Virus record (IMG/VR): IMGVR_UViG_3300029286_000042
Coordinates: 1 to 59,293 of that record
Reading direction: 5' to 3' (one strand)
DNA length: 59,293 nt
From: a virus
Taxonomy: Duplodnaviria > Caudoviricetes
Position 1 is the first letter of the stretch, and each line of letters starts with the position of its first letter. Below the pieces are notes generated by a model. The model ran no database searches. It was given only the letters and a program-made list of their open reading frames with translations, and was not told the origin of the DNA. A program made the translations under genes and the position numbers. Shown here piece after piece: positions 1 to 59,293 of the stretch.

Positions 1-739
1 CGACGACCCGCGGATTCGGATGGAGCACGAAGTAGAAGTCTGTGTCAGGATACTCCTCCGCGAGCAACCCGAGCGCCCGGGCGATCTCCTTCAACGCATC
101 GCCCTGCGACTCGCGCCGGTGCGCGGTGACGACGACGTACCGTCTCTCATCCACCACCGGGAACACGAGCGCCGGTACACGGTCGATCGCCATGAGCGTC
201 GCATCGACCTCTGTGTTACCCACCACAGAGATGAAGCTCCGCCCAATCCCTTCCGACACCAGAGCGTCAGCCGCGCGCTCCGTCGGTGCGAAGTGCAACA
301 GCGCGAGCTGCGCGATTAGCCGCCGGTTGATCTCCTCTGGGAACGGGTTGTCATCATCCCACGTCCGCAAGCCAGCCTCGACATGAGCGACCGAGATCTT
401 GAGGTAGCGAGCCGCAAGCGCCATCATCAGCGCACTCGTCGTGTCGCCTTGGACGATCCAGCACTCGGGCGACGCAGAGAAGTCCTGACCGAAAGCCCAC
501 TCCGCAACCTTCGACATGAGCCTGCCGGCGAGTTCGAGAAGTGTCTGATCCGGCGCCATCGCCCAGAGGTTGAAGTCCGGCACGAGGCCGATCGCCGCCT
601 CTGACGAGCGGAGGAGGGTCGAGTGCTGCCCCGTGCACAAGACGAACACCTTTGCCCCATCACACCGCAGGCGGTGGATGACCGGCCACAGCTTGTGAAG
701 CTCCGGGCGCGTTCCGTAGGACACGATGAAGTCGCGCAC
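1..739 (-). CDS. wecB: UDP-N-acetylglucosamine 2-epimerase (non-hydrolysing, WecB family), 3' end runs off the window
   Basis: Not in the ORF track; my translation from GTG at 739 gives MRDFIVSYGTRPELHKLWP..CTGQH..VQGDTTSA..HVEAGLRT..PFPEEINRRL..HFAPT..GNT..VTAHRRES, the signature motifs of WecB. Confidence 0.92.
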   Translation of the reverse strand, partial: MRDFIVSYGTRPELHKLWPVIHRLRCDGAKVFVLCTGQHSTLLRSSEAAIGLVPDFNLWAMAPDQTLLELAGRLMSKVAEWAFGQDFSASPECWIVQGDTTSALMMALAARYLKISVAHVEAGLRTWDDDNPFPEEINRRLIAQLALLHFAPTERAADALVSEGIGRSFISVVGNTEVDATLMAIDRVPALVFPVVDERRYVVVTAHRRESQGDALKEIARALGLLAEEYPDTDFYFVLHPNPRVV

Positions 740-740
740 G

Positions 741-1646
741 TCACCCCCCGCCGAGCTTCCTCAGCACCTCAAACGCCGTGCCCACTCGCTCGCGGAGCGA
801 CTTCTTCTGGATACGCCCCGAGTAGAGCGCCATCCGCCTCTCGCCATCAGACACCGGATAGCTCTGCGCCGCATCGAAGACCAGCGCCGCCCCTCCCTGG
901 ACCTCCTTCCGCAAGGCGAGCGCCGCATCCGGCAAGTCCGCCGCGGACTCCAGCCGCATGAACGTGATGTCCGGGCACGCGAAGCGCACCGCCGCCTCTG
1001 GCGCCTGTTCTGCCGGGAAGATGCCCTTCAGCGCATTGACCCGGTGAACGTACGGCTGGTCGGCGAGCGACTGCCCATCCACCGACACCAAGTCGAAGGC
1101 CGTGAGAAGGGTCGCCCCTTCCTTCGTCAGCGCCGTGCACTCCATCACACACTCGGCGCAACCGAACCCCTGCAAGGCGGCGATGAGCCCATCAGACGGG
1201 TACGCCTTCGGATCGCCCTCCACCCGCAGCCGGTTCGGGAAGATCCAGTCGACGAGAAGCCGCGTACCCGCGACATTCTTCACGACCGCGACAAGCCCCT
1301 CGCCTCCCTCCCACGACCCGAGCACCGCTCGCAGCGCCCCCTCTTCCTGCCCCTTGACGAAGATCGGCTCCTCGTTCAGCGCCGTTGTCGCGCACTCGAC
1401 GCCGGCCTCCTCGACCGCCTTCCGCACGTCGCCCTCGATCCCCCGAGCCTCCAGCCGCGCGACCTGCATCTTCTGGCAGAGCGCCGCGACATCTTCCGCC
1501 GTCAGGTCCGCACCGAGGTCGTTGGTGATGGTCCGCTCCTCACCATTCGCCAACGTGACGACAAAGCGCGGAGCCCCCTTCACTGACTCCGCCAACTCCT
1601 CACCCTCGCCACTGAACGCGCGTAGTACTACCTTCCCCGTCGTCAC
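741..1646 (-). CDS. Protein with degenerate ATP-dependent DNA ligase adenylation-like domain
   Basis: AFDLVSVDGQSLADQPYVHRVNAL resembles ligase motif IIIa (FDxLxxDGxxLxxxPxxxR..L); no KxDG motif I; GTG start overlaps upstream stop. Confidence 0.5.
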   Translation of the reverse strand: MTTGKVVLRAFSGEGEELAESVKGAPRFVVTLANGEERTITNDLGADLTAEDVAALCQKMQVARLEARGIEGDVRKAVEEAGVECATTALNEEPIFVKGQEEGALRAVLGSWEGGEGLVAVVKNVAGTRLLVDWIFPNRLRVEGDPKAYPSDGLIAALQGFGCAECVMECTALTKEGATLLTAFDLVSVDGQSLADQPYVHRVNALKGIFPAEQAPEAAVRFACPDITFMRLESAADLPDAALALRKEVQGGAALVFDAAQSYPVSDGERRMALYSGRIQKKSLRERVGTAFEVLRKLGGG

Positions 1647-1918
1647 TTGTGGTCGACCTCCTTCTTCCCCGCCCGCCGATTCATTGCCCCGGACAAGCCC
1701 CGTGTCACAAGAAGTAGAATAGCCGAAAGCGCACCCGCGAGTATGAAAGCGGCAACCGCCCACCAGAGCAAGAACGCCAGCAACCACTCGTCAGCGAACC
1801 ACGCGAACGGCTTCATCCCCTTGCCCCGCATCCATCGCACGAGGTGCGCAGTCAGCCGCCAGCCGACAACCCACGCCACGAAGACGACGAGGAAGAGAGG
1901 GTGCGCAACGATGCTCAT
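1643..1918 (-). CDS. Small membrane protein (2 TM)
   Basis: Two hydrophobic stretches; start/stop overlaps with neighbours. Confidence 0.6.
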   Translation of the reverse strand: MSIVAHPLFLVVFVAWVVGWRLTAHLVRWMRGKGMKPFAWFADEWLLAFLLWWAVAAFILAGALSAILLLVTRGLSGAMNRRAGKKEVDHK

Positions 1919-2349
1919 CGGTCCGCAGGTGCCTTCTCCACCGCCGGGATGAGGACAGAGGAGAGCCCCTCATCCGTCAGCACGAGCCGCGTCAGCGCCT
2001 CCTCACCCGCCATCCACTTCGGGAACCCCGCCGCCACCAGCCCCCGGAAGACAATCCGCACCGTCCCGCGGCTCGGACGCTCTTCGACCGCGACCACGGA
2101 TTCGGCTGGCACCTCAAGTGCAAACCGCCCGATGCTCAGATCCTCAAGCGCGAAGCGCCCCTTCCTCTCCGGCACGCAACCGTCAGGCAGCTTGAAGTGT
2201 GTCGGGGTGAGATCACCCAGCGGCACGCGCACCGGCTCCAGATCCGCGCCATTGCATGGAGTGAAGGTCACCAGCCCAACGCCATCGACCTCCATAGTCC
2301 CGAGAACATCTGTCCCCACCAGCCGCCAAACCCTTTGCATCCCTTGCAT
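1915..2349 (-). CDS. Hypothetical protein
   Basis: ORF with GGAGG RBS, coupled to downstream gene. Confidence 0.6.
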   Translation of the reverse strand: MQGMQRVWRLVGTDVLGTMEVDGVGLVTFTPCNGADLEPVRVPLGDLTPTHFKLPDGCVPERKGRFALEDLSIGRFALEVPAESVVAVEERPSRGTVRIVFRGLVAAGFPKWMAGEEALTRLVLTDEGLSSVLIPAVEKAPADR

Positions 2350-2898
2350 CCCTCGTCCCTCCTCCGCTCTACTTCTTCTGCTCCACTACCCGATGCCGAC
2401 ACGCGTCGCTACGCGGACACATCTCCGCCCGACAGATCGCTCCGCCCGCTCGCCACTCCTCCACCGTCTGGCCGCCAGTGATCTGCCAGAGCTGCGGCAT
2501 GCCGTCGACGTGCACGATGTCACCCGGCCACACAATCCGAACGCGACGCGAGCCGACGCACGGACCTGCGATTGCCGGCGAGCGCCTGGCGCACCACCGC
2601 ACCGCGCACCGCCCGGCGTACCGCGCCCAGATGACGAGCTGGACCTCCCACCACTTCGCGCGGCGGAACGCCCGCCAGCCCTCCCCCGGCCTCGTCGTCT
2701 CGACGATCCGCCGGCGCCTCGATTCCTGAGTCTTCGGGAGTCCCCCAGTATCCATCCGCAACACACCTCCCACCACACGCCCGATGCACCTACCATTCGC
2801 GAAGAGGCCGCCCGATGTGATGCGGTAGACATCGCCTCCAGGTACATCACCCGTCGACGTCACGCACCCCTCGTCTCTTCTCTCCACCGCCCCACCCC

Positions 2899-3156
2899 CT
2901 ACAGCATCGAGGCCCCGATAGCCCCGTCCTTCAGCTCCCACCCGATCAGCCCCGGCTGTCCCGTCTCCTCACAGATATAGAAGTGCGTGACCTCGAGCAT
3001 CCCCGGATTGCTCAGCTTGAGGAATTGCGTCGGCGCGTGGTGCGTCTTCCCACACCTCCGGCACCCGACAAGCTCCGAGATCGTCACGCAGGGAGTCGTC
3101 CGAATGTGTTGCAGATCCTGTTCCGTCGCCTTCTCGCTTACCTTCTCTTCGTTCAC
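2899..3156 (-). CDS. Small Cys/His-containing hypothetical protein
   Basis: GTG start with RBS; CxxC and a later Cys. Confidence 0.5.
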   Translation of the reverse strand: MNEEKVSEKATEQDLQHIRTTPCVTISELVGCRRCGKTHHAPTQFLKLSNPGMLEVTHFYICEETGQPGLIGWELKDGAIGASML

Positions 3157-3170
3157 ATCCCCTCGCCTCC

Positions 3171-4433
3171 TTATTCCGCCCCGCGCTGTGCAAGTCTTGC
3201 CTTGGCGATCTCCACGTACTCCGCCTCGCGCTCGATCCCGACGACCTCTTCCCATCCAGCCTGTATCGCGCCGATCATCTCGGACCCGCTTCCCGCGAAC
3301 GGAACAAGCAGCCGCCTCGGCGCGGAGCACTCCGGCGGAAGGATCAGCGTCGCCAGGTAGCGCGTGATGGCGAGAGGCTTCACCGTAGGATGGTGATTAC
3401 GAGTACGGCTCGTCGTGTTCAGTCCGTTCGACGTTTCGGCACGAGAGATCTCTTCCCCGCGACCGTCCTTCGCCTGTGCCATGTTCGAGCGTGCCAGCAC
3501 ACGCATTGGAAGTCCGTCAAGGCCCGCCTCGCGCTCGGAACGCGACGCCTTAGCGCAGTAGAAGAACCGCGCGGCGGATCCAGGTTCGATGTAACGCGCC
3601 GTCGTCGCCCCATCCGCCCTGCCAAAGCAGGCGTGTTTCCCGAAGGCACCTCCATGCACTGGTGTGGCATGCGCTCGTCCAACGCTCTGCGGGAACAACG
3701 CCAACACCTCCGCGCTGCCGTCGTGGATCAGGTTCGCAGGCCAGCGGCCATTGTTCTCGACTACGTCACTTAGCCCAACCCTGCACCCATCCACGTTGAT
3801 CCCCGCCACGCCATGCTTGAGCGCGGTTCCCGCAAACGTCCCGTCGAGAGGCTTCATCGCTACGATGATCGGCTCCCAGGCGGGCTTGAGAGCAGTCCCA
3901 TAGCCAGACCAGGCACGCGCGGCAACCGTTGCCGGCGCTGTGATAGCTGTCGTACCTCCAGGCTCGACCGCCCCCAAGCCACCGCTGTACGACACATCGT
4001 TGTTCGCCTTTCCCCCAGAGCAAGGAACGCCCCAACAGTCTGAATCCGGGTAACCGATAGGCCGATGCCCGATGACTTCTCGTTCTGCCCCCGCCGCCTT
4101 GTCAATCGCCTTCGAGATATCCAGCGACTTAGGGAAGCCCGACCCGTAGACCCACATCAGCGTGTCGCGGATCTCAAGCCCCGCATCCTCCAGCGCGCAC
4201 GCCAGCCGATGCCAGGTCCGCGTGCCGCCGAACGCCAACACCATCGCGCCAGGCAGCAGATGCTCGGACAGCGCCGCCCACGTCTCAGGTTGGAAACTTA
4301 CTCCCTGCGCGTCCCACTTCTTGCCCATGAAGCCAAGCTCGTAAGGCGGATCGCAGAGCAAAGCATGGAACGGCGGACCAGAATAGTCTCGCGCCCAGCC
4401 AAGGACATCGACTGTGTGGATGGTGACGCTCAC
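3171..4433 (-). CDS. DNA methyltransferase (N6-adenine/N4-cytosine, beta class)
   Basis: CDPPY catalytic motif, GSGFPKS, ALKPAWEPI, GRWPAN, ARFFYCAK, HPTVKP, PFAGSGS SAM-binding motif. Confidence 0.93.
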   Translation of the reverse strand: MSVTIHTVDVLGWARDYSGPPFHALLCDPPYELGFMGKKWDAQGVSFQPETWAALSEHLLPGAMVLAFGGTRTWHRLACALEDAGLEIRDTLMWVYGSGFPKSLDISKAIDKAAGAEREVIGHRPIGYPDSDCWGVPCSGGKANNDVSYSGGLGAVEPGGTTAITAPATVAARAWSGYGTALKPAWEPIIVAMKPLDGTFAGTALKHGVAGINVDGCRVGLSDVVENNGRWPANLIHDGSAEVLALFPQSVGRAHATPVHGGAFGKHACFGRADGATTARYIEPGSAARFFYCAKASRSEREAGLDGLPMRVLARSNMAQAKDGRGEEISRAETSNGLNTTSRTRNHHPTVKPLAITRYLATLILPPECSAPRRLLVPFAGSGSEMIGAIQAGWEEVVGIEREAEYVEIAKARLAQRGAE

Positions 4434-4870
4434 TCCACCAGCCCTCCCCTGACCGCACTCAGCGCCACACCATCCGGCGCCTCCCAGTTCCAGTCGTCCA
4501 GCTCGGTGACCGTGACCTCGACTCGCGGTCGGTCCTTCGAATAGCCCTTGACGAAGCAGTTCTCGACGACGTGGTGATCGTTCGAGATGACACGCGCCTG
4601 CTGAAGCGCATCGAGCAGCAACTCCACCGACAAGTCGCCGCGCAGCCGCCACGGGTAGTAGACGATGCCGACGACTGACAGCGGATGCCCTTCAGAGCCG
4701 AGGCTCATCTTCAAGTCCGCAGGCACCTGGAAGGCCACGGCAGCGACGTAGGAGATTGCCGCCTCCGACTTGATCGACATCGGCTTGCCGCGCCGGCCAC
4801 GAACGATCCGCCGCTCGTTCTCCTTCCGCGGCAGGTGCCCCGCGATCACAAGGTGGACCTTCCTCCCCAT
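4430..4870 (-). CDS. RusA-like Holliday junction resolvase
   Basis: PRKEN, RGDLS..LLLDALQ..VISND, PRVEVTV match the RusA pattern. Confidence 0.7.
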   Translation of the reverse strand: MGRKVHLVIAGHLPRKENERRIVRGRRGKPMSIKSEAAISYVAAVAFQVPADLKMSLGSEGHPLSVVGIVYYPWRLRGDLSVELLLDALQQARVISNDHHVVENCFVKGYSKDRPRVEVTVTELDDWNWEAPDGVALSAVRGGLVE

Positions 4871-5589
4871 CAGCTCGCCACCCACATCGCTGTCAGTTCG
4901 TGCGCCGTCACCTTCAGCAGAGGAGCTTCCTCTTCCCCCTCGACCAAGAAGGTGCGGCGATCCTCCCGCCACTCCTCCACCCTGTTCCTGTGATCACGGA
5001 AGGCCGAGGCAAACGTCTCGAAGTCGCAAATCGGCGACGCCCCGTACTTCGCATTGAGCCCGCGAACGAGCGGCGCTACCAACACCGGACCAAGCTGGCG
5101 CCGAGCGACCATCTGCACTACGTCGGATGTCACCGGATCGACACCCATCAGCTCAAGTCCGCGTGCCGAGAGACAGAACAGCGCGTCGAGCCAAGCCACT
5201 TCCCACTGGCCCTCGACGAACTCCAGGAACCGTTCGACCGTCCCGAACCTCTCAGCCAAGAAGACGTTCGTCCCCCGCGTCACCTTATCGAGCGGCGCCG
5301 CATGGTTGTCGACCCAGAAGAGTTCTGGCGCATACGTCGGCCCGAGAATCGGCGGCGTCCGCGACTGGTTGACCGCTTGGCTCATCGTCACCCGGTTGAT
5401 CGCCAGCTTGTCGCCGAACACCACTTCCCGCAACGGCAGCAGCAGCTCAGGCTGGAGGAATCGAGTGCCGAGCATCCCGTCGCCGATCCCAGCCCCCGCC
5501 GCGATGCGCTGGTGGTGAACTTCCCCGATGACCTCCACCGGCTCCCTGAGCCACGCGAGGTCGATCAGGAAGCTGTAGAAGCGGCACAC
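4870..5589 (-). CDS. Hypothetical protein
   Basis: 239-aa ORF coupled to neighbours. Confidence 0.6.
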   Translation of the reverse strand: MCRFYSFLIDLAWLREPVEVIGEVHHQRIAAGAGIGDGMLGTRFLQPELLLPLREVVFGDKLAINRVTMSQAVNQSRTPPILGPTYAPELFWVDNHAAPLDKVTRGTNVFLAERFGTVERFLEFVEGQWEVAWLDALFCLSARGLELMGVDPVTSDVVQMVARRQLGPVLVAPLVRGLNAKYGASPICDFETFASAFRDHRNRVEEWREDRRTFLVEGEEEAPLLKVTAHELTAMWVAS

Positions 5590-5969
5590 GGCGCCCCCTC
5601 CTCAATCGGAGCCGGCTGCTCGCCAGGCAAAGCGAACGTCGCGACCTTCGGCCCTTCCCCGAGCAGCTCCTCAACCTGCACCACCGACCCGGCGAATCCC
5701 AACCAGACGTCGCCGACCGCCAGCTTCCCACGGTGCACGATCGACCAGTTGCCTACGCACTGGCATGGAGTCACCCTCCCCCGCTGGACATCCCATCCCC
5801 CGTGGCCGCGACCGTAGCACAGCCCACACTTCGGCGAAGGCAAGCGCGTCACCTTGAACACGTAGTCGCGGAAGAAGACCTCGGCGCCGACCGTCTCCTT
5901 GAGCCTCTGCTCCTGGTAGGCGATGCGCCGCCACTCTGCCTGCTGCTCCTTCCTGCTACGCTGAGCCAT
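5565..5969 (-). CDS. Hypothetical protein with CxxCxGxG...CxC zinc-finger motif
   Basis: CGLCYGRG...PCQC; ATG at 5969 with GGAGG RBS. Confidence 0.55.
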   Translation of the reverse strand: MAQRSRKEQQAEWRRIAYQEQRLKETVGAEVFFRDYVFKVTRLPSPKCGLCYGRGHGGWDVQRGRVTPCQCVGNWSIVHRGKLAVGDVWLGFAGSVVQVEELLGEGPKVATFALPGEQPAPIEEGAPCAASTAS

Positions 5970-6711
5970 GTCCTCCCCTCCACACCTTCCGAACGAGGCA
6001 ACCAGCCACCGGGCGCCCACCCTGAGTCCGAATGACATCCGCCGGCGGTTCGCCTTCCGGCACCAGCGCCTTGACCTTCTGGCAGGCGTCGACCGTCGCC
6101 ACGAGAATGCCCCCAGGGCGCAGTACGCGAAGGCACTCAGAGAGCGCCGATTGCAGATCCTCGCGGAGTAGGTGCTCGAATACCGAGATCGCAAAGACCG
6201 CGTCGAACATCTCCCCGGCGAACGTCATCGCCGTCATATCGCCGTGCACGAAATGGATACCGCGCGGTGCGAGACGGTCGGCGAGTGGCTCCTTCGTCTC
6301 CCACGACTCGTTGTCGAGCGCCCACACCTCCAGCGTGCGCCCCTCCCCAACCGCGACAAGACGGCGCCGCGACTCCGTGAGGCGAAGGGAGAGCGAGGCC
6401 AGGAACAAGGTGAATGGGCGGTAACCACACCCGACGTCAAGCACCCGGAGCGGCGAACCTCCCGTTCGCCCGTACGACTGCCAGAGCATCTCGACCGCGT
6501 ACCCGTACTCCCAGCGGCGCGTCGCCATGAAGTCCGAGTCGATGTCGAACGCCTTAGCCGTCTCCCCGTCGAGCTGCTCGGCCGCGATCAGCCGCTTGTA
6601 CCGGCGCATGTCGCTAGTCGTCGAGGCGAAGGTATCGCCCAAGAGGTCGCCAGGCACCGCCCAGACGCGCTCCACACCTTCTGGCAGCGCCAGGAGCGGC
6701 CCGCCGTTCAC
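5956..6711 (-). CDS. Class I SAM-dependent methyltransferase (Methyltransf_11-like)
   Basis: RRWEY, VLDVGCG, GDMT, FDAVFAISVFEHL, RVLRPGG. Confidence 0.88.
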   Translation of the reverse strand: MNGGPLLALPEGVERVWAVPGDLLGDTFASTTSDMRRYKRLIAAEQLDGETAKAFDIDSDFMATRRWEYGYAVEMLWQSYGRTGGSPLRVLDVGCGYRPFTLFLASLSLRLTESRRRLVAVGEGRTLEVWALDNESWETKEPLADRLAPRGIHFVHGDMTAMTFAGEMFDAVFAISVFEHLLREDLQSALSECLRVLRPGGILVATVDACQKVKALVPEGEPPADVIRTQGGRPVAGCLVRKVWRGGHGSA

Positions 6712-6983
6712 CCTTCCACCCCATCGACCCGCAACGAGAACGACCCCGATACCCTGTAGAGCACCTTCTTCGGCTCGCACTCGCGGTCAGGTAGCCCGAC
6801 GTAAGCCACCTCCAGCAGCGCCGGCCCGCCTGCCGCCTCTGCGAGTAGCGCCAGCGACTGGATCGCGCGCCCGCCATCCTCCAGCGCCCCGTCGACCCGC
6901 AACGTGACCCCACCAACCTCGCACTGCACGTCGAGCGTCTGACCCTTCACCAGCTCCCGCGCTTTGTTTCCTTCGCCCGCCAT
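6708..6983 (-). CDS. Hypothetical protein
   Basis: Coupled ORF. Confidence 0.5.
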   Translation of the reverse strand: MAGEGNKARELVKGQTLDVQCEVGGVTLRVDGALEDGGRAIQSLALLAEAAGGPALLEVAYVGLPDRECEPKKVLYRVSGSFSLRVDGVEG

Positions 6984-7004
6984 CTTGTCACCCCTTGAGT
7001 CGCG

Positions 7005-7214
7005 CTATTCTCTCGGCGCGAAGGTGATCCCATGATCGCCACGCACCCTCTTCTTGTGGAGGTCCTTTCCTTCCCATATCGCAGCCGGGATCAGTCCAAC
7101 GAACGCCTTGCAGCGCCTTCGCCCTTGCTGATGCAGGCACGCCCCGCACACCGGACTGTACGCCGGGAGCGACAACTCCTTGTCATCTATCCCGACGCCC
7201 TTCATTTTGCGCAT
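7005..7214 (-). CDS. Small Cys/His-rich protein downstream of MuF (candidate partner/immunity protein)
   Basis: CxxCxH..CKAF..IP..IWEG..H..GDHGI.F pattern; position directly after MuF. Confidence 0.6.
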   Translation of the reverse strand: MRKMKGVGIDDKELSLPAYSPVCGACLHQQGRRRCKAFVGLIPAAIWEGKDLHKKRVRGDHGITFAPRE

Positions 7215-7244
7215 GCTTGCCCCCTAGGCTCGCAGGCTATTCTA

Positions 7245-9017
7245 TCACGCTTCGTGGAACTCCACTCGGTAGTCGAGATTGAACTTCTTCGCCAACTCTT
7301 CCCACACTCTGTGCCAGTACGAACGATTCGCCTCTTGCATCCTCACGGCTCTCTGCTCACCAACAAAGGTCGGCACGTCAATCGCCTGCACCTTCTTTTC
7401 GGCAAGCGCGATCTCCTGCTCCAAGTCCTTGATCGAGCCCAGGTTTTGCGACCCCATGACGTAAGTGCGGTCCTTGCCGACGGCGCGGATCTCCTTCGTC
7501 CCGGCTTTGCGCGCCAGCTTTATGTCATCGATCGAGAACGACTGGCCGTACTTATCCCACTCAGCGTTGTATTGCCAGCCGGGATGGTTGTGCGTGAGCG
7601 TCGCACCTCTCAGCTTCGCCATATCAGCAGGCGGAATCGCGCACGAGTCACGCCCACCCTTGAGGTGCGTGAGGACCTTCCCGCGCTCGTCGACAACGAC
7701 AACGTGCTCGATAGGAGCCGTTCGGATCTCCCACTCGGCCGTGCCGAGCGCCCTTTCGTACGCACGCGCAGCCACCTCGCCGCCCTTCCCCCCACCGACG
7801 CCCAGCACCTCCGACACCGTCGACGCCCCCGGCGTAGGCTTCTCCCACGACCACTGGAGATCTTCCTTCGTCGGCGCCGGCTGGAGCTTGAGCCCACGAT
7901 CTTCGAGCTTCTTCCTCTCCGATTCCGGGATCATGCTCTGGAGGCGCGGCATGTCCTCTGGCACCAGGTAGATCGTACAGCGGCAGTGTGGGTGAGCGGG
8001 CGGCGCATCATCACCCGACGCGAACGGCTCCTTCAGCTCGACACCCTGCCCATCGAGGCCAATGCAGATGTCGCACGTCCGCTCGTCGTAGGCGATCATC
8101 CAGAACTTCTTAGTGCCGGTACGCGCGAAGATCCCTTCATCCTGAAGCTGGCGCCATCCCTCAAGCTCGCCCTGATTGGACGCCCGGATGAGTTCGGTAC
8201 GCGCGATCATCCGCGCCCGGTAGTTGATGAGCTTCTCGTTGTACCGAGCGATGCGCCGCTCCGCAATCTCCGCCGGCAGGTTCCCGTAGGCATTCTCCGC
8301 GAACCGCCGCAGAGCAATCGCCTGCCGCCCGGTGACGCCGATTGACCCCCGGATCAGCGCCGCGGTCTGGTCGACCGACAGCCCTTCCCTGTAGGCCGTC
8401 GACAGCATCTTGCGAAGGCCATCCCTCGTCTCGTCGGTGATCGCCGTGACGAGCTTCGCGCCGTACGTCTCAATGAAGTGCTGGGAGCGCGGGTTGGTGA
8501 CCTTGAAGCTCAAGGCCTCGCCACTCCACTCCTTGACCGCACCGTTGCCCGCCTTCCGAAACTGAGCAAGGCGCGACTCTTCGATGTCGTCGAGTAACGG
8601 CTTAGCGATACCGTGCTCCCACTCCACCTGATCCGCGATCAGGATCGGGGTGCCACTCTCGATCGCCGTCTTGATGTCCGAGTTCGAGAGGAGATCCTTC
8701 TGCCCGTTGAAGATCGAGGCGACCTTCGCCGTGAGCTTGTCCTCATCCGCCGCCGTCGGCCCGGCCTTGTGGACCTCGACGACCTGGCCATCTCGCCAGA
8801 AGAAGACCGCAGCGCCCTTCGGCGGGTTCTGCGGCTCCCCGAGCTTCTTGTAGGCTAGACCCCCACGAACGAGAACGTCTGGGCGCACGAGCAACGAGAT
8901 TGGGAGAGAGCGGCGAACCTCGGCCGAAGACCCTTCCGGGTGCAGGGCAAGGATTCTCTGCGAGTCCTTCGGCTGTCCGAAGCGGAAGTACAAGCCGTGC
9001 GTGTAGCCGAGGCCCAT
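7245..9017 (-). CDS. Head morphogenesis protein (MuF/SPP1 gp7-like) with C-terminal JAB/MPN-like extension
   Basis: RARMIARTE, DERTCDIC..LDG, PPAHPHCRC (MuF); C-terminal EH..THNHPG..SFS..DI; follows portal. Confidence 0.88.
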   Translation of the reverse strand: MGLGYTHGLYFRFGQPKDSQRILALHPEGSSAEVRRSLPISLLVRPDVLVRGGLAYKKLGEPQNPPKGAAVFFWRDGQVVEVHKAGPTAADEDKLTAKVASIFNGQKDLLSNSDIKTAIESGTPILIADQVEWEHGIAKPLLDDIEESRLAQFRKAGNGAVKEWSGEALSFKVTNPRSQHFIETYGAKLVTAITDETRDGLRKMLSTAYREGLSVDQTAALIRGSIGVTGRQAIALRRFAENAYGNLPAEIAERRIARYNEKLINYRARMIARTELIRASNQGELEGWRQLQDEGIFARTGTKKFWMIAYDERTCDICIGLDGQGVELKEPFASGDDAPPAHPHCRCTIYLVPEDMPRLQSMIPESERKKLEDRGLKLQPAPTKEDLQWSWEKPTPGASTVSEVLGVGGGKGGEVAARAYERALGTAEWEIRTAPIEHVVVVDERGKVLTHLKGGRDSCAIPPADMAKLRGATLTHNHPGWQYNAEWDKYGQSFSIDDIKLARKAGTKEIRAVGKDRTYVMGSQNLGSIKDLEQEIALAEKKVQAIDVPTFVGEQRAVRMQEANRSYWHRVWEELAKKFNLDYRVEFHEA

Positions 9018-9033
9018 CCCCCTCCCCTCCCCC

Positions 9034-9510
9034 CTACTTCGGCACGATGAGCCCCGACCTCACCCAGCCGAGCGCACGCATCTGCCCCTCATCCAGCGCC
9101 CGGAGATCCATCGTCGGCGGAACATGCCAGAGCGCCGGCGCCAGGATGCCGCGCGTCGCCCAGAACTGCTCCCAGGACGCACTGATCGCCTGCCAGAGTT
9201 CCGGCGTGATCTCCCCGGTGAACACGACGACGTCGGTTGGCTTGAGGTTCAGGATCTTCGCCCCGCTCAGCTTCTCGAAGCCCTGCGCCAGCAGCTCTTG
9301 GAGCTTCATCACCTGGAGCCGAGCACCCTCCACCGCCGCCTGAATCTTCTCCTGCGACAGCTTAGGACCCGTCGGACCCGTGCCCCCAGTCGGCCCCGTC
9401 GCCGCGACCGCAGGCCCCCTTGCCCCAGCCGGCGCCCCTACTCCCTTCCCAAGCACCTCTGGCGTCCGCGCTTGCCCGCCTTCGAGATCAGATCTCAACT
9501 CTTCCGCCAT
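9034..9510 (-). CDS. Hypothetical protein with short GPT/GPA repeats
   Basis: ORF between portal and MuF. Confidence 0.6.
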   Translation of the reverse strand: MAEELRSDLEGGQARTPEVLGKGVGAPAGARGPAVAATGPTGGTGPTGPKLSQEKIQAAVEGARLQVMKLQELLAQGFEKLSGAKILNLKPTDVVVFTGEITPELWQAISASWEQFWATRGILAPALWHVPPTMDLRALDEGQMRALGWVRSGLIVPK

Positions 9511-10912
9511 CCGCCACCCCTCCCACCTCTCTGTACGGTAGACGATACTTCAGCGCCCGACCCGCGAGCGTCGCGCCTTCGACCCCTTCCTCCGCCGACC
9601 CCATCGCCGCCTCGGCCGCTTCCGCCTCAGTAATCCCCGGCAGCCCCACCTCCTGGAGTACGCGGTTGACGAGGTTGAGGTTCGGGAACAGATCAGCGCC
9701 AGCCTTCGCCAGAGAGTCGATCGCCGTCATGATCTCTTCAACCGACGGCACCTTCGGCAGACTCACCTCGAGCCTTGGGTAGCGGGTCAAGCCAGGGAAC
9801 GCCTGCGAGTTGAAGTCGATCGACTTCGTGACGAGGTGGCGGCTCAAGACGCCGGCCATCCCCACGAGGTAGCCCATCGCCGCCGTGCGCGCCGTCTCCT
9901 GCTTCGACTCGATGAGCGCGTAGCTCCCTGCCTGCTCGTGACCGACCAACAGGAAGTCAGTGAGCAGCGCGATCATCATGTGCGCCGTGTGACGGTTCAC
10001 AATCTCCGTCGTATTGAACTGCCGGGTGCCGCCCGTCGACAACAGCTTCAGCTCGTACGCTTCGGGGTGGATCGGATCGCGCGGCATGAGGATGCCTTCC
10101 TGCTCGTCACGGCGCACGTTCCGCACGATCTTGTCGCAGGCGTCCTTGATCGACGAGAGCGCAGGGTTGGTCAGGACCTCGATCGGGACGTACATCACCG
10201 GCAACCCCGCAAGGTCGCGCTCGACACCGACGCCCTCGATCTGCTCGACATTCTTCTTGAAGAAGTACGGTCGGTAGGCATTCAAGAGGATGCTGCGACC
10301 CTCCGGGTTGCCCTTCGCCTCCCTCGTGCGGAAGAGGAGCAGCTTTTCAATCGGCACGAAGACCTGCTGGAAGCTCGCGCTGTTCTGCCACAGCCCACGA
10401 ATCCCGCCGCCCTCGTCGAACTCCCACTTCGCCAAGGACGTCTGGCCGCGGATCGCGAGCTTGCGCGGTGCGATGAGCCCATCATCGTACTGGGAAGGGA
10501 TCTCGCCCTTCGGCCCCTCCCTCTTCTTCCAGACGTGCTCGAAGGCACTCCACCCGAAGACGAAGAACGTGCAACACTCCGTGACGAACGACGACCACGA
10601 GTGCGACATATCGTCCATCCAGCTCTGGACGAACTCGACAGCCAGGTTGTCGCTGTCGGACTCTCCGTCCGTCTCCACGTTCCAGACAGCCGTGCGCATG
10701 ATGAGTTCGAGAACGAGCAGCGAGGCGCCGATGATCGGATCGGTCTCCGCCATCTCGCGGAAGATCTTGCGGCCCTTGTCGCCCTGAAGCTCCTTGACGA
10801 AGCCCTCCGTGACCTGCCCGCCCCACCGAGAGAGGCCCGTCGTCCCCAACTCGCCGAACGAGACCCGGATCTGCTCTTCCGTAGTCAGCGTGGTGCGTTT
10901 GTCGTCAGCCAT
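9488..10912 (-). CDS. Portal protein (DUF935/Mu gp29-like)
   Basis: GELGTTGL, FGWSAFE.VWK, GNPEGRSIL, GVERDLAGLPV; located after terminase. Confidence 0.88.
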   Translation of the reverse strand: MADDKRTTLTTEEQIRVSFGELGTTGLSRWGGQVTEGFVKELQGDKGRKIFREMAETDPIIGASLLVLELIMRTAVWNVETDGESDSDNLAVEFVQSWMDDMSHSWSSFVTECCTFFVFGWSAFEHVWKKREGPKGEIPSQYDDGLIAPRKLAIRGQTSLAKWEFDEGGGIRGLWQNSASFQQVFVPIEKLLLFRTREAKGNPEGRSILLNAYRPYFFKKNVEQIEGVGVERDLAGLPVMYVPIEVLTNPALSSIKDACDKIVRNVRRDEQEGILMPRDPIHPEAYELKLLSTGGTRQFNTTEIVNRHTAHMMIALLTDFLLVGHEQAGSYALIESKQETARTAAMGYLVGMAGVLSRHLVTKSIDFNSQAFPGLTRYPRLEVSLPKVPSVEEIMTAIDSLAKAGADLFPNLNLVNRVLQEVGLPGITEAEAAEAAMGSAEEGVEGATLAGRALKYRLPYREVGGVADGGRVEI

Positions 10913-10933
10913 CGTCCTCCCAGTCCCCGCCCG

Positions 10934-12595
10934 CTACGACCCCAGCTTCCACCTGCTCTGCTTTGTCATGCTAGTGATACTGACTCCATCCGTCAACCGG
11001 CCGCTGACCCGCAGCAGTTTCTGGCCCTCCATCGCATAGCACCCCGCATCCGCCCAGTGGCAGACGCCCTTGTTGTACCCGCCACGGACTCCGGTCTGTG
11101 TGCGGACCTCCACCCGCTCCGGCGCCAGGAGATGACTGATGGCCTCCTCCGGGAGGTCGATAGGAAGCCGCACCGCCGAGAGCCCTGCGAAGAACTCATC
11201 GAACTGCCAGGTCATGTTGACGCGCAGAATCCGCTCGTCGTGCGACAGCTCCCAGCGGTCGGGCTTGCCACCGCCCTCCCTCTCACACACCCAAGCGTCG
11301 ATGCCCAACCCATCCCGGAAGTGGTCACGGATCTCGCGCGCCTTGTGAAACTCGGGGTCGGCATCGATCACCGCACACTTGACGTTGAACATCCGAGCGA
11401 AGTAGTCGAGTTCGCTCCAGCTCCCAACCATCCCCACCCGCACCACGAGATCGCCGCGCTGAATCCAGTAGTGGAGAGTGCCGCCAACGTCGATACCCAT
11501 TGTCGTCGGCCCCGGATCTTCATTCGCCATCGCCGGGTTGCCCTTCATCCGGGCCTCGATCTGCTCCTTCGACCGCTTCATGCCGCCGGCAGAGTACGGA
11601 AGGCCGAGCGCCGTGTTGTAGAACAACTGGAGGAGCAGCGGATTGCCCTGAGCGAGCACCCACTCCCTGGCGAACATCTCCAGGTGACCGACAGGCGAGA
11701 GCATCGCCGGGAACTGATAGCCGCGCACCGGGTTCCCAACGTCCGTGTCGCGGTACCTCCCACTGAGCAGCGCCTCCTTCGCCAACGCCCTCCCACACGC
11801 AGCGCAACGAAACGCGGTGAGGTCCTCTGAGACGTTGACCAGCACCCCGCGTTCATCCGCCCACACGAAAGGCTGCTCCTCATTGCAGTGAGGACAGGAG
11901 AAGACCCAGACGCCCATGGACGAGTTCTCGTATTCCTTCCAGATCCCCTTGCCACGGACCGTTGGATGGCTCATGTCGACCTGCCATGGATTGACCTGCC
12001 CCGTGAGCCTCTTCCTCGCAAGCTCCGCGTTGTCCTGGTTCTGGCGGTCCAACTCATCACGGATCAGGAGCCGAGCCGACAACTCTTCGAGCTGCGCCTC
12101 TGAGTTCGAGCCGCGGAGGTAGATGCCACCCGTCCGCGCCTTCTTCAGACCGACGTTCGAGATGTCAGTGAACAGCGCCGCCAGGTACGGCGAGTGCTGA
12201 ATGACCTCGTCGATGCGCATGTGCGCGAAGTCGCCGAGCTGGCTCTGGACCGGCAGCGTGTAGAGCGCGTTGCTCCTGAGCTTGTCGACGAAGAACAGCA
12301 AGAGGCTGATCGCGTACTCGGTGAGCCCGACCTGCGTAGGCTTCACCACCACCTGCCGTAATGCGCGGTGATAGACGAGCGCCTCCATCACGTCGTCGAA
12401 CAGCGGTTCGAGGAACGGGTAATGGCGTCCAGGCGCAAAGATCGTGTATGGAACCCACTCGCCCCTGTCGTTCTTGATGTACCGATACTCCATCGACCAC
12501 GCGAGTAGGTCGACGTCACCCACCGGCCACGACAGGGAGTGCGCTTGCGAGTCGTCTACGGTAGGCTGCGATGAAGGCGCGCCGCGTTTCAGCAT
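10934..12595 (-). CDS. terL: Terminase large subunit (lambda GpA-like)
   Basis: KPTQVGLTE Walker A variant, LIRDELD Walker B, SHPT coupling motif, CPHC..CAAC zinc ribbon, FYNTALGLPY, MGIDVG nuclease; exact start uncertain. Confidence 0.9.
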   Translation of the reverse strand: MLKRGAPSSQPTVDDSQAHSLSWPVGDVDLLAWSMEYRYIKNDRGEWVPYTIFAPGRHYPFLEPLFDDVMEALVYHRALRQVVVKPTQVGLTEYAISLLLFFVDKLRSNALYTLPVQSQLGDFAHMRIDEVIQHSPYLAALFTDISNVGLKKARTGGIYLRGSNSEAQLEELSARLLIRDELDRQNQDNAELARKRLTGQVNPWQVDMSHPTVRGKGIWKEYENSSMGVWVFSCPHCNEEQPFVWADERGVLVNVSEDLTAFRCAACGRALAKEALLSGRYRDTDVGNPVRGYQFPAMLSPVGHLEMFAREWVLAQGNPLLLQLFYNTALGLPYSAGGMKRSKEQIEARMKGNPAMANEDPGPTTMGIDVGGTLHYWIQRGDLVVRVGMVGSWSELDYFARMFNVKCAVIDADPEFHKAREIRDHFRDGLGIDAWVCEREGGGKPDRWELSHDERILRVNMTWQFDEFFAGLSAVRLPIDLPEEAISHLLAPERVEVRTQTGVRGGYNKGVCHWADAGCYAMEGQKLLRVSGRLTDGVSITSMTKQSRWKLGS

Positions 12596-13178
12596 CCATC
12601 TCCTGAAGGACTTCTGCTACGTCCACGATTGCCTGCGTCTGATGAATCTCCGCACCAATGATCTGCGTCGGCTTCCCGAGTTCGAGCCGCTCCTCATCCC
12701 ACGTCCGGAAGATCAGCCCCATGACCTTGTCAACCTCTCCCAGGTTGATCGGCTCACCCTTCCCCGCAAGCTCCTTCTCCTGCCGCTCTTGGAGTTGCTT
12801 GAGACGTTCGATGCCGAGCCCTTCGAGCGCCCGGATCACCTTCAGCCGCTCGGCCCGCGATCTGACTAGGCTGCGAAGCTCCTCCACCTCCGAGACGACC
12901 TCGGCCTGGACCTCCGCCCCCGCCACCTCGACGACACCGCCCGGCCTCCTCACGGCATCGCCGACCGCCGCAGAATTGCCAGCGAGCTTCTGTTTCAGTG
13001 CTGCCCAGTTATGCCACCCGCAGTGGTACGGGCAGTCGTAGTCACCGCCCCAGATGGTGACAGTCTTGTGGCTCGGCATCCCTCTCTGCTTCCCCACCGC
13101 TCGGAATGATCCAAGCCTGAGCCAGAGATGGAAGGCGCGTTGATGATCCTTCGCCGTGAACGACTTCCCGGCTGCCAC
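12516..13178 (-). CDS. Putative terminase small subunit
   Basis: N-terminal HTH-like segment, helical core, directly upstream of and overlapping terL. Confidence 0.6.
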   Translation of the reverse strand: MAAGKSFTAKDHQRAFHLWLRLGSFRAVGKQRGMPSHKTVTIWGGDYDCPYHCGWHNWAALKQKLAGNSAAVGDAVRRPGGVVEVAGAEVQAEVVSEVEELRSLVRSRAERLKVIRALEGLGIERLKQLQERQEKELAGKGEPINLGEVDKVMGLIFRTWDEERLELGKPTQIIGAEIHQTQAIVDVAEVLQEMDAETRRAFIAAYRRRLASALPVVAGG

Positions 13179-13412
13179 CTATCCGCCCCCCGCGCCACTC
13201 CCTGGTGTCACCACTGCCACCACCTCTGCCCGCGACCAGCGATCCGGTCGGCAGTCTACACGAAACCGGGGTGTTACGTCACCCCCATCCTCAACTCGCC
13301 GGAGCCGGTGGTAGGCGGTGGTGCCGCGGTGTAGCACACCACAGCCATCAGAAGCCCCGCCAAGCCCCTCTGTCGCGCCGGCCCCTCAACCCAACCACCC
13401 ACCGAACAAAGA

Positions 13413-13643
13413 TCAGAGGAGAGAACCAGGCAATGCGCCGCCGTCAGGGGTGAATGCTGGAGTCTTCCCACGACACGAGACGTGACGCTTCTCGATCTCC
13501 TTGGACCAGGTGACGAAGACGGGGATCGGCATGCCGGTTGGCGGGATGGCGACGACCTCATCCTTCCCGCACACCACACAGAAGAAGCGGTAGCCGCCAG
13601 CCACGTTCGAGACATAGATCGTCTCATCACCCTTCCGTGGCAC
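13413..13643 (-). CDS. Small zinc-ribbon-like hypothetical protein
   Basis: CVVC..HVSC; coupled ORF. Confidence 0.5.
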   Translation of the reverse strand: MPRKGDETIYVSNVAGGYRFFCVVCGKDEVVAIPPTGMPIPVFVTWSKEIEKRHVSCRGKTPAFTPDGGALPGSLL

Positions 13644-14058
13644 TTCGCACCTCGTCCTTCGGTAGAAGCGACTCGACCTGCAAGACCGCGGTGATTACGA
13701 AGTTCCCCGACGCCGCACCCGCCACCGCCTCCCGCGCGACGATGCACAGATTCTCGGCCCTCACATGAAGCAACGAGAGGGCCTCTCTGAGCCGCGCGTT
13801 CTCCTCGCGGAGGGAGGCGCATTCCTTGTCCAGCCGATCCCGCTCGAAGCCAAGGCAACAGATGTGGTCAACGATGTGCGTTTCTCTCTTTCCGACCCAT
13901 CCCGCGACGGTGTCCATGCCCCGGTCGTGCCAGTCAGCTTTGGCGCGCATGGCGGCGAGTTCGGCGCGGGCTGGCCCGATGACTTCGTGTTGTAGCTGCG
14001 ATTCCTTGCCACGATCATGGTCAAGATGCTGAATGGCCTTCTCAATCGCTCCGCTCAT
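13627..14058 (-). CDS. Hypothetical protein (coiled-coil segment)
   Basis: Coupled ORF. Confidence 0.55.
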   Translation of the reverse strand: MSGAIEKAIQHLDHDRGKESQLQHEVIGPARAELAAMRAKADWHDRGMDTVAGWVGKRETHIVDHICCLGFERDRLDKECASLREENARLREALSLLHVRAENLCIVAREAVAGAASGNFVITAVLQVESLLPKDEVRSATEG

Positions 14059-14369
14059 TCGAGATCCCCTCCCTGGGCCGCAATCTCATCCTCAACCACT
14101 ACCCGAGCGCACGGAGGGCAGAGACTCCCAGCCGAAGCCCCCGGCACGAACACGTTTCGGCACCTCGCGCACTGGCGCACCTCAGCATTCGCCGCATCCT
14201 CCACGAGGCCAAGCACCCCACGCTGGCGCCGGATGATGTGGTCGTACTTCCCTTCCTTGATCCCCTTCGCCACACACTCCAGGCACAGACCACCCGCCGT
14301 CGTCGCCCCCGGCTTCTTGCACCTCGTACACTTCTTGTCTAGGTCGATGTTGATTGTGAACTCGGCCAC
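14055..14369 (-). CDS. Zinc-finger hypothetical protein
   Basis: Four CxxC pairs. Confidence 0.55.
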   Translation of the reverse strand: MAEFTINIDLDKKCTRCKKPGATTAGGLCLECVAKGIKEGKYDHIIRRQRGVLGLVEDAANAEVRQCARCRNVFVPGASAGSLCPPCARVVVEDEIAAQGGDLE

Positions 14370-14531
14370 GGCCACTCCCCCTCGCCGCCACTCGCAGCAC
14401 TCCCACAGTTGAACCCCATGATGAAGAGGCGCTCCGCCCACGTCATCCACGGCATCGGATACCGCCACCCCGGGGAAGCATCACCCCGCATCCCGGCTTC
14501 GTAGCCACGCTCCCATGGAGTCCGTCCATCT

Positions 14532-14927
14532 TCACTCAGCCGCAACGGCACCCGGCACCCCCTTCACCCCGACGTAGATCGAAGGCGGCTCGGGGATCGG
14601 CGGTGTCGGAGCGATCGCCCGCCAGAGGTGAAGACAGTGCGGGTGGTTGTTCACGTACTCCGATGCCCTAGGATGGAGCTGCATCACGACTTCCTCATCC
14701 TCCCAGAAGAGTGCTTTGACGAAGCACATCTCCTCCCACGTCGGAGTACGGAACGCAGAGACGCTGACATGCTCCCATCCACCCGACGCCCCCGAGCTGA
14801 GGATCGTGAGCGTGACACCCTTCACCCGGTAGCGGAACGCACCCCACAGCGCCCCAGCCGGCGAATTGCCAAAGAACGGAAGCGCCACGCGCGCCCGCTC
14901 AAGAACGCCGCCCGCCTCAAGCCTCAA
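14532..14927 (-). CDS. Conserved phage protein of unknown function
   Basis: GWEHVSVS..PTWEEMCFVK.LFW..E..QLHP..EYVNNHP.CLHLW, a pattern I recognise from widespread phage proteins. Confidence 0.75.
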   Translation of the reverse strand: MRLEAGGVLERARVALPFFGNSPAGALWGAFRYRVKGVTLTILSSGASGGWEHVSVSAFRTPTWEEMCFVKALFWEDEEVVMQLHPRASEYVNNHPHCLHLWRAIAPTPPIPEPPSIYVGVKGVPGAVAAE

Positions 14928-15661
14928 CCCTTCCCCCTCTCATCGACTCCCGCCATCCACCCCTGCATGTAGTCGGCAACCGATCGCGCTTCACCCGTGT
15001 GATACTGGAAGAGATAGGGCGGCATGATGCCGCGCTTCGCATCATCCCGGCCCCTCTCCCACGCCGAACGCCTGGCGCTGGTCACCCTCTGGAGCAGTGC
15101 CTCATCAGCCAACACCTTACACGGAAGGCCCCCGGCAAAGATCGACGCGGTGCCCTCAATCGTCACCGTCCCCGGCAGGCGCCGGCAGTCGAATGGGATG
15201 CGAAACAGCGCCGCGACGAAGAACCGGAGGCGGTCCCATCTTCGCCACGCGATGTTGAGGAATGCGGACTGCCGCCATACCGCCGACCCCTGTTCGACGA
15301 CGACCCGCCGGCCCTCAACCTTTGACCGGAGGGAGCGTGCAAGGTGAATAACCGCCCGTGTCAGCACGTCGTCGCTAGGCTCGCCATTCGGCGAGAACTC
15401 CTCGTGGAACCCGACGCTGCGCAGCGTGATCTTGATCTCTCGCGAATCGAGCGAGCCGAGCACCTTCAGGCCAAGATCGCACGTCACCCAAGCCACGTCG
15501 TCCCGCTTCAAGATACTGACATGGCCCTTGACGTCGCGCGGTACGACGAAGACATCAGAGAAGCCGCACGAGAATAGATTCCAGACATCCGCAGGCCACC
15601 GCACCGTCAGCGAAGTCAACTCGACGCGCTGTGGCCGATCGAACCGGCGCCCCTCCTTCAT
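14924..15661 (-). CDS. Hypothetical protein
   Basis: 245-aa ORF coupled on both sides. Confidence 0.55.
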   Translation of the reverse strand: MKEGRRFDRPQRVELTSLTVRWPADVWNLFSCGFSDVFVVPRDVKGHVSILKRDDVAWVTCDLGLKVLGSLDSREIKITLRSVGFHEEFSPNGEPSDDVLTRAVIHLARSLRSKVEGRRVVVEQGSAVWRQSAFLNIAWRRWDRLRFFVAALFRIPFDCRRLPGTVTIEGTASIFAGGLPCKVLADEALLQRVTSARRSAWERGRDDAKRGIMPPYLFQYHTGEARSVADYMQGWMAGVDERGKG

Positions 15662-15990
15662 CTCACACAGCCTCCGCTCTCCTCCTCGTCAGGAACCCGG
15701 CGATGAGGGCGCCTTGCGAGTGCGAGCGCGGCGTCGACCTCCCGTTCGAGCATCCCGCCGAACCGCCCAATCGCGCAGGCCAACGCCACCCCAACGACTA
15801 CAGAGACTGCCAACGGCAACAGGACGAACGCCGCGACGTGGTAGAGCATTCGCCCGCCATCCGACTCCGGCTCGCCAAGCACCCCAAGCTGCACCTCGAT
15901 CCGTGTGATGATCGTGACGAGCATCCAGGTCCCGAACCACACCGCCGAGAACGCCAACCACTGCCCCGCACTGACTCCGCTCAGCTCCAT
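15658..15990 (-). CDS. Membrane protein (2 TM)
   Basis: Two hydrophobic helices, RBS. Confidence 0.6.
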   Translation of the reverse strand: MELSGVSAGQWLAFSAVWFGTWMLVTIITRIEVQLGVLGEPESDGGRMLYHVAAFVLLPLAVSVVVGVALACAIGRFGGMLEREVDAALALARRPHRRVPDEEESGGCVR

Positions 15991-16005
15991 GCTCCCCCCC
16001 TCTTC

Positions 16006-16293
16006 TCAGACGAGCGTCGGCTCCTCAGCCGTTGCCCGCCCCACGATCCGCGTCTCTCCGCAGTTCACCGCCTGCGCACCTCTCTCCGTCAGCACATAAG
16101 CATAGGCAACATCCGACTGCTCGATGTACCCGAGGCGGATCAGCGCGTTGAGCGTCCTTCTTCGCTGCGAATCCTTCATCGCCTGGTCGAGCGATTCCAC
16201 GGTCACCCCCGCGCCAGGAATCCCCCGCCGATCCTTGTACAGCGGACTGCGGAACCACTCCAACAGCTCACGCTGCTGCCGGGACAGTGCCAT
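16006..16293 (-). CDS. Putative winged-helix DNA-binding protein
   Basis: LSRQQRELL..TLNALIRLGYI..YVLTERG pattern. Confidence 0.55.
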   Translation of the reverse strand: MALSRQQRELLEWFRSPLYKDRRGIPGAGVTVESLDQAMKDSQRRRTLNALIRLGYIEQSDVAYAYVLTERGAQAVNCGETRIVGRATAEEPTLV

Positions 16294-16732
16294 CGCCCTC
16301 CCCCTTCTCAGCCAGAATGCAGCGGCACATCGGATGCAAAGGAAGCGCCATCTCGTAGTACGGAGGGCGCCCGCTCCCCGGACAAGGATCTGCCTTCGGC
16401 TCCTTCCTGAAGCCGTGGCGGAACATCACGCCGCCCCTGGTCACTGGCCCCGTATGGCTGCACTCCGAACACATGACGTGCCGCTTCTCAGCAGACACCT
16501 TGCAGCCTCCGCGCGCTCCGTTCTCTTTTCAGAAGCGCTTCGGCATCAGGATCGGCCCAGATCATCACTCCACCATAGACCGGGCACTTGAGATCCTTCG
16601 GGAAACATCTTGGCGACCGCCCGGAGACTCGTAGCGCATCGCACGCCTTGCAACGGTAGCTGCGCTCCATCACCTTCGCCCGCGCCCTCTTCGCTCGCCG
16701 CTCCTTGACTCCCATTATCCCTCGCTTCTCTG

Positions 16733-17614
16733 TTAGGATCTTCCGAGAGATTCTACGCCTTCCCCGCCACGACTACAAGCGCCCTGCGCGCTGGCCCGCT
16801 CTGTTTTCTGCTGCTGCTCGGCGTATGCCTTGAACGTATCGGTGAGCCCCGCGACCGCATCCGTCACCCGGTCGACCACCCACTGTGCCCTGGTACCGAA
16901 CGCCAGCCGCTCTCTGATCTCGCGCACAGCGTCCTCGGTCGCCGTCTCCCCAGGAACGAGCCCCCACTCTCTGAGCGTTGTGAGAAGCGATTCCAGGCGC
17001 TCTGTGTCACGCTTGAGTTGTTCCGAGCGCCAGTGCAGCGAGCCTTCACGGTTGAGGAACGCCTCCCCCATCTTCCGGCTGACTTCCCTGCCAAGCGCCC
17101 GCTCCTCCTCCTTCGTCCGCAGCCACGCCCTCCAGTACTCGGCGTCACCCTTCTCCGGCTCGAACTCGCCGAAGATCTTGGCCCGGCTCATGAGGACGTA
17201 GATCATGGCCGCGATCGGGTCGACCCCCTCTTCCCGGTGTGGCGCCTTTCGCCTGGTAAAGAGGCGGGTCCCAGTCGACGCCACCTCCAGTAAGCCGACC
17301 GGCTCGCCCGCCAACTCATCCAGCGAGATGACACCCTTCGGCGCCACGAAGTAGAACTCGTGACAGTGTGCAAGGTACGCCCGCCACTTATTGTCGCGAA
17401 GGAAGTCTGGGCGGCTCACCTTGACCTCGTACCCGATCGTCGTCCAGTGAGCCCAACTCTTCGCCATCACCCACGCATCGAGTCGCCCCGAAGGCTCACT
17501 CGTCATCTGCGTTGGGCCGAACTTGCACTCAGGGACGAAGACATCAGCCTTGTGCTTCTCTCGGAGCAGCCCGATCACATCACGCGCCGCAACCATCGCC
17601 CGCACCTCGCTCAA
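16733..17614 (-). CDS. MmcB-like PD-(D/E)XK nuclease domain protein
   Basis: RLDAW..GYEVKVSRPDFLRD.KW..YL.HC.EFYFVAP. Confidence 0.75.
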   Translation of the reverse strand: MSEVRAMVAARDVIGLLREKHKADVFVPECKFGPTQMTSEPSGRLDAWVMAKSWAHWTTIGYEVKVSRPDFLRDNKWRAYLAHCHEFYFVAPKGVISLDELAGEPVGLLEVASTGTRLFTRRKAPHREEGVDPIAAMIYVLMSRAKIFGEFEPEKGDAEYWRAWLRTKEEERALGREVSRKMGEAFLNREGSLHWRSEQLKRDTERLESLLTTLREWGLVPGETATEDAVREIRERLAFGTRAQWVVDRVTDAVAGLTDTFKAYAEQQQKTERASAQGACSRGGEGVESLGRS

Positions 17615-17656
17615 CAGAAGAGGACCACCCCGCCGTCGTACTCGACGAGGTGGCCC
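17613..17656 (-). terminator. Putative intrinsic terminator
   Basis: Minus strand GGGCCACCTCGTCG-AGTA-CGACGGCGGGGTGGTCC hairpin followed by TCTTCTGTT. Confidence 0.55.
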
Positions 17657-17677
17657 AAGTCACAAGCCTGCCCGCAA

Positions 17678-18457
17678 CTACTTCGCCGGAGCGGGGTTGC
17701 ACGTCTTCGGCAGCATCGCGATCGACTGCCTCCAGTGCGACACGATGTCGTGGTTCGCCTGCGACCGGAATCGGAAGTCGAAGTCGAGCCACTCACACCC
17801 CTCTGGCACCTCCGCCTGCGACGCAAGCAAGACATGGCAATCGCCAGTGCCGCACGCCGCCTTCTCCTTAGCCGCAGCCGGAGCCCCGACAGCCCCCGGA
17901 GGCGGAGTATTGATCGGCGCGGACGGCGGCAGCGGATCGAGTTGCAGATCGAGAACCGCCTGCGCCTCACGCTGAGCGGCCCATGCCGCATCGTAGAGCG
18001 CCTGGATCTGCGGATTGCAGCTCGTCGGCTTGCCTTGGCCTGGGCGCTCCGTCATCGGGTAGATCGCGAACAGATTTTCGTCAGTCCACCGATCGTCGCT
18101 TCGGAGGCCCGTACCGTCGAGGTAGATAGCGCTTCTCTTCCCCGTCTTCCGGTGCGTCACCGTGATGTTGACCTCGTACGGCTCGGTGCCATTCGGCTCG
18201 ATGCCCGTGTACGTGATGTGAGGCCAGCACCCCAACTCTCGAAGGTGCGTACCGAAGCGATGGAGCCCACCCTCACCCATGTACGGAACGCCGAAGTACG
18301 CCCCCCAGAACCTGCCTGGAGTTCGCGTCTCGACCTCTCCCTCACCCTCCGCCGGCGGCTTCGGCGGAACAACTACCGCCGGGCGCCGTTTTCGCGTGAG
18401 GAGGTAGAAGGCGCCGACGACTACGACGATGACCAGAAGCCATCCGAGTCCGCTCAC
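17678..18457 (-). CDS. Membrane-anchored hypothetical protein
   Basis: N-terminal TM helix, Pro-rich linkers. Confidence 0.6.
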   Translation of the reverse strand: MSGLGWLLVIVVVVGAFYLLTRKRRPAVVVPPKPPAEGEGEVETRTPGRFWGAYFGVPYMGEGGLHRFGTHLRELGCWPHITYTGIEPNGTEPYEVNITVTHRKTGKRSAIYLDGTGLRSDDRWTDENLFAIYPMTERPGQGKPTSCNPQIQALYDAAWAAQREAQAVLDLQLDPLPPSAPINTPPPGAVGAPAAAKEKAACGTGDCHVLLASQAEVPEGCEWLDFDFRFRSQANHDIVSHWRQSIAMLPKTCNPAPAK

Positions 18458-18936
18458 TTCTGACCACCCGCCTCAGCCGCAGCCAACTTCGCCGCCGCCT
18501 CCTTCGCCGCCTTGACCGCCGTCGAGTTGAGGCCGAACTTCGCGCTGATCGTCGCGTAGGCCAGCGTCATGAAGCCGCCAGCCTGCAAGAGGCCCTTGAT
18601 CGCGGCCACCCAATTCGCAAAGAGCAGCGAGTACCCTCCCGTCACCAGGAACGCGAGCACCGCCGAGACGAACGACGCGAGGTACGCGATCCACGTCATC
18701 GTGCGCGTGGTCACCCACTTCGTCGGCAGCTTCTCCTTGATGAACTGGGCAATCGTCATGCCGAGCGTACCGGCGAGGACCGTCGTCGCGAGCTGCTCCC
18801 AGTCGCCGAGTCCAGCGCCGACCTCTGGATCACTCGCCGTCTGCGCGGCTACCGCCAGCGACACAGTCGCCGCGAGCAACACGCCCAGAAGTACGAGCAT
18901 TGCCAAGAGCCCTTTCGAGCATCTCCCTCTGCGCAT
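18454..18936 (-). CDS. Multi-pass membrane protein (holin-like)
   Basis: Signal-like N-terminus plus about 3 TM segments; holin role not established. Confidence 0.5.
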   Translation of the reverse strand: MRRGRCSKGLLAMLVLLGVLLAATVSLAVAAQTASDPEVGAGLGDWEQLATTVLAGTLGMTIAQFIKEKLPTKWVTTRTMTWIAYLASFVSAVLAFLVTGGYSLLFANWVAAIKGLLQAGGFMTLAYATISAKFGLNSTAVKAAKEAAAKLAAAEAGGQK

Positions 18937-19008
18937 AGCTTTCCTCCCTCTCCGCGCTTCGAATGGCGCGCCGTCTATCTTAGCACTTTGCGCCGCCACG
19001 CGGTAGCT

Positions 19009-19650
19009 TCACCCGGCAGGCCCATCTTCCGACAGCGACTCACGCCGCACGATCTCCCTCGTGAGAGCCGCCCTGAGCAGCCTGTAGACAGCGGCAGGGT
19101 GCGCGTCCATCGGCACGGTGAGCGATCCCTCATCCAACGGGTCGCGCGGGTCGCGCCACGCCTGTCCCTCCACCTCCGCCGCGATCCGTCGATCCATGAT
19201 CGCAAGCGCATTTCGCAGGTGCTCGTCGTGCATCTCCGCGATGAGAAGCGTCCGCCCGTCCCGCGTCTCCCACACCTCTGGCAGTCTCTCCAGCAGGATC
19301 GCTTCCCCAGCGTCACGCGGGCTGCCCTCCATCGAATCGCGGAGCGCGACGACTCGCCGCGACCACTTCCGCAAAGAAGAGATGACATCATCCATCTCCT
19401 CGCGCTCATCCTCCACCTTCGTATGGTGGTAGCGAAGCGACGACACCAAGCTGTCGGTGCGCGCAAGCACCTCCCCAAGCTCTGTGAGTCCCTGCACGCC
19501 GAGGTGCGCCAACTGAAGCTGTCGCTCGCCAAGCTCCCTTGAGAACGCTTCGAGCTTCTTGCGCAAGCCAGCAAGTTCTGCGTCCATTATCTCCGTCGCC
19601 GACAGCGGCCCACCAACACCCGTCGGCATCCCTTGCCCGTCGACCCGCAT
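19009..19650 (-). CDS. Hypothetical protein
   Basis: Coiled-coil N-half; C-terminal W.TRDGR...I.EM.D.HL.N motif seen in phage proteins. Confidence 0.6.
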   Translation of the reverse strand: MRVDGQGMPTGVGGPLSATEIMDAELAGLRKKLEAFSRELGERQLQLAHLGVQGLTELGEVLARTDSLVSSLRYHHTKVEDEREEMDDVISSLRKWSRRVVALRDSMEGSPRDAGEAILLERLPEVWETRDGRTLLIAEMHDEHLRNALAIMDRRIAAEVEGQAWRDPRDPLDEGSLTVPMDAHPAAVYRLLRAALTREIVRRESLSEDGPAG

Positions 19651-19663
19651 CAGCTCCCCCTTC

Positions 19664-20275
19664 TCAGTCCCAGTGCACGCGCACCCGCTGTCCACCACCC
19701 GGAGAGATCTCGGACTGCTTCATGAGGGCGCCGACCCGATCCTCCCCCCCATCACCGACGATGCCCGTCGCCAGATCTCGGAGCGTCCCGATGCACGGCC
19801 AGTAGCCGGCCTTCGCATACTTGAAGGCACGGCGCAGCGAATCCAGGGCGAAGTCCGGGTCGATCCGGTTCACCGCGAGATGGCGGCGTAGGGTCGAGGT
19901 GATTGCCTCAAGCGTCGCCAGAAGTGTGCCGTCGCTTCCGACAATGAACTGGCAGAGGCAGAAGTCGAACGAGTCCACCACCTCACCCGGCGACCCAAAG
20001 AAGCGATGTTTGATCGCCTGAATCCGGCGAGGCGACTCCCACATCATGTAGGTGTCGGTCGTCACCGCCAGCTCGCGCTGTAGCCCGTTCAACTCGATGA
20101 AGGTGTCAAGCTCATCGACATCAGAGAAGAACACGTCGACGTCGCTCTCCTGCGGCTCGCCCGTGAACCAGCGACGCGCAGCCCCTCCCGCGATCCACGC
20201 ATTGTACGGCAGCTTCAGCGTTGGCTTCTCTCCCAGGCACTGCGACTGCGGGACGCGAATCAGCAGAGCAGCCAT
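19664..20275 (-). CDS. Nucleotidyltransferase (Pol-beta / poly(A) polymerase head-like)
   Basis: WIAGGAAR..SDVDVFF (GG..DxD), IQAI, FDFCLCQF. Confidence 0.78.
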   Translation of the reverse strand: MAALLIRVPQSQCLGEKPTLKLPYNAWIAGGAARRWFTGEPQESDVDVFFSDVDELDTFIELNGLQRELAVTTDTYMMWESPRRIQAIKHRFFGSPGEVVDSFDFCLCQFIVGSDGTLLATLEAITSTLRRHLAVNRIDPDFALDSLRRAFKYAKAGYWPCIGTLRDLATGIVGDGGEDRVGALMKQSEISPGGGQRVRVHWD

Positions 20276-20793
20276 CAGCGCACCCTTCGATGCTTCGGAG
20301 ACAGCGCCATCCTCACAAGCACGGCAAGAACGAACAGCACCAGCGCGACGAGCACCCCGTTGACCTGGACCCATCCGAACGAAACCTGCCGCGCACGCTT
20401 GAAGAACTCCATCGTGTTGGTGAGCGTGTACTCGAACTCATCCTGCGTAAGCTGCATCATCCCTTGGCTGTAGCCTAGCGCCGAAGGATCGACGGCCGCC
20501 AGCTGTTCGCAGCGCACCGCCAAGCCCCGCAGAATGTCGAGCTGGTTCGACGTCTTGAGGTTGGCTCTCTTCACCACCCATGATCCGTACTCCGGGAGAC
20601 CGGCGTCCTCCGCCTCTCCAATGAACTCGCGGACGTACTTCGCCTTATCCCCAGGCAAACTCGCATCGTAAGCGAGCTGGAGGTTCGACGTGAACGCTTC
20701 CGCCTCCATGTGCCGCCACGCAGTCAGACCGCCCAACCCCAGCAACACCACACCGAGAACCACGACAACCAACGTACTCGCCCGCATAGTCAC
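20275..20793 (-). CDS. Membrane protein (N- and C-terminal TM)
   Basis: Two TM helices flanking a soluble domain. Confidence 0.65.
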   Translation of the reverse strand: MTMRASTLVVVVLGVVLLGLGGLTAWRHMEAEAFTSNLQLAYDASLPGDKAKYVREFIGEAEDAGLPEYGSWVVKRANLKTSNQLDILRGLAVRCEQLAAVDPSALGYSQGMMQLTQDEFEYTLTNTMEFFKRARQVSFGWVQVNGVLVALVLFVLAVLVRMALSPKHRRVR

Positions 20794-21281
20794 TCCTCAT
20801 GCTCCTTGAGATCATCCAACCGCTTCGGGGTGAGGGCTTCCGCCAACTTCCCACCAAGCGGCACGCCGTAGACGCGCCACCCATTCGAGTAGCGGTACGC
20901 GGTCGCCTTCCCCACCTTCTCCGCCTCTGCCCTTGTCCCGTACACTTCGACAGTATCCCAGTTGTCGTTGTGCGGCCTTCTCTTCCCTCTTCGCGCTTGG
21001 AGCAAGAAGACCACATCTCTCGTGATCTCCGCTCGGATCTCCGCCCGTCTATCGCCAAGCGCCTCGATGATCGCGTCCGCCGCCCGTCGGAGTCGCAAGT
21101 ACGGCGCCATGTACTCGGCTAGCGACTTGTCGCCCAGACCTCCGCCGACTCTCCCACATCCCTCGCATGGATGCGTCCGATGGCTCAAGCACCCAGGATG
21201 CGAGCACGGCCCGCCAGGCCCCGTACTCGGCGGAAGCAGTTCAGCCGCTATCGGCCCTGGCTTTCCGAGAGACATGAGCAC
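20790..21281 (-). CDS. Hypothetical protein with CxHPGCxxHxTHPCEGC motif
   Basis: Metal-binding motif; coupled ORF. Confidence 0.55.
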   Translation of the reverse strand: MLMSLGKPGPIAAELLPPSTGPGGPCSHPGCLSHRTHPCEGCGRVGGGLGDKSLAEYMAPYLRLRRAADAIIEALGDRRAEIRAEITRDVVFLLQARRGKRRPHNDNWDTVEVYGTRAEAEKVGKATAYRYSNGWRVYGVPLGGKLAEALTPKRLDDLKEHEE

Positions 21282-21533
21282 CGATCACCTCCGCGATTGT
21301 CATGTTCCCCCGCTTGTTCAGGCCCATGTCGTAGAGAGCATCGAGCAAGGCGAAGAAGGTCGAGCGCGGCAAGCATCCGCAGTTCCGGTACCATCGCCGC
21401 CCCTTCCCTCCATCGCTCAAACAGACCAGTAGCCAGCCCTTCCGAGAGGCGCGCAACGGAGCGACCTTCCCACACCCGATGCACGAGTGCTCGGACCGTC
21501 GGCGCTCAACTTCGAACGGCGCGGGCTTCCTCA

Positions 21534-22322
21534 TCACCATGGAGCCCTCGCGCATGCGTCCCGCATCTCTCGATGGCGCCCAGACCTCACCGCGTCGATG
21601 AATGCGCGCCCACAGTTCGTGCCAAGCCACTGGATGATCGACGCCGCGACCGTCGCATCACGCTGAGAGACGATGGCCCTTCCCCCACGCGGCGCCAAGA
21701 TCGAGACGAGCGCCGGCGGCGTGTTGCGCTTGCCATTCTCCCAGCGCCAGGCCTCCGCGAACTCCTTCTCCTCCACCGATACGCCCTGCTCCACCAGTTC
21801 AGGAGCGATCCGGTCGGCGTGCACCGCATCATGCTTCAGTTCATCGAACTGCGCCGGCACTCCGCGCGCCCTGAGTTCTTGGAGGACCGCCAGCCGATCG
21901 TCTGTCACCCGGTCGAGCTTCGCCCCCAGATCGCACAGTAACTGCTGAGCGATCTCCGGAGCAGCTCTGTCGAGGGCCGAGGCCAGCCACCCCTTGAGTG
22001 GGCTCTCGCTCTCGCCCATGAACGCCGGACGATGTGGCCTCACCGTGTACCGAACGACGACGGTCCCGGTGAGGGTCCTCTTTTCCTCGACTGTCACAAC
22101 GTCGTAATGCTCGCCGTCTTTGACGATACGATCCCCGACCCCCGCGTATCGCGAGTCGAGGTCCCCCCGCGTCTCGACGACCCACAAGAGAGAACCACGC
22201 TGGTCGACTACGATCTCGGAGAGGCTCCTCGTGCCCTTCTCCTTCGCGAAGAACTCTTCACGGATCGCAGCTCGCCCCGTCGGCCCGCGCCGACCCTCAC
22301 CCTCTGAAGAGATCAGACCCAT
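21534..22322 (-). CDS. Hypothetical protein
   Basis: ORF with RBS. Confidence 0.55.
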   Translation of the reverse strand: MGLISSEGEGRRGPTGRAAIREEFFAKEKGTRSLSEIVVDQRGSLLWVVETRGDLDSRYAGVGDRIVKDGEHYDVVTVEEKRTLTGTVVVRYTVRPHRPAFMGESESPLKGWLASALDRAAPEIAQQLLCDLGAKLDRVTDDRLAVLQELRARGVPAQFDELKHDAVHADRIAPELVEQGVSVEEKEFAEAWRWENGKRNTPPALVSILAPRGGRAIVSQRDATVAASIIQWLGTNCGRAFIDAVRSGRHREMRDACARAPW

Positions 22323-22336
22323 CCCCCCGCCCTCCT

Positions 22337-22876
22337 TCACTGCCCCAAGAACGGCCCGAGCGTCACCGAGTCCTCGTCGTACCACAGAGTGAACGGCTGG
22401 CGAATATCGATCGCCTCAGGCAGCGCAACCCACCCGATCACCGTCTCGTAGAGAAGGCCTCCGCCGAACGCATCATCCCACTTCATGACGTCAGACGAAG
22501 AGATCTCGAACTGCTTCCGACCCTGCGTGACGACAAGACGCAATGGGTGCCAGTAGAAGCGTCCAGGCTCAGGAGTGATGACCGTGACGAGTAGTGCTTC
22601 CCGCCCCGGCCACGTTCCGCCGAGGACCCGCATCACCGCAGATATGGCCGCGACCTCATCCGTCGTACTCGTCCCCCACGCCAGGGCCAGCGAGTCGCTT
22701 GTGCACCAGAATGCGTGTATCGTGAGCCCAGACGAACCAGACAACGTGTGGACCTGCAAGAACCCCTGCCAGCGATCCGGCAGCGCCCCCGGCCCCGCGA
22801 CGCCGAGTGCCATCACCCCGACCAGAGCCACCACCAACACCGCCACAAGAACGCGCCCAACGATTCCCCGCTCCAT
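22337..22876 (-). CDS. Exported hypothetical protein
   Basis: N-terminal signal peptide-like sequence. Confidence 0.65.
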   Translation of the reverse strand: MERGIVGRVLVAVLVVALVGVMALGVAGPGALPDRWQGFLQVHTLSGSSGLTIHAFWCTSDSLALAWGTSTTDEVAAISAVMRVLGGTWPGREALLVTVITPEPGRFYWHPLRLVVTQGRKQFEISSSDVMKWDDAFGGGLLYETVIGWVALPEAIDIRQPFTLWYDEDSVTLGPFLGQ

Positions 22877-22891
22877 GTACTCCCCCTTCCT

Positions 22892-23362
22892 CTAGCTGAC
22901 CAGCACCGATTGAGGCGCCGGCACCTCTTCACGCTTGCCCCCGCGCAGTCTCGCAGCCCACGACCTCGCGTATCGCTCGATCTGGTTCAGCGAGGACCTG
23001 TTGCGCTCCTCCATCTCAGCCTTGAACGTCACCAACTTCTCAGGATCAGTGATCGCCTGGCACGCGGCGTCGTAGGTGCGCCGCTCCACCCTGCCGATCG
23101 TCGCGAAGGTATCGAGCGCCGCAGCGATCTCCTCGGCCCTCGCCGTCATGAACTCTGAGAGAGACATCCCCAACCACTCGCGACACGCCGCTTCGACCTG
23201 CTCCTCAGATGCCCCGAAGAGCATCCCTCCGCAGTCCTCGTAGCTTTCATCGTGCACCGAGTATTGGCCCTGTCCGACGATCAGCGCACACGCGCACGCC
23301 ACGGCGTTCGAATCCGCGAGGAATGTGATTGGATCGCTTGGGTTGATAAGTTCGTAGACCAT
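22892..23362 (-). CDS. Conserved phage hypothetical protein
   Basis: YELINPSD..RSSLNQI..A pattern; promoter upstream. Confidence 0.65.
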   Translation of the reverse strand: MVYELINPSDPITFLADSNAVACACALIVGQGQYSVHDESYEDCGGMLFGASEEQVEAACREWLGMSLSEFMTARAEEIAAALDTFATIGRVERRTYDAACQAITDPEKLVTFKAEMEERNRSSLNQIERYARSWAARLRGGKREEVPAPQSVLVS

Positions 23363-23437
23363 CGCCCGCCCTCCACTCTAGACACCATAGCTGGCAGCCC
23401 TACCTGCCCAACGCTAACGACTCCGCTCGTTCAGCAC

Positions 23438-23466
23438 ACTATACCTGAAGGTCCCAACGGAAACAA
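23438..23466 (-). promoter_or_regulatory. sigma70-like promoter (TCAGG class)
   Basis: TTGTTT-N17-TATAGT with TCAGG just before the -10, intergenic. Confidence 0.55.
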
Positions 23467-23484
23467 GCCCGAGTGCGCAGCATC

Positions 23485-24411
23485 TCACTCATACCACGGC
23501 AGCGTGTCGTAGAGTATCCCCCCCAGGTGCCGCCCTGCGGCCTGCCGCCCTACCCGCTGCACGGTCACCGCCTGACCACGAGGACCGCGCGCCGCAGGGC
23601 GCGTCGCCCCATCGCGCTCGACGTAGAGCGCCGACTTCGCAGCCTGGACGCTATTCGCGACAGACTCCGGACACCACTCCCCCCAACCCTTGAACAGGAA
23701 TGGGATGCGTGCTCCTTCCATCTCCTTCGCCAACTCCAGCGGCCAGTCCGGGTGCATCGGTCGAGCGCCCCTTCCCGTCTCCCCACCGCAGACAACCGCA
23801 TCGAGAGCGAGTCCAGGTCTGTGCTTGAACAGCCCAACCTCACCCGTCAACTGCAAGGAACCGAGCATCGGCTCAACGCTCACCCAATGCCCGGCAGCAG
23901 GGCACTGCATAAGCCAGTCCAGCCGGTCGACGAACTGCTGTTCTTCGATCGTCGTCCCGAGCCACACGTTCGGGAGCGGATGATAGCCAGCACCCTCCTT
24001 CGCGAAGAACGCCGCCATGCGCTCTGGCCGCTTGGTCAGGATTAGGAATGTGTGCCGAGGGCAGTGCGCCGCCACCCCAAGCAACGCGCGTACCGCATCG
24101 TCCTCCACCCCCGGATGAAAGAGATCGTTCCACACGCAGAAGACCGTGGGGATCTTCGTCGATGTCGGGACGTTGAGTGCTTCATCCATCACCCGCACGC
24201 ACCCGTTGAACGCCCCGTCAGCACGGTTGAGCCCGTGGTACCGCATGACGATCTTCGGGTTGGACTGTGCCGCCCTCATCTTTGTCTGTGCCGCCGCCCA
24301 GCAATTCCTGCACCCCGCCGACACCGGCGAACACCCCTCGACGTACGACAGCGCCCTGTCCCAGTAAAGGCCGCGCGCTCTGCTCTCCGCCCGCTTTTCG
24401 TCGTCGTTCAT
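23485..24411 (-). CDS. DUF5131 / phage Gp37-Gp68 family protein
   Basis: GCSPVSAGCRNCWA, DLFH, HTFLILTKRPERM, PNVWLGTTIE, SVEPML, GGETG..ARPMHP.W, PFLFK.WG. Confidence 0.9.
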   Translation of the reverse strand: MNDDEKRAESRARGLYWDRALSYVEGCSPVSAGCRNCWAAAQTKMRAAQSNPKIVMRYHGLNRADGAFNGCVRVMDEALNVPTSTKIPTVFCVWNDLFHPGVEDDAVRALLGVAAHCPRHTFLILTKRPERMAAFFAKEGAGYHPLPNVWLGTTIEEQQFVDRLDWLMQCPAAGHWVSVEPMLGSLQLTGEVGLFKHRPGLALDAVVCGGETGRGARPMHPDWPLELAKEMEGARIPFLFKGWGEWCPESVANSVQAAKSALYVERDGATRPAARGPRGQAVTVQRVGRQAAGRHLGGILYDTLPWYE

Positions 24412-24961
24412 TCAATCCGCCCCCACTCCACGACTTCTGACCGGACCCAGAGCTTTGGGAGAAAGCCTAGACCCTCTTCCATCCCCCAACCAGGGAACGC
24501 CGCATACGCCTTCGCGATGCCGTCGAGGTGTGCGACGAGAGGGAACCAGCGAGGCGAGTAGGCTAGGCTCCCCGACTCCACATCTCTGATGAGATTCATC
24601 GGATCGAGAACGACCCCGCCATGCACACGCTCAGGGTCCGCGATCATCGGATAGAGGCCAACCGTCGACGCCAAGAGAATGAACTCGCCCCGGACCTCGA
24701 GCCGCACCCCCGTCGGCAGCTCGCAGCGCCACGTCCCGAACTGATTCCACATTCGGCGAGGCGCAACTCCTTCTGGAAGGACAGGCGTGGCGACCGCATG
24801 CTTCTTCGCCGCGAGGAGGGCGCTACGATATTGCTCACCGTTCACAGAAACACCATCCCACAAAGGAGCAGCCGGTCCACCAGGCGGGCGACCCGGTGAG
24901 ACCGGCCTTTAGAGCGGAGTCGTCTGATCGTTTCAGGCGGGAGATGCAAGACGACGGCTGG

Positions 24962-24991
24962 ATTGTATGCGACACCAGCAACAGAGGTCAA
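24962..24991 (-). promoter_or_regulatory. sigma70-like promoter
   Basis: TTGACC-N18-TACAAT upstream of a structured leader. Confidence 0.45.
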
Positions 24992-26024
24992 GCCTCCGCC
25001 TCGTGCGCCGCCAGGACCGCCTTGACTCCTTCCAGTAGGCGCTTGCGACTCTCCCCCATGAATCTGAGCTTCCCAGCCGACGTGTAGACGAAGAGGTAGA
25101 GCTCCGCACAGTCCCGCACCTCGTAGACATCGCCGAGCGCCTCCATCGGCTTGCAACGCGCCCCACACGCCAGGTGCATCTCGGCGACCCCTTCGACTTC
25201 CCCCTTCTCCACTGGCCGACACTCCCGGTCGATGAAGTGAATCACGAAGACCGCCTCCGGTGCTCAGAAGCCAGTGCCGAACGCGATTCCTGCTTCTTCA
25301 CATCCTCATCGTCCGGTGCATCGACGCGCACTGGTTTCACCGCACCACACTTTGAACACTCCGCCACCGTCTTCCCTCCCTGCACCTTCGCCCTAGGCCA
25401 GATCCTGAGGTAGCCAGTGTCAGCCCCGCACTCGTCGCACTTAGGGTTGCCCAGAATCTTCATGCGCCGACCTCCTCCCCTCGACAGAACGCCGCCGCCG
25501 CGCGTGACGCGATCTCTTCCAGAGTCTCGCTCGGATTCTCGCGGTAGCCTTCGATTCCTTCGGCAATAGAGCGCCAGAGTTCCGCGATCCACACCGCCGC
25601 CTGCTTGACCGCCAGAGAGAGCGCGCGCATCGCCTCACCCACCTCGTCCAGCGTCACCCCGATACGCGCCCGGCTCAGTGACATAGAGAGCACCGCGGCC
25701 CCATGCCTGCGCAGCCACTCACTCTCTCGGCGTGTTACCCTGGCATGTGGTTCGCCACGCGCTTCCGCCAACAGCTTCCCGACGAGCTTCGCCTGGCGCC
25801 TTTTGTTCATCTCTCATCCCCGCCCCTTCGTGTAGCCCTTCGCCCGATACCCTACCGCCACACGCGGAGGCAAGACCAGGACAGGCCCCAACATCTCACA
25901 GTACGGGCATGGATAGTGCCTCCGCGTCGAGAAGCCGATAGACGCATCATCCAACGGCAACGAAGCCGTGAACTCCTCCCCACACCCCGAACACTCCACA
26001 CGGCAGGACCGCGTCGCGCTCCGC

Positions 26025-27098
26025 TCATCGCTCGTCCCCATCTCCCTCCGCCCCTCCTTCTGGCGCCGGCAGCGTCTCTTCCGCCATCGGCAGCTCGGTG
26101 AGGTCGACGACCTTCAGCATGTTGCCATCGGCGTCTTGAAGCCCGCCCGTCTTGCCCCTCTTCCACTTCCAACCCTTCACAAGCCGCCCGAGGGCGAAGA
26201 CCACGACATCAGCCCCCTGGTTCTCAGGCTGTTCGAGAACCTTCTCCACATCGAACGCCCGGTAGACGCGGATCTGCGGATCGATCTCGATCTCTTCGCG
26301 CATCCCCGCCCCTTCGTGACCATCACACGACATCGGATCGGTGAACACCGCGTACAGCCCAGCCGTTCGGCTCGTGATCCCGAGGTCTGCGAGCTTCTGC
26401 TTCGCCTCCGCCTTCCCGAGGCCGACCATCTCCACGAGGAATGCCTGCACCCCGTCCCGGTCGAGCGTGCCGAACAGTCGTCGCGCCGAGCAGTTCATGA
26501 GGATCTCGACGAAGCTCGTGGGCAACCCTACCGGCCACGCCAAGTCGTGCTGCTCCAACCACTCCGCCGCCAGAGCCTCACGCATCGCCACTTCCGAGTC
26601 GAAGCCGTGCGCCCGGAAGAACGCCTCTGGACTCACCGCCTCCGGGTCCAAGAGATCGAAGCCCCGGTAGAGTTCGAGCATCGCGCACGCCCTCGACCCC
26701 TCAACGCGCTGCACTCCCTCCATCGACCCGAGAATCGCTCGCAACCGCTTCACGCGCTGTAGGACGTGAACGTAGAGCTGGTCATGAGGAACACGCACGC
26801 CGTCGCGATCTTCGACTTCCAAGATCGGCGCCGGCCTCCCATCCTCGTCCGTGTGCGCCATGTCGCAAGCCACAATCTTGAATCCATCCAGATGCAACTT
26901 CTGCGGATGGCACAACGGGCACCCGAGATTGAGCTTCTCTGGCTGGTTGCACTCCGCATCTTCCGGCATCCCGCCCATCCCCTGATGGTCCGAGTGCACG
27001 AGGTGAACGCCCTCTGTGTAGGCGTGACGATGGAAGAACGCGCACGCCCCTTCTGTTCTCTCCGTGACCTGCTTCCTTGTCTGATCGCTGACTGGCAT
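26025..27098 (-). CDS. Hypothetical protein with N-terminal HNH-like motif
   Basis: H..HQGMGG..N..LNLGCPLCH. Confidence 0.5.
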   Translation of the reverse strand: MPVSDQTRKQVTERTEGACAFFHRHAYTEGVHLVHSDHQGMGGMPEDAECNQPEKLNLGCPLCHPQKLHLDGFKIVACDMAHTDEDGRPAPILEVEDRDGVRVPHDQLYVHVLQRVKRLRAILGSMEGVQRVEGSRACAMLELYRGFDLLDPEAVSPEAFFRAHGFDSEVAMREALAAEWLEQHDLAWPVGLPTSFVEILMNCSARRLFGTLDRDGVQAFLVEMVGLGKAEAKQKLADLGITSRTAGLYAVFTDPMSCDGHEGAGMREEIEIDPQIRVYRAFDVEKVLEQPENQGADVVVFALGRLVKGWKWKRGKTGGLQDADGNMLKVVDLTELPMAEETLPAPEGGAEGDGDER

Positions 27099-27100
27099 TG

Positions 27101-27751
27101 CTACACCCTCCCCGGCTTCTCGACGAGCTTCTTGTCGCGCCCCTGACCGACGAGAATTGTCTCCCACTTCAAGACCAAGAGCCACGGATTGAGCCTCGCC
27201 GGCCCGTGTAGGTCGGCGAACCACAGCAAGAAGTCCTCGACGCTCTCCGCCCCCTCTTCTCGGGCATCAGACTCCGTGAGATCGTTGAGTCGCTCCAGCT
27301 GCACGCTCGTCAAGAAGACGAGGAAGCGCGCCGCCCAATTCGGGAGGTGGAGCGATGGGTGACCGCCTTCCAACCGCTTGAAGTGCGCGAGGGTTTCGAG
27401 CATCTCCGGCTCAGGCTCGAACCCGTCGCCGCACACCGGATCAGACGCCGTGAACGTGATACGGCCACCGTGGAACGACCACGGCTCCCTGATCCAGAGC
27501 ATCGACTTCGCGCCACCGTACGGCGAGTCGACGACAACCTCTTCACCAGTCCGCGTATTCCTCAACTCCCACCGCCGCGTGCCGTTGACGGGCTCGCCTC
27601 CCGGAGCCCGCACGATCCACTCATCCGGCCTGATGTTGATCTCCGAGAGGCATGCAGGCATGCGCCGCGTCTGCCACTTCCTCCGCTCGCAGATCGCCCT
27701 CACGCCGCGCTCACACATCAGGAGCTGCTGCTTCTTCTCATCACTCGACAT
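27101..27751 (-). CDS. ASCH/PUA-like conserved phage protein
   Basis: K.QTRR, WIREPW, PSLHLP.WAARF..ERL.D.TE.DA..EG, NPW. Confidence 0.7.
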   Translation of the reverse strand: MSSDEKKQQLLMCERGVRAICERRKWQTRRMPACLSEINIRPDEWIVRAPGGEPVNGTRRWELRNTRTGEEVVVDSPYGGAKSMLWIREPWSFHGGRITFTASDPVCGDGFEPEPEMLETLAHFKRLEGGHPSLHLPNWAARFLVFLTSVQLERLNDLTESDAREEGAESVEDFLLWFADLHGPARLNPWLLVLKWETILVGQGRDKKLVEKPGRV

Positions 27752-30392
27752 CCGACACCCCTTCCTCGCTCACCGCTTCGTAGAACGTCGCCGACCGCTT
27801 GATGAAGACGACCTTCACCGCGCCAGGAGGCCCGTTCCGCTGCTTCGCGACGATGACCTCCGCCGGCACGCCATCGCGCACCCTCCCATCCTCCGGCGGA
27901 CCATCCTGCGAGTCGCCACGGTAGACGAAGAGGACGACGTCCGCATCCTGCTCGATCGCCCCCGAGTTATGATTCACGAGCCCGTCAGCTAACCACGAGG
28001 CAGGACCAGGAACCGTCAGATCGTAGACCTGCTCCTCGCCGTCAGGTTCGATGCTGACTATTGTGTCCCAAAAGAGGTCGTCCGTTGCCGCGCGCCGCAG
28101 CTCCGCATCGTTGAGTATCCTAGCGTAATCTAGGATCGTGCTTCGCGAGGGAGCGAACTTGAAGTGCGCCGATCCACCATAAGCAGTGCCGCGCGCCGAA
28201 GCCATTGCTCTGGTCGTGATACCCTTCGCCACCATCACTGCGCGAACCCTTGAGAAGATCTCTTTTGGAAGTGTGTCGATATTCGTGTTCACCGACGTTC
28301 GCGCGAGCATGTCTTCGAGCCTCCGCGCGTTATCCACGCGCGGGCCGAATGCTCCGACAAACTCAAGGAACCTCCGCTGATCCGGCGAACCTGAGACGTC
28401 CACCGTGTACAAGGTCGATCCCTTCGACGCGACTGTGCGAATCCGCCCAACGATCCTGAATCGAAGCAGCAAAGCAGCGACGTCCTCAACCAACGCGCGG
28501 CTGCACGTAGCGAAATAGACTCTCGCCCGCTCTGGAGTGATACCGCTCGGCGAGACCCATATGCAGCCGTCCGTAGCCCACAGGTGGCGCAGCAAGAGCG
28601 CGATCTGATCATTCCGAAGACAGAAGACGGCACCAGGGAGATGCTTTTCGTGAGATCGCTGGTTCCAGATTCCCAATTCGCGGAGCCAGGCATTCACTCC
28701 GGCACGATGCCATCGGTTCCCGTTGCCTTTGATGACGAGTTGGTGCCAATTCCCACGCCCTGCGTGTCGGGTGGATTCGCAGCCGAATCCACGCAGCGCA
28801 GCGGTCACAACAGCCTCGCTATTCTCTTCGGAAGAGGTAGTGTACCTGAGGGGACGGTGGGTCAGATAACTGCCATCGCCAACAAGATGCCCAAGCAGAA
28901 TGACTTTCTCCTCTTCCCATACCTCAGGAGCAGATGGCTCAGGCGCCACACGCGCCATCGCCATTCGTTCTCCGACCGCCATGCTCTCGATGCGTCGCCA
29001 ACCGCGTCCCGTTAGGAATCGATGCCGTGCAGTCACTCGGATGAAACGCCCGCTTGAGGTGGTTATCTTGAATACAGGCCGCACGCCAACGGGCCACACA
29101 GCATCGCTCTGAGCCCGCACGACAGAGCCGGCTTCCGATACGGCAAGCACTTCCGGAGACTTGCCTGTTAGGTCTGAGATGCTCACGCGCCGCCCATCTG
29201 CGAGCATTACCCTCGTCTCGCCTGTCACGCATTCCCTCAAGTCTGAGAGCCGAGGCCGCTTCGAGTCGCGCTTCTCCACCTCGCGACTGAGCTGCGACAC
29301 GGCGACGACCGGAAGGTTCAACTCGCGCGCCAACTTCTTGAGCGACCGTGTGATGTACGCGACCTCCTGCTCACGCGACGGCGTTTTGACTCCCGCCTCC
29401 ATGAGCTGAAGGTAGTCGACGAGTATCATGCGCAGATCAGGGTATTGGGCACACATCCTCCGCGCCCTAGCTCTGATGTCCACCACCGTCGCCCCCGGCG
29501 AGTCATCGATGAGCATACTGCCCAGGCGCAGACGCGGGACAGCAGAAACGATCTCGCGCCAGTCCTTTGTCTCCAAGAACCCCGTCCGCATCTTGTGGAG
29601 ATCCGTCCCCGATTCTCCAGTGAGCAGGCGTTCGAGCACTTGCTCCTTGGACATCTCCAGCGAGAAGAAGCCGATGGTCCCCTGGCTCTTCGTCAGCATG
29701 TTGCGGGCAAACGCCAGGACGAGGCTCGACTTCCCCGTTCCCGGTCGGCCAGCGACGACGATGAGATCCGACGGCATAAGGCCACCCGTCAACCCATCGA
29801 GCCGAGCGAAGTGGGTACGCACTCCGACACATCTCCCAGGGTCCTTGTGCCGCGCCTCCAACTCGCCGATGTGTTCGACGAAGAACGATTCAGCGGAGAC
29901 GAACGTCCGGCTTGTGCCACGGTTTGCGATGTCGAAGATCTCCGATTCCGACGCGTCGACGAGTTCAGCGACAGGCGACTGTTCATCGTACCCACGCTCC
30001 GCGATGATCCCACCGGCCTCGATCAGCGACCGGCGCATCGCCTTGTCACGGATCACCTTCGCGTAGTATTCGAGCGCCGTTACCGAAGCCCCCCTCGACA
30101 GCAGCTCGTTCAAGTAGAGGCGCCCGCCAGCCCTCTCCATCTCGCCCTGCGCCTCTAGATAGTTCGCGAGGAGGATGACGTCAATCGGCTCCCCTTCAGC
30201 GAACATCTGGACGAGCGCCCGGAAGATGACTCGATGCTTCTGGAGATAGAAGTCCGCCGCCTTGAGCGCCTCAACGGCAAACGGCACACCTTCCCCCTGA
30301 TACAGCAAGCAGCACCCGAGCAGCAGTTGCTCCGCCTCCACATTCTTCGGCAGCTCTCGTACGCCGCCGGCGCCCTCATCTTGCCCCGCCAT
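27741..30392 (-). CDS. dnaB: Replicative DNA helicase DnaB with intein
   Basis: LPKNVEAEQ N-domain, AGRPGTGKS, FSLEMS, VDYLQL, SQLSR, LSDLRE..SGAIEQDAD, KQRNGP. Confidence 0.95.
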   Translation of the reverse strand: MAGQDEGAGGVRELPKNVEAEQLLLGCCLLYQGEGVPFAVEALKAADFYLQKHRVIFRALVQMFAEGEPIDVILLANYLEAQGEMERAGGRLYLNELLSRGASVTALEYYAKVIRDKAMRRSLIEAGGIIAERGYDEQSPVAELVDASESEIFDIANRGTSRTFVSAESFFVEHIGELEARHKDPGRCVGVRTHFARLDGLTGGLMPSDLIVVAGRPGTGKSSLVLAFARNMLTKSQGTIGFFSLEMSKEQVLERLLTGESGTDLHKMRTGFLETKDWREIVSAVPRLRLGSMLIDDSPGATVVDIRARARRMCAQYPDLRMILVDYLQLMEAGVKTPSREQEVAYITRSLKKLARELNLPVVAVSQLSREVEKRDSKRPRLSDLRECVTGETRVMLADGRRVSISDLTGKSPEVLAVSEAGSVVRAQSDAVWPVGVRPVFKITTSSGRFIRVTARHRFLTGRGWRRIESMAVGERMAMARVAPEPSAPEVWEEEKVILLGHLVGDGSYLTHRPLRYTTSSEENSEAVVTAALRGFGCESTRHAGRGNWHQLVIKGNGNRWHRAGVNAWLRELGIWNQRSHEKHLPGAVFCLRNDQIALLLRHLWATDGCIWVSPSGITPERARVYFATCSRALVEDVAALLLRFRIVGRIRTVASKGSTLYTVDVSGSPDQRRFLEFVGAFGPRVDNARRLEDMLARTSVNTNIDTLPKEIFSRVRAVMVAKGITTRAMASARGTAYGGSAHFKFAPSRSTILDYARILNDAELRRAATDDLFWDTIVSIEPDGEEQVYDLTVPGPASWLADGLVNHNSGAIEQDADVVLFVYRGDSQDGPPEDGRVRDGVPAEVIVAKQRNGPPGAVKVVFIKRSATFYEAVSEEGVSDVE
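27966..29231 (-). mobile_element. Intein (422 aa) with LAGLIDADG homing endonuclease
   Basis: Starts CVTGET, block B TARHRF, LGHLVGDG and LRHLWATDG, ends VYDLTV..NHN followed by +1 Ser; in frame with dnaB. Confidence 0.93.
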
Positions 30393-30419
30393 CTCCCTCC
30401 CGCCTGAACTCCTCAACCC

Positions 30420-30968
30420 CTACGCACTCGCCACGCCAAGCGCCTCCATCCTCCCATCAACCGGGAGGGCGAAAGGCGCCGAAAGGCGCTGCGACGCGAA
30501 CAGCTCAACCTGCGCCGCGTAGTAGCGGGAGAACGCAGAACGAACCGCCGCCCGGTTCTCGCCTTCCGCCAGCTCGCGGTATCCGACCTGCTTCGCCGCG
30601 CTGCGAATCGCAGGGTCAAGAGACAGGAACGTATCCCAAGCGCCGTCATCGAAGACCTGAGCGCGCTCAAGACCTTCGCGGCACGCCTTCACCGCGCGCT
30701 CGAACGCCTCACCCTCCGTCGGCTTCTCGGATTGAATCAGAGCCACCGCCTCCTGGTAGATCGCACCAGGCGCGAGAGGATAGCGCCGCGTGGCCTTCCG
30801 CACAGCACTCACCGTAGCCCGCAGCAAGAGATCGTCAGGGACGCCCGCGAACATCTCGTCCCACGTCTTCCACATCTCCTGCACGCTCTCCTCGTTATCA
30901 GGAAAGGTGAAACCGACGGTGGCATGCAACATCGACGCAGCTTTCAAGAGCCCAGCTTTGGTCGCCAT
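30420..30968 (-). CDS. Putative helicase loader/inhibitor (G39P-like)
   Basis: Lies between initiator and dnaB; W..MF..VP..L..A pattern. Confidence 0.55.
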   Translation of the reverse strand: MATKAGLLKAASMLHATVGFTFPDNEESVQEMWKTWDEMFAGVPDDLLLRATVSAVRKATRRYPLAPGAIYQEAVALIQSEKPTEGEAFERAVKACREGLERAQVFDDGAWDTFLSLDPAIRSAAKQVGYRELAEGENRAAVRSAFSRYYAAQVELFASQRLSAPFALPVDGRMEALGVASA

Positions 30969-30994
30969 CGCGTTTGTCCACCTCCTTGACGCTC

Positions 30995-31022
30995 AGTATA
31001 CCTGAGGACCACAATGAAACAA
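30995..31022 (-). promoter_or_regulatory. sigma70-like promoter (TCAGG class)
   Basis: TTGTTT-N16-TATACT with TCAGG before the -10. Confidence 0.5.
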
Positions 31023-31063
31023 AGCGCCACGCCCCGCATTGTTTCCCCGCCCCCTCTCGAATC

Positions 31064-32053
31064 TCATGCACCATCCGGCGACGACTCCCCCTCTTGCAGC
31101 CACCGCGTCGTGCCGTTCCGCGCCGCATCCATCGGGTCGAAGGACTTCCTCCCAGCGCGATCCCACTCCCTGGCCTCACCGAGATAGCCCGGGAACTTCT
31201 CCTGCCCGAAGATCGTCTGCGGGCGGTAGTAGCCTGACATTGCCGGGTCGCTCCCCCAGTGCGCGTGCTGATACTCCACGACGAGCAAGATGTCTTCGCG
31301 AGTCGCCCCTTCCGCCACCCGCGCCTTGAGCCCGCTGCCAACACGCCACCGCGCCGCGCCCGTCCTCCCGGTGAGCGCGTTCATCAGGTCCAGCGCCTCC
31401 ACTTCAACCGCTTCCGCCTGCGTCAGAGGATCGTCCACCGACTGCGGCTCCTCCCCTCTCCCTGCACCCTCACCCCCAGAACTAGACGAAGACCTAGAAC
31501 TAGACCTAGAACTAGATGTCGAAATAGCCCCCTGCCTCGCGGTCACGTCAAGGACTCCAGAAGGACTCCTCTCGGACTCCCCTGAAAGCCCTTCCGGACG
31601 CACTTCCATGCCGAAGAGAGTGTCGCTATGGCTCATCTCTTGAATCGAATGGAGTAGGTGTCGGAGGTTCGGCGCGTGCTCGCGGACCGCCGCGAACAGC
31701 CGGGCGATGAGCGGTGATCGAGGAAGCTGCCGAAGGTCGTCGATCGCCCCCTTCTCACAGGCCCCAGCCGACAGTCGATGCCACTTGAAGTAGGTAACGA
31801 CGAACACCAACCGCCCCGGCTCATCGAACGCGATCAGCCCGCGCCTCTCCAGCTCTGCGACCGCCTCTTCCACCTTTGCCAACGGCCACTCAAGATCGTC
31901 GGCCATGTACGGAAGTGGAAGCCTGTAGTAGCCCAGCATGTTCGCGTGCTTGTTCGCCAACAGGTACCCGAAGGCGAGCTTCCCTTGGTCAGATAGCCCG
32001 CGTACTGAAGGACTTTCCCACATCCTGCATTGGATCATCCCGAATGACAGCAT
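31064..32053 (-). CDS. Phage replication initiator / replisome organiser
   Basis: N-terminal wHTH-like domain (YLL.N.H.N..GYY), Ser-rich linker, C-terminal W..D..M..Y.RP.TIFG..KF.GYL domain. Confidence 0.8.
   Translation of the reverse strand: MLSFGMIQCRMWESPSVRGLSDQGKLAFGYLLANKHANMLGYYRLPLPYMADDLEWPLAKVEEAVAELERRGLIAFDEPGRLVFVVTYFKWHRLSAGACEKGAIDDLRQLPRSPLIARLFAAVREHAPNLRHLLHSIQEMSHSDTLFGMEVRPEGLSGESERSPSGVLDVTARQGAISTSSSRSSSRSSSSSGGEGAGRGEEPQSVDDPLTQAEAVEVEALDLMNALTGRTGAARWRVGSGLKARVAEGATREDILLVVEYQHAHWGSDPAMSGYYRPQTIFGQEKFPGYLGEAREWDRAGRKSFDPMDAARNGTTRWLQEGESSPDGA
31478..31580. repeat. Short direct repeats inside the initiator gene (candidate origin iterons)
   Basis: AGAACTAGA x3 (AGACCTAGAACT in tandem) and GGACTCC x3. 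Confidence 0.45.
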
Positions 32054-32146
32054 CCCCGCCCCTTCCCCTCTGAGTGGGAAGGCAGGCAAGGCCCTCCGCT
32101 CAGAGACAGGCTGTTGTCAGCCTACGGAGAGCCCGCCGCCCGTTTC

Positions 32147-32485
32147 TCATTCTTCCGCCGCCCCGAAAGAGAGCCGCAACTCTTCAGGCACCACCCGGAC
32201 GAGCTTGTAGCGCCAGTCCTTTGCCCCGAATCGCTTCGCCGGCTCCAGGCGCATGCCGTGTTCTGGTTTCGACTCCAACTCCCGGCGGATCGACGACATA
32301 TGCGTGGAGATCGCCGTCGTCAGCCCACAGACCCGAACCACCTCACCCGCCGACACGTACTCGCCAAGGTGAGCGTAGAGTAGTCTGAAGATCTGCTCTT
32401 CAACCGTTCCCGGATGAGTGATCGACCCGCCGAGATGCCCTTTGCCACGCTCCGCATTGCGAACCCGCTCGCTCCGCTCCTCCAT
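32147..32485 (-). CDS. Putative HTH DNA-binding protein
   Basis: EQIFRLL..GEYVS..ISTHMSSIRREL winged-helix-like pattern. Confidence 0.55.
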   Translation of the reverse strand: MEERSERVRNAERGKGHLGGSITHPGTVEEQIFRLLYAHLGEYVSAGEVVRVCGLTTAISTHMSSIRRELESKPEHGMRLEPAKRFGAKDWRYKLVRVVPEELRLSFGAAEE

Positions 32486-32621
32486 CTTCCCCCCACTTCC
32501 CCCGCCCTAGACTCCCACCATACGGCTCGCCCGGCGTCGGTACAACGTCACCCCCACATCTCCACCGCCAAGCCAAGCGAACCGATTCCCGGCCCCTCCC
32601 CCTTCACCATACGCCCCGCCA

Positions 32622-32948
32622 TCACCGAGTCGACGCCCCCACAATCTCGTCGCGGATCACACACCGCGAAGCGCGTTGCCGAGACTTCTGGAAGCGCCTA
32701 TGCGCTCGCACCACCCTCAACCCTTCCGCCGTCAGCTTCGCGTGGAAGTACGGCAGGCGCCCCGCTCCGTCGTAGTCGCGAGTGCAAGCCGTGATCTCAA
32801 TGAGGCGCGGTGCGTGCTGTTCAACGAGCCGCAACTCCTCCGCCTCGCGGCGCCCGAACACGTCGACGCCACCGACCACCCCCAGGAGTACGTTGTAGAC
32901 GTCTCGCGGAAACTCTATCTGTACGTCGTCCTTCTCCTCTCGGCTCAT
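32622..32948 (-). CDS. Hypothetical protein
   Basis: ATGA overlap with the ATPase gene. Confidence 0.5.
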   Translation of the reverse strand: MSREEKDDVQIEFPRDVYNVLLGVVGGVDVFGRREAEELRLVEQHAPRLIEITACTRDYDGAGRLPYFHAKLTAEGLRVVRAHRRFQKSRQRASRCVIRDEIVGASTR

Positions 32949-34291
32949 GCCTTTTCGCCCTCCTCTTCAACGACGACCCCCTGGTTCATCGTGAACGAGA
33001 CTTCAGGACCGGAACCGACCCGCGCCATGAGCACGAGCTTCCCAACCTTCTCCGCAGCCCCCTTGATACGGAGAAGCGCATGCGCATCGAAGACAGACCC
33101 TTCGTCGACAATGATCGCCGGCGCCCTCGGGTTCAGCGCAGCCGCCAGGTAGACGGCGACCTCCGCCTTCTCCCCCGTCGACGCCTGGGCGAACGGCACG
33201 CCGTTGTAGAGGAGCCCTCCATCCTTGAACGTCAAGCCCTCCACTCCGAAGCTCGCCTTCGCAATCGCCTCTTGCCGACTCCGGTCGTGCGCCGCGAGCT
33301 GGTTGGACAACTCCTCGGCAAAGGACACCGCCGCGCGATACTCGTCTCCGAGCTTCCCGCGCTTCTCCTGCTCGCGGACGCGATCGTTGATCCACCCGGC
33401 CTCTCGGATGCGAGTGGAAATAGAATCTGTCTCCTCATCCTCCAATGCCTCGGCCCGCATCACCTGCTCGTTCGTCTCCTCCGTCAGCTTCGAGAGCTGA
33501 TCGTCGAGTGTCGACAGCACCCGGCTCTGCTCCTCCTTCTTCGCCATCAGGTCGTCGATCTGCTCGGTGATCCGGTCGATCTCCCCCGCCGTCTGCCGGC
33601 GCACATCCTCTGCCGTCCGCAGAGTTCGCAGCGCATCCTTCCCCTTCTCGCGCTGGCGATCCTTCTCCCGGTTCTCCGCGTGCCGCCGATCGAGTTCTTG
33701 CGTCAACGCCGTGACATCCACCGGCTCGACTGGCTCATCCAACGGCAACAGGGCGAGCGCCCCCTCCAGCCGCTTGACCTCAGCGTTCGCCACAGTCCGA
33801 CGACTGTAGATCTCCTCTCTCGTCTTCTTGAATTGCGCCGGGTTGATGCCGGCAGCCAGCGCGCACACCTCATCGACTTCGCCTGGCTTCATCTGCAAGA
33901 ACCTCGATGGATCGAATGCCGGGATCGCTCCATCCTCCCCACCGAAGAGGCGCTGGAGAACCTGCGCCGGCGGCTCCATCCGCGTCCCATCCTTCTTCCG
34001 TACAGTGAACGTCGGGCGCTTCCCAGGCTTCCACTCCCGGCGCACCACCAGATCCGTGAACCGGCTTTCGACGAAGCCTTCATCCGTCCCCAAGCGAAGC
34101 GGCGCATCTGGCATGTTCCGCGCCCCGTAGATGCACGCGGTCACCACGCCAAGCGCCGAACTCTTCCCCGCCCCATTCTCCCCACCGAAGATGATGAGGT
34201 CACCACGCGTCGTGAAGTCGACGTCAACCCTCACCAAGCCCAAGTAGTTTGCCGCCGCGATGCCCTCTAGCTTCTGACCTTCCTCTGACAT
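32945..34291 (-). CDS. SMC/SbcC-like ABC-type ATPase with coiled coil
   Basis: GENGAGKSS Walker A, long coiled coil, ASTGE signature, IIVDEG Walker B. Confidence 0.85.
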   Translation of the reverse strand: MSEEGQKLEGIAAANYLGLVRVDVDFTTRGDLIIFGGENGAGKSSALGVVTACIYGARNMPDAPLRLGTDEGFVESRFTDLVVRREWKPGKRPTFTVRKKDGTRMEPPAQVLQRLFGGEDGAIPAFDPSRFLQMKPGEVDEVCALAAGINPAQFKKTREEIYSRRTVANAEVKRLEGALALLPLDEPVEPVDVTALTQELDRRHAENREKDRQREKGKDALRTLRTAEDVRRQTAGEIDRITEQIDDLMAKKEEQSRVLSTLDDQLSKLTEETNEQVMRAEALEDEETDSISTRIREAGWINDRVREQEKRGKLGDEYRAAVSFAEELSNQLAAHDRSRQEAIAKASFGVEGLTFKDGGLLYNGVPFAQASTGEKAEVAVYLAAALNPRAPAIIVDEGSVFDAHALLRIKGAAEKVGKLVLMARVGSGPEVSFTMNQGVVVEEEGEKA

Positions 34292-34489
34292 GCTCCGCTC
34301 CTCCTCTCTCCCTCACAACAGACTGCACGGCTGGCCGGATTCCCCACTCGGCTCCGCGACTGATGCCACGTAGCGAACGTAGCCACTGGGCGCTGTTCTG
34401 ATTGCAGGCCCTCAAACGCTCCCGTCAGGGACGCCGACCTTGCCACGCCCAGCCTTACCCGGTGCTGACGCACCGCAACCCCGCAGTCC

Positions 34490-35485
34490 CTACTCCACCG
34501 CCGTCGGCCCCGGAGTCCCGCTGAGCGGCGTCACCTTCCGCTGCCAGAAGCGCGTATCTTTGACCTGATACCCTGCCCGCTCGATCCACTTCCCCTCAAC
34601 CAACCAGTCGCCGACGATCGCGACCTTCCCCTCCAGCAACTCCTTGAGTCGCTTGTCGACTGCGTTGTACTCCGCCTGCCCTTCCTTCAGCGCGAAGTAG
34701 CGACGTAGCAGTTCCTCGATCTCCGCGTTCTGCTCGATCGACAGGCCCGGAGAATCCGAGCAGATCGTCGGCTTGCAATCCAGCATATGCGAGCAGCGCC
34801 GGCACTCCCCCGACTCCAATCGGTCAGGCGCCTCGCCCGAGGCGACCGCCCGGTTCACCTCGCGGAGCTTCGCCTCGATCCGAGCGAAACGCTCCTCGTC
34901 GTAGGTCACCCAAGTGCCCTTGAGATCGAGAGCGATCTTGTTCTTCGGCACGAGCAGCCCGTGGAAGCTCTCATCCATCCGCAAGTAGCACGTCATCTGG
35001 TCGACGTACCCGCGGTGCCACGCATGGTCAGAGCGCGTGAAGTCCTCGACGCTGTTCACCCCAGCGTAGAGCCACGGCGACATGGACTTCACATCGAACG
35101 GCACCACCGCGAAGTCACCGGTCGCCGCATCCCGAGGCCAGTCGTCCAGTTCATCCGGCGCGAACAACTCAGGGCGCGGCACCATCTTCCCGTCGATATG
35201 CCCAGAGAGCTGAAGGTCGGCCAGCCAGAACGGTCGCTGTTGCTCGACGATCCGGAAGCCCATCCTCTGAAGCGCAGCGACCGCCGTATCCTCCTGCGCA
35301 TCTCCCTCAGCGAAGATCTGCAAGAGCCCGACATCCGGCAGCAACGCCGTCTGCCACGCCGTGCGGTCGTAGAACAGTCGCCGCACGCAGTCCGTACCAA
35401 CACTCGACGCCCGGTTCGCGTGGCACGGCCTTGGCTCTCGGTCCGCTTCCATCACCTTGAGAAGCCGTTTCCTTAGATCGAACAC
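34490..35485 (-). CDS. Cas4-like PD-(D/E)XK exonuclease with 4-Cys cluster
   Basis: ASSVG.DC.RRL.Y, SGHIDG, DVKS, QxxxY, CRRCSHMLDC; GTG start at 35485 with GAAGGAGG RBS. Confidence 0.85.
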   Translation of the reverse strand: MFDLRKRLLKVMEADREPRPCHANRASSVGTDCVRRLFYDRTAWQTALLPDVGLLQIFAEGDAQEDTAVAALQRMGFRIVEQQRPFWLADLQLSGHIDGKMVPRPELFAPDELDDWPRDAATGDFAVVPFDVKSMSPWLYAGVNSVEDFTRSDHAWHRGYVDQMTCYLRMDESFHGLLVPKNKIALDLKGTWVTYDEERFARIEAKLREVNRAVASGEAPDRLESGECRRCSHMLDCKPTICSDSPGLSIEQNAEIEELLRRYFALKEGQAEYNAVDKRLKELLEGKVAIVGDWLVEGKWIERAGYQVKDTRFWQRKVTPLSGTPGPTAVE

Positions 35486-35683
35486 GACACCCCACCTCCT
35501 TCGGACAACTGCCTGCCGGAGTTCCCCGGCCCGGTTTCCGCCCATCCCGGCGCTCGCCCATTGACCCCGTTCAGCAGACTGGTCGGCCTTGAAAGCAGCG
35601 CCACCCAACGAGCACGCTGCACATCCCGAACGGCTTGCGCCACCGGCACCCGCGAGGCAGTTGTTCCTCTTCACGCCTCCCCG

Positions 35684-36550
35684 CTACTTCGCGCCCTCTC
35701 CCGCCGCCTTCTGGAACGCCGTATAGAGCTTGCTCACCTTGTCGAGGTTGATCTCCAACCTCTTCCCACGGAGCCGCGCGACGTCACGGACACCACGCAC
35801 GTCGCTGAACGCCGACAGCTTCTCCAACTGGTCCATGGCCGCCTGTTCGTTGCCCCCATTCATCTCGACGAGCATCTGCTTGATCCTCGTCTGCGTGGCG
35901 ACATCTTCCGGCGTCGCCTCCGTCTGCGCCCCGCGGTAGTCGACGCGCTTCGCTTGATCCTTTGTGATCTTCGCTTCCGCCAGATCCTCCCACGTCAAGC
36001 CACGCAACCCGAGGATGCGGGTGATCGCGCCCACCTCGCCGTTGGTGTACGCACCCTTCGCCACATCCGCCTCGTCGATCTCTTCGATCAGCCGAAGCTC
36101 CGTCCCCTTCTTCGCGTAGAACGGATCGCTAGAGGAGCGAGTTCCGATGACCTCGATCTCCCTCCCCCAAGGGGTGCGGATGACGAGCGTGCAACTCATG
36201 ATGAAATGCCCCGCCGCCCCCGTCGGTGTCTTCTGAATCGGCCCCTTGATCGCCCAGGACAACCGGAAGACGTCGGCCACCTTCTCCGCGCCAGGCGCCG
36301 TCAGGTACGGAGCGCCGCCCTGGTCGACCCAGTCATCCTGCGCCGTCAACCGCAACGCCGCGAGCTTGATGCGCTTGTAGGCCTCTGCCCGCTTGTCCGC
36401 AGTCTCAGCCATGTGCAGAAGCATGTCCGTATCCTCGATCCCGAGGACCGTCGTTCCACCACGCCGCTCGACAAGCTCCGCGCCTTCCGCCTGCGGCACG
36501 TCATCGTCGGACGGCCTTTGCCCTGCCCAGAATGTTCCTTCGCCCGCCAT
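35684..36550 (-). CDS. Putative single-strand annealing/recombination protein
   Basis: Position next to exonuclease and ATPase; DW..G..PYL..GAEK motif; family not confirmed. Confidence 0.5.
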   Translation of the reverse strand: MAGEGTFWAGQRPSDDDVPQAEGAELVERRGGTTVLGIEDTDMLLHMAETADKRAEAYKRIKLAALRLTAQDDWVDQGGAPYLTAPGAEKVADVFRLSWAIKGPIQKTPTGAAGHFIMSCTLVIRTPWGREIEVIGTRSSSDPFYAKKGTELRLIEEIDEADVAKGAYTNGEVGAITRILGLRGLTWEDLAEAKITKDQAKRVDYRGAQTEATPEDVATQTRIKQMLVEMNGGNEQAAMDQLEKLSAFSDVRGVRDVARLRGKRLEINLDKVSKLYTAFQKAAGEGAK

Positions 36551-36565
36551 GCCTTTCCCCCTTAG

Positions 36566-36745
36566 CTAGTCGCGGATGATTGCCCGCGGATACTCGGTGA
36601 AGACCCCACGCAGCTTGTCGAGGTAGATCTCAAGCGGCTTCGTCTTCGCCTTCTCGTAGTTGTTCACCGTGTCCTGGTTCATGCCCGCCAACTCCGCGAG
36701 CAGGCGCATCGACCACCTCGCCCCCGTCGGCTTGCGCCGCGCCAT
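36566..36745 (-). CDS. Small XRE-type HTH protein
   Basis: WSMRLLAELAGMNQDTVNNYEK..KP. Confidence 0.65.
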   Translation of the reverse strand: MARRKPTGARWSMRLLAELAGMNQDTVNNYEKAKTKPLEIYLDKLRGVFTEYPRAIIRD

Positions 36746-36782
36746 CCGTTCCTCACGAATCCACCCCCCGGCCCCGCACGCC

Positions 36783-37649
36783 TTATCCGATGGGTGCGTC
36801 TCCGGTGTGACCTTCTGCTGGACTCCTCTCCGTGTTGACGTCACTTCCCTCCTCCTCCTTTGGTCCACCAGGCCCCGTAGGCCCCGGCCCGTCCTGACAC
36901 CCCTCCGGTCCCTCCGGCCCAAGAGGACCAGGTTGGCCCTCCTCCGGCCCGACTTCGACAATCTCCAAGAGCCCCGCCGCTCTCCACTCATCCATCGCGC
37001 TCGGCATCGTCCGCATGTCATCAGGCTTCGTGTAGAAGACGTCCGTGACGTAGGCGTACCCGAAGATGACAGGCCCCTTCGACTCTGTCCCGTCCGGGTT
37101 GCGAATTGTCCCCGCCTTGTGTGCGAGGAAGACGCGCGTATATCCCGGCAGGATGCGAGGCGGCTTTCGCATCGCCAGTCGCTTGTTGAGTCCCTGGAGG
37201 ACAACTTCATCGACGAAGTGCTGCGGCGTCGGGTAGTAGCTTTCGCCGACCCACATCAGCAAGTCGAACGCCTCCATCGCCTCGACGAGCGGCCGAACGC
37301 TGACCGACGCCTCCTGCCGCAACGCAGGGGCAAGCCACGCCGCCAGTCGGAAGTCGTGGCGCTGCTCTTCCGTCTCGAACGCGATTCCACACCGCACCCC
37401 GAAGTCGCTCGCGTACCCGGCGTTCGCATCATCACTCCACGGCAAGACGGTCACCGGCCCCAGCAACGTGTCGAACTGAAGCCCGTTGATCGCCTTCCAT
37501 CCCCTGAAGTGCTCCTCCGGCCACGGAAGCGCCGGCTCGAACAGCACGATCGGCGGCAAGACTCCGCCCTCCGAAACCTCGCTGTGGAGATAGACGGCGC
37601 CCTTCTTCAAGTGCCCGCAGCCGCGCTGCTTGTTTACAAGTACCCGCAT
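36783..37649 (-). CDS. Hypothetical protein
   Basis: RGCG..K.G.VYL, LMWVGE..Y..P..F..E..G..KR; promoter upstream. Confidence 0.65.
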   Translation of the reverse strand: MRVLVNKQRGCGHLKKGAVYLHSEVSEGGVLPPIVLFEPALPWPEEHFRGWKAINGLQFDTLLGPVTVLPWSDDANAGYASDFGVRCGIAFETEEQRHDFRLAAWLAPALRQEASVSVRPLVEAMEAFDLLMWVGESYYPTPQHFVDEVVLQGLNKRLAMRKPPRILPGYTRVFLAHKAGTIRNPDGTESKGPVIFGYAYVTDVFYTKPDDMRTMPSAMDEWRAAGLLEIVEVGPEEGQPGPLGPEGPEGCQDGPGPTGPGGPKEEEGSDVNTERSPAEGHTGDAPIG

Positions 37650-37698
37650 GCCCGCTCCTTTGCTCCCTCTCGGTATTCTTCCGCAATCCAGCTTCGTT

Positions 37699-37727
37699 AT
37701 TCTACCTGAACAGTCAGGCACATTCAA
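37699..37727 (-). promoter_or_regulatory. sigma70-like promoter (TCAGG class)
   Basis: TTGAAT-N17-TAGAAT with TCAGG before the -10. Confidence 0.55.
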
Positions 37728-37770
37728 CCCGGACCGCCCAACGCTTTCGTGACAGCGACCACCTCCCCCG

Positions 37771-38402
37771 TCAACGGAGACGCGAATCGTGCATCTTCAG
37801 AGCCGAGACGATTCCTTCCTCCTCCACCCGACGGCGCACCGCACTCAGCGCCGCCTCGATCTCTCTGTGGAATGGGAGCCAAGCGATTGCCCCTGCCCTC
37901 TTCCCCGCCTCCCACGGAGAACCTTCGCCGCACTCCGGGAACTTCTCTGGAAGAGGCTTGAGCGCCCTGCACCCCGTCGGCCTCTCTTCGAACGACCATG
38001 CGCACCCATTCGGCCCGAGGAACACGCACGGCGTCTCCCGCCACGAAGCGTGCGTCGGCCATGTCCCATCCCTCCCCATAGGTCGGAGGTACCAGCCACG
38101 CCCCACCAGATCGTCGCATGGCCGTCGCCCTTCCCGAGAGAGCGCCGCCCGGTACTCTTCCCCTGGAACTCCGACGGCTTCAGACGGCGGCGAGGATCGC
38201 CCTCCCACCAATCGAACGTGAAGCCGCCCGTCCACAGAATCCGGGCCAGCGCATCGCCCATCGTCTGCTCGCCAGGGAGGAGCTGGACATCCTGCGGCCA
38301 GACGGCCCCCGGATACCGCTTGCAGCACTCTCCTCTACACTCCGCACAGCACGGCGCCGCGTCGTAGTAGAGCCCCGTGGTAGAGATCACGGCGCGCGTC
38401 AT
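37771..38402 (-). pseudogene. YkgJ/CxxCxxxCC cysteine-cluster protein split by a frameshift near 38160
   Basis: N-part CAECRGECC in ORF 37845..38402; C-part CVFL..GC..RPTGCR in ORF 37771..38328; adding one G to the G4 run joins them. Confidence 0.65.
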
Positions 38403-38887
38403 CCGCCCTCTCCCTCATCCTCAACGATCACCGTCCGCCCCGCTGCCCACTCGTTCCACTCACTCACAGAACACGCGAAGCCCACAGCCTCCCCAGGACG
38501 CGAGAAGGCGACGATGTGCTTCCCACGATGGCGAACGACACGATCCTCGATCGTCTCCGGCGCCCCCTCCTTTGCCGGCTGGCTCGCCTTCAGATGGTCG
38601 CCAGTTTGCGGGTCCCGTCGCGGGTCGCGTTCCTCATCACACACCGTGCACCGCATGACGGCGTACTCGGCAGGCGCCGTGCATGTTCGCTTCATCGTGT
38701 GCGGGAACCCGTTGAGGCAGTCCGCTTTGAACAGGTCGTGAGAGATCGAGATCGACGCCGTGTAGCCGAATGTCTTGCCGCACGCCCAGCACACCTGCTC
38801 GAAGACCTTCCCCTCTGTGTAGCCGTAGCCGTCGTCGTGGCAGATGTCCACCTCAGCCGTACAGTACGGGCAGCGATCTTCTGTCAC
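38399..38887 (-). CDS. Zinc-ribbon hypothetical protein
   Basis: CPYC..CWAC..CTVC. Confidence 0.6.
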   Translation of the reverse strand: MTEDRCPYCTAEVDICHDDGYGYTEGKVFEQVCWACGKTFGYTASISISHDLFKADCLNGFPHTMKRTCTAPAEYAVMRCTVCDEERDPRRDPQTGDHLKASQPAKEGAPETIEDRVVRHRGKHIVAFSRPGEAVGFACSVSEWNEWAAGRTVIVEDEGEGG

Positions 38888-39348
38888 GTATCCCCCTTCT
38901 CCTCTCCCAAGAACTCCAGCGCATCGCCCAAGAACTCCCGCACCAACCATCGCAAGTCTGGGTCGACAAGGACGTTCAGCGCCCGGCGGATCGCATCAGG
39001 CGCATCCTTCGGCCCTTCTGCGTGCAGGCTTCTCTTCCCCTCCTTCGCCTTCGTGATCGGTTCAAGGACGCGCCCGACGCCGTGGCACTGTGAGCACTCT
39101 TCCAACCTCACACGCACCAAGTCCGCGACCGGGAACTCCAAGACATCTCCCGGCCCCGCGTAGCTCTGAGTGCCACCCCCCAAGACAAGTCGTTCCGTCT
39201 TGAACTGGTCGAGAGGCAAGGCGAAGCGCTTGCACACCTCCACCATGCAAGTGACGGTCTCCCCCCCATCGTCGCGGAGCGCCATGAGCTTCGAGCCTGT
39301 TGTGATGTGGATCAGCTGCTCGTTCGCCGTCGCCTTCGTCCTCGTCAT
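38884..39348 (-). CDS. Hypothetical protein (CxxCxGxG)
   Basis: Coupled ORF. Confidence 0.55.
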   Translation of the reverse strand: MTRTKATANEQLIHITTGSKLMALRDDGGETVTCMVEVCKRFALPLDQFKTERLVLGGGTQSYAGPGDVLEFPVADLVRVRLEECSQCHGVGRVLEPITKAKEGKRSLHAEGPKDAPDAIRRALNVLVDPDLRWLVREFLGDALEFLGEEKGDT

Positions 39349-39672
39349 TCCGCCACCACCAACAGCCCCGCCTCCACCAGCCCCGCAAGGACTTCATCCG
39401 CGAACCGCCCATCGACCCACAACGTCACGCCGAGCCACTGCCAGCCCTCGCTCACCAATCGCTCGTTGATCCACTCCCTGGCGTCATCGGAGTGAAGCCA
39501 ACCATCGACCCTGAGCGCGCACACCGCACGTCGGCAACTGCCTCCGCCCGTTGGCTCACTTCACAACCTCCCACGGCCCAAGCCACTTGATGACCCGGTA
39601 CTTCTTCAGCATCTCCGCACCTCCTCAGGAAGAAGGCCGAGGCCGTCACCAGGCCCCGGCCCTTCCCGTCCG

Positions 39673-39858
39673 CTACTTCCTCGCCTCCTCGCGGTCGAGG
39701 TATTGGAGGATCGCGTCAACGACGAGATAGTTGACCGAGCGGTCCTTCTTCGCGCCGAGCGCCAAGAGCCGTTGGATTGGCTCTTTCGGCAGCTTCGACT
39801 TCGGGATGTAGATCGACAGCTTGTCGAGCAATTCCTTCTTTGGCATCTCTCCGCTCAC
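39673..39858 (-). CDS. Ribbon-helix-helix DNA-binding protein
   Basis: KLSIYIP..RL..LG..DRSVNYLVVDAI..YL. Confidence 0.75.
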   Translation of the reverse strand: MSGEMPKKELLDKLSIYIPKSKLPKEPIQRLLALGAKKDRSVNYLVVDAILQYLDREEARK

Positions 39859-40660
39859 TCCTTCACAGCAGCGGCCCCATCTGGAGCCGCAGAGAAGATC
39901 TCCCTGAACGCCCGTTCGATGCGCGGCAGGAGCCGACGCACCGCTTGCTCAGGGTTCTCGGTGTACTGACTGACGTACTTCCACGCATGCGCGTCGATCC
40001 GCGCCCCGAACAACCGGGCGAGAACCGCCGCCCCGAGTTCCGCTACCGCTTCTTGATTCGCGTCCTGACCTCCCTTCCACTCCGCCTGACACCGAGAGTC
40101 CGCAGCGTGCATCAGCTCGTGAAACAGACCCCCTCTGAATAGCTCAGCAATGTGATTGCCTGCGCCTTCTTCCCGAACGCCCCGAGGTACGGCGCCCCAC
40201 CATTCGGCTGCCACGTCACCGAGATGCCCCACGCCCTCGCCACTTCCATGAGCGGCGGCATCTCCTTCGGCGCAAAGTCTGGAAGCGGCTCGCCTTCCGT
40301 ATCCTCGACACCGAACACCGGGAAGCACCGGAACCCCGTGATGACGACCCGCTCCTCGCCCTTCTCCTGCCCTGGCTTCGCCTTCTCCTCCACCTTCTTC
40401 GTGTTAGGTGCCAAGAGACAGAACGAGTGCGAGCCAGCCTTGACGAAGCGCCCAACCTCGCGCCATTGGTTGAAGGTGCGCGCATCCGCCGTTCCATTCA
40501 TCGCGCAGATCATCCGGTTGCACAGCGACCAACGGCTCAGTGGACGCCCGTCATCGCCAGGGATTGCCGCGATCGCCACGGTGTCGACAAGGACCTCTGG
40601 AGTCCTGAAGAGGTCCGCGAGTTCGCTCAACGCCAGCAGTGCCTTCTCGGTCGTCGCCAT
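39855..40660 (-). pseudogene. ArdC-like antirestriction protein (ssDNA-binding domain + HExxH domain) split by a frameshift near 40130
   Basis: WS..N..ARTFNQW..GR.VK.G..PVF..EDTEG in one frame; FHELMH..EAVAELGAA in the -1 frame; break at GAGGGGGT. Confidence 0.75.
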
Positions 40661-40661
40661 C

Positions 40662-40922
40662 TCACTCCACCTCCAGAGCCTTCCAGGCGTTGTGGCCCGT
40701 GAGATTCCCCATAAAGTCGTAGTGATCGGAGTAGCCACTCTCGTAGTGGACAACCATCCCACCAGCCGAGTGCTCAATCGGATAGCCGGCGACAACCTTC
40801 GACCCGACGACGTGTGCGAGTGTCGTGGCGACCTTCTGCATCGCAATCGCTCGCCCTCTCTTCTCCCAGTATTCGCGCTTCGCCTGGTGGTCGTTCCGCC
40901 CACTGCTCCTGAGTCCGTTCAT
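40662..40922 (-). CDS. Early hypothetical protein
   Basis: Starts at the ATG of repeat cassette 1. Confidence 0.6.
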   Translation of the reverse strand: MNGLRSSGRNDHQAKREYWEKRGRAIAMQKVATTLAHVVGSKVVAGYPIEHSAGGMVVHYESGYSDHYDFMGNLTGHNAWKALEVE

Positions 40923-40987
40923 GTTCCTGCCTCCCTTTTCCTTCCTCGATACACTCATTATACACGGATCGTCAAGGAATACAAGCC
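40920..40987 (-). promoter_or_regulatory. Repeated promoter+RBS cassette, copy 1
   Basis: CTTGTATTCCTTGACGATCCGTGTATAAT..AAGGGAGGCAGGAACATG (TTGTAT-N16-TATAAT, SD, ATG). Confidence 0.85.
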
Positions 40988-41030
40988 CCGCACGGGGCGC
41001 AGTCAACGACCACGCCCCGCCGGATGCCGT

Positions 41031-41402
41031 CTACTGATCGTCGTCCTCCTCCTCAAACGCCGCCCGCGTCTCTTCCTCGCAATCCGAGAAATCGATCACG
41101 AGCCGGACGATGCGCCCCTCCGCGTTGTAGTCGGCGTAGACCGGGTATTCCCCATCCCCGTAGCCGCTGGACGCGACGACCGCCAAGAACCCGCCAAGCG
41201 CCCCACCACTCTCCGGCGCGTAGCACGTCTCTCGGCACGCGCCGTCGTAGTCGAACGCCTTGGTCCGATACTCCTGGGTGACCCCACCCGCGAACTCGGT
41301 ATCCTTCCAGTCGTTCAGGTAGCAAGGGTCGCAGACCATCACCTGCCCCGAATCCACGCCGATGCTTCCGAGCTTCTTCCTCTGGACGATCCGCTCTGCC
41401 AT
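41031..41402 (-). CDS. DUF4241-like protein
   Basis: IGVDSGQ...DPCY and SGYGDG.YPVY motifs. Confidence 0.7.
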   Translation of the reverse strand: MAERIVQRKKLGSIGVDSGQVMVCDPCYLNDWKDTEFAGGVTQEYRTKAFDYDGACRETCYAPESGGALGGFLAVVASSGYGDGEYPVYADYNAEGRIVRLVIDFSDCEEETRAAFEEEDDDQ

Positions 41403-41604
41403 GTTGCTGCCTCCCTCTTCCCGCGCGACTCCCAACGAGCCGCGCACTTCGCTACTCCGCCTGCATCCAGAACCGGCGCCCGCTGCGCGTGAAACGAAAC
41501 TCCGCGCACCCGCCGCTCGTCTCCCGCGTCCACTCGCTCATTTGCTCCATGCGCCCCTCGCGGCACCACTGCGCTGCTTGCTCTCTGGTCGCTCGCATCG
41601 TCCT

Positions 41605-41673
41605 CATGTTCCTGCCTCCCTTTTCCTGCTTTGATATTATGATTATACACGGATCGTCAAGGAATACAAGCAC
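41605..41673 (-). promoter_or_regulatory. Repeated promoter+RBS cassette, copy 2
   Basis: Near-identical to copy 1; drives small ORF 41452..41607. Confidence 0.85.
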
Positions 41674-41781
41674 CCGGCACGCGAAGGATTAGTAGCACAC
41701 GGAAGCAGAGGCCAGAACCTCACGCAAGAAATGCCCGCGCCCCGGCCTGAAGCTCAGCCGGTCACGACACCCCAGACGCCG

Positions 41782-42189
41782 TCACACGCCTTCTGGATGC
41801 CTCGCGTTGTCCGCGATCATCATCGCGAAGTTGGCGACGTCCGCAGCCTCTCTCTCGATCTCCTCAACCGCGGCCCCTTGCTCAACGGCAGCGAATAGCT
41901 CCTCCGCTTCCTCGCGGAGCCTCCGCATTAGGTAGGCGTCGTCGCGGCCTCTCCAATGGCCCTTGTGGTCGTTCGCTCGTAGCCGCACCTCCATCACACC
42001 AGCGAGTCGAAGCACCGGCTCTCGGAGGTTCAGCGTTCGCGCAGCAGCCACCTGCACGCACTCCTCACAGATGTCGACCTCAATCGCCAAGTCGTGACCA
42101 CCCGCCCGCCCGACGTCATACCGCCGGACCGGCAACGGCTTCGAGCACTCCCCGCACTTCACGCCGAAAGATACCTTGATCTGGTCCAC
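41782..42189 (-). CDS. MazG-like nucleotide pyrophosphohydrolase domain protein
   Basis: N.HKG.W..RLREEAEEL..EAADVANFAMMIAD (EExxE..ExxD), N-terminal CxxC pairs. Confidence 0.65.
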   Translation of the reverse strand: MDQIKVSFGVKCGECSKPLPVRRYDVGRAGGHDLAIEVDICEECVQVAAARTLNLREPVLRLAGVMEVRLRANDHKGHWRGRDDAYLMRRLREEAEELFAAVEQGAAVEEIEREAADVANFAMMIADNARHPEGV

Positions 42190-42867
42190 CTCCGCCCCCC
42201 CCCCTCAGCGCCAAGACGCGCCGTTCGTCATCTGCCAGTACTCGACGACCGCCTTCGCCTCCGCCGTCGTCAGGCTCGCGAACTCCGCTTCGAGCGCCCG
42301 CCGCGCCGTGGAACGCCCCTTGTACTCCTTCGTCGTTGCCCACCACTGATCGAGGAACGTCAGGTGATCGTCTTGAACGACCGACGGCCTCAGACTGCCC
42401 CGCGGGTCTGACACTTCTCCGCCCCCTTCTCCCTTCCGATCGTCGCCCGCGTCTCGGCTCGCGCCTCCGACAGCGCCCGGTCGAGCTTCTTGAGTTGTTC
42501 CAGTGGCACGCGCTTGTCCGACAGCATGAGAGAGCGGACGTAGACAGCGGACTCAGCGACTCGCGCGAGGCTCCGCTCGAAGTCCACCCAGGCCCTGCGC
42601 GCCTCTTCCTTCTCCTTCGCGTTCACCCCTGCACCTCTTCCGCGTCGAGCTTCTGGATCGCCGCGCTCAGCGTCCCCCTGCGGAAGAATTGCGACCGCGA
42701 CCCCAAGCGCCCGATGTCGCGGAACGCCGGCGGCGAGAAGATCTCCCCTCCCCTTCGGACGTAACCGTTCTCGTCCACCATCAGCCCCCGCGCCTCCAGA
42801 CCCTTCGCGAACTCCTTCCGCGAGATGTCGTGAGTCGCCCGCTTGAGTGTGTCCGTTGGCACCTCTC

Positions 42868-43038
42868 TCACTCCTCCTCGTCGCCGTCATCAGCTTCTTC
42901 GTCGACGACATCATCATCCTCGTCCTCGATCTCTTCTGGATCGAACTCGCCACCGCACCCCTGGCAGATGTACCAGTCAAGCTCGTCGTCGTACTTGAGT
43001 ACGCCACCGCAGTCTGGACACAGCTTCCCCTCTCGCAT
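42868..43038 (-). CDS. Zinc-ribbon protein with highly acidic tail
   Basis: CPDC..CQGC followed by EEIEDEDDDVVDEEADDGDEEE. Confidence 0.6.
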   Translation of the reverse strand: MREGKLCPDCGGVLKYDDELDWYICQGCGGEFDPEEIEDEDDDVVDEEADDGDEEE

Positions 43039-43086
43039 AACGCCTCCTTGTACGCTCTGCGCTCCTTCTCCTCCGCTCCTTCTCTG

Positions 43087-43163
43087 TGGTCGGAGAGGCG
43101 GGATTCGAACCCGCGGCCCCTCGCTCCCAGGGCGAGTGCGCTGCCAGGCTGCGCTACTCTCCG
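43087..43163 (-). tRNA. tRNA-Pro (anticodon UGG), CCA encoded
   Basis: CGGAGAG/CTCTCCG acceptor stem, anticodon loop CCTGGGA, GGTTCGAATCC T arm, ACCA end. Confidence 0.92.
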
Positions 43164-43235
43164 TGCGCCCCGGGTCGCCGTCAATTCTCGCCGCAGACTG
43201 GCTGTCCTCGCCGGCGGTCTGCAATTCCCCGGAGC

Positions 43236-43310
43236 TGGTAGGTCGGACGGGAATCGAACCCGTATCCCAAGGACCACAGCCTTGTGCGCTTCCTTTGCGC
43301 CACCGACCTC
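43236..43310 (-). tRNA. tRNA-His (anticodon GUG), CCA encoded
   Basis: G-1, AGGTCGG/CCGACCT acceptor stem, anticodon loop CTGTGGT, GGTTCGATTCC, ACCA end. Confidence 0.88.
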
Positions 43311-43321
43311 GACTTCAAGCC

Positions 43322-43936
43322 CTAGACCTTCCACACCGGCTCTTGAAGCGCCCCAGGTATCCCAAGGCCCCGGAAGCGGACGGTCTGATCGACGGCCTCC
43401 TCCACCCCAAGCCGCAGCACTCCGTCGGCGCCGACCGCCATCGGGTACTGATGCTCGCCCTTGAGCCCAACGATCCTATGCACCGCTACGAGTCCGAAGA
43501 GACTGAACACCTCGCGCCCCTCGTGTTCCTTCCCCGTCTCCCGAACTGCAATCGTCCCGGTCGCCGCCATCTCCCCACGGAGCAGCGTAGGCACCGCCCC
43601 TGCGCCATCCCCTCCCATCTCAGGAAGGCCGTGGAGAACGGCGCGGATCGACGAACGCATCTGGTCGACGCGGTCGTGTCCCACGTTGTCGTCAGCCTGA
43701 AGACAGCTATGAGCAAGCCATGACAGCGCCTCATCCGCTTCGCCGAGCGTCTGCACGAGGTCAGGGAGAGCGGCTACGAGGTCAGCGTTCGTCCACGCCT
43801 CCTCCAACTCCTCCGCTGTCCCAGACGACGGGAAGCACTGCGCGATCATCCTCCCGGCGACCATCGGGTTTGCTCCTTGGTACACGATGTTGCCGTACTT
43901 CCTCGTCCACGGTCCCGGCGTGCATCTCCTCACCAT
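43322..43936 (-). CDS. Hypothetical protein (TPGPW...ANAxL.AA.P.L-like N-terminus)
   Basis: TPGPW and NADLVAALPDL motifs common in phage proteins. Confidence 0.6.
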   Translation of the reverse strand: MVRRCTPGPWTRKYGNIVYQGANPMVAGRMIAQCFPSSGTAEELEEAWTNADLVAALPDLVQTLGEADEALSWLAHSCLQADDNVGHDRVDQMRSSIRAVLHGLPEMGGDGAGAVPTLLRGEMAATGTIAVRETGKEHEGREVFSLFGLVAVHRIVGLKGEHQYPMAVGADGVLRLGVEEAVDQTVRFRGLGIPGALQEPVWKV

Positions 43937-43957
43937 CTCTCCGCTCCTTCGCTACCA

Positions 43958-44206
43958 ATAGGGAGGCAGGGCAGCGGTTCGGGAGCTTGCGGCGTTGCGC
44001 CGGCATACCCGCGAGCGGGTTATCAGGCCGCTCGGCTCATGTCCCCTGACTTCAGGAACCCCGCTGCTCGCCAGCTTCATCGCCCCCACAGCATAGGGAG
44101 GCGAGGCGACAGGACTCCACCTGGCGACCTTCAGAGAGGTCGCGGTGCTGCTTGGACGCGATTCCGCGCCGCTCAGGTTCCGTGTCTCTGCCGCCCGCAT
44201 CTTCAT
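43958..44206 (-). ncRNA. Two tandem candidate structured RNAs (43958-44080 and 44093-44206)
   Basis: Shared 5' ATGAAG..GCG(A/G)GC(A/G)GC and 3' GCCTCCCTAT ends, each closed by a long stem with several internal hairpins. Confidence 0.45.
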
Positions 44207-44438
44207 TCGACGACCAGCCCACTCTCGCCAGCAGAGGAGAAGAATCTCCCTGCCCTCTCCACGCTCGCGAGCGCGATGTTCATCCGCACCAGGTCGTACG
44301 GCTGGAGGTGGTTACGATCTGTGATCTCCAGCGCCGTTCGGCCCTCGCCCCGTCCGTCATCGTCCGCCTGCTCCAGCACCTCGCGGAGCGTCGCTACCGT
44401 CTCCCCACATCCCGGTGCCACCCACCTCGTGCCACATC

Positions 44439-44717
44439 TCATCGCCCTGCCCTCTGGAGCTTCGACATCACATCTTCGCGGAACGCCCTTCGCGCCGACG
44501 CGAGGACGAACCGTGGATTGCACGTCCCGTTGTAGGTCGTGCCAATTCCAAGTTCCGACACCCAGAACGCGCGCCCGTCGTCCAACCCGACCAACCACTC
44601 GCCATTGCGCGGCCCTGCGATGACCGCTCCGCACCCTTCCTGGTTGGCCATGTCGCCGGTGTAGTAGATCTCCGTTCCGATCTCGATCGTCTTCTCACTC
44701 TGGTCGTTCTTGTTCAT
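44439..44717 (-). CDS. Early hypothetical protein
   Basis: Starts at the ATG of cassette 3; IYYTGDMAN motif. Confidence 0.65.
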   Translation of the reverse strand: MNKNDQSEKTIEIGTEIYYTGDMANQEGCGAVIAGPRNGEWLVGLDDGRAFWVSELGIGTTYNGTCNPRFVLASARRAFREDVMSKLQRAGR

Positions 44718-44783
44718 GCTCCTGCCTCCCTTTTCCGGCCTCGATATCATGATTATACACGAACCGTCAAGGAATACAAGCAC
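44715..44783 (-). promoter_or_regulatory. Repeated promoter+RBS cassette, copy 3
   Basis: Near-identical to copies 1 and 2. Confidence 0.85.
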
Positions 44784-44845
44784 GGCGCACGTCGAGGCAT
44801 CACTTCCACAGAGCTAGAGGCAGGAAGACCATTTGCGCCCCAGCA

Positions 44846-45193
44846 TCAACCACGCTGCGCCTCTCGGCGGACGCATGCGAAGTGGATTCTCTTCCCATCC
44901 CCCGACTCGAATGACCGCTCGCTCCCGATCTGCACGCCGCACACCGAACACCGCTCTGCCCAGCTTGGCCGAAGCTCAGACGGCAGGGCGATCCCCCAGA
45001 CCTCGTAGACCGCAGCCTCCCACTCCTCCCACATCGGAGGGACCAGCACCTTGAACGCCTTCCCGTGCTCGTCGAACACCTCACCAGACATCTGGCTGAG
45101 CCGAGCCAAGCATCCGGGCTCGCCGTTCACCCAGACGACCTTGCCATCGGTCGTCGCCTCCCACTTCACCCCACGGCACGTCGTCCCCTTCAT
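44846..45193 (-). CDS. Hypothetical protein
   Basis: Coupled ORF with C-terminal CxxC..HxxC. Confidence 0.55.
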   Translation of the reverse strand: MKGTTCRGVKWEATTDGKVVWVNGEPGCLARLSQMSGEVFDEHGKAFKVLVPPMWEEWEAAVYEVWGIALPSELRPSWAERCSVCGVQIGSERSFESGDGKRIHFACVRREAQRG

Positions 45194-45380
45194 CGCTTGC
45201 CCTCCGAACTCTTCGACTCGCGGTATGCAGCGAGCAGCTGCTTCCGCTCCGACCTGAGCGCCGCCCGCTCGTTCTTCTCCTTCCTCACCAACGGGCCACT
45301 AGCCTCGATCCGCTCAAGAGCCACGAGCCGGTCATCGATCGCCCGAAGGCGCAGCACCGCCTCCTCATGTTCAGCCTGTG

Positions 45381-45950
45381 TCATTGGCCCTCCCCCGCAA
45401 AGAAGTGCGCGAGTTGCAAGAGCGCCGCTTCTGGCTTCTTGACTAGGCGCTTCCTCGCCTTCTCCTTCGCCTTGTATACCGCGTCCTGAGCGCGAATCTC
45501 CTCCGGTCGCCTCTTCCAAGCACACCGACGCCCCGACGCCCCGGGCTTCGACCAGGCAAGCGCCGGCGTCCCGTAGAGCGGACTCTGGTAGTCGGCGATA
45601 TGCGCCCACTCATGCAGCGCCGTCTCGTAGACCTCTTCGGCCAACTTCGTGCCGTGGTACAGACCAGCAGTCGCCTCGATCCTTCCGACCGTCATCGTGA
45701 AGTAGCCGCCATCCGTTCGGCCCCATCGCGCGGTGCGCTGCGCCTCCGGCGACTTCGGGCAACTCTTCCCCATGAGGAACCAGTGGCGAATGTGGGTGCA
45801 CTTCTTCGCAACTCCGCTGACGCAGTACGAGCGGCCCCTGGTCACCTTCGCAACGACACCGCTCGTCCGCGCCCCGACGTTACGCCCCGCCTGGACGATG
45901 ATCGCCTCCAGAACTTCCGTTGGGATCGTGGTCCGGTTGTAGAGCTTCAC
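45381..45950 (-). CDS. HExxH-containing protein (possible zinc metallopeptidase fold)
   Basis: ALHEWAH motif and downstream EE..A. Confidence 0.55.
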   Translation of the reverse strand: MKLYNRTTIPTEVLEAIIVQAGRNVGARTSGVVAKVTRGRSYCVSGVAKKCTHIRHWFLMGKSCPKSPEAQRTARWGRTDGGYFTMTVGRIEATAGLYHGTKLAEEVYETALHEWAHIADYQSPLYGTPALAWSKPGASGRRCAWKRRPEEIRAQDAVYKAKEKARKRLVKKPEAALLQLAHFFAGEGQ

Positions 45951-46136
45951 TGCTCATCCCTCCCCGGCACCGCCGCCACACACGTCCCGTTGTCCCCATC
46001 CTCCAGCCGCTCGATCCGTCGACACACCGTACGCCACAAGCAGCCGCCGCACGTCACCTGGCTGTCTTCGCGGCGCATCGTCTCGAAGATCTCCCGCACC
46101 GCCTGCATCGTTACGCTCTGCATCTCCCTCGCCCCC

Positions 46137-46409
46137 TTATGCCTTCGGCTGAACGACTGCCGCCAGGTAGCTCTGAGTCGGCCAGGATCGGTACTCGTCA
46201 AGCGCCGCGCACACTTCCCAACCAGCAGGCAGCGCCTTCTGGACCAGATCAGCCCACCGCTTCGCCGTCAGCCCGCCGTGGTAGAAGTAGGAGCGCCGAA
46301 ACTCGACCGTGCCATTGCCCCGGCACACGACGCTGTCGATCCGCGCCCCGCCGAGAACCTCCCACTGCTGGAGGACTTCCCGCTTGAGCTCCGCTTGCAC
46401 CTTCGTCAT
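46137..46409 (-). CDS. Early hypothetical protein
   Basis: ORF with GAGGAG RBS. Confidence 0.6.
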   Translation of the reverse strand: MTKVQAELKREVLQQWEVLGGARIDSVVCRGNGTVEFRRSYFYHGGLTAKRWADLVQKALPAGWEVCAALDEYRSWPTQSYLAAVVQPKA

Positions 46410-46411
46410 GG

Positions 46412-46648
46412 CTACTCCTCACCAACCGTCTGCCGGATCGCTTCCGCGCATTCGTCAACCTTCTGCGCGACGACCCCCATCATCAAGCAGAGTTCCAGCG
46501 CCTTCCCTGACGTCCCGGTTAGCTTCTCGGCCAGCTGGTTCGCGCGCCGGGCTACCCGTACGCACTCGCGCATAATTGCCCGCGCCTCTTCCGGCAGATC
46601 CTCGATCGGGTGCATCCTTCCGCCTTGGCCTACGCTGCTCTGGTTCAT
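46412..46648 (-). CDS. Early hypothetical protein
   Basis: Starts at the ATG of cassette 4. Confidence 0.55.
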   Translation of the reverse strand: MNQSSVGQGGRMHPIEDLPEEARAIMRECVRVARRANQLAEKLTGTSGKALELCLMMGVVAQKVDECAEAIRQTVGEE

Positions 46649-46714
46649 GTTCCTGCCTCCCTTTCAACGCCTTGATGTTATGATTATACACGGATCGTCA
46701 AGGAATACAAGCAC
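46646..46714 (-). promoter_or_regulatory. Repeated promoter+RBS cassette, copy 4
   Basis: Near-identical to copies 1-3. Confidence 0.85.
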
Positions 46715-46740
46715 GATAAGCAGTCACACCAACCACCAGC

Positions 46741-46772
46741 AAAAGGAAAGGCGGAGCGCACGGGCCCCGCCA
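46741..46772 (-). terminator. Intrinsic terminator ending the modification operon
   Basis: GGCGGGGC-CCGTGC-GCTCCGCC hairpin followed by TTTCCTTTT. Confidence 0.75.
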
Positions 46773-46799
46773 CACTTCCACGAACCAGCCTCGACCTCG

Positions 46800-47489
46800 C
46801 TATTCCGTCGGCTTCGCGCTCCCCAGTCGCTCGAACGCCCCCAGGAGCAAGAGGAGAGCCTTGCCCCTTCCGACGACATCATTCATCCCCCCCGAGAGGC
46901 GGATGATGCGGGAAAGCGCCAGCTCGACCTCGGCCTGCTCTAGATCGTTCGCCAGGGTGACGATGAGTTCCGGCTTCTCCTCCCGTGTGACTGGCGCATC
47001 CTTCTTCTGCCCGAACCCATCCCATTTGAACTCCGTGAGCGAGGCTAGAAGAGAGATCCTCGTTGCCGACAGTGGGATGCTACGCGCAAGGTCGTCGACG
47101 CCACGCTTCGCCACAAGCTCCTTGATGACCGGAGCCTGCCTCCCTGCCTCGACATCGAACATCTCGACAAGCTCCTGTGCGATCTTCATCCCCTGCTCAA
47201 CTGTGAGCGGCCCGTGGTTCAGGACCACCACCTCGTCGACCGCCATCTGTTGGAGGCTCACGATGCGATGGTTCCCATCCAACACCTCGTAGCGCCCGTC
47301 CTCCTTCTCCCTGACGTTGAGGTTCTGGATCTGGCCGTTCTGCTTCAAGCTCTCAGACAGCGTGGCCTGTCGCTCCGGGTTCTCACCCCGGAAGTTCCAC
47401 GGCGCCGGATCGCACAACGCGACTGGGAGCACGGTGAGCACCGGAACCGGGAACCGCGGCGCCTTCGCCTTAGCCTTAGCCTTGGGCAT
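46800..47489 (-). CDS. ParB/Sulfiredoxin-like domain protein (paralog 2)
   Basis: PWNFR..LSESLKQNG..LNVRE..GRYEVLDGNHR. Confidence 0.85.
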   Translation of the reverse strand: MPKAKAKAKAPRFPVPVLTVLPVALCDPAPWNFRGENPERQATLSESLKQNGQIQNLNVREKEDGRYEVLDGNHRIVSLQQMAVDEVVVLNHGPLTVEQGMKIAQELVEMFDVEAGRQAPVIKELVAKRGVDDLARSIPLSATRISLLASLTEFKWDGFGQKKDAPVTREEKPELIVTLANDLEQAEVELALSRIIRLSGGMNDVVGRGKALLLLLGAFERLGSAKPTE

Positions 47490-48184
47490 GACTCACCTCC
47501 GGCAGCAGCTTCTCGTCAGGTACTTCCTGTGACATGCGAGCAAGGTGGAGAACAGCTTGGCCTCTTCCATCCTTCCCCCCCTCGAGCGCCAATGGCGCGG
47601 GCGACCGTCGACAACCCATCCACCGCCCCGTCACGCTCGGCCTTGTCGCCGAACAAGAAGGTGAGCGTCGGCCGCTTCTGCTTCCCTCCGCCGCCACCAT
47701 CGCCCTCGCCTTCACCCTCCCCCGGCTCCGGCACCTTCTCGATGCCCCCGAGATCCATCCGCGTGACAATCCCGCGAAGCTCGGCCTCACTCCACCGCGT
47801 CGTGCGCGAGAGTTCCCCGATCGTCACCCCGCTCGCCGTGAGCCGCTCGATCACGAGGCGATGCTTTTCGCGGTCGACATCGAAGTGCGGCAGGAGCTGA
47901 TGGGCGATGAGCTTGCCCTCCTCCTCCGAGATCGGTCCGTGGTTGTAGGCCAGCACCTGCCCGATCTCCAGATCGAGGAACACGTCGAGACGGTGGTTGC
48001 CATCCAGAATCTCGTAGGTGCCATCCCCAAGCTCGCGGACGTTGCACGACTTGATGACGCCGTTCTCTGTCATCGACGCCTTGAGCTTCTGCGTCTTCCC
48101 CGCATCATCCCCCTTGATATTCCAAGGGGCCTTGCGCATTTGTGCCACCTCGACGACCTGGAAGCGTTCGAGCAGATCACTCAT
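47476..48184 (-). CDS. ParB/Sulfiredoxin-like domain protein (paralog 1), probable frameshift in the G7 run at 47575-47581
   Basis: PWNIK..LKASM..NG..NVRE..YEILDGNHR; the +1 frame tail GRGQAVLHL matches GRGKALLLL of paralog 2. Confidence 0.8.
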
Positions 48185-49037
48185 CCCACGACACCCCCCG
48201 CAGCGCCCAGATGCGCGTTAGATCCTTCTCAGCCTTCAGCATCTCCCCGACGTTCCTCCTCAACCGGGCCAACGACGGCCCTGTCCCGCGGCCACGCAGC
48301 GCAGGATCGACTGGTAGATCCGGCTCCTCGCTCAGCCTGTTGTACGCGAACCCCTCTGGATTGCCCGTCCACGTGATGATGATACCGTAGCCCGCACAGA
48401 TCGAAGTCGACGCGCTGTCCACAGAGAACCAGGGCAGAGCGAGCATCTCTCGGAGCCCGGTCACCGCCAGCCCGTGTACGCGAATCCTCCCCGACCGGAA
48501 CGCCTCGACGTGCCGCCCGATACACTCCTCGTAGAACGCCAGGTGCGAGTTTGTTCCCAACCCATTCTGCGGCGAGATACAGAAGCGTGGTCGCTCCTCC
48601 ACCATCCTCTGAAGCCAGGCGAATCCCTCCCCTTGGTGGTAGACCGGCAGACACGGGAGGCCAGCAGCTTCGATCTCCGCCATGTTCTCCCAGCCCTTCT
48701 GCGCGCTGTACTCGACCTCCTTCTTCGTCGGCTTGTCTCCGAACCGCCCCGGAATGACATCCAGGTTGATGAACTCCAGGCACCGCGCTTGGGCGACCTC
48801 CTTCAGCGCCTTGCCGAACGCCACGTAGTCGGCGAGAGGGATTGTCGCTCCCTTTGTCCACGCGCTGAAAGCCCCCGAGTCGATGATGACGTCACCAGGG
48901 AACAAAGCGATCGACGACAGCAGCCGGTCTGCCGGCCCAAGAGTCCGCAGGAAGTGGTACGAGATCAGCATGTGCGGCGTGATCTCTTCGACTGCATCCC
49001 ATCCGAACGAGTTCGCAACAGCCTGGTAGATTCGCAT
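48177..49037 (-). CDS. dpdA: DpdA-like / TGT-fold 7-deazaguanine transglycosylase
   Basis: IIDSGAFSAW..G, NLDVIPG, LPVYHQGE, VHGL, FSVDS; sits in the que operon with a TGATG overlap. Confidence 0.8.
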   Translation of the reverse strand: MRIYQAVANSFGWDAVEEITPHMLISYHFLRTLGPADRLLSSIALFPGDVIIDSGAFSAWTKGATIPLADYVAFGKALKEVAQARCLEFINLDVIPGRFGDKPTKKEVEYSAQKGWENMAEIEAAGLPCLPVYHQGEGFAWLQRMVEERPRFCISPQNGLGTNSHLAFYEECIGRHVEAFRSGRIRVHGLAVTGLREMLALPWFSVDSASTSICAGYGIIITWTGNPEGFAYNRLSEEPDLPVDPALRGRGTGPSLARLRRNVGEMLKAEKDLTRIWALRGVSWDE

Positions 49038-49936
49038 CAGAGTGTGTAGAGGTACGCTCCCACCTCGTAGAAGGGCCAGCCATGCTTGAACGTCCCGAGC
49101 CTCTTGTTCAGAGTCAGCCCGCCGTTCACCCACTGCACGCCGCGCTCTGCGACTTCGCGCAGCACCCAGAGCTTGACGTAGTTTGCCACCTGCGAATGAG
49201 CCCCCTCCACGAAGTGCAGCGTCGCGTACGTCATGTCGAACGCCACGGCGCCGTCGATGTAGAGACAGCAGATCGCAAACGGCTTGCCTTCAACCATCAC
49301 CAACCGGATGTGCGCATCGAAGAACGCCCGGAACTCCTCCAGCCATCTGACGATGACTCGCCAGTACCCGGACGCGACGAACTGCCGAAGGTCGAACGGG
49401 TTCCGCTCAGAGATCCGCCGCGCCTTGTCCGCGGCCCATCGGTCGAAGAGATCCCTCATCACCGGCAAGAACTCCGCGGCGTTCCCCGGCGTCACCTCGA
49501 TGCTCTCGCAGCCATGATCCGCCAGCCAGCGCAACGGGTAGGTGAGGTGGTTGTAGCGACTCTTCTTCCCATCATACGCCTGCGGGTCGAACACTCGCCC
49601 GAGATCCCAGAGTGTCTCCTTCTGCTGCGTACCATGAATCGGAGTCCGTAGCTGATCACTCGACAGCAGCTTCAGCCCCTCCACCTCAGCGGCGAGCCGC
49701 CCCGCTACCACCCCGTCGACGCAGTACGCCGTGCACCCCGTGGTAGTGTCCATGATGACCGCGCCAGCCGAGAGAAACGCGCGACCAGCCCTCATCTGAT
49801 CCAAGAGTCCGTGATACCCGCACAGCACCGGGAACGCGAGGTCGTGAATCCGCGTCCTCGGACTCTCTGCTCGCCACTCTTCGAACGACAAGAGGAGGGC
49901 AGAGTGCTGGTCGCAGAACTCCTGAACCGACGTCAC
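49037..49936 (-). CDS. DUF2156 / MprF C-terminal-like (Fem/GNAT fold) transferase
   Basis: GKK.RYNH, MVEGKPFA, G.QWVN.G..L..FK..WP resemble DUF2156 motifs; coupled to dpdA and queF. Confidence 0.55.
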   Translation of the reverse strand: MTSVQEFCDQHSALLLSFEEWRAESPRTRIHDLAFPVLCGYHGLLDQMRAGRAFLSAGAVIMDTTTGCTAYCVDGVVAGRLAAEVEGLKLLSSDQLRTPIHGTQQKETLWDLGRVFDPQAYDGKKSRYNHLTYPLRWLADHGCESIEVTPGNAAEFLPVMRDLFDRWAADKARRISERNPFDLRQFVASGYWRVIVRWLEEFRAFFDAHIRLVMVEGKPFAICCLYIDGAVAFDMTYATLHFVEGAHSQVANYVKLWVLREVAERGVQWVNGGLTLNKRLGTFKHGWPFYEVGAYLYTL

Positions 49937-49937
49937 G

Positions 49938-50366
49938 CTATTCCTCCGCCGCCTCTTCCTTCCCACTCTCCGCCACCACCCGCGTCGTGATCCCGCCGCG
50001 AGCGTTGAAGTCCCCGACGACCATGATCCACCGCGGACTGAGGAGCGCCACAAGGTCGTCGCAGATCTTGTTCGTGATCGACTCCATGAATCCCTGGAAG
50101 CTGCGGAAGGCGAAGAGGTAGAGCTTCAGCGACTTCGACTCGACGCACAACTCGCGCGGCTGGTAGACGATGGTGATCGTCGCGAAGTCAGGCTGACCGG
50201 TCACCGGACACAGAGACGTGAACTCCGCAGTCTGAAACTCGACTTTGTACGGACGCCCCGGCGCCTTGTTCGAGAACGTCTCCAAGATCGAGACATCCGG
50301 CGCCGTCGGGTAGCGCGTCTCCTTCGCCCCCAACGATTGCAGCCCCTCTCCTTCCCTCTGCGTCAT
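49938..50366 (-). CDS. queF: NADPH-dependent preQ0 reductase QueF (unimodular)
   Basis: EFTSLCPVTGQPDF and QueF motif ESKSLKLYL, RGGI. Confidence 0.93.
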   Translation of the reverse strand: MTQREGEGLQSLGAKETRYPTAPDVSILETFSNKAPGRPYKVEFQTAEFTSLCPVTGQPDFATITIVYQPRELCVESKSLKLYLFAFRSFQGFMESITNKICDDLVALLSPRWIMVVGDFNARGGITTRVVAESGKEEAAEE

Positions 50367-50953
50367 CTCCGTCCTCCTTCGATCAGGCTGAAGAACTCCG
50401 CTCGCGTCGTCGGCTCATCTCGGAACGTCCCGAGAAGGCACGACGTCGCCATCTCTCCCTCAGACTCCGCGCCGCGGAACCTCATGCAACTGTGCGTCGC
50501 TCGGACTACCACCCCGACACCCGCCGGCCTGAGAACCGGGTGCCCAGCCAACGCCTCCGCGATCTGCTGCGTCATGCGCTCCTGGATCTGGAAGCGCCTA
50601 GCGAACGCCTTGACGAGACGGGCGATCTTCGACAAGCCGACAACCTTTCCCCCCGACGGCAAGTAGCCGACGGACACCGTTCCCCAGAACGGCATGAGGT
50701 GATGCTCGCACGTCGAGACGAAGTCGATGTCCCTGACCACCACCATCTGGTCGTAGGACGAGGAGAACACACGACTGAGGAGCGCATCGACGTCCACCGC
50801 CGCGCCGCTCGTCAGCTCCTCCCACATCCGAGCGATGCGCTCTGGCGTTCCCCGGAGGCCATCACTCTGCGCCATCTCCTCGCCGACGAGCAGTGTCACA
50901 GCCTCCCCGAGCTTCTCGACCAACGCCTGATGCGCCATCTTCTGTTGTGCCAT
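50363..50953 (-). CDS. folE: GTP cyclohydrolase I
   Basis: TPERIA, CEHHLMPF, GLSKIARL, QIQERMT, HSCM..RG. Confidence 0.95.
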   Translation of the reverse strand: MAQQKMAHQALVEKLGEAVTLLVGEEMAQSDGLRGTPERIARMWEELTSGAAVDVDALLSRVFSSSYDQMVVVRDIDFVSTCEHHLMPFWGTVSVGYLPSGGKVVGLSKIARLVKAFARRFQIQERMTQQIAEALAGHPVLRPAGVGVVVRATHSCMRFRGAESEGEMATSCLLGTFRDEPTTRAEFFSLIEGGRR

Positions 50954-50963
50954 TTGTGCTCCC

Positions 50964-51578
50964 TCACCTGATCCCCAACAGCTTGTGCAGTTGGACGCTG
51001 ACCCGCCATCCTTCGACACGATACGCGAGTTCCAGCGCCCGCCTGACGTTGTCCTGATTGATCTCCCATCCATCAAACACCGGCGACAGGATGTGCTCCG
51101 CATCAGGATACGCAGAACGCAAGTGCAAGAGCCAACCTTCCCCCGTCTCCTTCGTCACCGGGACGCGGATCTCGTCCACCTCTCGCGCCACGCTCGCATC
51201 GAGCGGCGCCCCAACCTTCGGGCTGACCGTCACCCAGTCGAGTTCGTCCTCCGGGATACAGAGCGTGCCGTTCGTTTCGAGCCCTTGCCACCATCCTAGG
51301 TGGTGGAATCCAGAGAGTAGCTCGCCACTCAGCTGGAGGAGAGGCTCACCGCCCGTGAAGATCACCCGCTTGCTCGTTCCGTAGAGATCGGCAGCACGCG
51401 CCTGATTGATGATCTCCTCCGCGCTCATCTCCACGACATCCGTCACCGGCTGATCGCACCACGGGCACTGGAGGTTGCAGCCTGCGAATCGTACGAAGAC
51501 CACCGGCACCCCGACGTTCGCCCCTTCGCCCTGGAGCGAGTAGAAGATCTCCATGATCCTGTAGCTCTTCTCAGGCAT
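50964..51578 (-). CDS. queE: 7-carboxy-7-deazaguanine synthase (radical SAM)
   Basis: EIFYSLQGEG, GCNLQCPWCD, TGGEP, ETNGT, VSPK, QLHK. Confidence 0.95.
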   Translation of the reverse strand: MPEKSYRIMEIFYSLQGEGANVGVPVVFVRFAGCNLQCPWCDQPVTDVVEMSAEEIINQARAADLYGTSKRVIFTGGEPLLQLSGELLSGFHHLGWWQGLETNGTLCIPEDELDWVTVSPKVGAPLDASVAREVDEIRVPVTKETGEGWLLHLRSAYPDAEHILSPVFDGWEINQDNVRRALELAYRVEGWRVSVQLHKLLGIR

Positions 51579-51954
51579 AGCACGGCCCCTCAGTCATCCC
51601 ACCGATCACTGCTTGCGCGTAGCTTCCGACCGTCTCCCAGACCCTGACGCAGGCCCCATGCTTCTCCCCGCCACACGGAAGCGAGAAGATGTGCGCAGCG
51701 ATGATCCTCGCCATGTTCTCCGCCGTCGGCTCCACACCCTTCTTGAACTGCGGCATGTCATTGAGGAGCTGATGGTCGAAGAGGCGCACCAGCGCGCCGA
51801 TCTTCGCGAAGTCGACCAGCATCCCATCCGTTCCGATCGCCCCATCGACCCAGACCTCGACCTTGTACGAGTGCCCGTGCATCCGCTGGCATGCCCCCTC
51901 GTACTCAGGCAGCTTGTGGGCCGCTTCGATCATCAGCGTCTTGTAGACTCGCAT
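51571..51954 (-). CDS. queD: 6-carboxytetrahydropterin synthase
   Basis: AAH.L..C..MHGHSY, DF, DH..LN, PTAEN, WET. Confidence 0.95.
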   Translation of the reverse strand: MRVYKTLMIEAAHKLPEYEGACQRMHGHSYKVEVWVDGAIGTDGMLVDFAKIGALVRLFDHQLLNDMPQFKKGVEPTAENMARIIAAHIFSLPCGGEKHGACVRVWETVGSYAQAVIGGMTEGPCYA

Positions 51955-52924
51955 CTGTCTCCTCCTTCTCCATCACCCATGCGCGCCTCACTCGTCGGAG
52001 GAACGCCGCTGCCGCCTTTCCGCTCGACCCGCGCAACTCGACCGGCAGGTAGCTGTCGATGAATCGCTTCTCCTCTTCCGTGATCCCCTCGTTCACCGCT
52101 TCCCTGACAGCCGCCGGGAAGTCCTCCGGCGACTGGACATGCCTCCCGATCCCCTCAGAATAGACCCTGCCGAGCGGCGCGTCCCCGCACTGCGCGACGA
52201 CGAACTCTCCGATAAGCCAGTCCGGGAACACCACCGGCACCCCCAGCGCCCATGCCTCGAACACGGTCCCCGAGACATCGCCGATGCACGCCTTCGCGAA
52301 GTGGAGGACGTCGCGCGCCAGAACACTTGACCGCCCCGACACCGCAGGGTGCCCTACCCTGACAATCTCATGCGCCGCGTCGAGCGCCTTCGAGAAGTAG
52401 AGCGGCGGCAGGACGTACTCGCCGATGAACGCACTGTGCGACGGCGCCCAGAGGACAACCGGCTTCGGATTCTTCGCCGCGAGCCTCGCATCTCGAAGAA
52501 CGTGCTGCCCGTAGAACTCTTTGAGCGCAGGATCAGAGGCGAACGCCTGATGCCAGCGGAACGCCTCGTCGAGGCCCGGATGGCCGACCGTCACCATCTT
52601 CGCCCGCTCCACACCTCTCGCCGCCAAGCAGTCCGCGGCCATCGGCCCGGGTACTCCGATGTAGTCGAACTGCGACAGGCGTTCGACCGTCGTCCCCAAG
52701 ACCTTCTGCAAGATCCCGTGCGATATGTAGAGGTCGCAGCACTCCCTCGGCCTCCCGAAGACGTCCGTCTCCTCGCGGAAGAAATGGACGTTGAACCGCA
52801 ACGGGTCCGCAGCAGCCCCGACGCTCACCTCAACCTCAGGCGGCAGGTGTTTGGCAATCGCCCAGACAAACATCGAAACGAGGTGAGCGTATCCAGCCCC
52901 AGGATTGATGAAGTGGACGCCCAC
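51905..52924 (-). CDS. CDP-glycerol:glycerophosphotransferase-like (TagF/GT-B) protein
   Basis: SHGI..K, VGHP.LD, VLWAPSH, HP, GDVSG..FEA..LG.PVVF follow TagB/TagF motifs. Confidence 0.7.
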   Translation of the reverse strand: MGVHFINPGAGYAHLVSMFVWAIAKHLPPEVEVSVGAAADPLRFNVHFFREETDVFGRPRECCDLYISHGILQKVLGTTVERLSQFDYIGVPGPMAADCLAARGVERAKMVTVGHPGLDEAFRWHQAFASDPALKEFYGQHVLRDARLAAKNPKPVVLWAPSHSAFIGEYVLPPLYFSKALDAAHEIVRVGHPAVSGRSSVLARDVLHFAKACIGDVSGTVFEAWALGVPVVFPDWLIGEFVVAQCGDAPLGRVYSEGIGRHVQSPEDFPAAVREAVNEGITEEEKRFIDSYLPVELRGSSGKAAAAFLRRVRRAWVMEKEETDASLQDADDRSGPQAA

Positions 52925-52926
52925 GC

Positions 52927-54051
52927 TTAGAACACCTCCCCGATGACCTGCTCCCACTTCCCTCGCCATGTCCGGTAGTCGAACGCCGAGCGGACCACTT
53001 CGAGCGCACAGTCCGCAAACCGCAGGCGCTCGCCCCGATTCTCGTACGCTCTACGAATCGCCGCCACGAGTTCCGGCACCGTCGGCTGGACCAGGTAACC
53101 GTTGAACCCGTCGACGATCATGTTCGGGAGCCCGCCGACGACCGAGGCCACCACCGGCACACCACTCGCCATCGCCTCCAGGCAACTGAGTGATGTTCCT
53201 TCCGCCCCACGCGTCGGGATGAGCGCGAGATCCATTCCCCTGTAGGCTTCGGGCATCTTCGCCATGTCCAGGCCACGGAACGAGACTCGGCCCATTGCCT
53301 CCTTTGCCAGGAGAGCGATCTCCCTCTTCCATCTTTGATCGCCAGCACCCGACGCCGTGGACCCGAAGAAGTCGAAGTGAATGTCAGGGATCTCAGGGAG
53401 CAAGAGCCGCGCCGCCTCGATCGTCAGGTCCACTCCACGCGCCTCGCATAGTCGCCGTGGGAACATGACGTGGAACCCTTGGTGCACCCCATCCCCGGGC
53501 GTGAAGAGTTGGGTGTCGACATAGTTCGGGATGTAGCAGAACTTCGTATCGAGCCCCGGCGCCACGCCACGGACGTAGTTGATGATGTTCGTGTCATTCG
53601 CCACAACCCTCGCCAATGGCCTGATCGCGTCGGTCACGGCCTTCGACCCCTCTGGCTCACGGAAGGCGTTGCCGGCGGGTCCCCGGAGATCCCACCACAC
53701 ACCATGCGAGACACCGATGCTCCGCTCCTTTGGAGACGGCCCGCCGAGATCGAAGCGGAAGTAGATTGCGCGCTCCACATCCCGTGTCGCCGCTTCGAAC
53801 GCCTCCCCCAGCTTCCCATCAGGCGTGAACAGAGAGGTCGCCACTCCCAACGAGCGGACCTCCATGCGCTTGTAGTAGGCCGTCCATGGCTCATTAGTCG
53901 ACGCCTGGTACACGAGGACGTCGAACCCCATCTCTCGAAGCAACTGGCGAATGTCGACGAGATACCGCTCCCCGCCTCCCATGCACACGGACCCACCCGA
54001 GAGATCGAAGAAGCTCGGCGTCAGGATCGCTACACGCTGCCGCTTAGCCAT
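52927..54051 (-). CDS. Glycosyltransferase family 4 (GT-B)
   Basis: GGGER, IPNYVD, RRL..RG, EGTSLSCLEAMASG.PVV..VGG. Confidence 0.92.
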   Translation of the reverse strand: MAKRQRVAILTPSFFDLSGGSVCMGGGERYLVDIRQLLREMGFDVLVYQASTNEPWTAYYKRMEVRSLGVATSLFTPDGKLGEAFEAATRDVERAIYFRFDLGGPSPKERSIGVSHGVWWDLRGPAGNAFREPEGSKAVTDAIRPLARVVANDTNIINYVRGVAPGLDTKFCYIPNYVDTQLFTPGDGVHQGFHVMFPRRLCEARGVDLTIEAARLLLPEIPDIHFDFFGSTASGAGDQRWKREIALLAKEAMGRVSFRGLDMAKMPEAYRGMDLALIPTRGAEGTSLSCLEAMASGVPVVASVVGGLPNMIVDGFNGYLVQPTVPELVAAIRRAYENRGERLRFADCALEVVRSAFDYRTWRGKWEQVIGEVF

Positions 54052-54698
54052 CTGAAAGGACCTCGCTTCGCCATCTCCACGCAGTCGTCAGGCGTATCTA
54101 GTTCAAGGATGAACTCGCTCGGAACACCGACAGTCGCCACCGCCCCCAACTCCCCGCAGTCGAAGAGATGCCGCTGCTGGAAGCACCACTCCCCTGTGCG
54201 CCCCAAGAGCTTCGCCATCACCGCACGGACCCGCTCCGCCCCCTCCGTCCTCCCCACCGCGAACACGCCGGCGTGATCGCTATCCTCCCTCACAAGCCGA
54301 GAGACCCCGACATCCTCCGCCTTCTCCATCAGCCGCAGCAAGAGGTACGGCGCCACCATCGTATCGCCGTTGATGACAACCGTCGGCGCCTCGATCCGGT
54401 CAGCAACCAACGACAGCGAGTAGAGGTTATCAGACGTCTGCCAGTCAGTGTTGTAGAAGACTTCCAACCGGGAAGAAAGGCGACGCGCCTCTTCCTGAAG
54501 CTCGCTCGCATACCGCCCGCCGACGATCACCACATCCAACGCCTCGCCGCGCGCAAGAGCGACCTCCGTCATCGCTCCGACAATCTCCGCGAGGACCGTC
54601 CTCCCATTCGGCGTGTAGAGGAGGGGCTTTGCCACTCCACCTCTGACGCTCCCCGCCATCCGCCCGCCGTCGCCCGCAGCCAAGATGATTGCCCGCAT
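54030..54698 (-). CDS. LicC/PntC-like cytidylyltransferase (NTP transferase)
   Basis: AIILAAG.G.RM..KPL, YN.DW..DNLYSL, INGD, ELDT..D. Confidence 0.78.
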   Translation of the reverse strand: MRAIILAAGDGGRMAGSVRGGVAKPLLYTPNGRTVLAEIVGAMTEVALARGEALDVVIVGGRYASELQEEARRLSSRLEVFYNTDWQTSDNLYSLSLVADRIEAPTVVINGDTMVAPYLLLRLMEKAEDVGVSRLVREDSDHAGVFAVGRTEGAERVRAVMAKLLGRTGEWCFQQRHLFDCGELGAVATVGVPSEFILELDTPDDCVEMAKRGPFRWLSGSV

Positions 54699-55486
54699 CA
54701 CAGCCCCCTTGTCTCCCCTAGTACCTTCCTCCTGATGACCGCGCTCCCCCGATCCATCAAGAAGACCGCCGCCAAGATCACGAGCATGCACGCCGCAACT
54801 TCCTTCGGCCTGAACAAGCGTATCGACACAAGGAGCGGCACACCAATTCCCCCCGCCCCGACTAGGCCGAGCATCGTCGAGCTACGGACGCAGTATTCCA
54901 GGTAGTAGAGAACATAGCTGATGAGCAGGTAGCTCGTCCCCGGCAACAGGACGTGAACGACGATCTGGAACCGCGACGCTCCATCCACCTTCGCCGCCTC
55001 GATTGGCTCCATGTCTGCGGCCTCGAACGCCTCCGCGAAGTATCTGCCCATCGCCCCGGTGCAGTGGAAGACGAGTCCCAAGACGCCAGGAAACGGCCCG
55101 AGGCCGACCATCGACACAAAGAGCAGCGCGTAGAGAAGCGACGGGATTCCGCGCAGCACGTTGAGCACCATCCGCGCCCCGTGGTAGAGCCACGGCCACG
55201 GACAGACGTTCCGCGCAGCGCACAGGCCCATCACCACGGCACCGAGCGACGCCCAGAACGTCGCAACGAGAGCAATCGCCAAGCTCTCCCCCAACGGCTT
55301 GAGGAGACTCGGCACCTTCGCCCAGGCCGGCGGCCACATCGAGGCGATGTACTGCACGATGTTCGGGAACCCCTTGACCAAAGCGACAGGGCTCGTCTCC
55401 GTCTCCACCATGCACCACGAGACGAGGGCGAGCCCCAACGGCAGGACAAGCCACCAGACACCCCTATGCGTCAGGTGCGTAGTCAA
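54698..55486 (-). CDS. phnE: Phosphonate/phosphite ABC transporter permease
   Basis: PP.W, LRGIP.L..AL.FV..GLGP..G, EAA..DG EAA loop, E..VR.STMLG.VGAGGIG. Confidence 0.92.
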   Translation of the reverse strand: MTTHLTHRGVWWLVLPLGLALVSWCMVETETSPVALVKGFPNIVQYIASMWPPAWAKVPSLLKPLGESLAIALVATFWASLGAVVMGLCAARNVCPWPWLYHGARMVLNVLRGIPSLLYALLFVSMVGLGPFPGVLGLVFHCTGAMGRYFAEAFEAADMEPIEAAKVDGASRFQIVVHVLLPGTSYLLISYVLYYLEYCVRSSTMLGLVGAGGIGVPLLVSIRLFRPKEVAACMLVILAAVFLMDRGSAVIRRKVLGETRGL

Positions 55487-56339
55487 GCTCGTCGACGATC
55501 TGACGAATCACTCCGAACGGGTCAGGAGCCGCCGACGCGAATCCATCCAACGCAAACGGCGCGCACGCTTCCTTCGGCACACTCAACCACGCCGCTGTGA
55601 GTCGCGCGAGAAACTCTGGTGCGAACCCCGGCCGCACGATGACCGCGTTTGTCGGAATCGGGTCCGACTGTAGGGCGACAACGAACTGCCCATCGGCGAT
55701 GTTCCCCGCCGCGAGATTCTTCCCAAGCCGGAAGTCGTTGCAGCACGCGAGATCGACCGTCCCCTGCGCCAGAGCGATGATCGCCGCATCGTGCGATCCC
55801 GCGTAGTAGACCGTGGAGAAGTCCTCATCCTTCAACCCGAGGCGCTGGAGCATCATCCGAGGCACCAAGCCACCCGTCGTCGACGTTGGATCGACATACG
55901 CCAACCGCAGGCCCCTGAGCTGGTCCGCCGTCGCGCTCCCCGACTGAATCCCGAGGTCCGTCCGGGCAAGGATCAGCGCGTAGTCGAAGGGCTGGTGCGT
56001 GTTCGCCTTCACATCCACCACCAAAGCCGAGGCACCGAACAACGCTTCAGCCTGGACCACGTTGAACGCGCCGACGCGCGCAAGGTCTGCGAAGCCGAAC
56101 CTCATCGCCTGAAGTACCGCCGCGTAGTCTGTCGCCACCACGTACTTGACAGGGATGCCGAGCTGGTCACTCACCCACGCAAGGATGGGCCGGAACGCCT
56201 CGACATCATCCGACGCGCTCCCCGACGGCACGTTGACGAAGGTCAGTTCCGATGGATCAGCTTGCTGTCCGCTCGCCACAAAGAGAACCGTCGCCACGAC
56301 CAGCGCGACGACGATGCTGATGCCCGCTACCCGCTTCAT
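55464..56339 (-). CDS. phnD: Phosphonate/phosphite/phosphate ABC substrate-binding protein
   Basis: Signal peptide, DY.AV..AM..G..D.A, DP.STTG.L.P, GSHDA, S.PIP. Confidence 0.9.
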   Translation of the reverse strand: MKRVAGISIVVALVVATVLFVASGQQADPSELTFVNVPSGSASDDVEAFRPILAWVSDQLGIPVKYVVATDYAAVLQAMRFGFADLARVGAFNVVQAEALFGASALVVDVKANTHQPFDYALILARTDLGIQSGSATADQLRGLRLAYVDPTSTTGGLVPRMMLQRLGLKDEDFSTVYYAGSHDAAIIALAQGTVDLACCNDFRLGKNLAAGNIADGQFVVALQSDPIPTNAVIVRPGFAPEFLARLTAAWLSVPKEACAPFALDGFASAAPDPFGVIRQIVDELDYAPDA

Positions 56340-56353
56340 CTCTCCCCCTTCTC

Positions 56354-57019
56354 TCACTCGTACTCTGTCGGGTCTATGACTCCTGCCAACCGGAACGCAG
56401 CACGACGCTCCACGCATGTGCCACAGACGCCGCAGTGCTTCTCCCTCCCATTGTAGCACGACCACGTCAATCCGAACGGCGCACCGACCTCCGCACCCTG
56501 CGCGACGATCTGTGCTTTGGTCATGTAGAGGAACGGCGTGAGGAGCAGGATCGGTTCCCAGTCACAGACTGCGAGCGCCCCAGTCATCGCCAAGACGAAC
56601 GACCCCCGACAGTCAGGGTAGATCGCGTGGTCGCCGGCATGCGCCCCGTACGCCACCGCATTCGCCTGCGAGTTGATCGCGTACGCCGCAGCCGCCGCAA
56701 GCAGCAGCATGTTCCGGTTCGGGACGACCGTGGACTTCATCGAGTCCGCTTCGTAGTGGCCTTCCGGGATCGCCTGGCCGCTCGCCTCGATCAGCGACGA
56801 GCTGTCGAAGATCGAAGAGAGCGCCGACAGGTCGAGCCGCTTCCCTTCCACCCCGAAATGTCGCCACACATCCTCTGCCGCCTGAAGCTCGCGCGCATGG
56901 CGCTGGCCGTAGTCGACGGAGAACGGAAGAACCTCATGGCCTTGTGCCACGAGGCTCGCCAGCAAGACAGTCGAATCTAGCCCGCCGCTGTGAACGACGA
57001 CCACCCGCATGGTCGACAC
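56354..57019 (-). CDS. queC: 7-cyano-7-deazaguanine synthase
   Basis: SGGLDS, YGQRH..E, VPNRN, YPDC, TWSCY..CG.C.TC..R. Confidence 0.96.
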   Translation of the reverse strand: MSTMRVVVVHSGGLDSTVLLASLVAQGHEVLPFSVDYGQRHARELQAAEDVWRHFGVEGKRLDLSALSSIFDSSSLIEASGQAIPEGHYEADSMKSTVVPNRNMLLLAAAAAYAINSQANAVAYGAHAGDHAIYPDCRGSFVLAMTGALAVCDWEPILLLTPFLYMTKAQIVAQGAEVGAPFGLTWSCYNGREKHCGVCGTCVERRAAFRLAGVIDPTEYE

Positions 57020-57034
57020 CCCCTTCGCTCCGCT

Positions 57035-57487
57035 CTACCGCAGAATGGTGAAGACGTTCGACGAGAAGGAGAGCTTTCGAGCAACTCCCGGCCCCACCTT
57101 GAACACCAGAAGCCCGTCGTAGCGGTACGAACCGCAAACGAGATCACGCGGCAGGTCGATTGTGATCTCGATCTCACGCTCACCACTTTCGAGGAATACC
57201 GGCTGGCGCCACGTGTGGACTTCCTTCTCCGCCCCATCACGCAGCACAAGGTCGAGGAACATCTCGCCCACGAAGTCCCCGGTACTGTAGCGATCCAGGA
57301 GCAAGACCTGCACCTGCTGTCCCTTCTCCACACACTCCGCGGCGAATCCCTTCACCTCGACAAAGGCCGAGACAGGGACGTACCGATAGTAGACAATCGG
57401 CAAGACGACGCCCAGCAAGAGCGCCACGACGAGTCCACCACCAATCCCGAGGAGCCAGTATCGAATCCGCGTCCTGTCCACCGCCAT
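57035..57487 (-). CDS. Membrane-anchored protein with beta-rich (Ig-like) domain
   Basis: One TM helix followed by a beta-strand pattern. Confidence 0.55.
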   Translation of the reverse strand: MAVDRTRIRYWLLGIGGGLVVALLLGVVLPIVYYRYVPVSAFVEVKGFAAECVEKGQQVQVLLLDRYSTGDFVGEMFLDLVLRDGAEKEVHTWRQPVFLESGEREIEITIDLPRDLVCGSYRYDGLLVFKVGPGVARKLSFSSNVFTILR

Positions 57488-57497
57488 AAGCCCCCCC

Positions 57498-57806
57498 TCA
57501 GCCTTCCTTGTCCGTCTTCCGTCTCTTCTGCGTCTTAGCCGCTTGCCTGCGAGAGTAGAGGTCCTCGCCAAAGACCCAGCCGACAACCGTTCCCGCCAAC
57601 CCGTGCAAAGCCAGAGGTACTGTGAAGTCTGCACTCATCAGCGAGCGGATATTGAAGCCGAGCCAAACGATGATGACGATCACCGCCACGCCACGCCTGA
57701 GATACGACATGCGCTCTCTGAAGAACCCAGACAGCAAGAGCCCCACGCCTACACCGGCAGCGAACGCGGCGATTGCCCAGAGAACTGCGCGAGTGATCGG
57801 GATCAT
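57498..57806 (-). CDS. Small 3-TM protein (holin-like)
   Basis: Three hydrophobic helices and a basic C-terminus, downstream of tail genes. Confidence 0.55.
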   Translation of the reverse strand: MIPITRAVLWAIAAFAAGVGVGLLLSGFFRERMSYLRRGVAVIVIIVWLGFNIRSLMSADFTVPLALHGLAGTVVGWVFGEDLYSRRQAAKTQKRRKTDKEG

Positions 57807-57858
57807 GCAGTGACACCCTCCCGTCGGTTCGGATCATTCCAGTCGATCTCCCTCGTTC

Positions 57859-58251
57859 CTACCGTACCGCAGGAGGTTCACTAGAGGCAAGGGTTTCATG
57901 GTCCCGTTTCTCCATCCCTTCCCCTTCTCCCTCTCCCGCCCCCAGCTGTGCATCATCCGGCCACTCGACAAAGCTCTTGGACGGATCGTCTTCGAGCCTG
58001 ACAGAGATCTTGGCAATGCCTCCCACCGCCCCCGCTCGCGCGCACAGGTCCGCGAACGCCGCCTGGTAGACTGCGTGCGCCTTCTTCGCGGCGAGCGCCG
58101 CCTGATCCACGGCCCGGTGCTCGTCCTCAAGCTGCCGGCGCAGGTGCGCCGCGTGCTCCTCGTGCGCAGCGCGCTCGGCGTTCGCCCGGCTCGTAGCCTC
58201 CCTGAGCGCCAAGAGCTTCCAGTGGTCCGCTTCCGAGATCCCTGCCCGCAT
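57859..58251 (-). CDS. Coiled-coil hypothetical protein
   Basis: Helical heptad-like sequence, RBS. Confidence 0.6.
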   Translation of the reverse strand: MRAGISEADHWKLLALREATSRANAERAAHEEHAAHLRRQLEDEHRAVDQAALAAKKAHAVYQAAFADLCARAGAVGGIAKISVRLEDDPSKSFVEWPDDAQLGAGEGEGEGMEKRDHETLASSEPPAVR

Positions 58252-58263
58252 GGTCCTCCCCCC

Positions 58264-58881
58264 TCAGTACGTGTCGATGTAGAGCAACTTCCGCCCATCG
58301 TCCAGATCGTTCCGCAGCTCCCAGTACCACGAGTAGTAGGTACCGTTCGGCGGTCTGGTGTTCGCCGCCGACGTGTGCGCCGTCTTGCAGCGGTAGAGGC
58401 GCACTAAGGACAGGTCGTCACGGAGCGCCCAGTACGTCGCCCAACTCGCACCAGATGTCGGCCTCGTAGTCGATCCCGATGTGTGGTTCGAGATGCAGCG
58501 GTAGCAGACGTTCGCCGCGCTCCCCACGACCAAGTCGCCAGTGTAGTACGTATTTGCCGTCACCCAGTCAGGCGCCGCCGCGCCGACTACCTTGTTCCCA
58601 ACCGCATACGCCGTAGACACCACCCACTGAGGAGCGTTCGCCGGGTCCCAGTAGAGCGGGATGCGCGTGCCGCCTACCGTCAGGATGCGCTTGTCAACGC
58701 CATTGACGAGCACCCAGATCCAGCGGGAATTGGTACCCGGCGTAGTGAACCCGGTGTAGCCGGTGAACGTGATGTGGTTCGACGACCACTCGTAGAACTG
58801 AATCCCGGCCCCCCGCAAGATGACCGCTCCATCCTCCGCCGTGATCTCGATAGCACCATCCGCGGTCAGAGAGATGCTCAT
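58264..58881 (-). CDS. Tail/receptor-binding protein with CBM5/12-like modules
   Basis: Two W.{4}Y..G..V and two YRC...HTS..P....YW motifs. Confidence 0.65.
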   Translation of the reverse strand: MSISLTADGAIEITAEDGAVILRGAGIQFYEWSSNHITFTGYTGFTTPGTNSRWIWVLVNGVDKRILTVGGTRIPLYWDPANAPQWVVSTAYAVGNKVVGAAAPDWVTANTYYTGDLVVGSAANVCYRCISNHTSGSTTRPTSGASWATYWALRDDLSLVRLYRCKTAHTSAANTRPPNGTYYSWYWELRNDLDDGRKLLYIDTY

Positions 58882-59293
58882 GTCGTGGTCACCTTGATGT
58901 AGCCCCAGACAGTCGTCGCCGGAGGCGCAGAGGTGTAGACACCCTCCCAAGAAAGCGTCGTACCTCCGAAGTCCATGGTGAGGCGAGTCGTGTAGCTCAG
59001 CGTGATCGTTCCCGCGCCAGCATCAATGTCGACGTCGCCCTCACCAGAGGTGAGGGTTATGCCCCCCCCAGGGCTTCGATCAGTACGCTACCGGCAGCGT
59101 GCAAGTTGACGTGCGAACCAAGCGACTCGCCGCTGTAAAGATCAATCCCCCCTCCCAAGCCGTAGCCATCCAAGATGATGCGCGTCCCGTCATCCGGCTT
59201 CTCGGTGCTCGCGAAGAGCCGGTAGACCCCGATGATGTCGTGGATGTTGACCGTCGTATCGCCCGCCGTGAAGTCCCAGTAGTTATTGAGCGC
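58878..59293 (-). CDS. C-terminus of a tail-like protein (starts beyond the window), frameshift at the G8 run 59062-59069
   Basis: My translation ALNNYWDF..LIEALGG then stop; the shifted frame continues ITLTSGEG..WGYIKVTTT to a stop overlapping the next ATG (ATGA). Confidence 0.55.

Follow-up and report, generated by a model that had tools for sequence, protein, structure and literature searches.

Organization of the operon

A phage operon in which the genes for placing preQ1 in DNA are packed together with six additional genes raises the question of whether all of them serve a single pathway. The preliminary description had proposed that the six genes could build one large adduct on dPreQ1. 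The operon is located in a linear IMG/VR virus record of 59,293 bases, referred to as the window, with a CheckV completeness of 57% and a GC content of about 64%. The window also encodes a terminase, a portal protein, a head morphogenesis protein and a DnaB helicase. Between positions 46800 and 57019, all 14 open reading frames were found on the minus strand, head to tail. Judged from the translations, neighbouring genes either overlap or are separated by no more than 26 nt. The gene order was QueC–PhnD-like–PhnE–NTP transferase–GT4–TagF-like–QueD–QueE–FolE–QueF–DUF2156-like–DpdA–ParB–ParB. The preQ1 genes and a five-gene cassette are co-transcribed and interleaved in the window, where the cassette separates QueC from the rest of the deazaguanine module.

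A terminator-like hairpin (46750..46771, minus strand) was located at the operon end, with an 8-pair stem containing seven G-C pairs and a T-rich tail, TTTCCTTTTG. Read as 46771-46750, it lies 29 nt past the last stop codon of the operon. The region contained six terminator-like sites compared with a mean of 5.9 in shuffled sequences, which is no excess, so it is the position of this hairpin that argues for a terminator. The 14 collinear genes and the terminal hairpin agree with the earlier claim of one tightly packed operon ending in a terminator, and all 14 gene names were supported.

Genes for the synthesis of preQ1 and its insertion into DNA

The first module, entirely on the minus strand, consists of QueC, QueD–QueE–FolE–QueF, the DUF2156-like gene, DpdA and two ParB-like genes. 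QueC (7-cyano-7-deazaguanine synthase, 56354..57019) matched PF06508 (5.8e-60), and QueD (6-carboxytetrahydropterin synthase, 51571..51954) matched the PTPS family PF01242 (4.7e-27). The radical SAM enzyme QueE (7-carboxy-7-deazaguanine synthase, 50964..51578) matched PF04055 (1.4e-11) and, under its cut-off, TIGR04508 (3.3e-32). FolE (GTP cyclohydrolase I, 50363..50953), whose start was taken from the translation as M51 of the longest ORF, matched PF01227 (2e-60). QueF (49938..50366) is a unimodular preQ0 reductase making preQ1 (TIGR03139, 157.4 bits against a cut-off of 86.9; PF14489, 2.5e-31). Its translation shows a Cys within SLCPVTGQPD and the stretch ESKSLKLYLF, which we take to be active-site motifs.

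The DNA guanine transglycosylase DpdA (48177..49037) matched phrog_887 (1.6e-37) and had no match in Pfam. A tblastn search matched it to 182 phage records whose annotation reads queuine tRNA-ribosyltransferase or DpdA, and the best match was 28% identical along 90% of the query. It is 28% identical to the enzyme annotated in Arthrobacter phage Mufasa8. ParB-like protein 1 (47516..48184; phrog_723, 1.4e-13) and ParB-like protein 2 (46800..47489; phrog_4715, 1.1e-11) scored 19.4 and 25.0 bits, respectively, with Pfam ParB_N, both under the cut-off of 26.3. Their genes are weak paralogues, with 66% DNA identity across 171 bases. ParB-like protein 1 is a possible counterpart of DpdB, the ParB-like ATPase described as a requirement of bacterial DpdA (PMC10164549). 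The gene assignments made earlier and the preQ1-into-DNA core (FolE, QueD, QueE, QueC, QueF and DpdA) are correct.

These genes would convert GTP to preQ1, which DpdA would exchange for guanine in phage DNA, probably assisted by the ParB-like proteins in the way that DpdB assists the bacterial enzyme. Like the phage 7-deazaguanine pathways described in PMC10516641, the window has a full preQ1 set, a unimodular QueF, a DpdA and an extra enzyme gene between queF and dpdA. The tailoring of dPreQ1 described there is methylation by DpdM (YkgJ/DUF3109-like) and formylation by DpdN (PF00551) (Cui et al. 2023, PMC10516641). Unlike DpdN and the CxxCxxCC/DUF3109 protein DpdM, the extra enzyme of the window has no Pfam match and is predicted to be a dual-GNAT protein of LPG_synthase_C/FemX type. 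PF03692 was unmatched in the window. Neither the main text of PMC10516641 nor that of PMC6884629 contains the words "GNAT", "acetyltransferase" or "aminoacyl".

A predicted dual-GNAT enzyme encoded between QueF and DpdA

The DUF2156-like protein (49037..49936, minus strand, 299 aa) had no match in Pfam, PHROG or NCBIfam. With the query included, 79 related proteins were collected at E<=1e-3. A Pfam scan of 42 of these relatives matched PF09924 in three and Acetyltransf_6 in one, and a profile built from 42 relatives found no solved structure at E<0.2. ESM Atlas models of the window protein and of its relative P0010, middling in confidence (pTM 0.69-0.71), gave TM scores of 0.69-0.76 to LPG_synthase_C and FemAB clusters, with alignments spanning about 250-278 residues, nearly the full length. 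The fold prediction depends on these models, since a single-sequence AF2 model of the window protein reached a pLDDT of 39.3. Members of the phage family share a conserved motif near the C-terminus, NxG...L..FK..(W/Y/F/L)P, which we take to resemble the motif of FemX and MprF. The protein is predicted to have the dual-GNAT fold of the C-terminal domain of MprF (LPG_synthase_C, formerly DUF2156) and of FemX/FemAB. In contrast to MprF and FemX, it has neither a membrane domain nor an HMM-level match, and its context is DNA modification and not envelope synthesis.

Genomic association of the GNAT gene with preQ1 genes

Scans of IMG/VR viral contigs recovered relatives of the GNAT protein at 12 loci on 11 contigs, representing eight sequence types. 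In six of the eight types, que or dpdA genes were found no more than 8 kb from the GNAT gene, and its immediate neighbour was often QueC or QueF. For the seventh, a record that is 90% complete (G006) carried QueC, QueF and DpdA about 35 kb from the GNAT gene. In the type L021/L022, the GNAT gene lay about 35 kb from the que cluster, beside genes for a pyrophosphatase and a PARP-domain protein. A weak relative (L019, 23% identity) came from a record that had no que genes, yet is only 35% complete. QueF scored above the Pfam cut-off in all five further records carrying the GNAT gene. The GC content of the carriers ranged from 28 to 59% and their GNAT proteins were 21-48% identical. A YkgJ/CxxCxxCC gene of the DpdM type adjoined the GNAT gene in L014, L015 and L018/L020. 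In three GNAT-carrying virus records, 85%, 18% and 100% complete (G001, G002 and G003), neither the TagF-like profile nor the PhnE model found a match. The GNAT gene travels with the preQ1 genes and not with the cassette. The conserved linkage in other phages strongly supports the earlier placement of the DUF2156-like enzyme in the pathway.

From this context and the predicted fold, we infer that the dual-GNAT enzyme would acylate the free 7-aminomethyl amine, either of the preQ1 base before insertion or of dPreQ1 in DNA. Aminoacyl-tRNA is the donor used by MprF, FemX and PacB, the members of the LPG_synthase_C and FemAB families that have been characterised. All three are listed as aminoacyl-tRNA users in the paper on the Mom protein of phage Mu (PMC13219725). 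The most likely donor would be aminoacyl-tRNA, which would give aminoacyl-dPreQ1; this predicted product has not been described previously. By the published description, Mom is a GNAT enzyme that modifies dsDNA with Gly-tRNA(Gly), and the authors of that study liken its tRNA binding to that of FemX (PMC13219725). By analogy, it is a precedent for tRNA-dependent DNA modification: both are phage enzymes of the GNAT superfamily, and the window enzyme is predicted to acylate an amine on a DNA base. Mom consists of one GNAT domain carrying an HTH-like insertion, and its target is N6 of adenine (PMC13219725), whereas the window enzyme is two-lobed, of the FemX/MprF type, and its presumed acceptor is the 7-aminomethyl group of deazaguanine.

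Aminoacyl-tRNA is not the donor of every dual-GNAT enzyme, which weakens the case for a tRNA donor, and the authors of the Mom paper describe donor and substrate as unpredictable from structure (PMC13219725). An acyl-CoA such as acetyl-CoA, giving N-acyl-dPreQ1, is an unlikely alternative. The linkage to que and dpdA fits it equally well, Acetyltransf_6 and "BioF2-like acetyltransferase" groups are among the nearest Atlas clusters, and L019 bears an extra C-terminal domain that, read from its sequence, resembles a classical GNAT. However, the structural matches that reached the naming bar were LPG_synthase_C and FemAB, whose characterised members use aminoacyl-tRNA.

It is less likely again that the enzyme is unrelated to DNA, either transferring amino acids to a lipid or to a peptidoglycan precursor in the manner of MprF and FemX or acting on tRNA, with shared early expression accounting for its proximity to que genes. 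Such functions belong to its nearest named families, and the L022 gene sits apart from the que cluster. This explanation conflicts with the que/dpdA proximity in six of eight types across a GC range of 28-59% and the shared genome in the seventh, with nearly full-length structural alignments that leave a 299-residue protein without a membrane domain, and with pattern scans for one subfamily that found no cellular relatives in 185,579 species genomes. Acylation of preQ1 or dPreQ1, probably from aminoacyl-tRNA, is the reading we retain for the GNAT enzyme.

The five-gene cassette

The five cassette genes, also on the minus strand, form the second module. The first encodes a solute-binding protein of the PhnD/PtxB family that begins with a hydrophobic anchor at its N-terminus (55464..56339; PF12974, 2.3e-48; TIGR01098, 150.7 bits, cut-off 112). 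Its score with the PhnD equivalog TIGR03431 was 167.9, under the cut-off of 261, and its closest solved relatives were PtxB (5e-22) and HtxB, with PhnD at 3e-11. The second is a PhnE-type ABC permease (54698..55486; TIGR01097, 249.7 bits against 216.7); no ABC ATPase (PhnC; PF00005) scored above the cut-off in the window. The third is a MobA-like nucleotidyltransferase (NTP_transf_3; 54030..54698; PF12804, 4.5e-9), a putative activating enzyme with weak NCBIfam matches to GlmU N-terminal and inositol-phosphate cytidylyltransferase models and no solved relative by phmmer. The fourth is a GT4 glycosyltransferase (52927..54051; Glycos_transf_1 and Glyco_trans_1_4, each 1.5e-22). The fifth is a TagF/TarL-like GT-B enzyme (51905..52924) from a small family known to date only from contigs of phages and metagenomes. 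This family looks phage-specific, as a pattern scan of 185,579 species genomes did not find it. Unlike TagF and TarL of teichoic acid synthesis, the TagF-like protein is about 300-340 aa long and had no match to a Glyphos_transf HMM.

The cassette occurs without the preQ1 genes. Locus L003 is colinear with the window by tblastx: its positions 1619-2948 correspond to window positions 59292-57961, 3470-7870 to 56330-51974 (PhnD to TagF-like), and 8222-9288 to 45950-44846. When all 17 window proteins were compared with L003 by tblastn, amino acid identities were 69% for PhnD, 74% for PhnE, 51% for the NTP transferase, 81% for GT4 and 59% for the TagF-like protein, while none of the nine genes of the first module (QueC, QueD, QueE, FolE, QueF, DUF2156-like, DpdA and both ParB) was found. 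Pfam matches among ten flanking ORFs were to CBM_5_12, XhlA, RadC and RtcB, with que families absent, and the cassette comes after tail-fibre-like and XhlA-like genes. L003 spans only 12.8 kb, so que genes may lie elsewhere in its phage. Nine loci with the TagF-like gene were found in total. PhnE was upstream in all six that hold upstream sequence (L003, L006, L007, L009, L010 and L011), and Que, DpdA or GNAT matches were found in none of the nine. Besides L003, five further metagenome loci carried the cassette core without nearby que or dpdA genes.

Co-occurrence with que and dpdA in other phages was observed for the GNAT gene and was absent for PhnE and the TagF-like gene. The linkage of the whole extra block, as first described, fails for the five cassette genes, since they occur in the syntenic L003 without que or dpdA. 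The dissociation of cassette and GNAT gene, in L003 and in the GNAT-carrying genomes, does not support the proposal that six genes build one adduct on dPreQ1. The earlier interpretation holds only in part, as the six extra genes do not make up a single pathway.

Proposed functions of the two modules

We favour, with somewhat better than even confidence, a mosaic operon whose two modules function independently, in which the GNAT enzyme acylates preQ1 or dPreQ1, probably from aminoacyl-tRNA, and the acceptor of the cassette is not dPreQ1. The cassette would be a self-contained set for import, nucleotide activation and transfer, following the logic described for surface tailoring by Lic (phosphocholine) and Pnt (2-aminoethylphosphonate) systems (PMC6697681). 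It may import a small phosphonate or phosphite-like compound, activate either it or a polyol phosphate by linkage to a nucleotide, and transfer the activated group to a sugar built by GT4. The most likely acceptor would be a glycopolymer of the host envelope or a protein of the virion. Unlike Lic and Pnt, the cassette has a PhnD/PtxB–PhnE importer without an ATPase and lacks a kinase, LicD and Ppm, and unlike these systems and TagF/TarL it is phage-encoded.

Locus L007 bears on a different target for the cassette. There, genes for a TET-associated glycosyltransferase (TAGT; PF20691, 30.9 bits, cut-off 27.5), PIG-L, an epimerase, WbqC and a radical SAM enzyme are located upstream of PhnD–PhnE–NTP transferase–TagF-like, with 7 kb between the TAGT and the cassette, which leaves some probability to a DNA target. 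Modification of phage DNA away from dPreQ1, for example by a phosphate or phosphonate group on a glycosylated base, would also suit the phage-specific look of the TagF-like family. We consider it improbable. TAGT (PF20691) is absent from the window, and the cassette opens with an extracytoplasmic binding protein and a permease. UDP-GlcNAc 2-epimerase, an enzyme of teichoic-acid and capsule pathways, accompanies the cassette in L004, L007 and L008 and is present in the window at 2-739. The position of the L003 cassette after tail-fibre-like and XhlA-like genes also argues against a DNA target.

Serial action of all six genes on dPreQ1 (aminoacyl or acyl group, sugar, then phosphonate or polyol phosphate) into one very large adduct fits the packing of 14 genes with que genes on both sides of the cassette, the coherent chemistry of an amine acceptor, GT4 and a TagF-like transferase, and the DNA-linked sugar acceptor that the glycosyltransferase and sugar-tailoring genes of L007 make conceivable, but it is highly improbable given an L003 cassette with a GT4 81% identical and no que, GNAT or dpdA genes at matching positions, que or dpdA matches in none of nine cassette loci, and TagF-like or PhnE matches in none of three GNAT-carrying virus records, one of them complete.

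In the two-module reading, the FemX/MprF-like enzyme of the window is a previously undescribed enzyme that probably adds an amino acid or acyl group to the preQ1 base.

Gene content of the operon and the preQ1 core

The record is linear, 59,293 bases long, with a CheckV completeness of 57%, a GC content of about 64% and a uniformly negative GC skew. Genes for a large terminase, a portal, a head-morphogenesis protein, a DnaB-type helicase and a DNA methyltransferase mark it as a tailed-phage fragment. The operon recognized in the preliminary description was borne out: the minus strand carries 14 ORFs arranged head to tail between 57019 and 46800, and a well-placed terminator-like hairpin is located 3' of the last gene. 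No near relative of the operon was found by megablast against 50,697 deposited phage genomes. When the genes were searched one by one with HMMs, QueC, QueD, QueE, FolE, QueF, the PhnD/PtxB-family protein, PhnE, NTP_transf_3 and GT4 were all matched. The names DUF2156-like and TagF-like, which had been given by resemblance, were kept despite the lack of an HMM match for either.

The genes for placing preQ1 into DNA were confirmed by these searches. All genes for preQ0 synthesis were present, namely FolE (PF01227, 2e-60), QueD (PF01242, 4.7e-27), QueC (PF06508, 5.8e-60) and the radical SAM protein QueE (TIGR04508, 3.3e-32). QueF is unimodular and scored 157.4 bits against the NCBIfam equivalog cut-off of 86.9 (TIGR03139). 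DpdA, a predicted DNA transglycosylase, matched phrog_887 (1.6e-37) and had no Pfam TGT match. In tblastn it matched 182 phage records that carry the annotation DpdA or queuine tRNA-ribosyltransferase, many of them with a ParB-like gene as neighbour; a single-protein locus search of viral contigs with DpdA gave no confirmed relative. The two ParB-like proteins of the operon were matched by PHROGs only, with Pfam ParB_N under its cut-off. Their position after dpdA fits the DpdA-DpdB partnership of bacterial Dpd systems (PMC10164549). L016, one of the IMG/VR loci described below, likewise has ParB-like genes, immediately upstream of its dpdA.

Other features of the window were recorded. Candidates for further counter-defence genes are located at 40112-40903 (-), which encodes an ArdC-N-like domain (anti-restriction, 2.3e-5), at 3171-4652 (-), encoding a DNA methyltransferase (phrog_67, 3.2e-32), and at 5956-6780 (-), encoding a SAM methyltransferase. 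The DnaB-like helicase ORF at 27741-30416 (-) is 891 aa long and was matched by the DnaB profile in two separate stretches; it may contain an intein or other insertion. Genes for tRNA-Pro(TGG) and tRNA-His(GTG) were located at 43087-43309 (-) within a 314-aa ORF, which is probably spurious because it had no family match and contains the tRNA genes.

Family and predicted fold of the GNAT gene

The DUF2156-like gene, here called the GNAT gene (49037-49936, -), starts with GTG one base past the queF stop and encodes a protein of 299 aa. This protein is identical to a 299-aa database protein, also found on a 74.8-kb contig. An exhaustive HMMER search with it returned 79 proteins at E<=1e-3, query included, with lengths of about 280-300 aa. 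The protein itself matched no Pfam family. Among 42 aligned family members (the query and 41 relatives), three matched PF09924 (LPG_synthase_C, formerly DUF2156), the best at 5.1e-6, and one matched Acetyltransf_6 (PF13480).

In the ESM Atlas, the models for the window protein and its relative P0010 (pTM 0.69 and 0.71) have a two-lobed GNAT fold, and about 250-278 of their residues superpose on LPG_synthase_C, FemAB and Acetyltransf_6 clusters with TM values of 0.69-0.76; these are third-party language-model structures of middling confidence, and a single-sequence AF2 model with pLDDT 39.3 was discarded. The C-terminal motif NxG...L..FK..(W/Y/F/L)P was kept across the family and resembles what we take to be the FemX and MprF signature. 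A profile of the 42 relatives gave only chance-level rows against PDB sequences (E 0.21 and 0.61). No match was obtained by tblastn of the GNAT protein and P0010 against phage records, and no confirmed relative by single-protein locus searches of viral contigs with the GNAT protein and P0009. A pattern scan of species genomes with the GNAT subfamily alignment A6 found none, absence in such a scan being weak evidence.

Linkage of the GNAT gene to que and dpdA genes in other phages

Scans of IMG/VR with sub-alignments yielded 12 GNAT loci on 11 contigs, representing eight sequence types, these pattern-based searches being incomplete samples. The GNAT gene was located inside a deazaguanine cluster in six of the eight types, which span a wide range of GC contents: L014 (28%; QueE, FolE, QueC, GNAT, CxxCxxCC, QueF), L015/L017 (40%; FolE, QueC, GNAT, CxxCxxCC, QueF, DpdA), L016 (38%, a complete genome; two ParB-like genes, DpdA, QueF, GNAT, QueC, QueD, QueE, FolE), L018/L020 (35%; QueE, FolE, GNAT, QueF, CxxCxxCC, QueC), L023/L024 (32%; QueE, GNAT, DpdA) and L025 (59%; QueC, GNAT, FolE, DpdA). 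The CxxCxxCC gene (PF03692, YkgJ-type) was next to or near the GNAT gene at L014:8876-9559, L015:8834-9484, L018:8793-9395 and L020:10723-11325. L021/L022 (GC 52%) contained no que gene within 8 kb of the GNAT gene; in G006, the 90%-complete record of the same type, QueC, QueF and DpdA were encoded about 35 kb from it. The most distant relative, at L019:7908-8981, was weak (23% identity), and its 35%-complete record contained no que genes. QueF scored over the Pfam cut-off in all five further records carrying the GNAT gene. The earlier assignment of the DUF2156-like gene to the preQ1 pathway set was thus upheld by its linkage, and the gene emerges, from these neighbourhoods, as a probable conserved and previously undescribed partner of QueF and DpdA.

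Nearby tRNA genes were considered as a hint to the donor of the GNAT enzyme and were judged uninformative: L016 was the only one of these loci with tRNA genes near the GNAT gene (12 mixed tRNAs in one array), and those for tRNA-Pro and tRNA-His in the window are about 6 kb away.

Several side features of these loci were observed. The L019 relative is extended at its C-terminus by about 110 aa, which, on reading the sequence, look like a classical single GNAT domain. At L014:9552-11030 and L015:9481-10962, QueF is an ORF of about 490 aa broken by about 1 kb. The tblastn alignments are interrupted at residue 53 of the window QueF, which is the Cys of SLCPVTGQPD, and in L014 Pfam Intein_splicing and HNH and HTH pieces lie between the two QueF halves; the insertion resembles an intein placed at the active-site Cys. 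L014 also encodes a FolE with an N-terminal HNH endonuclease domain (6113-7285) and a family B DNA polymerase seemingly split by intein-like sequence (12268-16441).

Occurrence of the phosphonate-type cassette apart from preQ1 genes

The five remaining genes placed among the que genes of the window encode the PhnD-like protein, PhnE, the NTP transferase, GT4 and the TagF-like protein. A metagenome scan with the TagF-like alignment A1 found nine loci, of which L003, on a 12.8-kb contig, was closest. As shown by tblastx, L003 is colinear with the window: 1619-2948 matched 59292-57961, 3470-7870 matched 56330-51974 (PhnD through TagF-like), 8222-9288 matched 45950-44846 and 11750-11935 matched 44451-44266. 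A tblastn search with 17 window proteins gave identities of 69% for PhnD, 74% for PhnE, 51% for the NTP transferase, 81% for GT4 and 59% for the TagF-like protein, and found no QueC, QueD, QueE, FolE, QueF, GNAT, DpdA or ParB genes in L003. By Pfam, the ten flanking ORFs contained no que family, and CBM_5_12, XhlA, RadC and RtcB were found instead. Together these searches indicate that two parts of the window operon are missing from L003, QueC at one end of the cassette and the whole 6-kb QueD-to-ParB block at the other end. As the contig is only 12.8 kb long, it is possible that this phage carries que genes elsewhere.

PhnE was located upstream of the TagF-like gene in all six loci holding upstream sequence (L003, L006, L007, L009, L010 and L011), with L006, L007 and L011 nearly identical among themselves. 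Where examined (by tblastn in L003, L009 and L010, by Pfam in L007 and L009), an NTP_transf_3 gene lay between PhnE and the TagF-like gene. GT4 was found in the window and L003 only, and L004 and L009 contain two tandem TagF-like genes. No que, DpdA or GNAT match was found in any of the nine loci; L009 has one ParB-like gene. In the other direction, the TagF-like profile and the PhnE model matched none of three GNAT-carrying virus records, G001 (85% complete), G002 (18%) and G003 (100%). Searches with A1 gave no confirmed relative in the single-alignment locus search of viral contigs and none in a pattern scan of species genomes, where absence is weak evidence.

The two gene sets therefore dissociate both ways. 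The preliminary description had proposed that all six extra genes build one large adduct on dPreQ1, and had named an extra block unlinked to dpdA and que genes in related phages as evidence against this. Such an unlinked block of the five cassette genes was found in L003, and none of the nine loci had a que or DpdA match; the DUF2156-like gene clusters with que and dpdA genes and stays with the preQ1 pathway. Judged by gene content, the reading of one giant adduct is refuted for five of the six genes, and the GNAT gene co-varies with QueF and DpdA rather than with the cassette. The PhnD-PhnE-nucleotidyltransferase-TagF-like cassette is, on the same comparisons, a recurrent phage module with a putative function, and recognizing its independence from the deazaguanine genes prevents a wrong pathway assignment.

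Identity and proposed role of the cassette proteins

PhnE scored 249.7 bits against the cut-off of 216.7 for the phosphonate permease equivalog TIGR01097. The PhnD-like protein, which has a hydrophobic N-terminus, was above the cut-off of the subfamily model TIGR01098 and below that of the equivalog TIGR03431 (167.9 vs 261.1); its closest solved relatives are PtxB and HtxB, which bind phosphite and hypophosphite, and it is also near PhnD. An import of preQ0 or preQ1 by PhnDE was rejected because of the PhnE score and of these nearest relatives of the binding protein. The cassette shares PhnE with the PhnCDE phosphonate transporter but has no PhnC ATPase in the window, a 57%-complete record in which all PF00005 matches were below threshold and fell on the P-loops of the helicase and of an SbcC-like gene. 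In L009, a second binding protein and permease pair (NMT1/THI5-like, BPD_transp_1) with an NAD synthase between them was observed at 58-2710, upstream of the cassette, and no ATPase was seen among the scanned ORFs around it.

The NTP transferase (54030-54698), when compared with the LicC and PntC cytidylyltransferases, showed an NTP_transf_3 domain only (4.5e-9); two phmmer rows to Yersinia V antigen among PDB chains (E 0.04) were judged to be chance. The TagF-like protein (51905-52924) matched no family in Pfam, PHROGs or NCBIfam, including Glyphos_transf. Its fold is GT-B and closest to TagF and TarL, and SHS (H178) and HPA (H207) were invariant in all seven family members; these may correspond to the TagF catalytic histidines. 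In L004, L007 and L008 the TagF-like gene is followed, after about 2 kb, by a UDP-GlcNAc 2-epimerase gene, and one truncated at the contig end was found at 2-739 (-) in the window (PF02350, 9e-52).

With its importer, nucleotidyltransferase, TagF-like protein and GT4, and an epimerase elsewhere, the cassette parallels the Lic and Pnt pathways in its order of import, activation and transfer (PMC6697681). It also follows the logic of teichoic-acid and capsule synthesis. By analogy, we infer that the cassette would yield a glycan decorated with a phosph(on)ate-linked group. In L003 the cassette comes after tail-fibre-like and XhlA-like genes. In L007, the stretch 74-4364 upstream of the cassette encodes a TET-associated glycosyltransferase (PF20691, 30.9 vs 27.5 bits) together with a radical SAM protein, a PIG-L deacetylase, a WbqC-like protein and an NAD epimerase/dehydratase, which may form a DNA or glycan sugar-tailoring cluster. 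Because the TET-associated glycosyltransferase and these sugar-tailoring genes are 7 kb from the cassette, a DNA-linked sugar is a possible acceptor in the L007 phage.

Predicted chemistry on preQ1

FemX-type enzymes acylate primary amines and MprF-type enzymes a hydroxyl, both using aminoacyl-tRNA. Eight 7-deazaguanine DNA bases are known so far. The QueF reaction would provide preQ1 with a free primary amine. Both described elaborations of dPreQ1 are on the 7-aminomethyl amine, a methyl group added by DpdM (YkgJ/DUF3109-type) and a formyl group by DpdN (PF00551) (PMC10516641). The GNAT protein, having no Pfam match, differs from both, with neither a YkgJ/CxxCxxCC nor a PF00551 domain. Given the free amine of preQ1, the amine acylation by FemX-type enzymes and the methyl and formyl tailoring of that amine, the GNAT enzyme is predicted to form an amide on the 7-aminomethyl group, which could occur either before DpdA acts, with the free base as acceptor, or afterwards on DNA. 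The GNAT gene product is thus a good candidate for the source of a new dPreQ1 derivative.

The CxxCxxCC genes that accompany the GNAT gene in L014, L015 and L018/L020 belong to the DpdM-type family; no PF03692 match was found anywhere in the window. Furthermore, one ESM Atlas cluster, with LPG_synthase_C on all members and CxxCxxCC on 95%, is read as a fusion of both domains. These neighbours and the putative fusion point to GNAT and DpdM-type activities meeting on one substrate.

Mu Mom is a phage GNAT that can use Gly-tRNA(Gly) on dsDNA (PMC13219725). A literature search, with most subscription journals and supplements outside its range, found no paper tying a GNAT, DUF2156 or FemX enzyme to 7-deazaguanine DNA. 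It is possible, if somewhat short of an even chance, that the GNAT gene represents a new family of phage enzymes moving an amino acid from charged tRNA onto the 7-aminomethyl amine of DNA-borne preQ1. Such an aminoacyl-dPreQ1 would be a ninth, much bulkier natural 7-deazaguanine base, and its formation the second known use of the translation machinery in DNA hypermodification after Mu Mom. In some phages a neighbouring DpdM may also methylate this amine. Phage DNA hypermodifications determine how restriction, CRISPR and type IV defence turn out and are also a source of DNA-labelling enzymes. With its link to QueF and DpdA in seven or more divergent phage lineages, the conserved FemX/MprF-type enzyme is a directly testable candidate for making a new, larger amide-linked base; if this is true, tRNA-dependent DNA modification would extend beyond Mom.
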